DNA from: Candidatus Saccharimonadota bacterium
Lineage (GTDB): Bacteria > Patescibacteriota > Patescibacteriia > 2-12-FULL-60-25
NCBI GenBank assembly: GCA_016699205.1
Contig: CP064964.1
Location: 30,001-62,000, forward strand
DNA length: 32,000 bases
Direction of reading: 5' to 3'
In this document: piece by piece, positions 1 through 32,000 of the stretch
How positions within the stretch are numbered: the first letter of the stretch is position 1
Layout of the letters: each line of letters opens with the position of its first letter
Notes under the pieces: generated by a model
Databases searched by the model: none
Told to the model about the DNA's origin: nothing
Seen by the model: only the letters and a program-made list of their open reading frames with translations
Made by a program: the position numbers and the translations under genes

Positions 1-1
1 T

Positions 2-742
2 ATTCCGTGCGTGATGCATCAATTGGATGTTGTTCCGGGTTTGTCGAATCGTGCCGTGGCTAAATTATGCCAATCGATCACGACTTCATTTGAGTACGAT
101 AAATTGCCTTTTGGAGTCGAATCAAAGCGGATTGCGACGCCTTCACGTTTTTTATCGGAAGTGATGCCGACGAAGCAAGAGGCGCGTCAGCATTTTGGTT
201 TTGATGATACAAAGCCCGTGGTTTTGATTGTTGGCGGAGGGACGGGTGCATCGGCATTAAATCACGCGATTGATCATGAACTGGAAGGATGGTTGGGATT
301 TGCTCAGGTTTTGCATGTCACAGGAAAAGGAAAGATGGAGTCCCGGAATAATCGCCAAGGATATGTTGTACGAGAGTTTTTAAATGCTGAAGAGATGAAG
401 TATGCGTATGCCGCGGCTGATTTGGTGGTGACGCGCGCTGGCATTGGGGCTCTGTCAGAAGTTGCTGCTCTCTCTAAGCCTGCCGTTATTGTGCCGATTT
501 CCGGGAATCAGCAGGAGGAGAATGCCAAGGCTTTTCATCGCGCCAAGGCTGGGTTGTATGTGAAACAGGATCAGGAGGATTTTTCCAGCATTCTTGTGAA
601 GTTGGCAAAGCATATTTTGTCTGATGCGCGAGAACTTGAGCGCATGGGAAACGCAGCGCATGAATTTTTTGCTACGGATAATGGAACGGAGTTGGGAGAG
701 TTGGTTCTCAAGATTGCTTCGCTGTCGGACTCCTCGCAATGA
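2..742 (+). CDS. murG: MurG (lipid I -> lipid II N-acetylglucosaminyltransferase), C-terminal ~246 codons; the 5' end lies outside the window
   Basis: The frame is open from nt 2, with no upstream stop. The translation has the GT28 C-terminal half: VLIVGGGTGASALN ... VVTRAGIGALSEVAALSKPAVIVPISGNQQEENAKAF. The last ~10 codons and the TGA stop lie inside a 33-nt repeat. Confidence 0.85.
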   Translation: MPCVMHQLDVVPGLSNRAVAKLCQSITTSFEYDKLPFGVESKRIATPSRFLSEVMPTKQEARQHFGFDDTKPVVLIVGGGTGASALNHAIDHELEGWLGFAQVLHVTGKGKMESRNNRQGYVVREFLNAEEMKYAYAAADLVVTRAGIGALSEVAALSKPAVIVPISGNQQEENAKAFHRAKAGLYVKQDQEDFSSILVKLAKHILSDARELERMGNAAHEFFATDNGTELGELVLKIASLSDSSQ

Positions 743-744
743 CA
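712..744 (+). repeat. 33-nt half-copy of a palindromic repeat element, 31/33 identical to 11162-11194
   Basis: Read directly: gattgcttcgCTgtcggactcctcgcaatgaca here versus gattgcttcgTCgtcggactcctcgcaatgaca at 11162-11194, in the same orientation. Confidence 0.8.
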
Positions 745-751
745 TATATAA

Positions 752-779
752 ACGCCTCGCACGGAGTTGTGCGAGGCGT
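752..779. terminator. Hairpin between convergent genes (putative bidirectional terminator)
   Basis: Perfect 11-bp stem acgcctcgcac / gtgcgaggcgt with a 6-nt loop, between the murG stop (742) and the stop of the minus-strand ORF (806). The left flank is A/T-rich (atatataa). There is no clean T-run on the + side. Confidence 0.5.
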
Positions 780-805
780 ACTAGTTAAGGAAGAGGATGG
801 TGCGG

Positions 806-1210
806 CTACTCCGCCCACACGAGCGCGCTCTCGAGGTCCTGGAGCATGAGCTCGATTTTGTGCCATCCGCTGAGGGTGATGGTGGCCGTCTGGTAGCCGC
901 TCCGGGGCCCCTTGCGCATCGGACCGCTCGCACCTTCGCGCTCGACGTGATCGGCGCAGGTGATGGGGACCTCGATCGTGAACAGCTGTGCTTTGTTGCG
1001 CGCGTGCTCTTTCTGCAGCTCGTTGATGAGCTTCAGGAGCTCGGGCTTGGAGCAATAGCCGAGCTCGCCGGTCCACAGGTGGTCGCCCTGCTGTCCGAGG
1101 TTGGCAGTCAGCGAGGCGATGTAGAGGCCGTTGTCGGAGCGATGGAACGACATCTCGCGGATGCGGCCGTCGGGCAGATTTTGGGAGAAGGCGCGAATCA
1201 GTGTCAGCAT
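806..1210 (-). CDS. Hypothetical protein, 134 aa, GC-rich orphan
   Basis: Three overlapping ORFs cover this GC-rich patch. Only this one has a balanced, non-repetitive composition (MLTLIRAFSQNLPDGRIREMSFHRSDNGLYIASL...). It has an ATG start preceded by GGAGA 7 nt upstream (aaccGGAGActtctcgATG on the minus strand). No family was recognised. Confidence 0.6.
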   Translation of the reverse strand: MLTLIRAFSQNLPDGRIREMSFHRSDNGLYIASLTANLGQQGDHLWTGELGYCSKPELLKLINELQKEHARNKAQLFTIEVPITCADHVEREGASGPMRKGPRSGYQTATITLSGWHKIELMLQDLESALVWAE

Positions 1211-1299
1211 CGAGAAGTCTCCGGTTGAATGAGCTGATGTAGCGAATCAGGGATTGGTCATTTTGTCAACCGTGGGTTAGTATACTCGTTAATTGAATT

Positions 1300-2334
1300 A
1301 TGGAGATACAGGCTTTTAAGAAGCGGTTTGATCCGGTTTTGGAGCAGTTGCTCAAGAAAATCTTAGGTTCTTATCAAGGTCTGACAAAGGATGTCTTTAT
1401 CAGAGAGACGATCGATTATAGCCGCGAGCTTTTAATGGCTGGCGGCAAACGCGTTCGACCTTATATGGCATGGCTTACCTATAAGGCTTCTGGTGGACGC
1501 GATGATAAGCGTGTGCTTGAAGTTTTTGCCGGGCTAGAATTGTTTCACGCTTTTGCGCTTGTCCATGATGACATCATGGACCATGGAACCGAACGACATG
1601 GCATCAAAACGGCGCATCAGCACATTGCTTCACGTTTGAAGCAACTGAAACGCCATGGCGACCATAAGCATTTCGGGGAGGCTCAAGCGATTTTAATTGG
1701 CGATTTGCTTTTTGCCTGGTCGGTTGGTCAGGTGGCAGGTACAAAGGGTTGGCCGGCATTCCAGATGATGATCGATGAGGTGATGGTTGGGCAGATGATC
1801 GATGTTGATGTGATGACGAGACGCTCTGTTGATGATGCATTGCTGGCGGATAAGATGCGTTTGAAAACGGCGAGCTATACGTTTGTCAGACCCATGCAGG
1901 TTGGTGCTGCGATTGCCGGAGCGAATGGAAAGACAGCGCGCTTTTGTGAAGCATACGGGCTGCCTCTCGGTACGGCATTTCAGATCCAGGATGATTTGCT
2001 CGATTTAACAACGCCATCGAGTAAGACTGGAAAGACCGCATTCTCTGATTTACGAGAGGGGAATCATACGGTATTTACGCAATTTATCCGTATGCGCGGT
2101 ACAGCAAAGCAGAAACGTGAGTTGGAGCTGATGGTTGGAGCGGAGCTGACGGAGAAGGACCGCCCTCGCGTGATGGCATTGTTTCTTGAATCGGGTGCGT
2201 TTGAGCATGGCATGGCGCTGATCGATGGATATTTTGAAGAGGCGCTTGATGCCGTTGATGCAGCGAAACTTAAGCCGGTTCATGCCAAGCCATTCCGCCA
2301 GCTTGTCGAGTATATTCGAGCTCGAGCCACTTGA
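1300..2334 (+). CDS. crtE: Polyprenyl (geranylgeranyl) diphosphate synthase
   Basis: First aspartate-rich motif LVHDDIMD and second motif FQIQDDLLD of trans-isoprenyl diphosphate synthases. It is the first gene of the carotenoid cluster. Confidence 0.9.
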   Translation: MEIQAFKKRFDPVLEQLLKKILGSYQGLTKDVFIRETIDYSRELLMAGGKRVRPYMAWLTYKASGGRDDKRVLEVFAGLELFHAFALVHDDIMDHGTERHGIKTAHQHIASRLKQLKRHGDHKHFGEAQAILIGDLLFAWSVGQVAGTKGWPAFQMMIDEVMVGQMIDVDVMTRRSVDDALLADKMRLKTASYTFVRPMQVGAAIAGANGKTARFCEAYGLPLGTAFQIQDDLLDLTTPSSKTGKTAFSDLREGNHTVFTQFIRMRGTAKQKRELELMVGAELTEKDRPRVMALFLESGAFEHGMALIDGYFEEALDAVDAAKLKPVHAKPFRQLVEYIRARAT

Positions 2335-3173
2335 TCATGACGACAGAACTTGAGAGCGCTTATGACGTTTGCCGAACGATCCAGGCTCAGCATGGAAAGA
2401 GTTATTATTTTGCCACGCGTTTTTTCCCCAAGGATTTACGTTTAGCAACGTTTGCGCTTTATGCGTTTTTTCGTCTACCGGATGAGATCGTCGATAATCC
2501 GAAGACGAATGATGTTAAGGGTGAGCTGGAGCGCTATCGCGAAGAGTGGAGGTCGGGAGAAAGCCGCCAACCGGTCTTGATGGCGGCTCGTGATACATTT
2601 CAACGTTTTCAAATCCCGTTTGAATACTCGGAGTCGTTTTTGGATGCGATGATACAGGATACCTGGAAAAATCGTTACGCAACCTATGAGGAGTTGGAGC
2701 AGTATATGTATGGATCTGCCGCTGTGGTAGGACTCATGATGTCGCATGTCATCGGCTTTCAAGGCGAGGCTCTCGTTTATGCCAAGAAGCTTGGATATGC
2801 GATGCAACTCACAAATTTTTTACGCGATATCCGCGAGGATCTGGAGACCCGTGACCGTATCTATCTTCCGCAGGATGAGCTCGCGCGATATGGGATCACG
2901 GAAGAAGATTTGCGTTCGCATCAAATGACGGCTGCGTTTGAATCGTTCATGAAATTTCAAATTGCCAGAGCGGACCGACTCTATGAAGAGGCGAATAAGG
3001 GCATCCATCTCTTACATCGACGAGGCCGTTTTGCCGTTCGTTCTGCGAGCGATTTATACCGGGCGATCTTACGCAAGATCGAGCAGCAGGCATATCATAT
3101 TTTTCTGAAGCGCGTTTCTACAAGCGCATTGGAAAAAATCCGTATAACGATTCAATCTCGATTTAACGTATGA
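2331..3173 (+). CDS. crtB: Phytoene (or dehydrosqualene) synthase
   Basis: Squalene/phytoene synthase signatures: YYFATRFFP, YAFFRLPDEIVD, YMYGSAAVVG, NFLRDIREDLE. The TTG at 2331 overlaps the crtE stop. An ATG at 2337 is an equally plausible start. Confidence 0.9.
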   Translation: MIMTTELESAYDVCRTIQAQHGKSYYFATRFFPKDLRLATFALYAFFRLPDEIVDNPKTNDVKGELERYREEWRSGESRQPVLMAARDTFQRFQIPFEYSESFLDAMIQDTWKNRYATYEELEQYMYGSAAVVGLMMSHVIGFQGEALVYAKKLGYAMQLTNFLRDIREDLETRDRIYLPQDELARYGITEEDLRSHQMTAAFESFMKFQIARADRLYEEANKGIHLLHRRGRFAVRSASDLYRAILRKIEQQAYHIFLKRVSTSALEKIRITIQSRFNV

Positions 3174-4687
3174 AAAAAGCTGTGATTATCGGTTCCGGAT
3201 TTGGCGGATTGGGTACAGCCTGTTTCCTTGCCAAAGCCGGTTATGAGGTCGTCGTGTTTGAAAAAAATGAACAGCCGGGCGGAAGGGCATCGGTGTTTTC
3301 TGAGAAAGGGTACACGTTTGACATGGGACCGTCCTGGTACCTGATGCCGGATATTTTTGAGCATTTTTTTCAATTGATGGGAGAGCGTGTTGAGGACTAT
3401 CTCGACTTGAAAAAGCTTCAACCTTCTTACCGGATTTTTTTTAAGGATGAGAATCGCGTCGTGGATATTCATTCTGATTTGGAAAAAGATCTTCCGACAC
3501 TGGAAGCCTTAGAACCCGGCAGCACGCCGCAGGTCCGCGAATATTTGAAGCGCTCGGGGTATCAGTATGAAGTCGCTAAGAATCACTTCTTGTTCAAGAA
3601 TTACGATTCGATTCTGGATTTTTTCAATTGGAAAACGATGATCGAGGGTAGCCGTCTCTCGGTATTTACCAAGATGGATCGATATGTAAAGCGCTTCTTT
3701 AAAAGCGATGCTTTGCAAAAGATCATGCAATATACGCTGGTATTTCTTGGGAGCTCGCCCTATAACACCCCTGCGCTCTACAACATCATGAGCCACATCG
3801 ATTTTTCGATGGGTGTCTTTTATCCGCAGGGTGGCATCTACAAGATTGTCGAGGCTTTCGTTGCTATGGCAAAGAAAAATGGTGCAACGATCGAGATAGA
3901 GAAAGAAGTGAAGCGCATTCTTGTGGATCAAGGGAAAGCACATGGTGTGGAGCTCATGGATGGATCGGTTGTTCAAGCCGATCTCGTGATCTCAAATGCG
4001 GATATTGCTTTTACGGACATGGTTTTGACACCGGAAGGATCGCGAATGCATGACGACACGTATTGGAAATCGCGTACGCTCGCACCGTCTGCGTTTATTA
4101 TGTATTTGGGCGTTGATGGACGTATTCCTGAATTAACGCATCATAATCTTATTTTCTCAAAAAATTGGGAAAAGAATTTTGCAGAGATTTTTGATCGTCC
4201 GCAGTGGCCGAGCGATCCATCGCTCTATGTTTGCGCGCCATCTGTTACGGATCCGAGCGTTGCTCCCTCCGGAAAGGAAAACCTTTTTGTTTTGGTTCCG
4301 ATCGCATCCGGGCTTGAATACACTCAAGGGCAATTGGAGCAGTACGGCGACAAAATTCTCGGCATGATGGAATCAGAGATGAAGATTCCAAATTTACAAA
4401 AGCGCATTGAGTACAAAAAATTTTTTAGCGTGAAAGATTTTGGCGAGCGCTATCATAGCTTGGGAGGTTCGGCGCTAGGACTTGCTCACACGATGGGACA
4501 GACGGCGATTTTTAGGCCAAATAATATTAATCGCAAGGTTGAGAATCTTTTGTATGTTGGAGCTGGAACCAATCCGGGTATCGGAATGCCGATTTGCTTG
4601 GTTTCGGCCGAGCTGGCTTATAAGCGTATCGTTGGTGATTCGAGCGATGGACCATTAGCCGGCGTAATTCAACGCGAAGAGAAATAA
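3170..4687 (+). CDS. crtI: Phytoene desaturase family FAD-dependent oxidoreductase
   Basis: N-terminal dinucleotide-binding motif KKAVIIGSGFGGLGTACFLAKAGYEVVVFEKNEQPGGRA. The 505-aa length is typical of the CrtI family. An ATGA overlap with the crtB stop suggests translational coupling. Confidence 0.9.
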   Translation: MKKAVIIGSGFGGLGTACFLAKAGYEVVVFEKNEQPGGRASVFSEKGYTFDMGPSWYLMPDIFEHFFQLMGERVEDYLDLKKLQPSYRIFFKDENRVVDIHSDLEKDLPTLEALEPGSTPQVREYLKRSGYQYEVAKNHFLFKNYDSILDFFNWKTMIEGSRLSVFTKMDRYVKRFFKSDALQKIMQYTLVFLGSSPYNTPALYNIMSHIDFSMGVFYPQGGIYKIVEAFVAMAKKNGATIEIEKEVKRILVDQGKAHGVELMDGSVVQADLVISNADIAFTDMVLTPEGSRMHDDTYWKSRTLAPSAFIMYLGVDGRIPELTHHNLIFSKNWEKNFAEIFDRPQWPSDPSLYVCAPSVTDPSVAPSGKENLFVLVPIASGLEYTQGQLEQYGDKILGMMESEMKIPNLQKRIEYKKFFSVKDFGERYHSLGGSALGLAHTMGQTAIFRPNNINRKVENLLYVGAGTNPGIGMPICLVSAELAYKRIVGDSSDGPLAGVIQREEK

Positions 4688-5545
4688 GATGAAGCCGGCG
4701 AGCGCGTTGATGCGCGGGAACCATGTATAGTATTTAAAGAGAGCTTCATCGGAGCGGGCTTGTAATGAACGTGCCATTAATGCGACGTAGATCGTGCCAA
4801 GAACATAGGCTAGCCAGCCAAGGCTTTGGATCGTGAGAAGTGCTGAGGAAGCGTAGAGACAAAGACAGAGCCAGAGGGTTCGGTTTCTTCCCAGAAATGT
4901 TGCGATCGTGCGCAGATTAGCGCCGCGGTCCGCATGGATGTCTGGTACCGCAGAGTAGGCGTGCATGGCCATGCACCATAAGCCTGCTGCGATCACGAGG
5001 GGAATTTGAACGTTCGTTGGATCGTTATAGATGAGGAAGCCAAAGAGGCCTGGAAGCAGGTACAGAATATTGAAGGCGCTATCAAAAAAGGGAATGGCTT
5101 TGGCGCGGATCGGGGGAGCGGAATAGAATATTCCAAAAAACAAAAACCCAGCCAAAGCGAGGAAGGATGCAGGCCATAAGACACCTGCCATGATTGCCGG
5201 AATCAAGAAAGGAAGATTTGTGATCGCGATGATTGTCCAGAGCTGTTGTCGATTGGCAGGACGGAGCGTCGTTTCATATCCTTCCTTTTTCTTGTTCAGG
5301 ATATCGGTTTGATAGTCAAAAATATCGTTCACTCCGTAAATAAGCAGGTTGGCAGGGAGTGTGAAATAGAGGGCAAATATGCCAAGCGGGGCTACGGAAA
5401 CGATAAGCGTACCAGGACTAATGCTCGTGATAAGCGATGGAATTGACTGCAGAAAACCGTTGGCAGCTAGACCAGTCAAAAACGGACCTAAGAGATAGAT
5501 CCAGAATCTTGGTCGGCTGATTTTGAGAAAGGTCTTTGCTTCCAT
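4655..5545 (-). CDS. UbiA-family prenyltransferase, lycopene-elongase (LyeJ/CrtEb)-like by context
   Basis: Polytopic membrane protein with the UbiA aspartate-rich motif YGVNDIFDYQTD and the N-terminal SRPRFWIYLLGPFLTG. It is embedded in the crt cluster. Its 3' end overlaps crtI by 33 nt in convergent orientation. Confidence 0.75.
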   Translation of the reverse strand: MEAKTFLKISRPRFWIYLLGPFLTGLAANGFLQSIPSLITSISPGTLIVSVAPLGIFALYFTLPANLLIYGVNDIFDYQTDILNKKKEGYETTLRPANRQQLWTIIAITNLPFLIPAIMAGVLWPASFLALAGFLFFGIFYSAPPIRAKAIPFFDSAFNILYLLPGLFGFLIYNDPTNVQIPLVIAAGLWCMAMHAYSAVPDIHADRGANLRTIATFLGRNRTLWLCLCLYASSALLTIQSLGWLAYVLGTIYVALMARSLQARSDEALFKYYTWFPRINALAGFILFLFALNYAG

Positions 5546-5578
5546 AAAGTCGATAACGGTATACTAGCCTAGTCTTGT

Positions 5579-6295
5579 ATGAACGGAAACGTTTTCTTTG
5601 GATCCGGAATTGCGGCAGCGGGAGGAATTGGTTTCTTGGCAGCTCAGCAAGGATTCGGATCCGTTCATCCGATGGTTTCCGTTGTAGCGATTCTTTTGAT
5701 TTCTTTACCAAGTTTTCATGGGTTGATTAGAACTGTTGGTTGGAGAAAGGGTCTTGCTGCCTTATCGGGCTTGGGTGTTTTTGCATTGTTGGTTGAGGCA
5801 TTGGGAACGTGGAGCGGATTTCCATACGGTGCATTCCAATATACGGGGGATCTTGGTTGGAGGGTTTTTGGGCTTGTGCCTTGGACGGTTCCTTTTGCGT
5901 GGATTCCACTTTTGCTTGGAGCGGTTACTATAGCGGGAGCCCGTTTCAGCGGTTCCGTTCAACGCGGGATCTATGCAGCTGTTTTGTTGACGGCGATGGA
6001 TTTTGTGCTGGACCCGGGTGCCGTCTCTGTCGGTCTATGGCGTTACTCAAATCCGGGACTTTATTACGAGGTACCATGGACAAATTTCGCGGGCTGGATG
6101 TTGACCGGGACCTTTGCTGCGATTTGTTTGTCGAAGTTGTTGAACGGAAAGCATCTTCCTTCCGGCATTCTTGTGAGCGCGGCTTGGATGGTGGCATTTT
6201 GGACGGGTGTTGCCGGAGCGCGTTTGCTCGTTTTGCCGCTACTGATCGGCGGCGTGCTTTTGGGTTACATCGTTTATCGGAAGAGTCGATCTTGA
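5579..6295 (+). CDS. Carotenoid biosynthesis membrane protein (Pfam Caroten_synth / CruF-type carotenoid hydratase-like)
   Basis: Multi-TM 238-aa protein with GFPYGAFQYTGDLG, FVLDPGAVSVGLWRY and YEVPWTNFAGW. These match my recollection of conserved blocks of the CruF/DUF422 family. It is divergent from the prenyltransferase across a 33-nt spacer. Confidence 0.65.
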   Translation: MNGNVFFGSGIAAAGGIGFLAAQQGFGSVHPMVSVVAILLISLPSFHGLIRTVGWRKGLAALSGLGVFALLVEALGTWSGFPYGAFQYTGDLGWRVFGLVPWTVPFAWIPLLLGAVTIAGARFSGSVQRGIYAAVLLTAMDFVLDPGAVSVGLWRYSNPGLYYEVPWTNFAGWMLTGTFAAICLSKLLNGKHLPSGILVSAAWMVAFWTGVAGARLLVLPLLIGGVLLGYIVYRKSRS

Positions 6296-6325
6296 CGCAT
6301 AATATAATCTTTGTTATTAATAGCC

Positions 6326-6350
6326 CCCTCTGGAGACAGAGGGTCTTTTT
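6326..6350 (+). terminator. Intrinsic terminator after the CruF-like gene
   Basis: Stem ccctctg / cagaggg with a GAGA loop, followed by tcttttt. Confidence 0.65.
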
Positions 6351-6405
6351 GTCCACTGATGGTCAGAAGATCATGTTCCTGCACAATTGAAGAGAGAGGT
6401 CCTTA

Positions 6406-8469
6406 ATGGACATCGTCAGCGCTCGTTCCGGTTCCATCCAGCAGATCAACAAGCACGGTATCCTCCTCGAGATCGGCGTGAAGCCGGAGAAGAAGATGGG
6501 CGACCGGCACCTGATGCTCGTCATCGACTGCTCGGGCTCCATGAGCTCGGTCATCGACGACGTGCGCAAGGACACGGAGAAGTTCGTCGCCGAGCTCGGC
6601 AAGGACGACTTCGCCTCCGTGATCATCTTCAGCGGCCACGGCCGCGCGAAGGCGATCGCGGGACCGACGCGCTGCGACGAGAAGGGTCGGAAGATGGTCA
6701 TCAAGGCCATCAAGGAGGAGGTCCGCATCCTCGACACGACGGTCTTCTCCGAGCCGCTCGAGCTCGCGCTCAAGACGATCCAGAAGGTCGCCAACGACGC
6801 GGACAACATCGCGATCCTCTTCACGGACGGCTGCGCTGTGCCCACCAAGTGGGACGTGAAGAAGGAGCAGACCAAGGCCGAGACGGCCGCCAAGGCGATC
6901 GCCGACGCGGGCGCCGGTCTCTCGGTGATCGGCTACGGCAACTGGTACGACGCGAAGTTCCTCGCGTCGCTCATGAGCGAGTCGGGCCAGAACGGCCTGT
7001 ATCGCCACGTGAGCGAGATCGAGGACTTCAGCGCGGTGCTGAACGGGATCCGCGACACCTTCGAGAAGACGGTGCGCGGCTCGGTCGACGTGGCCTTCAA
7101 GCCCAACGCGGGCGAGATCACGGGCTTCGTGCGCGTGACCCCGCAGGTGAGCCTCATCAAGGGGAGTCACCTCACGTCCAGCGCGTTCTTCGAGGGCAAG
7201 GCGACGCTCTTCCTCGAGACGACGAAGAGCGTGAAGTCGATCAAGATCGACGGGCGCGTGAACGGCAAGACGTTCAGCAAGGAGATCACGCTCGACGAGA
7301 TGAAGGAGGCCGACAAGGCCTCGTTCATCCGCGCGTACGCCGCACAGGCGGTGCTCTCCGGGCAGAACGCGACGGCCGCCGAGTACCTCGAGATCACCGG
7401 CGACGCCGGGCTCGCGGAGAAGGTGGGCAACGCCTTCACCGACCGCGAGGCCCGCGAGACGCAGGACACGATGCGGCGCGTCTTCACCGACGGCAAGCGC
7501 TTCATCGGCACCGGCCTCAAGGCCGTGGGTCCGAACCACTCGATCCTGAACGTGCTCCGCCTCCTCATCGAGGACAAGGGTTCGGTCCTGTACATCCCCA
7601 AAGGCGCCTACAAGCGCGGCGGGGAGCTGCAGACCGATCCGGCGGTGCTCCAGGGCAACGGCGATCGCACGCTCGAGGTGCTCGACCTCATCAGCAACGA
7701 CGAGCGCTTCAACTTCTCGCTGCGCACGATCAAGGACGTGAAGGTCCTGCCGCGCAACGAGAAGGGTGAGATCATCGAGAGCGCCAAGCCGGAGGACAAG
7801 AAGGTCTTCCGGACCTACAACGTCATCCGTGACGGCAACCTCGTGCTCCCCGAGCTCGAGGCGCGTCTCTCGGAGGCGTCGTTCACCCAGCTCGTCGAGG
7901 CGGGCGTCATCAAGGCCGGTACCAAGTACGAGGCCGCGAAGACGTACAGCCTCGACCTGCGGAGCCTCAAGATGATCAGCCCGGCGTGGGCCAAGCCCGC
8001 GACGCTCGGTCTCGTCGGCCTCATGCGTCACGAGGCGGATCTCGAGGAGCAGCAGAAGGCGCTGAACGCGCGCAAGAAGGCGATCGTCGCGGGCGGCTTC
8101 ACGCCCCTCGTCGACACCGACTCGCAGTTCTACCGCGAGCAGGCCAAGAAGGACGAGGAGCGCGAGAGCGACACCTACCAGGCGACGACCGTCGAGTACC
8201 GGATGATGGGCTACAAGCCCAAGTCCTACGACGCGTCCAAGCTCAACTGGGAGGAGGCGGACCAGCTCGTCAAGGAGACCCGCCGCGAGCTCTCGATCGC
8301 GCGCTTCAAGATCCGGGCCACCGTCTTCGCGATGGAGCGGTGCAACCAGACGTCGATCAAGTGGGGCAACCCCAAGACGACGGCCAAGGGCACCGAGGAG
8401 CGGCTCGCCGACTTCGACGGCGCCAAGCTCAAGCGCGCCGCGCGGGTGCAGACCTTCGTCTGCAGCTGA
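6406..8469 (+). CDS. von Willebrand factor A (vWA) domain protein with a complete MIDAS motif and a ~470-aa unassigned C-terminal region
   Basis: HLMLVIDCSGSMSS (DxSxS), ILDTTVF (Thr) and AILFTDGCA (Asp). ATG start with gagagagg 6 nt upstream. It is the only one of five overlapping ORFs here with protein-like composition. Two counted 60-nt lines are 63% and 65% GC. Confidence 0.85.
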   Translation: MDIVSARSGSIQQINKHGILLEIGVKPEKKMGDRHLMLVIDCSGSMSSVIDDVRKDTEKFVAELGKDDFASVIIFSGHGRAKAIAGPTRCDEKGRKMVIKAIKEEVRILDTTVFSEPLELALKTIQKVANDADNIAILFTDGCAVPTKWDVKKEQTKAETAAKAIADAGAGLSVIGYGNWYDAKFLASLMSESGQNGLYRHVSEIEDFSAVLNGIRDTFEKTVRGSVDVAFKPNAGEITGFVRVTPQVSLIKGSHLTSSAFFEGKATLFLETTKSVKSIKIDGRVNGKTFSKEITLDEMKEADKASFIRAYAAQAVLSGQNATAAEYLEITGDAGLAEKVGNAFTDREARETQDTMRRVFTDGKRFIGTGLKAVGPNHSILNVLRLLIEDKGSVLYIPKGAYKRGGELQTDPAVLQGNGDRTLEVLDLISNDERFNFSLRTIKDVKVLPRNEKGEIIESAKPEDKKVFRTYNVIRDGNLVLPELEARLSEASFTQLVEAGVIKAGTKYEAAKTYSLDLRSLKMISPAWAKPATLGLVGLMRHEADLEEQQKALNARKKAIVAGGFTPLVDTDSQFYREQAKKDEERESDTYQATTVEYRMMGYKPKSYDASKLNWEEADQLVKETRRELSIARFKIRATVFAMERCNQTSIKWGNPKTTAKGTEERLADFDGAKLKRAARVQTFVCS

Positions 8470-8488
8470 CCTCTCTCCGACACTCTGT

Positions 8489-8526
8489 GGGGCCCGGTCG
8501 ACATCTGTCGATCGGGCCCCTTCGTT
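8489..8526 (+). terminator. Strong GC-rich hairpin terminator after the vWA gene
   Basis: 14-bp stem ggggcccggtcgac / gtcgatcgggcccc (one G.U pair) with loop atct, followed by ttcgtt. Confidence 0.65.
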
Positions 8527-8532
8527 ATCCTC

Positions 8533-8560
8533 TTGATTTTTGGCTAGGATTTAGTATTAT
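8533..8560 (+). promoter_or_regulatory. Sigma-70-type promoter for tRNA-Lys
   Basis: TTGATT, a 16-nt spacer, then TATTAT. The -10 box ends 14 nt upstream of the mature tRNA 5' end. Confidence 0.5.
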
Positions 8561-8574
8561 TCTGTCACTTTAAT

Positions 8575-8650
8575 GGGACTGTAGCTCAGCTGGTAGAGCA
8601 GTGGCCTTTTAAGCCAACGGTCGCGGGTTCAATCCCCGCCGGTCCCACCA
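8575..8650 (+). tRNA. tRNA-Lys (anticodon UUU), CCA encoded
   Basis: Manual cloverleaf: acceptor gggactg/cggtccc, D arm gctc-agctggta-gagc, anticodon arm gtggc-CTTTTAA-gccaa, T arm gcggg-ttcaatc-cccgc, discriminator A, CCA. Confidence 0.93.
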
Positions 8651-8653
8651 TTG

Positions 8654-8681
8654 AAAAACACTCGCAAGACGAGTGTTTTTT
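8654..8681 (+). terminator. Intrinsic terminator after tRNA-Lys
   Basis: Stem acactcg / cgagtgt with a 5-nt loop, flanked by an upstream A-run and the downstream tttttt. Confidence 0.7.
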
Positions 8682-8685
8682 CGTT

Positions 8686-9816
8686 ATGCTAGCGACATTC
8701 ATGCGCGTCCACATGATTGGTGCCAAAGGCATTCCGTCCGACTCTGTCCCAGGAGCCGGCGGTGTTGAGCGACATGTGGAACAAATAGCGACGCGTTTGG
8801 CGGAGCACGGCCATCGCGTCAGTGTTTATATCCGTAAGTATTCGGATTATAAAAAACATACATGGAATAGCGTACGCCTGATTCGCATCCCTTCCTTTCG
8901 ATCCAAAAATTTGGATACGATTTCTCACGTTTTTTTATCGACCTTGCATGTGTTGTTTCAGGAGACCGATATCATCCACTATCATGGCGTCGGACCATCG
9001 ACGATGGCGTGGATTCCTCGCGTCTTCAAGCCAAAGGTAAAAGTTGTTTGTACATTTCACAGTCGTGATTGGTTTGATTCCAAATGGGGTTGGTTCGCAA
9101 AGAGTTATTTGAAATTTGGCGAATGGGCAGCGGTGCATTTTCCGCATCGCACGATCGTGATCTCGCACACGCTGCAGGTTTGGTGCAGAAATAAATGGAA
9201 GAAGCAGACGGATTATATTCCGAATGGTGCCGATCTTCTTGGACCGCAGGGCGCATCGGAGCTGCAGCGTTTTGGATTGGTGCCAGGCCAATATTTTTTG
9301 GGCGTTGGCCGATTGGTTCCTAATAAAGCATATGAAGTGGCGATTGAAGCGTATCGTCACGTGAAGAGCGATTTTCCTTTGGTGATTGTTGGTGAGTCAT
9401 TCCACTCGACCGAGTATGATCATCGGCTTCGGAATTTAGCCGAGCGCGATTTACGCGTGCGTCTGATCGGTTATCAGAGCGGGACGGTGCTGCGTCAGCT
9501 ATTTGCTAATTGCTATGCGTTTATTCATCCATCGCGAGCAGAAGGTTTGTCGGTGACGATTATCGAGGCGATGGCGGCAGGCAAGGTTGTTATCATGTCC
9601 GATATTAAGGAGAACCTCGAGCTGATCGATCACAGCGGTATTTCCTTCAAGACCGATGATCGGGATGAGCTAAAGACGGCAATCGAGCTTGTTTTGGAAG
9701 ATCCGGTAATGGTTGAGGAGCGTGGTAAGCGCGGCCGAGAAATGGTGAAGAAAGAGTATTCTTGGGCAAGGGTCGTCGACAAATTGGAGAAATTGTATAA
9801 GGATGTGCGACAATGA
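8686..9816 (+). CDS. Family 4 (GT-B) glycosyltransferase
   Basis: C-terminal GT4 E-x7-E region: FIHPSRAEGLSVTIIEAMAAGKVVIMSD. The N-terminus has GGVERHVEQIATRLAEHGHRV. The ATG at 8701 (MRVHMIGAKG) is an alternative start. Confidence 0.85.
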   Translation: MLATFMRVHMIGAKGIPSDSVPGAGGVERHVEQIATRLAEHGHRVSVYIRKYSDYKKHTWNSVRLIRIPSFRSKNLDTISHVFLSTLHVLFQETDIIHYHGVGPSTMAWIPRVFKPKVKVVCTFHSRDWFDSKWGWFAKSYLKFGEWAAVHFPHRTIVISHTLQVWCRNKWKKQTDYIPNGADLLGPQGASELQRFGLVPGQYFLGVGRLVPNKAYEVAIEAYRHVKSDFPLVIVGESFHSTEYDHRLRNLAERDLRVRLIGYQSGTVLRQLFANCYAFIHPSRAEGLSVTIIEAMAAGKVVIMSDIKENLELIDHSGISFKTDDRDELKTAIELVLEDPVMVEERGKRGREMVKKEYSWARVVDKLEKLYKDVRQ

Positions 9817-11111
9817 ATGTTTTGATTCTCGGATTGGGACAATATCCTAAGGGAAGCGGCGTGGCCGCTGCCTTGCATTTCGCGAAGGCGGGAGATCAGG
9901 TGATTGCGACAGATCTCAAGACCAAGTCGCAGCTCGCAGATAATGTGAAGCAGCTTTCACGTTTCAAGAATGTTCGATTCAAGCTGGGAAAGCATGATCC
10001 TAAGGATATTGAATGGGCGCATTTGATCGTGCGCGGACCGAGTGTGCGGGATTCATCGAAAGAGATGAAGTTGGCGCGTAAGCTGGGTAAATCGGTAACG
10101 AGCGATTTGGCTTTGTTTTTGGAGGCTTGTCCTTGTCCGGTGATCGGTATTACGGGAACGCGCGGTAAGAGCACGACGACCGCGATGATTCACGAAGTAT
10201 TGTGGTCGTCCAAGAAATGGCGAGAGGTTTGGTTAGGAGGAAATATTTTAGTATCGCCACTGACGTTTTTGTCTCAGGTAAAGCCTAATGATTTGGTTGT
10301 GTTGGAGATGAGCAGCTTCCAGTTGGAAGGAACGGGCGATGCTGGCATTTCTCCGCATATTGCTGTTTGGACCAATTTGATGCGGGACCATTTGAATATG
10401 TACCCTTCGATGGTCGAGTATGCGGAGGCCAAGGCGCAGATTTTCCGGCATCAAGACGCGGATGATCTTGTCTTTTTTCCGACAGATACATCTTTTGATG
10501 AATATGCAAAAGAAGCTGCCGGAAATGTTGTACGCGTAAAGAAGGAGAAATTCGCGTTATCGATTCCGGGAGAGCATAACCAGATGAATGCGAGTTTTGC
10601 GGCTGCGGTTGCCAAGAAATTGGGTGTTTCGTCGAGCGTTATCAAGACTTCATTGAAGAAGTTTAAAGGTTTGCCTAATCGCATCGAAACGATTGGTATC
10701 AAGGGAGGCGTGACTTTTGTGAATGACACGACGGCGACGACGCCGGATGGAACGATGGCGGCTTTGAATGCGTATCCTGCAACAAAAGATCGATTGGTGC
10801 ATTTGATTTTTGGCGGTGCTGATAAGGAACTAGATTTTGAAGAAGTCACCAAGCTTTTGAAGAAGCGCTACGACGTTGGTGTATATCTTTTGGCAGGCAC
10901 GGCGCATAAAAAGATCGAGAAACTCTTTAAGAAGCATGATATTTGTTCTATCGATTGTGCTGATATGGATGCCGTGTTTGTCGAATTAAAAAAATATACC
11001 GAGAAAGGGGATTTGGTTTTACTTTCTCCTGGCTGTGCGAGTTTCGGATTGTTTAAGAATGAGTATGATCGCGGAGAAGAGTTTGTGAAACGCGTGAAAA
11101 AATGGAAATGA
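9813..11111 (+). CDS. murD: UDP-N-acetylmuramoylalanine--D-glutamate ligase
   Basis: Mur ligase P-loop VIGITGTRGKSTTTAMI, NDTTATTPDGTMAAL, and an N-terminal Rossmann-like domain typical of MurD. ATGA overlap with the upstream gene. Confidence 0.85.
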   Translation: MNVLILGLGQYPKGSGVAAALHFAKAGDQVIATDLKTKSQLADNVKQLSRFKNVRFKLGKHDPKDIEWAHLIVRGPSVRDSSKEMKLARKLGKSVTSDLALFLEACPCPVIGITGTRGKSTTTAMIHEVLWSSKKWREVWLGGNILVSPLTFLSQVKPNDLVVLEMSSFQLEGTGDAGISPHIAVWTNLMRDHLNMYPSMVEYAEAKAQIFRHQDADDLVFFPTDTSFDEYAKEAAGNVVRVKKEKFALSIPGEHNQMNASFAAAVAKKLGVSSSVIKTSLKKFKGLPNRIETIGIKGGVTFVNDTTATTPDGTMAALNAYPATKDRLVHLIFGGADKELDFEEVTKLLKKRYDVGVYLLAGTAHKKIEKLFKKHDICSIDCADMDAVFVELKKYTEKGDLVLLSPGCASFGLFKNEYDRGEEFVKRVKKWK

Positions 11112-11113
11112 TT

Positions 11114-11194
11114 TGTCATTGCGAGGAACGAAGCAATCTTGATCCGGGCCTGAGGGCTCAGGATTGCTTCGTCGTCGGACTCCTCGCAATGACA
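11114..11194 (+). repeat. 81-nt palindromic (REP/MITE-like) element, full copy
   Basis: The left arm tgtcattgcgaggaacgaagcaatc (11114-11138) is the reverse complement of the right arm gattgcttcgt[cgtcggac]tcctcgcaatgaca (11162-11194), apart from an 8-nt bulge. The loop holds an inner inverted repeat, cctgag..ctcagg. The element starts 3 nt after the murD stop, so it probably also acts as a terminator. Confidence 0.8.
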
Positions 11195-11202
11195 ATAAAT
11201 GT

Positions 11203-11931
11203 ATGAGATCTATTTTTGGCGTGCCGATTGAAGGCTGGACCATGCCGACGGCCGTTGAGTATATCGAACAAGCTGGAAAATCGGTTTGGGTGGTGACGGC
11301 GAATCCGGAGATTTTACTAGAAGCGCGACGTGATCGATCTTATGGGGATGTACTGCGTAAAGCGGATGTCCGATTGGTTGATGGATTTGGATTGTGGCTT
11401 GCGACGTTTTGCCGGACGAAGCGTGTGACAGGCGTCGAGTTCGCTGAACGACTGTTACAGCTTGCGCATGACAAGAAGTGGCGCGTTGGTTTGTTTGGCG
11501 GAATGGATGGAGAGGCGGAAGCATCTTTACCCGATATCAAGCGCGCCTATCCGGATCTATCGATTATGGCTGAGCAAGGCGGCAGCGTATCGACGACAGG
11601 TGAAGAGGACGATGCGACGGAAGAGGCGCGCGGACGGATGATCCAGTTTAGTCCGCAGGTTTTATTGGTTGCGATGGGGCATCCGCGTCAAGAGACTTGG
11701 ATCGCTCAGCATCAAAACGATTTTCCTGAGTTGAAAGCTGTTGTCGGTGTTGGCGGGACATTGATGTTTTGGAGCGGGAAATCCAAGCGCGCCCCCCATG
11801 TGATGCGCTCTTTTGGGCTGGAGTGGCTCTGGAGATTGATTGTTGAGCCATATCGCTGGAAGCGCATCTTCCGTGCTGTGATCGTTTTTCCGATATTGGC
11901 TGCCGTCGACAAACTGCGGAAGCTGGGCTAG
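11203..11931 (+). CDS. WecB/TagA/CpsF-family glycosyltransferase
   Basis: FGVPIEGWTM, VRLVDGFGLWLA, GVGGTLMFWSGKSKRAP and GLEWLWRLIVEPYRWKR are typical of the family. I prefer the ATG at 11203, because the longer ORF from 11164 starts inside the palindromic repeat. Confidence 0.85.
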   Translation: MRSIFGVPIEGWTMPTAVEYIEQAGKSVWVVTANPEILLEARRDRSYGDVLRKADVRLVDGFGLWLATFCRTKRVTGVEFAERLLQLAHDKKWRVGLFGGMDGEAEASLPDIKRAYPDLSIMAEQGGSVSTTGEEDDATEEARGRMIQFSPQVLLVAMGHPRQETWIAQHQNDFPELKAVVGVGGTLMFWSGKSKRAPHVMRSFGLEWLWRLIVEPYRWKRIFRAVIVFPILAAVDKLRKLG

Positions 11932-11944
11932 GCTTAGCAAAACT

Positions 11945-13408
11945 ATGGCTTCTCCTGTACGCGTCCGTTTTGCCCCAAGTCCGACCGGGTATTTGCATAT
12001 CGGCGGCTTGCGATCGGCACTCTATAACTGGTTGTTTGCGCGCCGACATGGCGGGACATTTATTTTGCGCGTCGAGGATACGGATCGCTCTCGTTATGTT
12101 GAGGGTGCGATCGAGAATTTGTACCGATCGCTTGCGGCTTGCGGATTGACTCCGGACGAAGGCGTCGCTGTTGAGGGTGCGAATATTGTCGACAAGGGAA
12201 TGTATGGACCGTATTTGCAATCAGCGCGTCGTGAGAAGCATTTGGCTTACGCATATGAGCTGATAGAGAAAGATGCTGCCTATTATTGTTTTTGTACGGC
12301 GGAGCGTCTTGATGAGGTGCGTAAGCAGCAGCAATTGTTGAAACAACCGATCATGTATGACCGTCATTGCCGATCGCTGTCCAAGGTTGAGGCGGAGAAT
12401 CGTGCGGCTGTTGGTGATGAGCATGTTATCCGATTGAAAGTTCCGACGGAGGGCGCGATCAAGATGCATGACTTGATTCGTGGTGATGTTGAGATTCCTT
12501 GGGCTCAGGTCGATGATCAGGTCATCATCAAGTCTGATGGATTTCCGACGTATCATTTAGCGGCAACTTGTGATGATCATGATATGGAAATCACCCATGT
12601 CATTCGTGGCGAGGAGTGGCTTTCCAGTTTGCCAAAGCATTTGTTTATTTTTGAGACCATGGGTTGGAAGTCTCCGGAATATTCGCATTTGCCTTTGCTT
12701 TTGAATGCCGATCGATCCAAGTTGTCCAAACGACAAGGTGATGTGGCGGTTGAAGATTATCTTTCCAAGGGTTATTTGCCGGAAGCGCTGATCAACTTTG
12801 TGGCTTTACTTGGTTGGAATCCGACATCGGATCGTGAAGTGTATGAAAAGGAAGAGTTGGCTACGCTTTTTGAGATTTCCAAGGTGAATAAGAGCGGTGC
12901 TGTGTTCAATACGGAGAAACTTGATTGGTTGAACGCCCACTATATTAAAGCATTGCCTGTCGAGGATTATCTTGAGCGATTGCGTAAGGGCGGGTTTTTG
13001 CCGGAAGGAATTTTGGCGGAACGCGCTGCACATATCGTACGCGATCGTTTGGCGAAATTATCGGATGCTCCAGAGGCGATTCGCGAGACGATCGAATTAG
13101 GACCGTATACATCGCCAATGCTGGTTTGGAAGAAATCCAACCCGGAAGAAGCAAAAGAGCGATTGGTAGCGATGCGCGAGTATCTTTTGTCCAAAGATGA
13201 GGCTTGGTTTGGTGATGTGGCCAAGATGGAAGAGGAGACGCGTGCTTGGATCGCAGAAAAAGGCTGGGGGAATGGCGATACGTTGTGGCCGCTGCGTGTC
13301 GCTTTGTCTGGACGCGAGAAATCGCCGAGCCCGTTTGAATTGCTGTTTGTTACCGGAAAAGACATGGGTTTGGTACGTCTCGACGCGGGTTTGCAAAAAA
13401 TGGCATAA
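11945..13408 (+). CDS. gltX: Glutamate--tRNA ligase
   Basis: Class I signatures PSPTGYLHIGGLRSALYNW (HIGH) and KLSKRQG (KMSKS). Confidence 0.93.
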   Translation: MASPVRVRFAPSPTGYLHIGGLRSALYNWLFARRHGGTFILRVEDTDRSRYVEGAIENLYRSLAACGLTPDEGVAVEGANIVDKGMYGPYLQSARREKHLAYAYELIEKDAAYYCFCTAERLDEVRKQQQLLKQPIMYDRHCRSLSKVEAENRAAVGDEHVIRLKVPTEGAIKMHDLIRGDVEIPWAQVDDQVIIKSDGFPTYHLAATCDDHDMEITHVIRGEEWLSSLPKHLFIFETMGWKSPEYSHLPLLLNADRSKLSKRQGDVAVEDYLSKGYLPEALINFVALLGWNPTSDREVYEKEELATLFEISKVNKSGAVFNTEKLDWLNAHYIKALPVEDYLERLRKGGFLPEGILAERAAHIVRDRLAKLSDAPEAIRETIELGPYTSPMLVWKKSNPEEAKERLVAMREYLLSKDEAWFGDVAKMEEETRAWIAEKGWGNGDTLWPLRVALSGREKSPSPFELLFVTGKDMGLVRLDAGLQKMA

Positions 13409-13416
13409 TAGCTGGC

Positions 13417-14631
13417 GTGAAGTTTCGTCATCTTGTCGCCGGATTGAATATCGTGGCACTGCTTGTGCCGGGACTTGCTATTGCGCAGGAGGATGGAACG
13501 ATTAAAACGGAGATTGATGCGCTGAATTCCCAGGTTAAACAGAAGGAGAGACGTATTAAGGAAATTGACGGCGTGATCGGAAAATATCGATCCCGTATCG
13601 AGGAGCAGAATGCGGCACAGTCGTCTTTGCAAAATCAACTCGCGCTTTTGGAAAATCGTATTCTTGAGAAGGAGCTGGCTATTGAACGTACGCGTAGTCA
13701 GATCGATTTGGCCACGCTTGAATTGCAGCGTTTGAAAGTCCAGATTACATCCGAGGAACAGCGTTTGCAGCGACGACGCGATGCTCTCGCCGGAGTTATC
13801 GCGGAAATGCAGGATGCGCAGAGCGTTGGATTGCTTGAGTCGTTTGTGGCGCGGCAATCGCTCTCGGAATTTTTTACGCGCATGGATGAGCTTTCGCGCG
13901 TGGAAGGTGATCTGACAAACGCGACAGAGGCGGTGCGTGAATTGAAGGCCGGATTGGAAGCAAAACAAAAAGAGACCGAGCAGTATCGCGCTTCTTTGCA
14001 GAGCCAGCAGACGGAGCTGCAAAAAGAACAGGAGAATCTTGAGTCCGATCAAGGTGCCAAATCATCGCTGCTGGCAGAGACGCAGGATAAAGAGACGGAG
14101 TTCCAGCGTATTTTGTTTGAACTCCGCCAGCAGAAGCAGGAAGAAGCCAATGATGCGGCGCGTTTGGAAGATCAGCTGAAAGATAAACTTGATGATATTG
14201 ATAAGGCGTTAGCGCGGGGCGATGTTTTGCTGAATTGGCCTTTATCGGCCAAGCGCATCTCAGCGACATTCCATGATCCGAGTTACCCGTTCCGGAAATT
14301 GTTTGAGCATCCGGGAATCGATTTGCCGGCGCCAGTGAATACGCCGATCAGGGCGGCGGCAGGCGGCTATATCGCGTTTAATAGAACGGGAACGCAGTAT
14401 GGAAACTACATCATGGTTATTCATCCGGGCGGAATCTCGACGGTGTATGCGCACTTAAAGAGCTTTGTAGCAAAACCGGATACGTATGTTGAACGCGGAG
14501 ATATTATCGGTTATTCGGGTGGAAGGCCGGGAGACCAGGGCGCGGGATTATCGACAGGTCCTCACTTGCATTTTGAGGTGCGTCAGAATGGTATTCCGGT
14601 AGACCCGCAGCAATTCTTGCCAGACCTATAG
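13417..14631 (+). CDS. Coiled-coil M23 family metallopeptidase (EnvC-like murein hydrolase or activator)
   Basis: N-terminal signal/anchor, a long Q/E/L-rich coiled coil, and a C-terminal M23 domain with HPGIDL (HxxxD) and GPHLHFEV (HxH). GTG start. Confidence 0.88.
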   Translation: MKFRHLVAGLNIVALLVPGLAIAQEDGTIKTEIDALNSQVKQKERRIKEIDGVIGKYRSRIEEQNAAQSSLQNQLALLENRILEKELAIERTRSQIDLATLELQRLKVQITSEEQRLQRRRDALAGVIAEMQDAQSVGLLESFVARQSLSEFFTRMDELSRVEGDLTNATEAVRELKAGLEAKQKETEQYRASLQSQQTELQKEQENLESDQGAKSSLLAETQDKETEFQRILFELRQQKQEEANDAARLEDQLKDKLDDIDKALARGDVLLNWPLSAKRISATFHDPSYPFRKLFEHPGIDLPAPVNTPIRAAAGGYIAFNRTGTQYGNYIMVIHPGGISTVYAHLKSFVAKPDTYVERGDIIGYSGGRPGDQGAGLSTGPHLHFEVRQNGIPVDPQQFLPDL

Positions 14632-14640
14632 AAACAGTAG

Positions 14641-14664
14641 AACCCCGCCAGAGATGGCGGGGTT
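14641..14664. terminator. Bidirectional hairpin terminator
   Basis: Stem aaccccgcc / ggcggggtt with a 6-nt loop, between the M23 stop (14631) and the stop of the minus-strand HEAT gene (14671). Confidence 0.6.
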
Positions 14665-14670
14665 CGTCGT

Positions 14671-15141
14671 TCAGTTGATTGAGCGAGGATCGATATCTTC
14701 TCGCAAGTTTTTCTTTTTGAGGCTCTTTTCTGCCGTTGCCCTGACTTGTTCGTCAGGATCGACGAGAAGGCGGATGAGCGTGTCGCGCGAGCTCGTTATC
14801 TGGGCGACCGTGAGACGCATGTCTGCAAACGGCGAGCCAGTGAGCTTGTTGCGGTCCGCGGGATCGAGACGGTTGGAGGCAATGCGGCGGATCTCGGCCA
14901 CCTTCTCGTTCATTGCCAACTTGAGGTAGAAGGCATATTCTTCACCCGTTGTTTTACGAATGTCGTAGGTGTCGAGTTTCTCCATTGCGGCGAGTCGTGC
15001 GTCCAGGAAGTCGCATTCCAGCACGAGTCGCATGAGTAGGCCTTTGCGTACGATCTTGGTGATCGCTTCTTTGCGCTTCTCCTCCTTCACGTTCATCTTG
15101 GCGACCATGAAGGCTCGGAATTCCTTGTCACGACTCGGCAT
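14671..15141 (-). CDS. HEAT-repeat (PBS-lyase-type) protein, 156 aa
   Basis: HEAT-like units VAEIRRIASNRLDPADRN and LLVDPDEQVRATAEKSL. ATG preceded by AGGAGA 5 nt upstream. A counted line is 63% GC. Confidence 0.7.
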   Translation of the reverse strand: MPSRDKEFRAFMVAKMNVKEEKRKEAITKIVRKGLLMRLVLECDFLDARLAAMEKLDTYDIRKTTGEEYAFYLKLAMNEKVAEIRRIASNRLDPADRNKLTGSPFADMRLTVAQITSSRDTLIRLLVDPDEQVRATAEKSLKKKNLREDIDPRSIN

Positions 15142-15577
15142 GGGATTCTCCTGCGAGGAAGAGCCTGACGACGTCGTGAATGGTGTCGCGAGCTTCTTGC
15201 GCGCGCCTTCTGTCGTGCAGGGTTTGGATGGCTACGATGCAGACCGCAGGGTCGCGATCGCTGCGCGCGATGAGGATGCGCAGGTCGTCGCCGGTTGAAT
15301 CGATGTGTCCGAGTGCCGCAACGCGGATATACGGCACCTGGTCCGGATCGAGGGCAATGAGTTGCAATCTCAGTTGATTGCGAATCCTTGCTATCGCTTT
15401 GATGACGATGTCCTTGTGCTCCGAGTGCTTCCGGATAAAAGCGATGATGTCGCTATCATCTTTCAGTCCTTCGACGTTGGGCCGGATTCCGGTCTCCGTT
15501 TTCTCGGATTCCGGAAAAGGCTCGACGGAGTCACGGATGATGCGACGCAGTCGCGAGAAAAGGGAGTAGATTCCCAC
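15128..15577 (-). CDS. HEAT-repeat (PBS-lyase-type) protein, 149 aa
   Basis: Units LIALDPDQVPYIRVAALGHI and ARSDRDPAVCIVAIQTL. GTG start preceded by GGAGGA. It lies 24 nt downstream of dusB on the same strand and overlaps the next gene by 14 nt. Confidence 0.7.
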   Translation of the reverse strand: MGIYSLFSRLRRIIRDSVEPFPESEKTETGIRPNVEGLKDDSDIIAFIRKHSEHKDIVIKAIARIRNQLRLQLIALDPDQVPYIRVAALGHIDSTGDDLRILIARSDRDPAVCIVAIQTLHDRRRAQEARDTIHDVVRLFLAGESHAES

Positions 15578-15601
15578 GGGTTCCTCCAGGTTATCGCCGG
15601 T

Positions 15602-16591
15602 CTACGCTAACGCTAAATTGGCCCGTCCGTCAACCTGCGGTTCGTTGATCAACGCGAGCGCTTCATCAAGCTCGGCAAGGGTATTGATGCGGACTAATTT
15701 GGATTTTAGGTCACCAGTATTCATTCCCTTAAAGTACCATGGGAGATGTTTGCGGAGTTTTACAAGACCGCGCTCGCCGTAATGCTCGACTTGGAGACGC
15801 GCGTGTTTGCGGACTGTGCCGATGCGGTCTTGCATTGTGACTTCCGGAAGTTTTATGCCGGTTTTGAGATAGTGCTCGACTTGTTTGAAAAACCACGGAT
15901 TACCAAGACCGCCGCGTCCGATGAGAACGCCGTCTGCGCCGGCGATGTCCATCGCTTCACGGGCTAGTTCTGGCGTGACGATATCGCCATTCACGAGAAA
16001 AGGGAGATGGGCGACGTTTTTGCGAGCTTCACCGATGCGATGCCAGTTAGCTTTTCCAGAATAACCTTGCTCACGCGTGCGGCCGTGCATCGAGATCAGG
16101 TCGGCGCCGGCATCGGCTACGACTTTTACGAATTCCAAACAGTCGGTGTCTTGAATCCAGCCGAGGCGCGTTTTTACGGAGACGGGAATCGGAACAGCGG
16201 CTTTCATTTTGCGGACGATCTCGGCGGCACGATCCGGTTCTTTGATGAGAGCGGCTCCGTTGAAATTGGAAACAAGATTGTAAACGGGACAACCCATGTT
16301 GATGTCGAGGGCGTCGGGTTTGAAACGGTCGTAGATGATGCGGGCGGCTTCTGCCATCGTGTCTGGGTTAGCGCCGAAGATTTGCTGGACGAGGGGACGC
16401 TCGCGTTCATCAAAACTCGCCATCTTGAGTGTCTTGGGATTAAGACGTACGATGGCTTCCGAAGAGACCATTTCGCGGAACATCAAAGGCGTGCCTTCAT
16501 CTTTACAGACGAGACAAAAGGGGAGGTCCGACATGTCGGCCATGGGTGCCAAGGCGACGATGGGACGCGCGAGTTGCTTCCAGTCGAGCAT
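15602..16591 (-). CDS. dusB: tRNA-dihydrouridine synthase
   Basis: LAPMADMSDLPF, DINMGCPV (catalytic Cys region), HGRTREQGYSG. The 329-aa length is typical of the Dus family. Assigning it to the B subfamily is a guess. Confidence 0.88.
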   Translation of the reverse strand: MLDWKQLARPIVALAPMADMSDLPFCLVCKDEGTPLMFREMVSSEAIVRLNPKTLKMASFDERERPLVQQIFGANPDTMAEAARIIYDRFKPDALDINMGCPVYNLVSNFNGAALIKEPDRAAEIVRKMKAAVPIPVSVKTRLGWIQDTDCLEFVKVVADAGADLISMHGRTREQGYSGKANWHRIGEARKNVAHLPFLVNGDIVTPELAREAMDIAGADGVLIGRGGLGNPWFFKQVEHYLKTGIKLPEVTMQDRIGTVRKHARLQVEHYGERGLVKLRKHLPWYFKGMNTGDLKSKLVRINTLAELDEALALINEPQVDGRANLALA

Positions 16592-16612
16592 GGGGCGGAG
16601 TATACTTAAAAT

Positions 16613-16936
16613 ATGAAAGAAATCAAGGGATGGAGATGGTTTAAGTGCGTCACTGTTGGTTTGCTAGGTTCTATTATCTACCATACTCTTGCGGCGGTGT
16701 TTATATTACTCACTCCGCTAGTGAGTATATTGATGGTTTTACCTGGTTTGTTATTCGCTAGTGTTCTCACGGCTATCTATTTGGCTATAGTTGATTCTTC
16801 GAGATGGTGGTTGTTTCCAGATTTCATTCCGGTGCTCTTGTGTAATTTTCTATTTGTTTGGTTTGTTATCGCAATATTGTTTGATTGGAAACAGAAAAAA
16901 GGCTTGACAAGGTTTGGGAAAAAGGGAACGGAGTAG
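16613..16936 (+). CDS. Small integral membrane protein, 107 aa, unknown function
   Basis: Three hydrophobic spans (VTVGLLGSIIYHTLAAVFILL, LMVLPGLLFASVLTAIYLAIV, FIPVLLCNFLFVWFVIAILF) and a basic C-terminal tail. No family recognised. Confidence 0.55.
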   Translation: MKEIKGWRWFKCVTVGLLGSIIYHTLAAVFILLTPLVSILMVLPGLLFASVLTAIYLAIVDSSRWWLFPDFIPVLLCNFLFVWFVIAILFDWKQKKGLTRFGKKGTE

Positions 16937-16939
16937 AGG

Positions 16940-17290
16940 GTGGCATTACATAACCCGCTTTGGCAGAATCACTTGCGAGCTAGCCTGCGAAGAAATCAGA
17001 CTCAAGCAGAGCACAAGCTCTGGTATTATGTTTCTCGAAGCCAGCTAGGTACTAAGATTCGTCGTCAGCATGGGATCGGGCAGTATATTGCGGACTTTTA
17101 CTGTCGTAATGCGAAGCTGGTAATAGAAATAGACGGAAGCGTTCATCTTCAGCCGGATGTTCAAAAGCGAGATTATGAGAAAGAGGTGTTTTTTAATTCT
17201 CTTGGCTTGACTGTCTTGAGGTTTACGAATCAGGAAATTTTGTGCAATATTGAGATGGTTTTAGCCAAGATCCGCAGCACACTCCCGTAG
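16940..17290 (+). CDS. DUF559 endonuclease-like domain protein (Vsr/restriction-endonuclease fold)
   Basis: EHKLWYYV, RRQHGIGQYIADFYCRNAKLVIEIDGSVH and VLRFTNQEI fit the DUF559 pattern. GTG start. Confidence 0.8.
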   Translation: MALHNPLWQNHLRASLRRNQTQAEHKLWYYVSRSQLGTKIRRQHGIGQYIADFYCRNAKLVIEIDGSVHLQPDVQKRDYEKEVFFNSLGLTVLRFTNQEILCNIEMVLAKIRSTLP

Positions 17291-17292
17291 CG

Positions 17293-17374
17293 TTCTCCCC
17301 TGACAAGGGGAGAAGACAGCCAGAAGGCTGGCAGAGGGGTCCGGCAGCGCAGTGGGCCCAGCCCGTTGGACCCC
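17293..17374. other. Cluster of GC-rich hairpins in the DUF559-uvrB spacer
   Basis: ttctcccct-gaca-aggggagaa (17293-17314), cagcc-agaa-ggctg (17317-17330) and ggggtcc...ggacccc (17336-17374) were read directly. Confidence 0.6.
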
Positions 17375-17435
17375 CTGACCCACGCGTAGCGTGAGTCTGT
17401 CCCCCTTGGCAGGGTGACACGAGCGGGGAAGATAT

Positions 17436-19520
17436 ATGCTCAACAAATTCATCCTCAAATCAAACTACGAACCCTCGGGTGATCAGCCAGAGGCTATTAA
17501 GCAATTGATTGATGGCGTGAAGAAAGGGTATCGATTCCAGACGCTGCTTGGTGCTACGGGTACGGGTAAGACATTTACGATTGCAAACGTTGTCGAGAGT
17601 ATTCAGAAGCCGACCCTCGTCATCGCACACAATAAAACGTTGGCGGCGCAGTTGTGTAATGAGTTCCGACATTTTTTTCCGGATAATGCCGTAGAGTATT
17701 TTGTTTCGTATTACGACTACTATCAGCCGGAGGCGTATATCGCGCGATCTGATACATATATCGAGAAGGAAGCGACGATTAACCAGGAGATTGATCGATT
17801 GCGACACAATGCGACGCAAGCGTTGATTACGCGTAAAGATGTTTTGATTGTGGCGACCGTGTCTTGTATTTATGGTCTTGGTGCACCGGAGGCGTATGAG
17901 AATACGGTTCTGCGCGTAAAACTTGGCGATGATGTTTCGCGTGAAGGGACGTTGAATCGATTGATTGAGATGCAGTTTACGCGTACGTCGGCGGATTTGT
18001 TGCGTGGAACGTTTCGATCGAGAGGTGAAGTATTGGAGGTGATGCCGGCCAACGAGGAAGTTGTTTATCGTATTGAAGCGCCGCGTGGAATTGTGTCGCG
18101 TATCGAGAAGATTGATCCGCTTACCAAGAAAGTCTTGCGCGAGCAGGAAGATATTTGGGTGTTTCCGGCGAAACATTTTATTACGGTTGGAGAAGAGCGT
18201 ACGCGTGCGATCGAGACGATTCGGAAGGAATTGAAAGAGCGTTTGGAATGGTTTGAGAAAAAGGGATTGTTGCTGGAGGCGGAGCGATTGGAGCGTAAAA
18301 CCAAATACGATTTGGAAATGATGGAGACGCTCGGTTATTGCAATGGTATTGAAAATTATTCGCAACCTTTGAGCGGCCGACCGCCGGGTGAGGCGCCGGA
18401 TACGCTTTTTTCCTATTTCCCGGAGGATTATTTGCTTGTGATCGATGAGTCGCACGTCACAACGACGCAGCTTGGTGGAATGTATGAGGGTGATAAGTCG
18501 CGTAAACAATCGCTGATTGAGCATGGATTCCGATTGCCGAGTGCGGCGGATAATCGACCTTTGCGATTTACGGAATTGGAGAAAAAGATGAAGCAGGTGA
18601 TTTTTGTTTCAGCGACGCCGGCGAAATACGAGTTGGAGCATAGCGCACAGATTGTCGAGCAGATTATCCGTCCGACGGGTCTTGTTGATCCGGAGATTAT
18701 CGTGATGCCGATTACGCCGGATAAGAAGGGATATAAAGGTCAGGTTGAGGATTTGCTTACCAATCGCATGCCGGAGGTTATTGCGCGTAAGGAGCGTGTC
18801 TTGGTGACGACATTGACCAAGAAGATGGCAGAAGATTTAACCGAGTTCATGAAAGAACGTGGGTTTAAGGTACGCTACATTCATAGCGATATCGAGACGA
18901 TCGAACGTTTGGAGATTTTGTCGGAGTTTCGAAAGGGAACGTATGACGTCATCATTGGTGTGAACTTGCTGCGTGAAGGTTTGGATCTTCCGGAAGTTTC
19001 GCTGGTGGCGATTATGGATGCGGACAAGGAAGGTTTCTTGCGATCGGAGACGTCGTTGATTCAGACGATTGGTCGTGCGGCGCGTAACGTGAAAGGACAA
19101 GTGTTGCTTTATGCCGATGAGATTACGGGTTCGATGGAACGTGCGATGAAAGAAACGGAACGTCGTCGTGTGAAACAGCTTGCGTATAACAAGTTGCATG
19201 GGATTACGCCAAAGACGATTATCAAGGCGCAAGAAGATTTGCGATTGATGTTGGGATTGGCGGTGACGGAAAAGGATGTGAAGGAGATTTTGAAGCTGGA
19301 ACTTTCAGGAGAGACTCATGATTTGGGAACGGTTTTGAAGAAGAAGGAGTCGGAGATGAAGGAGGCTGCGAAGAATTTGGAATTTGAGCTTGCGGCGATT
19401 TTGCGTGATGAGGTGATGCAGCTTGAAAAAGAAATTAGAAAGCGATCAAAGACTTCGGCTTTGCCGGATAAGGAGAAGAAGAAAGTGGAGAAGAGGGTGA
19501 GACATGGGAGGACGAGGTGA
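17436..19520 (+). CDS. uvrB: Excinuclease ABC subunit B
   Basis: Walker A GATGTGKTFT, DESH box (VIDESHVT), helicase motifs, and the C-terminal UVR coiled coil LEFELAAILRDEVMQLEKE. Confidence 0.95.
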   Translation: MLNKFILKSNYEPSGDQPEAIKQLIDGVKKGYRFQTLLGATGTGKTFTIANVVESIQKPTLVIAHNKTLAAQLCNEFRHFFPDNAVEYFVSYYDYYQPEAYIARSDTYIEKEATINQEIDRLRHNATQALITRKDVLIVATVSCIYGLGAPEAYENTVLRVKLGDDVSREGTLNRLIEMQFTRTSADLLRGTFRSRGEVLEVMPANEEVVYRIEAPRGIVSRIEKIDPLTKKVLREQEDIWVFPAKHFITVGEERTRAIETIRKELKERLEWFEKKGLLLEAERLERKTKYDLEMMETLGYCNGIENYSQPLSGRPPGEAPDTLFSYFPEDYLLVIDESHVTTTQLGGMYEGDKSRKQSLIEHGFRLPSAADNRPLRFTELEKKMKQVIFVSATPAKYELEHSAQIVEQIIRPTGLVDPEIIVMPITPDKKGYKGQVEDLLTNRMPEVIARKERVLVTTLTKKMAEDLTEFMKERGFKVRYIHSDIETIERLEILSEFRKGTYDVIIGVNLLREGLDLPEVSLVAIMDADKEGFLRSETSLIQTIGRAARNVKGQVLLYADEITGSMERAMKETERRRVKQLAYNKLHGITPKTIIKAQEDLRLMLGLAVTEKDVKEILKLELSGETHDLGTVLKKKESEMKEAAKNLEFELAAILRDEVMQLEKEIRKRSKTSALPDKEKKKVEKRVRHGRTR

Positions 19521-19521
19521 T

Positions 19522-20757
19522 ATGAAGAAAGCTATTTTTAGTGCGTTTGCCGTATTCCAGGATGCTAAAGACGGTCTTGAGAAGGAGAAAGTATTTAAAA
19601 AAGCTTTTATGCTGGAACGTGAACTCACGACAGCGGAGCAAGGAGTAATCAAGAATGAAATCCTGAAAGAACTTCAAGACATTTCTTTAACGAAGGGTTC
19701 GTCAATAACAAATACTTATTCTTCGTATTCGTTTGTAGATAAGGTTGAGAAACCATTTTTTGGCGATTGTCTTGTCCAAGTCAGGCTGCCGTATTGTCTG
19801 TACCTGCCTCAAAACTTTTCTTACAAGGCGGTTACAAAGAATGGCGTAAAAGCACGACTTGTCCTGAATAAACAATGGACATTGCACGCTAAGGAGTCGA
19901 GCGTGGCCGATTTATATACAGAGGGCTCCTCGACTTTTTTTAAGAATTCGCAAGTTATTACGCCGCGGTATCCGTTAGCACTTGAGGCTGGATGGGATCC
20001 GCCGTCCAATGTCAAGAATTCTGAGAAACTAGAAGATGAAAGTGGTGTTTATAGATATTCGAGAATTTCGATAATGTTAGAAACAAATGTTCGTAATGAG
20101 GAGGAAATCGACAAGGAGTTATCAAATTTTCACAAGAAGCTCCATGGTGATTGCTTGGATATTGTAAATCGGTTTTTAGATATTTACAGATATGTGGCGA
20201 ATAGATCCTATATTGGACGGCTCAATACTCTTTCGATTGATAATGTCTATTTTTTTTCAATAAACTCAGGTTATTATCCGATGCCACTCAATATCGGTAC
20301 TGCTGAGATGAATCTCCCTGAGGAACAAATTGAAAAAATTCATGATCTTGCTGAAGCGGGTACAGAGCCGCCGTTACATGCATTACTAGCGCTTCAAGCG
20401 CTAGGTTCTATGAAGAGCGGTGCGAATCTTTTAGCTGTCGTCGAGTCTTTCAAAGCGCTTGATGTTTTTATAGAAGAGTTTTTATACGCGAGATTAAGTT
20501 CACAAGGTTCTGCTGTCCAAGATTTTGAAGCTAAGCTAGAGAATGCTTACAATACAAAAGATAGACTCAAGGATCTGCTCAAAGAGGTGACCGGCAAGAC
20601 TGTGCATGAGATTGATAATGAACTTTGGAGTGAGTGGCTGGCAGTTTATAAGGATCGGAATAAGTCGATTCATGCGAGGCTCCAACCAGACTTGAAGATG
20701 ACGGAGAAAATTTTGGATTTGAATCAAAAAATGATTGATATCATCAGTACTTTTTAG
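19522..20757 (+). CDS. HEPN-domain protein (putative RNase) with an unassigned ~300-aa N-terminal region
   Basis: C-terminal WLAVYKDRNKSIHARL is R-N-x3-H, the Rx4-6H HEPN motif with the typical Asn after Arg. It is preceded by helical segments (HALLALQALGSMKSGANLLAVVESFKALDVFIEEFLY). The ATG at 19522 has a GAGG 4 nt upstream. The alternative ATG at 19504 overlaps the end of uvrB. Two counted lines are 28% and 30% GC. Confidence 0.65.
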   Translation: MKKAIFSAFAVFQDAKDGLEKEKVFKKAFMLERELTTAEQGVIKNEILKELQDISLTKGSSITNTYSSYSFVDKVEKPFFGDCLVQVRLPYCLYLPQNFSYKAVTKNGVKARLVLNKQWTLHAKESSVADLYTEGSSTFFKNSQVITPRYPLALEAGWDPPSNVKNSEKLEDESGVYRYSRISIMLETNVRNEEEIDKELSNFHKKLHGDCLDIVNRFLDIYRYVANRSYIGRLNTLSIDNVYFFSINSGYYPMPLNIGTAEMNLPEEQIEKIHDLAEAGTEPPLHALLALQALGSMKSGANLLAVVESFKALDVFIEEFLYARLSSQGSAVQDFEAKLENAYNTKDRLKDLLKEVTGKTVHEIDNELWSEWLAVYKDRNKSIHARLQPDLKMTEKILDLNQKMIDIISTF

Positions 20758-20809
20758 CGATGCGTCTGCTTTGAAACTTGCTAAGCGAGCATTTCTAAAT
20801 GCTAACAAT

Positions 20810-21007
20810 ATGTCCGAACATATCGTTTCTATTTTCTACACCAATTACCGCGGCGAAACAGCCGAGCGTAAAATAATTCCAAAAAAGATTTGGTTTGGAG
20901 CGACGGAATGGCATCCGGAGGAGCAATGGTTGCTTGAGGCTTTGGATGTAGCGAAGAATGAGGATCGGCATTTTGCGATGAAAGACATTAAAAGCTGGAG
21001 CGTATAA
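20810..21007 (+). CDS. Small stand-alone WYL-like domain protein (~65 aa)
   Basis: IVSIFYTNYRGETAERKIIPKKIWFGATEWHPEEQWLLEALDVAKNEDRHFAMKDIKSW fits the WYL pattern Y..(x)..R.i.P..i....W.L.A.D....R.F...dI. No HTH is present. There is no clear SD before the ATG at 20810. The alternative TTG at 20735 overlaps the HEPN gene by 23 nt. Confidence 0.55.
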   Translation: MSEHIVSIFYTNYRGETAERKIIPKKIWFGATEWHPEEQWLLEALDVAKNEDRHFAMKDIKSWSV

Positions 21008-21012
21008 CAAAT

Positions 21013-21042
21013 AAGGCCTCCCTAGAAGCGGGAGGCCTTTTT
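21013..21042. terminator. Bidirectional intrinsic terminator
   Basis: 10-bp stem aaggcctccc / gggaggcctt with a 7-nt loop. The flanks are aaat upstream and ttt downstream. It lies between the WYL-like ORF (+) and the membrane-protein ORF (-). Confidence 0.7.
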
Positions 21043-21410
21043 CAGTCTTTCTTTGCGCGATCCTTCAAACGCTCGACCGACCACGTGAGCCAGCACATAT
21101 GGATGAACTGGGCTTTGGTGTAGGTCGAGGCGAAGAGGATCACGAGAAAGGGCAAAGCATTGATGATTCTGACCCACTCACCCGTTATCAGCATTTGACC
21201 TGCGGTCGCGAGGATTGCGACGTCGAGGAACAGGGCAAAAGGGGTGATGAACAGCCAGGCAAGGCAGAAACTGCGCAGGCCTTCTGGCTTGTTGTCTTTG
21301 TGCGTCCAAGCCCACTTGGGATCGTCCCACTTGAGGAGTTTCCAGGAGTTGAAGATGATGGCAACTTGCAGGTAGATGTAGAAACCGATCAAACAACAGA
21401 CAAAGTCCAT
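21042..21410 (-). CDS. Small integral membrane protein, 122 aa, unknown function
   Basis: Hydrophobic spans (FVCCLIGFYIYLQVAIIF, FCLAWLFITPFALFLDVAILATAG, IINALPFLVILFAS). A counted line is 57% GC. No family recognised. Confidence 0.55.
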   Translation of the reverse strand: MDFVCCLIGFYIYLQVAIIFNSWKLLKWDDPKWAWTHKDNKPEGLRSFCLAWLFITPFALFLDVAILATAGQMLITGEWVRIINALPFLVILFASTYTKAQFIHMCWLTWSVERLKDRAKKD

Positions 21411-21510
21411 GCGTTCCTCGGGTCTCGAGGATAGGTATTGTTGAGTGATGTGTCAATCGTAGTTGGATCGGGGCTTTCGCTTTTTGTTCGGATACGCTTA
21501 GATAGGGGCT

Positions 21511-23322
21511 ATGGATGCTGTGCAGGACATCAAAGGACGACTCGATATTGTCGATGTTGTTAGTGAATATATCCCGCTAAAACCGGGTGGTTCCGGTGCG
21601 TTTAAAGCTAATTGCCCTTTCCATAACGAGAAGAGTCCTTCTTTTTACGTTTCCCGTCCGCGTCAGAGCTGGCATTGTTTTGGATGCGATCAGGGAGGGG
21701 ATTCGATTTCGTTTGTGATGCGGATGGAAGGAATGGAGTTTCGCGAGGCGCTTGAACATCTCGCGCAGAAGACGGGTGTTGTCCTACCTAAATACGATGG
21801 GGAGAAAGCTTCGCAGAGAAAACGCTTGCATGAAGTGAATGATATCGCGATGCGATTTTTTCGTGCTTCGCTACAAAATCTTCCAACAGCCGATCATGCT
21901 CGTGCGTATTTGGCCAAGCGCGGCGTCGATGATTTAACGGCTGATCTTTTTCAAATCGGTTATGCGCCTGAATCGTGGGATGCATTAACGGTGGCGCTTG
22001 CATCGAAAGAAGTAACAGAAGCTGAAATGTTACTTGCAGGACTTGTCGGGAAGCGTGAGAAGGGGACGGGTGTTTATGATCGGTTCAGGAATCGATTGAT
22101 GTTTCCTATTGCAGATGTGCATGGGAATATCGTTGGTTTTACAGGAAGAATTCTCACGGACTCAAAAGAAGAGGCGAAGTATGTGAATACGCCCGAGACT
22201 TCCGTGTATCGAAAATCTGCGGTGCTTTATGGATTGGATAAGGCGAAGGGGGAGATTCGACGGCAAGACGTTGCGGTGATTGTTGAAGGGAATATGGATG
22301 TGGTTGGATCGCATCAATTTGGCGTGACGCAGGTTGTGGCTTCTAGCGGAACGGCGCTGACGACGGAGCAGCTTGCTTTGCTGAAGCGCTTTACCACAAA
22401 TTTGGCGATTGCTTTTGATCAGGACAATGCCGGTAATGCCGCAACGTTACGCGGACTTGATTTGGCGCGTGCGCAAGATTTTAATATTAAGGTGATTACG
22501 CTGCCGCCGGAGGCTGGAAAAGATCCGGATGATGCCGTGCGGAAGAATCCGGAATTGTGGAAGCAGGCGATTAAAGACGCGGTTGGAATCATGGAGTGGA
22601 TTTATCGAAATGCGTTTAGAAATCGTTCAAGTGCAAATCCGGAAGATAAAAAGCTTATTGCAAAAGATGTGCTGACGGAGGTTAAGCGTATTGCTGATCC
22701 TGTTGAACGCGATCATTGGATCAAGAAGCTTTCTAAAGACATCGATACGAGCGAGCAGGCTCTTAGGGATGCGATGGTAAGAGTTCCAGCGGCAACACAG
22801 CCAAAGCCTGGAATACAGCCGCAAAAGAAGCAGCAAGTTGATGCCGCGCCGGCTCGATTAGGGAATGATAATAGCCTGGACCATGAAAAAAGGCTGTTTG
22901 CTATGGCGATTTATCGGCCGGAGCTGTGGAGGGCGGCGGTATCGTCGGAAATGATAAAACCTGAGGATTTTGAAGACCCGGGACTCGCAACTCTTTACGG
23001 AATGCTTCAAAACGCTTATGATCCTGAGGTATCCGTGAAAGCGGATTTGGCCTTGGCCAACCAAACCATCCGCCCTCCGGTCACCCTGACGCCGGACGAG
23101 GCGAAGAACTTCGACGCTTTAGCCTTCTTGGCTGAACGCGAATACCAGGGACAAACGCTTGAGGAGCTCAAGCGCGAACTAAAGACGGCGGCAGGAACGC
23201 TCCGCTTGCAACGCAAGAAACGAGAGCGACTGCAGGTCGAACATGAAATGAGAGAGGCAGAGCGCGTTGGCGATCAACCTCGAATACTCGAGCTATTGAA
23301 ACGCTTCAACGCACTCAATTAA
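21511..23322 (+). CDS. dnaG: DNA primase
   Basis: Zinc ribbon CPFHNEKSPSFYV...WHCFGCDQGG, RNA polymerase core, and TOPRIM region VAVIVEGNMDVV...DQDNAGNAA. Confidence 0.95.
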   Translation: MDAVQDIKGRLDIVDVVSEYIPLKPGGSGAFKANCPFHNEKSPSFYVSRPRQSWHCFGCDQGGDSISFVMRMEGMEFREALEHLAQKTGVVLPKYDGEKASQRKRLHEVNDIAMRFFRASLQNLPTADHARAYLAKRGVDDLTADLFQIGYAPESWDALTVALASKEVTEAEMLLAGLVGKREKGTGVYDRFRNRLMFPIADVHGNIVGFTGRILTDSKEEAKYVNTPETSVYRKSAVLYGLDKAKGEIRRQDVAVIVEGNMDVVGSHQFGVTQVVASSGTALTTEQLALLKRFTTNLAIAFDQDNAGNAATLRGLDLARAQDFNIKVITLPPEAGKDPDDAVRKNPELWKQAIKDAVGIMEWIYRNAFRNRSSANPEDKKLIAKDVLTEVKRIADPVERDHWIKKLSKDIDTSEQALRDAMVRVPAATQPKPGIQPQKKQQVDAAPARLGNDNSLDHEKRLFAMAIYRPELWRAAVSSEMIKPEDFEDPGLATLYGMLQNAYDPEVSVKADLALANQTIRPPVTLTPDEAKNFDALAFLAEREYQGQTLEELKRELKTAAGTLRLQRKKRERLQVEHEMREAERVGDQPRILELLKRFNALN

Positions 23323-23361
23323 TCGCTCGGCCGTCGGAGAATATCCGCGGCTCGGCTCTGT

Positions 23362-24633
23362 ATGCCAGCTAAGTCACGTTCAGCCTCAAAAATGAAAAAG
23401 AAGTTCCACCCGACCAAGCCTTCTCCAAAAAAGAAGGTGATGGGAAAGAAGTCTCCGAAAATTGTTCAGAAGGGTGGCAAGAAGCCGATGGGAAAGCCTC
23501 AGGCTAGCAAAAAGCCTGTCGCCTATCAGAAGAGCGCTCCGCCGTCTCAGGAAGTTATTGATAAGTTGTTTGATAAGGCCCGCTCTCGCGCATTTTTGAC
23601 CGAGAACGAGGTCTTGTATGCGTTTCCGGAAGTTGAGGATTATGTTGATTTGTACGAAGCCTTCATCGATCGTCTCGATGCGGCTGGTATTGGAATGGTA
23701 GAGCAGAAGGAAGGAATTCTTGGTCGTGGAAAAGAGCGACAAGAAATCATGCAGACGCTTCACAGCGCTGGCGATGAACGCCGCGGACGCATTGATCCGT
23801 CCGAGCTTTTGACGGCCGACTCGATTCAGATGTATTTGCGTGAGATTGGTAAGATTCCGTTGCTTACGGGTGAGCAGGAAGTTGCGCTTGCGAAACGAAA
23901 GGAGAAGCTCGATAAGGAAGCCGAGAAAGCTTTGATCGAGGCGAACTTGCGTCTTGTCGTTTCTATCGCCAAGAAGTTTACGGGTAAATCACTTTCACTT
24001 CTCGATTTGATTCAGGAAGGAAATATTGGTTTGTTCCGTGCGGTTAAGAAATTCGAGTATCGTAAAGGTTTCAAGTTCTCGACGTATGCCACGTGGTGGA
24101 TTCGTCAGGCGATTACGCGTGCTTTGGCTGATCAGTCGCGTACGATTCGTATTCCGGTGCACATGGTGGAAACGATTAACAAGTTCCAGCAGGTTGAACG
24201 TGAATTGATTCAGGAGCTTGGCCGTGAACCGTTGCCAGAAGAAATCGCGGCAGAAATGGGACAGGATCTTGAGAAGGTGCGTCATATTATCAAGATCTCT
24301 CAAGACACGGTTTCTCTTGAAACATCCGTTGGTGATGACGATGAAGACTCAACGCTTGAGGACTTTATCGAAGACGTGAAGAACGTCACGCCGGATCGTG
24401 CTGCGGCGTTGCAGCTTTTGAAGGATTACGTTGGTGAAATCGTGAAAGATCTTAATCCGCGTGAACAGAAGATTCTTGAGATGCGTTTTGGTTTGACCGA
24501 CGGCGTATCGCATACGCTTGAAGAAGTGGGTAAGGAATTTGATGTGACTCGCGAGCGTATTCGTCAGATTGAAGCAAAGGCGCTTGAAAAGATTCAGCAG
24601 CATCCGTTGATCAAGCGTTTGGCGGATTATTAA
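23362..24633 (+). CDS. rpoD: RNA polymerase sigma-70 (primary sigma factor) with a Lys-rich N-terminal extension
   Basis: Region 2 [30 protein letters not shown], region 3, and region 4.2 [24 protein letters not shown]. Confidence 0.93.
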
Positions 24634-24660
24634 TTATAGTCACGCATCATCGTCATAATC

Positions 24661-25896
24661 ATGAGAGTGGGAATTGTGGGTGGGGGAGCGGCGGGACTTA
24701 TGGCTGCCGCAACGATATTGGAAACAGCTCCGGAAACGGAGCTGTTTCTGGTTGAGCGGAATGATGGTTTGGGAAAGAAGGTGATTATTTCCGGTGGTGG
24801 CCGATGTAATGTCACGACCGGAATTCAGGATGTTCGAACCGTGCTGACCAAGTATCCGCGAGGCGGCAAGTTTTTATCAAAAGCGATGTATCATTTTCCT
24901 CCAGCGGAAGTGTATGCGTGGTTTGAGGCGCATGGCGTGCCGTTGAAAAATGAGGAAGATAATCGCGTGTTTCCGCAATCAGACAATGGAAGGGATATTG
25001 TCGGGGTTTTTGAAAAGATGTTTCGTTCATCGAATGTCGAGGTTTTGTTGAAGCATTCCGTGGAATCGGTTGAGAAAAATGGCGAAGAATTTCGTTTGAA
25101 TTTTAAAGAAGGAGGATCGCTGGATGTTGATGCGGTTGTTTTGACGACGGGCGGGCAGGCGTATCGACATACGGGATCGACAGGAGATGGATATGCTTTT
25201 GCAATGGGACTCGGACATTCGATCACGAAACTTGCGGCAAGTTTGAATGCGTTTTTTACGTATGAGACATGGACGGCGGAAATCTCAGGGCTTTCCTTTG
25301 AGAAAGCCGAATTCCGTACCAAGCGCGATAAAGAGTATTCATTTACAGGCCCGTTTCTTTTTACGCATAAAGGCGTAAGCGGGCCGGCGGTTTTTGCGCT
25401 TTCATCGCAGGTGGCTTTTGAGAAATATGACAAGGAGGAACCGCTGAAGATTGAAATAGATTTGTTTCCTGATTCATCTAAAGATGAACTTGTGGCGACG
25501 ATCGAGGAGAAAGTCACGCATGCCGGGAGAAAGAGTTTTTTGAATGTATTGGCAATGACGGTTCCAAAGTCGCTTGCTGAAATTGTTGTAAAAGAATTGC
25601 ATATTGTGAGCGGCGTGCATGCGGCTGAAGTGAGTAAAAAGAATGTGACGCGGTGCGTTGAGTGGCTGAAAGCTATTCCGTTAACGGTTATCGGTAGAGG
25701 TGCGGGTGATGAATTTGTTACGGCTGGTGGTGTGAAGTTGGAAGAAGTTGATCCGCAGACGATGGAATCAAAGATTTGTCACGGATTGTATTTTGCCGGA
25801 GAAATTCTCGATATCGATGGATATACGGGCGGATTTAATTTGCAGGCATCGTGGGCAACTGGACGGTTGGCAGGTTTTTATATAGGCTCGCGCTAG
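24661..25896 (+). CDS. HI0933-like (BaiN/aminoacetone-oxidase family) flavoprotein
   Basis: VGIVGGGAAGLMAAA, VIISGGGRCNVTT and the C-terminal GLYFAGEILDIDGYTGGFNLQ are typical of the HI0933 family. Confidence 0.88.
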   Translation: MRVGIVGGGAAGLMAAATILETAPETELFLVERNDGLGKKVIISGGGRCNVTTGIQDVRTVLTKYPRGGKFLSKAMYHFPPAEVYAWFEAHGVPLKNEEDNRVFPQSDNGRDIVGVFEKMFRSSNVEVLLKHSVESVEKNGEEFRLNFKEGGSLDVDAVVLTTGGQAYRHTGSTGDGYAFAMGLGHSITKLAASLNAFFTYETWTAEISGLSFEKAEFRTKRDKEYSFTGPFLFTHKGVSGPAVFALSSQVAFEKYDKEEPLKIEIDLFPDSSKDELVATIEEKVTHAGRKSFLNVLAMTVPKSLAEIVVKELHIVSGVHAAEVSKKNVTRCVEWLKAIPLTVIGRGAGDEFVTAGGVKLEEVDPQTMESKICHGLYFAGEILDIDGYTGGFNLQASWATGRLAGFYIGSR

Positions 25897-26174
25897 AATT
25901 TTGGAGGTGTCTTGAAGCCCAGGAGACTACGAATCTTTCGTCGCTGGCTCAGATCGAGCACTTTTGCGATCGGTGTTTTCAGCCTATTTTTCCCGGCCAG
26001 ATTTAGAGGCGACATCTCTGGACATCACGAGGCCGTCTCCTGATTCTTAAGAATCGTAGAGCTCTCGAGTATCGATCCTCCGGAAGACGAGGGGACGGGA
26101 AGAAGAGGTTGGGATGAGGGTCTCTGGCGCCTGAACTGAAGAGCGCTCCGTCAGCTTGGACGGGGGCTTCTGAA

Positions 26175-26996
26175 TTATCGCGCAGTACGAGTGGCGGCGA
26201 TGAAGCGGCTGATGTATTCGCCGGCGGTGTTGCCGTCGGAGAAGGGGAGAATGGTGCTCGGTTCTGGTTCCGTGAAGAACGAGAAGGAGAGCCGCTCGCC
26301 AGATCGATACATCACGCGGTGACGCAGGCCGCCGACGCGATTGGGGTCCTTGGGTCCACCAGTCCAGTAGCGCAGCATGCCGCCGGCGATGAGGACGATG
26401 TCTCCGGCAGGATTCACGAGCTCAGCCCAAGAGCCTGCCTGGTCGATCTGAAGCCCGGGCTCTGCGCCGCCAACGAAGACGGTGACGAGCGAGAAATCCC
26501 GATGGGCGGGGAAAAGAATGTCGTCTGGCGGAGCGAGTGCGGCCGGGTAGTGCGTGGCTCGTAGACCATGCGAGCCTTTCAGCATGGCGGTGTAGAGTCC
26601 GCGACCTTGCGGTCCCAAGCCGTTTTCCATCCAGAAGAATACGTCGGCCATGACGAGAGATAGCTCGTGCGTCATGGCCTGCATCTTGCGGACGAGTTTC
26701 TCCGAGTGGAGACAGGTTTTCCGATCGGATTCGCGATCGAGGTGGACGTCCCAGAATTGCCGGCCGTAGTCGGCGCGGTTGCCGGCGACGCCCTCGATGC
26801 CGGTGGGCGTGAAGCCGGAACGCTCTCTGCCGCGATAGGCTCGCGGGTTGATCGCTCCGATATCGTGAAAGACACGGTAGGCCTCGTCGCGAATGGCGGA
26901 GACCTTTTCCGGGTCGATGACGTCGGGAATCCGCAAGAAGCCGGTTCTACGGAATTCCTGCCAAACCATGGGCTGTGCAAGACGTGCCAAGTCCAT
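26175..26996 (-). CDS. 2-oxoglutarate/Fe(II)-dependent oxygenase (isopenicillin-N-synthase-like family)
   Basis: Facial triad and 2OG site: FPAHRDFS (HxD), GGLRHRV (distal His), RLSFSFF (RxS). I prefer the ATG at 26996, which has GGAGG 6 nt upstream. The track start at 27044 would abut the ABC-F stop. A counted line is 65% GC. Confidence 0.8.
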   Translation of the reverse strand: MDLARLAQPMVWQEFRRTGFLRIPDVIDPEKVSAIRDEAYRVFHDIGAINPRAYRGRERSGFTPTGIEGVAGNRADYGRQFWDVHLDRESDRKTCLHSEKLVRKMQAMTHELSLVMADVFFWMENGLGPQGRGLYTAMLKGSHGLRATHYPAALAPPDDILFPAHRDFSLVTVFVGGAEPGLQIDQAGSWAELVNPAGDIVLIAGGMLRYWTGGPKDPNRVGGLRHRVMYRSGERLSFSFFTEPEPSTILPFSDGNTAGEYISRFIAATRTAR

Positions 26997-27046
26997 TAGC
27001 AACCTCCGCAGCAGGCATCTTGAGGGAAATAGCCGGCTTGTCAATC

Positions 27047-28501
27047 TTAGATGAATTTTGCCAAATCCAAGGTTTCGTTGAAGTTGATTTTGGCCAAGAA
27101 ATCCGGAGCGTGGCTGACCATAATCAATGTACCCTGATAATTTTCAACAGCTTCCGCGATGACAGGCAGGTGGCGGAAATTGATGTGGTTGGTTGGCTCA
27201 TCGAGGATGAGGAGGCCTGGCTCTTGCAGGACGAATCGAGCAAAACACAAGAGACCTTTCTGACCTTCGGAAAGAGAACCGACTTTATTTTTAAGCAAAT
27301 CGGAAGTGAGCAAAAACTCGGCGGCAACAGCGCGCAGTTTTTCATTGTCAGGCATTTCCATGACTGACTCGAGCGATTGATAGGCGGTTTGGTCAAAATC
27401 GAGACCGGAAAAATCTTGGCGATAGTAGCCGACCTTTACACCCTCACCAATTTTGATGCCCTCGTCCGTTCCTTCTGCGATCGCGCGAAGCAAGGTGGTC
27501 TTACCGATACCGTTTGGTCCGCTAATCAAGAGGCGGCGCTTTTTGCGTAAAGAAAGATCGACTTCAACACGTTCCGCATGACCTTTGCGGATGATTTGGA
27601 TCGACTTAAAAGTGATAACCGGCTCATTGTATTCTTGAGCGGGGATTTTGAAATCGCGGATGGTGCAGTCATCGCGTTTTACATCGACCATGTTTTCTTC
27701 TGCATCTTCAACCTGATCGCGAAGCTTACTGGCGAGCTTACGCATCTTACCTCCCTTGTTGGCAAAGAAGTTGATCTTGTCTTTACGATCTTGGATCTCT
27801 TTCAACATGCGGGCGTTCTGCATGCGGTCTCGTTCTACGCGAGCGGCAATTTCCTCGACCACGTTAAAATAGTTGCCGACATATTGCTCGACTTTGTGGG
27901 TGTAGACATCGAGGTGGAGCACGCCTTCCGTAAAGGCATTCAAGAAATCGGCATCGTGAGAAATAACCAAAACCGTTTTTGGATACATCATCAAGAAACC
28001 AGTGAGGTGCTCGATACCTTCTTTGTCGAGGTTGTTGGTTGGCTCGTCGAGTAAAAGAATATCCGGTTCCTGGATCAAAGCATAAGCGAGCAAAAGACGG
28101 GCCTGCTGGCCGCCGGAGAAGTCGCGGATTTTTTTATCGAGAGGCGTCTCAAGGTTTACGGTTTCCAAAACGTCCTTGATGAGTTTATCGAGGTTGTAAG
28201 GACGTTCTTCAAAGGCTTGTGCAAAATAGTCTTGCACGGTTTTCTCCATGTGCTCGCGAGCCATGACTTGTAAGCCGATGGCGACTTTGGCGCCCTTCTG
28301 AATATGGACTTCGCCTTCTTGTGGTTTATAAACTCCGGTGAGCAATTTAAAGATCGAGCTCTTACCGGCGCCGTTTTGACCCATCAGGGTGATTTTGGCG
28401 TTTTCGCGGACGGAAAAGTTGACCTCGTCCAAGATTGGATGGTCTTCATCGTAGGCAAAGCTTACGTTTCCGAAGCGGAGGATGACGTTTCCGTGGTCCA
28501 T
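27047..28501 (-). CDS. ABC-F family ATPase (two ABC domains, no TM domain)
   Basis: Walker A GQNGAGKSS and GPNGIGKTT; signatures LSGGQQARL and LSEGQKGLL; Walker B LLLDEPTN and LILDEPTN; a charged interdomain linker. Confidence 0.9.
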   Translation of the reverse strand: MDHGNVILRFGNVSFAYDEDHPILDEVNFSVRENAKITLMGQNGAGKSSIFKLLTGVYKPQEGEVHIQKGAKVAIGLQVMAREHMEKTVQDYFAQAFEERPYNLDKLIKDVLETVNLETPLDKKIRDFSGGQQARLLLAYALIQEPDILLLDEPTNNLDKEGIEHLTGFLMMYPKTVLVISHDADFLNAFTEGVLHLDVYTHKVEQYVGNYFNVVEEIAARVERDRMQNARMLKEIQDRKDKINFFANKGGKMRKLASKLRDQVEDAEENMVDVKRDDCTIRDFKIPAQEYNEPVITFKSIQIIRKGHAERVEVDLSLRKKRRLLISGPNGIGKTTLLRAIAEGTDEGIKIGEGVKVGYYRQDFSGLDFDQTAYQSLESVMEMPDNEKLRAVAAEFLLTSDLLKNKVGSLSEGQKGLLCFARFVLQEPGLLILDEPTNHINFRHLPVIAEAVENYQGTLIMVSHAPDFLAKINFNETLDLAKFI

Positions 28502-28561
28502 AGGCTAAAAAGGGCTCTAATATAACAGATTCCGGTCATTTTGACAAGTATTTGGCTGGTC

Positions 28562-28590
28562 TTGCATGGTTTGCCATCGGTTGGTATTAT
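28562..28590 (+). promoter_or_regulatory. Sigma-70-type promoter for tRNA-Asn
   Basis: TTGCAT, a 17-nt spacer, then TATTAT. The -10 box ends 22 nt upstream of the tRNA. Confidence 0.5.
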
Positions 28591-28612
28591 CACGACCGCT
28601 GAATACACCTAT

Positions 28613-28687
28613 TCCGAGGTAGCTCAGCGGTAGAGCAGTGGACTGTTAATCCATTGGTCGTGGGTTCGAATCCCACCCTCGGAGCCA
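28613..28687 (+). tRNA. tRNA-Asn (anticodon GUU), CCA encoded
   Basis: Manual cloverleaf: acceptor tccgagg/cctcgga, D arm gctc-agcggta-gagc, anticodon arm gtgga-CTGTTAA-tccat, T arm gtggg-ttcgaat-cccac, discriminator G, CCA. Confidence 0.93.
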
Positions 28688-28690
28688 TAC

Positions 28691-28716
28691 AAAATCCCGC
28701 CATATGGCGGGATTTT
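28691..28716 (+). terminator. Intrinsic terminator after tRNA-Asn
   Basis: Stem aaaatcccgcc / ggcgggatttt with loop atat. The T-run is part of the stem end. Confidence 0.7.
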
Positions 28717-28775
28717 GATTTCCATCTCGGGTCTAGTATTGACTTTATTATAAAAAAGAGTATCGTTGGCCAATT

Positions 28776-29144
28776 ATGTACAACGATTTCAAGAAGAAGC
28801 GCTTTGGCGGCAGCGACCGCGGAGGCTATAAGGGCGGTCGCGGTGGCGATCGTGGAGGAGACCGTGGCGGCGATTGGAAGCCGATGTTTCCTGCTACCTG
28901 TGCCACTTGTGGCACGAATTGCGAAGTTCCGTTTAAACCAAATGGACGCAAGCCGGTTTTGTGCAGCAACTGCTTTAAGAAGGAAGGTCCTTCCGACCGA
29001 CCAAGTTTTGGCGGAGACCGTGAGCGCCCGATGCGTTCCGAACGTCCGACCTACTCGGCTCCTGGTGAAGGCAATATCGCTGCTCAGCTCAAGGATATCA
29101 ATGACAAGCTCGACGCGATTATCGATGCTTTGAACGACGAGTAA
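28776..29144 (+). CDS. CxxC-x17-CxxC zinc-ribbon protein with an RGG/GGDR-repeat N-terminus
   Basis: CATC-(17 residues GTNCEVPFKPNGRKPVL)-CSNC was counted directly. The N-terminus has GGYKGGRGGDRGGDRGGD. The C-terminus has an amphipathic helix, AAQLKDINDKLDAIIDALNDE. Confidence 0.8.
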   Translation: MYNDFKKKRFGGSDRGGYKGGRGGDRGGDRGGDWKPMFPATCATCGTNCEVPFKPNGRKPVLCSNCFKKEGPSDRPSFGGDRERPMRSERPTYSAPGEGNIAAQLKDINDKLDAIIDALNDE

Positions 29145-29150
29145 GATTTC

Positions 29151-29178
29151 AAAACTCCCGCCGATCGGCGGGAGTTTT
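29151..29178. terminator. Bidirectional intrinsic terminator
   Basis: 12-bp stem aaaactcccgcc / ggcgggagtttt with loop gatc, between the convergent CxxC gene (+) and the peptidase gene (-). Confidence 0.75.
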
Positions 29179-29181
29179 GTT

Positions 29182-29844
29182 TTATCGCTTTCTCGTAAAA
29201 ATAACCGTTGGTGCTGCATCGGCTTCTCTGGTTTTTGGATTGAAGTCGTGTAGGGCGTTCATGAGGACGGCGTATTTGTATCGATCTTTTGGACGGGCTG
29301 GATCGTTGACGATGAATTCTCCGGTGAGATCGTCATAGCCGGTGATGACGAAGACGTGATAGGAATCGCCGAGATCTTTTTCTTGGTAGAGCTTGTACAT
29401 GTTTACATGCGCGATGACTGGGCGAGAGGCGGCAAGTTCACGCTTGATATCCTCGAGCAGCGGATTGCGTTTTACAGTTCCTGTGAATCCGGATTTTTTA
29501 GCGATGAGCTGGACGGTTTGGGCGGCGTCCGTATCGTGGTTTTTGTTGAAGGCCTCGTCTTCCCAAGCAAACATGTCTAGCATGTTTGCTTTCATCTTAT
29601 CTTTATCGACGATGAGCTCGCCGCGATAGAAGGCGTCGATCATGGAGATCGTGGCTTCTTCGCAAGCTTCGTCCCAAGGAGCGACCCATTGGTCATCGGG
29701 GACTTGTGAGATATAGGGGACAGCTAGTTCAGCGCTTGGCTTGAGGATTTCTGGCGCTTGAGTCAGAAGTCCAAATACAACAAATCCGGAGACGGTTGCA
29801 CCGGCAATGATGAGATTGGTGACCGTGGGGCGGGTGTGTTTCAT
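29182..29844 (-). CDS. Membrane-anchored C39-like cysteine peptidase domain protein
   Basis: N-terminal TM (VTNLIIAGATVSGFVVFGLL), then VPYISQVPDDQWVAPWDEACEEATISM and a later YHVFVITGYDD. This resembles the Peptidase_C39_2 Cys/His arrangement, but the assignment is by eye only. Confidence 0.55.
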   Translation of the reverse strand: MKHTRPTVTNLIIAGATVSGFVVFGLLTQAPEILKPSAELAVPYISQVPDDQWVAPWDEACEEATISMIDAFYRGELIVDKDKMKANMLDMFAWEDEAFNKNHDTDAAQTVQLIAKKSGFTGTVKRNPLLEDIKRELAASRPVIAHVNMYKLYQEKDLGDSYHVFVITGYDDLTGEFIVNDPARPKDRYKYAVLMNALHDFNPKTREADAAPTVIFTRKR

Positions 29845-29871
29845 CCCATTTACTTTATCCTATTATCCCGA

Positions 29872-30642
29872 TTAGCTCGATAGGGGCGGGAGATGTTTTG
29901 CGATGAGGGAGAACCAGTCGGCGTAGCCGTTGTCGCTCGGATGGAATGAGTCGGCGGCGTAATATTTGGATGGATCTTTGGCAAATGGGTCGATGGCTGG
30001 TTCGCGGTAGAGATCGACATACGTCACATTCTTTTCTGCCGCAGTCTCTTGAAAGAGATCACGTACTTGTTTTGTACGGACCGTAAACATCCAGCGAGTT
30101 CCAAGCGGCAAGAGACGTGCGGTGCCGACATTTCCCGTCGAGACGATCACGATATTTTTGGAATGTTTTTTGGCTTCGTCAATAACAAGCGCGATGTCTT
30201 TTGTTAGTTCGTCAAGATTTGTGAATCGGACGGTGTCGTTGCCGCCGATATGGATCATGATGAGATCGTATTGATCCCCGCGCAAATCGTTGCGGATGAG
30301 CAGGTCTTTGGTTTTTGATCCGTTGATACCGCGGTTTTCTATTGACGCGGATGGATAGAATGAGCCGAGAAGTCCGGCGAGAGAGGCTGAGCTCGATGAA
30401 GCGCCGGTGCCGACGGCAGTGCTATCGCCGATAACAAGAATTTTTGGCGAGGAAGCGTTCCGTGAAAATGGAACCGCATTGTCGGCAAGTTTGAGGCCGA
30501 TAGCGATCAAGCGGCGCGTCTCATAGATGTCCCAAGCAATAAAACCGGTTATCGCGATGATTACGGCAAAGAGGATGTACATATTAGTCGACGCTTTGAA
30601 TTTCCACATAAGAGATTTGTCCGTCAGGATTTTTGTATTCAA
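29872..30642 (-). CDS. SGNH/GDSL-family hydrolase with an N-terminal membrane anchor
   Basis: Block I ILVIGDSTAVG, block III HIGGNDT, block V DSFHPSDNGY. The start is uncertain. The ATG at 30582 (MYILFAVII...) lies 1 nt after the greA stop and would remove the 59-nt overlap. Confidence 0.8.
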   Translation of the reverse strand: MNTKILTDKSLMWKFKASTNMYILFAVIIAITGFIAWDIYETRRLIAIGLKLADNAVPFSRNASSPKILVIGDSTAVGTGASSSSASLAGLLGSFYPSASIENRGINGSKTKDLLIRNDLRGDQYDLIMIHIGGNDTVRFTNLDELTKDIALVIDEAKKHSKNIVIVSTGNVGTARLLPLGTRWMFTVRTKQVRDLFQETAAEKNVTYVDLYREPAIDPFAKDPSKYYAADSFHPSDNGYADWFSLIAKHLPPLSS

Positions 30643-31141
30643 CGGTTTCTCCGGCTTGGTGGCCGATCAGAGCCGCTCCAAGCGGGGATTGATGAGAGAT
30701 ATTGCCTCGCAGCGGATTTGCTTCTTGCGGTCCGAGGATCCTGTACTCGCGGATTTTACCATTCATCTTGATCGTGACCGTTGATCCCATACGGATTTTT
30801 CCATTATCCGAACCTGTCGGAATCAGGATGGCTTGCTTGATGCGCTCTTTTAGTCCAAAAATCCTGCCATCGATACGCGAGAGACGGTGTTTGGCATCTT
30901 GGTATTCTGCATTTTCCGAAAAATCTCCCAGCGTGAGTGCGTGGCTCAGATCGACAACGATTCTTGGACGTTCAACTTTCTCAAGCGTATTTAACGTCCG
31001 TTTGAGACGCTCTAAGCTCTCAGGCGTGAGCTCGCGGCTTAGGCTTTCTGCGTCGCGAATGCGGTTGATTTGCGAGCGTCGCTGAGGAATTTGCATGGAC
31101 AGAGTGTACATCGCCGGTTTTGCCCTTGCTACATCTGTCAT
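30584..31141 (-). CDS. greA: Transcription elongation factor GreA with an N-terminal extension
   Basis: GDFSENAEYQDAKHRLSRIDGRI (Gre coiled-coil tip region) and the C-terminal ISHQSPLGAALIGHQAGETVEY. Confidence 0.85.
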   Translation of the reverse strand: MTDVARAKPAMYTLSMQIPQRRSQINRIRDAESLSRELTPESLERLKRTLNTLEKVERPRIVVDLSHALTLGDFSENAEYQDAKHRLSRIDGRIFGLKERIKQAILIPTGSDNGKIRMGSTVTIKMNGKIREYRILGPQEANPLRGNISHQSPLGAALIGHQAGETVEYKNPDGQISYVEIQSVD

Positions 31142-31185
31142 ATGTTGTTAATCTCGTATTTCTAATTCACTAATCGTAAACGTCT

Positions 31186-31314
31186 ATGATGAATTTCGAC
31201 GACACGATGAATCCGCCGGCCGAGCCGATGGAGGAAGAGAAGAAGCCGGAGGAAGGAATGTCCGAGGAAGCCGAGTCCACCGAGGCTCCTTCCGAGGAAG
31301 CTCCGCAAGCCTAG
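31186..31314 (+). CDS. Possible small acidic protein (42 aa)
   Basis: ATGATG start; MMNFDDTMNPPAEPMEEEKKPEEGMSEEAESTEAPSEEAPQA. It ends 6 nt before a strong terminator hairpin. There is no recognisable SD and the sequence is low-complexity, so this is tentative. Confidence 0.3.
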   Translation: MMNFDDTMNPPAEPMEEEKKPEEGMSEEAESTEAPSEEAPQA

Positions 31315-31320
31315 TTGAAA

Positions 31321-31347
31321 AGAGACCAGCCGCTATGGCTGGTCTCT
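31321..31347. terminator. Bidirectional intrinsic terminator
   Basis: 11-bp stem agagaccagcc / ggctggtctct with a 5-nt loop, flanked by aaaag upstream and tttttt downstream. Confidence 0.75.
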
Positions 31348-31350
31348 TTT

Positions 31351-31704
31351 TTACGTCATGAGTTCTCTCGTAGCGTTGTAATCCATCTTTATGATGTTGG
31401 ATTTTGAGGCAGCTATTTCTAGCGAACGTGAGAAATCCGTGGCTGTATCGGGAAAGAGGCGGAGTTTTACCATGGCGACAATGGCTTCATGGGTTGCCGG
31501 AGGGTTGTTTTCTAGGGCTTCATCGATCGCGACAATGGTTTCTGAAAGGGGACGGAACCACTGGAAAGAAGGTTCTTCAACAACAAGGCGGAATAAGGCG
31601 GCCGGACCAACAATAGGACCATGCGTTGATTCGTAGCTTTGTTTTGCCTGATCGATAAGAGTTTTATGGAGTGAGAGGAGTGCGGATCGCAAGAGGTCGG
31701 TCAT
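31351..31704 (-). CDS. Hypothetical protein, 117 aa
   Basis: Balanced composition (MTDLLRSALLSLHKTLIDQAKQSYESTHGPIVGPAALFRLVVEEPSFQWFRPLSE...). It ends at the terminator. The overlapping plus-strand ORFs are Arg/Gly/Ser-rich shadows. No family recognised. Confidence 0.6.
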   Translation of the reverse strand: MTDLLRSALLSLHKTLIDQAKQSYESTHGPIVGPAALFRLVVEEPSFQWFRPLSETIVAIDEALENNPPATHEAIVAMVKLRLFPDTATDFSRSLEIAASKSNIIKMDYNATRELMT

Positions 31705-31737
31705 AATTTCTCAGATAATGCCACAGCCCAGTGATGA

Positions 31738-31765
31738 TTGACAGAGGCCATTATTCCTGTATGAT
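31738..31765 (+). promoter_or_regulatory. Near-consensus sigma-70 promoter for the ORF at 31801
   Basis: TTGACA, a 16-nt spacer, then TATGAT, about 35 nt upstream of an AAGGAGG Shine-Dalgarno. Confidence 0.5.
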
Positions 31766-31800
31766 CTCCGTCACTGCATTTGCAGTGAAAGGAGGCTACG

Positions 31801-32000
31801 TTGAAACAGTTAGCGAGATATTTGGATCCGCTCATCCAAGATGCATTCCACGAGCTGGACAAGCTCGAGGATACGGGAAGCCGAGAATCGGCTCTGACGG
31901 TCATTCTCCGGGTCCTGATCCACGGTGAACCCGAGGTGGTTCGCTCGCACATTCCAACCATCAGCCAGCCGTGGCCGCGCTACCTGCTGTGGAGTGAGCT
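31801..32000 (+). CDS. Hypothetical protein, N-terminal 66 codons; runs off the 3' end of the window (absent from the supplied ORF track)
   Basis: TTG start 5 nt after aaAGGAGG. I translated it by hand to the window end and found no stop: (M)KQLARYLDPLIQDAFHELDKLEDTGSRESALTVILRVLIHGEPEVVRSHIPTISQPWPRYLLWSE. The composition is protein-like, whereas the antisense 86-aa ORF is Ser/Arg-rich. Confidence 0.55.
   Translation, partial: MKQLARYLDPLIQDAFHELDKLEDTGSRESALTVILRVLIHGEPEVVRSHIPTISQPWPRYLLWSE

Follow-up and report, generated by a model that had tools for sequence, protein, structure and literature searches.

Gene content and organization of the locus

The 32,000 nt stretch that was analysed (the window) belongs to the ~1.08 Mb genome of a member of Candidatus Uhrbacteria (CPR). 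The features considered here are collected in Table 1. The uvrB gene, which forms the conserved left flank of a variable slot, is followed by ORF-A, by a short spacer and by the gene for a small protein, designated mini-WYL.

Table 1. Coordinates of genes, domains and other features between uvrB and the convergent gene
Feature	Position	Strand	Description and basis
uvrB	17436..19520	+	694 aa; ORF list; NCBI QQR60897.1; UvrB Pfam domains in syntenic loci
ORF-A	19522..20757 (411 aa) or 19504..20757 (417 aa)	+	predicted single-chain HEPN ribonuclease; strain-specific cargo gene
N-terminal domain of ORF-A	19504..20298	+	residues 1-265 (417-aa numbering), beta-rich; AF2 model
HEPN domain of ORF-A	20320..20748	+	residues 273-415, helical; Foldseek and homologue profile matches
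Rx4H catalytic motif	20656..20673	+	R385-N-K-S-I-H390; read from sequence
Spacer	20758..20809	+	52 nt; homology to related genomes returns at 3' end (DNA alignment)
Mini-WYL gene	20810..21007	+	65 aa, WYL domain only; right flank of slot
Hairpin terminator	21013..21039	.	GC-rich; common to the uvrB-ORF-A-WYL unit and the convergent 122-aa gene
Convergent gene	21042..21410	-	122-aa hydrophobic protein, family unassigned; conserved neighbour, context only

An earlier, sequence-only reading of this DNA placed an ORF of about 411 aa at or across the uvrB stop codon, and this was confirmed. The 417 aa version, from the ATG at 19504, overlaps the uvrB stop, and that ATG falls within uvrB coding sequence that is kept in relatives. 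The start codon of ORF-A is likely to be the ATG at 19522, one base past the uvrB TGA; the NCBI annotation also has the 411 aa product (QQR60898.1). The final codons of uvrB hold a Shine–Dalgarno-like sequence (GGGAGG/GAGG) serving whichever gene comes next, and co-transcription of ORF-A with uvrB, as suggested earlier, is probable. For mini-WYL, the start was placed at the ATG at 20810; the mechanical ORF, from a TTG at 20735, is 90 aa long. The proposed bidirectional terminator was also recovered, as a hairpin with a 10 bp stem (–19.5 kcal/mol, z –2.9) that is T-rich on both sides and has the same sequence in four related genomes. The convergent protein beyond it is 96.7 % identical to its copy in a related genome, L004.

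Base composition and the hypervariable slot

The two genes downstream of uvrB had been regarded as a single acquired, AT-rich cassette. G+C contents bear this out for one of them. ORF-A has a G+C content of 39.7 % (GC3 39 %), compared with 47.7 % for uvrB (GC3 55 %) and 49.7 % for dnaG, and is compositionally foreign, whereas the mini-WYL gene, at 43.9 % (GC3 50 %), is near the composition of the host. The signal of acquisition is therefore that of ORF-A and not that of the pair. Individual 60 nt lines with 27–32 % G+C are indeed present, but the flanks lie at approximately 48–50 % rather than the 42–45 % given previously.

Comparison with near-conspecific genomes, in which UvrB is 90–99.6 % identical, reveals that uvrB, mini-WYL and the terminator are fixed, while the intervening gene or genes vary, with at least six slot contents that are unrelated to one another. 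DNA homology to three related genomes (L004, L005 and L008) reaches the uvrB stop codon, then breaks, and returns just before the mini-WYL start codon. The other cargos include a 2-TM membrane protein, a secreted protein and a glyoxalase-like protein, none of them an obvious defence gene, so that the slot does not qualify as a dedicated defence island. ORF-A is a low-GC, strain-specific cargo in this hypervariable slot.

The first ~70–100 nt of the mini-WYL gene differ from L004 much more than the remainder does, placing a recombination junction inside this 5' part. It seems that the 5' part was exchanged along with ORF-A, in which case the two genes would already have been adjacent in the donor.

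The mini-WYL protein

It is apparent that the WYL domain fills all 65 aa of mini-WYL, which has no HTH, no WCX and no DNA-binding domain. The AF2 model (pLDDT 93.4) was used in a Foldseek search, the best 28 matches of which were the WYL proteins BrxR, PafBC, DriD and CapW, together with the CRISPR-Cas-related structure 6oaw (TMq 0.62–0.75, probability 1.00). At the sequence level, the match to PF13280 scored 14.8 bits (E 0.029), below the gathering cut-off of 21.8, and that to the PADLOC WYL model had an E value of 5.7e-5; several close homologues have a precomputed PF13280 match. The earlier description of the small ORF as a stand-alone WYL protein is thus upheld by its fold. It is also a conserved gene, with a pN/pS of 0.06–0.10 among relatives, indicative of strong purifying selection, and more than 150 homologous clusters, in a family spanning bacteria, archaea and 400 phage records.

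Neither uvrB nor a homologue of ORF-A was found within 5 kb of mini-WYL in 80 GTDB loci from bacteria and archaea. Its recurrent partner, in many phyla, is a dCTP-deaminase-like (DCD-like) gene, situated directly downstream in 23 of the 80 loci; in the one rV5-like phage locus examined, mini-WYL lies near genes for a recombination endonuclease VII and for the exonuclease subunit of a DNA polymerase. These contexts, like uvrB in the present genome, are those of DNA and nucleotide metabolism, and mini-WYL probably binds ssDNA or a nucleotide, by analogy with its structural relatives. We regard mini-WYL as a gene resident in this lineage and conserved very widely, rather than as the dedicated partner of ORF-A.

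It was of interest to consider whether mini-WYL might instead be a fixed regulator within the Uhrbacteria uvrB operon, a constant sensor that modulates whichever cargo occupies the slot. It closes every uvrB-X-WYL unit, irrespective of X, and HTH-WYL regulators such as BrxR and CapW are known from positions next to diverse defence systems (PMC9122601). Mini-WYL, however, lacks a DNA-binding domain, the cargos are of mixed kinds and few of them resemble effectors, and in other phyla the surroundings of the gene, housekeeping or DCD-like, are fixed and include no variable neighbour. Such a role is consequently considered improbable.

Domain structure of ORF-A

ORF-A itself matched no Pfam, NCBIfam or PADLOC family, and no HEPN profile. 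The R-N-x3-H motif noted earlier is, nevertheless, present: the C-terminus holds VYKDRNKSIHARL, in which R385 is encoded at 20656–20658 and H390 at 20671–20673, and both residues are invariant across 35 homologues with only 21–36 % identity. The AF2 model of ORF-A (pLDDT 90.3, pTM 0.79) contains a helical domain at residues 273–415, and Foldseek searches of the PDB returned, as the only meaningful matches, the minimal HEPN proteins 2q00 (probability 1.00, TMt 0.66), 2hsb (probability 0.85, TMt 0.58) and 1o3u, with weak E values (0.04–0.9) and high probabilities. The last ~145 residues are accordingly predicted, at high confidence, to fold as a HEPN helical bundle, in agreement with the domain call made from the motif.

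Profile searches with the 35 homologues point in the same direction. The PADLOC Csx1/Csm6 model matches 15 of them (best E value 1.5e-7), Pfam HEPN_Apea 11 (best 1.5e-4, weak and probably below the gathering cut-off) and Pfam HEPN six (best E values likewise weak and probably below the cut-off). Ten homologues were inspected singly, and in all of them the Csx1/Csm6 or CARF_HEPN matches cover the C-terminal, HEPN-side part of the model (~200–335 of 357 positions and ~317–438 of 482, respectively), with the CARF part unmatched.

The sequence-only reading also described the first ~300 aa as beta-rich, and the AF2 model agrees, with strands running through residue 265 and helices from 273. According to this model, the N-terminal ~265 residues make up a beta-rich domain that is conserved but has no detectable relative: Foldseek searches of the PDB and BFVD gave no meaningful match to it, and a sequence-profile search of the PDB gave none. 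Its invariant residues are P102, K123, T126, P157, R184 and Y228, and it is a candidate sensor or regulatory domain.

The want of a significant profile match for ORF-A itself and its low identity (21–36 %) to homologues outside its own species could also be accommodated if the HEPN-like domain were a non-catalytic scaffold for ligand or protein binding, or if ORF-A were a passenger gene in decay that no longer has a function. The ORF is, however, full length, with all family-invariant residues intact, including R385 and H390; a 99.8 % identical copy is carried by a second assembly; and the invariance of the dyad over so diverged a set of sequences speaks for catalysis. A scaffold or a decaying gene is, on this evidence, very improbable.

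Distribution and genomic neighbourhoods of the ORF-A family

Approximately 341 representative clusters, mostly of 400–460 aa, make up the ORF-A family at E≤1e-3. It is an uncharacterised single-gene HEPN family that is covered by no curated family. In 34 loci with ORF-A homologues there was no common neighbour and no mini-WYL, and at the locus of the closest homologue only non-coding DNA and a terminator lie downstream. The 117 neighbour proteins include five DNA methylases, two ResIII proteins, RE_MamI, AbiEii and four resolvases; at two loci (L107 and L109) the homologue has a type III Mod-like methylase on one side and an 897 aa protein on the other. Restriction–modification (R-M) genes and recombinases adjoin the homologues in some loci only, the contigs are mostly short, and housekeeping genes account for many of the neighbours. 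A defence role for ORF-A rests on family precedent and on this minority of neighbourhoods.

The principal proposal of the sequence-only reading was that ORF-A and mini-WYL constitute a dedicated, co-evolved two-component module of sensor and effector: the WYL protein would respond to ssDNA or damage and control the HEPN RNase, much as WYL1 acts with Cas13d. Several observations are compatible with it: both domain calls are correct; the two genes lie side by side in one orientation, end at a common terminator and probably share a transcript with uvrB; ORF-A appears to have brought the 5' part of the WYL gene along with it; and the WYL domains of DriD and CapW bind ssDNA, to judge from the titles of their structures. 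The neighbourhood survey nonetheless contradicts it, as co-occurrence was found in 0 of 34 ORF-A-family loci and 0 of 80 mini-WYL loci. Moreover, mini-WYL and the terminator follow unrelated genes in the genomes with near-identical UvrB, host-like GC3 is seen in mini-WYL and not in ORF-A, and the recurrent partner of mini-WYL is the DCD-like enzyme. A dedicated module is thus highly improbable. As stated earlier, no characterised system is known to have this architecture. Given the apparent adjacency in the donor, a functional interaction of the two proteins in this lineage is formally conceivable.

Proposed function of ORF-A

Taken together, the data favour ORF-A as a self-contained, single-gene HEPN RNase, acquired as cargo and separate from mini-WYL, that would act as a latent toxin or abortive-infection effector; we put the probability of this reading at roughly 0.6. 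By analogy with other HEPN proteins, its most likely mode of action is that of a self-gated RNase. We infer RNase activity, toxicity, dimerisation and a trigger for ORF-A, which would operate as follows. The protein would be held latent, as are the single-chain HEPN effectors ApeA, DARNA and Csm6/Csx1, until the non-catalytic N-terminal domain sensed a cue of infection or stress. The HEPN domains would then pair into a composite active site and cut cellular RNA (tRNA, mRNA or rRNA), and this cleavage would arrest growth in the manner of a toxin or abortive-infection system. Tight self-inhibition is assumed, as would be needed for a toxic RNase that is co-transcribed with uvrB and has no antitoxin.

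An active HEPN RNase need not be directed against phage. ORF-A might be a toxin, selfish or addictive, that belongs to a mobile cassette, a growth regulator induced by stress and expressed with uvrB, or a factor that an episymbiotic CPR cell directs at other bacteria or at its host. Its position within the uvrB operon, its patchy distribution with recombinase neighbours, and the other cargos of the slot, which are not defence genes, would all suit such a role, and HEPN toxins are known in toxin–antitoxin and other conflict systems (PMC3710099). On the other hand, neither an antitoxin candidate nor a conserved neighbour was found in the 34 loci; the DSSP assignment of the model predicts a beta-strand N-terminus, with no signal-peptide-like segment; and the R-M and Abi neighbours at some loci favour defence. 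These alternatives are regarded as unlikely, though less so than the others considered above.

Comparison with known systems

Mini-WYL has the same SH3-like fold as the WYL domains of WYL1, BrxR, CapW, PafBC and DriD (TMq 0.70–0.75, probability 1.00). Those proteins tie the sensing of ssDNA or damage to defence or repair; the HEPN RNase Cas13d is modulated by WYL1. Mini-WYL differs from them in consisting of the WYL domain alone, with no HTH or RHH domain and no WCX dimerisation domain, and in having no genomic linkage to HEPN genes beyond this one lineage in the 34 and 80 loci surveyed.

In structure, the C-terminal domain of ORF-A is matched best by the minimal HEPN (HepT) proteins 2q00, 2hsb and 1o3u (TM 0.58–0.66 over the whole target), which have an Rx4-6H motif in common with it. 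They are, however, stand-alone domains of ~120–130 aa that are paired with an MNT antitoxin, whereas ORF-A has a 265 aa N-terminal extension and occupies its slot alone, with no adjacent MNT antitoxin; among the neighbour families listed for the 34 loci, the only nucleotidyltransferase is one AbiEii at one locus. The CARF-HEPN proteins of type III CRISPR systems, Csm6 and Csx1, resemble ORF-A in domain order, with the sensor, putative in ORF-A, at the N-terminus and the HEPN domain at the C-terminus, but the N-terminal domain of ORF-A is beta-rich and not a Rossmann-like CARF domain, and none of the 25 most frequent neighbour families listed for the homologues is a Cas family.

ApeA is a HEPN protein encoded by one gene and reported to act against phage (Gao et al., 2020). 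It resembles ORF-A in having no partner gene and in combining, within a single chain, non-catalytic N-terminal domains with a HEPN domain at the C-terminus. A relationship of the N-terminal domain of ORF-A to ApeA-type proteins had been raised, but nothing was found beyond the common HEPN domain: the HEPN_Apea matches of the homologues are weak and probably sub-threshold, and the ApeA model is absent among the PADLOC matches listed for ORF-A (E≤1) and for the 35 homologues (E≤0.1). ApeA is a protein of ~580 aa, predominantly alpha-helical, with N and Mid domains and a split HEPN domain with insertions; it forms decamers or dodecamers and is a latent tRNase activated via a pocket outside the active site (bioRxiv 10.64898/2026.01.26.701840). 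ORF-A, at 411 aa, has a beta-rich N-terminal domain and a minimal, compact HEPN domain, in contrast to the all-helical N and Mid domains of ApeA.

DARNA is a single-gene HEPN tRNase in which a second domain senses ssDNA; its HEPN domain is N-terminal and Csm6-like, its sensor is an alpha-helical Pds5-like repeat, and it forms a dodecamer (bioRxiv 10.64898/2026.02.22.705581). The domain order is thus opposite to that of ORF-A and the sensor alpha-helical, but the two are alike in their HEPN domains, in that the best PADLOC matches of the ORF-A homologues are also to Csx1/Csm6.

Locus organization and base composition

The host genome belongs to Candidatus Uhrbacteria (CPR/Patescibacteria) and is approximately 1.08 Mb in size. 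Two ORFs follow uvrB and a hairpin ends the series, as the sequence-only reading had described; this was borne out by the ORF coordinates and by hairpin prediction. UvrB, RpoD and ORF-A, the product of the first of these ORFs, are identical to NCBI proteins QQR60897.1, QQR60902.1 and QQR60898.1, respectively. The ATG of the longest form of ORF-A lies inside the uvrB coding sequence, where every base is kept in relatives. A second ATG, at 19522, is situated one base past the uvrB TGA, with GGGAGG/GAGG upstream, and its 411-aa product is the one annotated by NCBI. The gene layout puts uvrB, ORF-A and the second ORF, which encodes a 65-aa WYL-only protein (mini-WYL), in a single transcription unit. 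The hairpin is common to the mini-WYL side and a convergent 122-aa gene.

The G+C content of ORF-A is 39.7% (GC3 39%), compared with 47.7% for uvrB (GC3 55%) and 49.7% for dnaG; that of mini-WYL is 43.9% (GC3 50%). The earlier view of an AT-rich, acquired cassette thus holds for ORF-A. The anomaly is not found in both genes, and the G+C figures that had been given for the flanks were wrong.

Two GC-rich patches were observed elsewhere in the window. One, of 2 kb (62–66%, against a genome value of ~48–50%), stops ~100 nt short of a tRNA-Lys gene. Its 687-aa product begins with a VWA domain, and the stretch represents either foreign DNA or a gene of unusual composition. The other (60–62%) overlaps a 2OG-Fe(II) oxygenase gene.

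Coordinates of features in the window and in numbered loci from other genomes, contigs and phages
Locus	Feature	Coordinates	UvrB identity to window (%)	Remarks
Window	GC-rich stretch	6400-8470
Window	tRNA-Lys	8575-8650
Window	dus-uvrB interval	16613-17290		107-aa membrane ORF and DUF559 (endonuclease-like) gene, 16940-17290
L005	dus-uvrB interval	2084-3330		Four different small genes
L008	dus-uvrB interval	1601-3199
Window	uvrB	17436-19520
Window	ORF-A, longest form	19504-20757 (+)		417 aa from ATG 19504
Window	Spacer, ORF-A to mini-WYL			52 nt
Window	mini-WYL	20810-21007 (+)		65 aa
Window	Hairpin	21013-21039		10-bp GC-rich stem, -19.5 kcal/mol, z -2.9, T-rich on both strands
Window	GC-rich patch	26000-27044		Oxygenase gene 26175-27044 (minus)
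Window	Slot	19521-~20880		HEPN protein (ORF-A)
L004	Slot	5423-6000	99.6	186-aa two-TM protein
L130	Slot		96.7	186-aa two-TM protein, as in L004
L005-L007	Slot	5421-6000 (L005)	98.3	Unrelated 187-aa secreted protein
L008/L009	Slot	5457-6000 (L008)	94.2	131-aa glyoxalase/bleomycin-resistance-like protein
L127/L128	Slot	3528-5000 (L127)	99.3 (L127; L128 lacks uvrB end)	Three genes (235, 120 and 134 aa; 134-aa product glyoxalase-like)
L131	Slot	1312-1794	89.9	143-aa protein
L127	235-aa cargo	3531-4238
L005	DHO_dh-like + amidohydrolase pair	7117-9119		Pair absent from window and L004
L008	DHO_dh-like + amidohydrolase pair	6296-8322
L127	DHO_dh-like + amidohydrolase pair	5700-7702
L107	Methylase + ORF-A homologue	202-6309
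L109	Methylase + ORF-A homologue	260-6484
L096	Methylase + ORF-A homologue	269-4324
L011, L021, L022, L027-L029, L031, L033, L037, L039, L040, L051, L055, L058, L061, L063, L064, L066, L068, L069, L074, L081; also L023	mini-WYL + DCD-like gene	mini-WYL ~5001-5190 in most; next gene from ~5190
L125	Phage mini-WYL	3450-3677		Salmonella phage SE131
L126	Phage mini-WYL	3462-3683		Escherichia phage BP9

ORF-A and the HEPN domain

The ORF-A window protein gave no usable match in Pfam, NCBIfam, PADLOC or PHROGs. A word-indexed protein search returned one non-self homologue, 34% identical, and its repetition with a 35-sequence profile brought next to no gain. An exhaustive HMMER search of representatives, with a two-sequence profile as query, found 341 clusters at E<=1e-3 (~340 clusters at the 50% identity level), of which 51 reached E<=1e-30. 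The family became visible only through this exhaustive search. Most members measure 400–460 aa and can be aligned over their full length.

Across 35 aligned members, which share 21–36% identity with the window protein, the motif RNKSIH has invariant R385 and H390 (417-aa numbering); P102, K123, T126, P157, R184, Y228 and N270 in the N-terminal part do not vary either. The AlphaFold2 model built from that alignment (pLDDT 90.3, pTM 0.79) consists of a β-rich domain (residues 1–265) and a helical domain (273–415). The sole Foldseek matches in the PDB above noise were the minimal HEPN proteins 2q00 (probability 1.00, TM 0.66 over the target), 2hsb (0.85, 0.58) and 1o3u. When the 35 homologues were scanned singly against Pfam, HEPN_Apea was weakly matched in 11 and HEPN in six, while 15 of the 35 matched the PADLOC Csx1/Csm6 model. 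All Csx1/Csm6 or CARF_HEPN matches in ten members inspected singly fell on the C-terminal HEPN side of the model (member residues ~265–420). The earlier assignment of the C-terminus to HEPN is therefore well founded: ORF-A is very probably a HEPN protein, with a catalytic dyad that is intact within the predicted fold.

No relative of the N-terminal domain was found in the PDB by fold or profile, or in BFVD: a sequence-profile search of the PDB using the family returned nothing, Foldseek against BFVD yielded noise alone, and the PDB Foldseek matches to this domain (e.g. coronavirus RBDs) were dismissed as low-TM noise. Remoter relatives of 300–380 aa share with the family just profile positions ~175–430, which suggests that the extreme N-terminus is its variable part.

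A hypervariable slot downstream of uvrB

It is apparent from near relatives that the order Dus...uvrB-[X]-mini-WYL-terminator...dnaG-rpoD is kept while X, the content of the slot between uvrB and mini-WYL, changes. At least six unrelated contents were found where UvrB is 90–99.6% identical to that of the window, and no homology was detected between ORF-A and the other slot cargos. In DNA comparisons of the window with L004, L005 and L008, the match breaks exactly at the uvrB stop and restarts shortly upstream of the start codon of the WYL gene; all four carry an identical terminator. Compared with L004, where uvrB is 96% identical in DNA, the WYL gene is 64–76% identical over its first 66 nt and 94–100% over its 3′ half, so the right-hand recombination junction is placed within the 5′ portion of that gene. 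A search of the slot flanks for direct or inverted repeats (att or TSD candidates) gave short chance matches only. Evidently, homologous recombination swaps the slot, using uvrB on one side and the WYL gene on the other as its arms. The glyoxalase/Ble-like gene found just before the WYL gene in two lineages may represent an older state.

The 235-aa cargo of L127 is helical and carries an Rx4H motif (REEVAH) near residue 174; it was not assigned to HEPN (hhalign probability against the ORF-A family, 0.08), and the motif may be due to chance. Between mini-WYL and dnaG, a DHO_dh-like and amidohydrolase gene pair (pyrimidine-type enzymes) shows presence/absence polymorphism, beginning ~100 nt past mini-WYL in L008. 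The dus-uvrB interval also varies among relatives, and a DUF559 gene, such as the window has there, was also seen near an ORF-A homologue in L093.

Association of ORF-A with mini-WYL and other genes

The sequence-only reading had proposed that ORF-A and mini-WYL form one sensor-gated RNase module, and a neighbourhood survey does not bear this out. Across 34 ORF-A-family loci (31 from a metagenome scan seeded with 13 closer sequences), tblastn found no mini-WYL, and no neighbour family was common to more than five loci. Downstream of the closest homologue lie only non-coding DNA and a terminator. Conversely, no UvrB or ORF-A homologue was present within 5 kb of mini-WYL in 80 GTDB genomes, which include Gammaproteobacteria, Streptomyces, Brucella, Planctomycetota, Saccharibacteria, Woesearchaeota and Methanosarcinales. 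The lack of co-occurrence in either direction, together with slot swapping, speaks against a two-component HEPN and WYL defence system; very probably the two genes are not a pair.

Pfam analysis of 117 proteins encoded within 4 kb of ORF-A homologues revealed four N6_N4 DNA methylases, one C5 methylase, two ResIII proteins, RE_MamI, AbiEii, four resolvases and three recombinases, the rest being mixed housekeeping genes. In three loci (L107, L109 and L096) the homologue directly follows a 712–751-aa EcoP15I-Mod-like methylase gene with a 4-nt overlap. In L107 and L109 it is followed by an 897-aa protein, probably the ResIII match. The homologues in these three loci are in effect embedded in a type III R-M-like operon. 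Such surroundings fit, but do not prove, the idea that part of the family is a mobile, defence-island-associated gene. No ORF-A was found in viral contigs with the family alignment, or by tblastn in 72,556 plasmids and 50,697 phage records.

The mini-WYL family

Mini-WYL scores 14.8 bits against Pfam WYL, under the 21.8 threshold, and matches PADLOC WYL (5.7e-5) and phrog_3715 (6.9e-24). Its homologues (>150 clusters, 62–75 aa, 60–92% identity) have the consensus YTNYRGET..R.I.P.KIWFG.TEWHPEEQWLLDA.D..K...R.FAMKDI, and pN/pS among close relatives is 0.06–0.10. The AlphaFold2 model (pLDDT 93.4) matches in structure the WYL domains of BrxR, PafBC, DriD and CapW as well as the CRISPR-Cas-related 6oaw (TMq 0.62–0.75, probability 1.00). 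The WYL domain takes up the full length of the protein and so leaves no room for an HTH or WCX domain; the stand-alone WYL assignment made from the sequence was correct.

Directly after mini-WYL, on the same strand, 23 of the 80 GTDB genomes, which represent at least 12 phyla between them, have a gene for a ~330–350-aa dCTP-deaminase (DCD)-like protein. In 21 of these 23, the two genes are -3 to 42 nt apart; the apparent overlaps in the other two are probably over-extended ORF starts. The partner matches PF22769 DCD (1e-31 to 1e-32) and the PHROG 'dCTP deaminase'. Among the papers searched, none contained both 'WYL domain' and 'dCTP deaminase', and this conserved two-gene unit does not seem to have been described.

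The family occurs in 400 phage records, among them rV5-like, phiEco32-like and 7-11-like phages, Rhizobium and Aeromonas jumbo phages, and Bacillus CP-51, and is annotated as 'hypothetical' or 'YobV/YafY regulator' despite having no HTH. In the rV5-like phage BP9, mini-WYL lies between genes for recombination endonuclease VII and a DNA polymerase exonuclease subunit; the latter was considered as a DCD-like partner and rejected. The common theme of these contexts (uvrB, the DCD-like gene, phage genes) is DNA and nucleotide metabolism, in agreement, by analogy, with the ssDNA binding known for WYL domains.

Interpretation and comparison with known systems

A composite RNase site arises when HEPN domains dimerise, and single-chain HEPN effectors are latent until a ligand or nucleic acid binds their non-catalytic domains, their targets typically being tRNA anticodon loops or mRNA (Anantharaman et al. 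2013, PMC3710099; ApeA and DARNA preprints). By that precedent, ORF-A would be kept latent and switched on when its N-terminal domain binds a cue, and its HEPN domains would pair to create the RNase site. Given the precedent, the dyad, the conserved N-terminal domain and the lack of a partner gene, ORF-A is rated a self-gated HEPN RNase toxin or abortive-infection effector, with roughly 60% confidence in the overall picture. That it acts against phages is conceivable, at slightly less than even odds. A wider proposal is unlikely to hold in full: that ORF-A founds an unrecognised single-gene HEPN immune-effector family (~340 clusters), with a new sensor fold in its N-terminal domain and active even in ultra-small CPR genomes, and that mini-WYL is a universal small ssDNA- or nucleotide-binding factor of bacteria, archaea and virulent phages, with the DCD-like enzyme (at least 12 phyla) as its core partner.

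Of the initial interpretation, then, the domains and the acquisition stand, and the module and the link to ApeA do not. With the false call of a new two-component defence system removed, what remains is modest but real. Single-gene HEPN effectors are already known, and the question at stake is what their sensor domains recognise. The new part here is the strongly conserved N-terminal domain, and this unannotated family is a candidate member of the growing class of self-gated RNase effectors made of one protein, such as ApeA and DARNA. The slot provides a clean one-locus case of genes turning over between strains of a CPR bacterium whose genome is ~1 Mb. A very conserved stand-alone WYL family, present in cells and phages alike, could help to explain how ssDNA or nucleotide signals are read by WYL domains that lack an output domain.

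Mini-WYL has the WYL fold of BrxR, CapW, PafBC, DriD and WYL1, without all else that defines them. In contrast to HEPN-MNT systems, no MNT antitoxin is present beside ORF-A, and the CARF part of the Csm6/Csx1 models is never matched by the ten homologues inspected singly. The suggested relation of the N-terminal domain to ApeA is not sustained: no ApeA profile match was listed for ORF-A or its homologues, and ApeA, of ~580 aa, is helical throughout and has its HEPN domain split, whereas ORF-A has a β-rich N-terminal domain. DARNA carries its HEPN domain at the N-terminus and ORF-A at the C-terminus. By analogy, ORF-A may work like ApeA, DARNA or Csm6, while being a member of none of the three.
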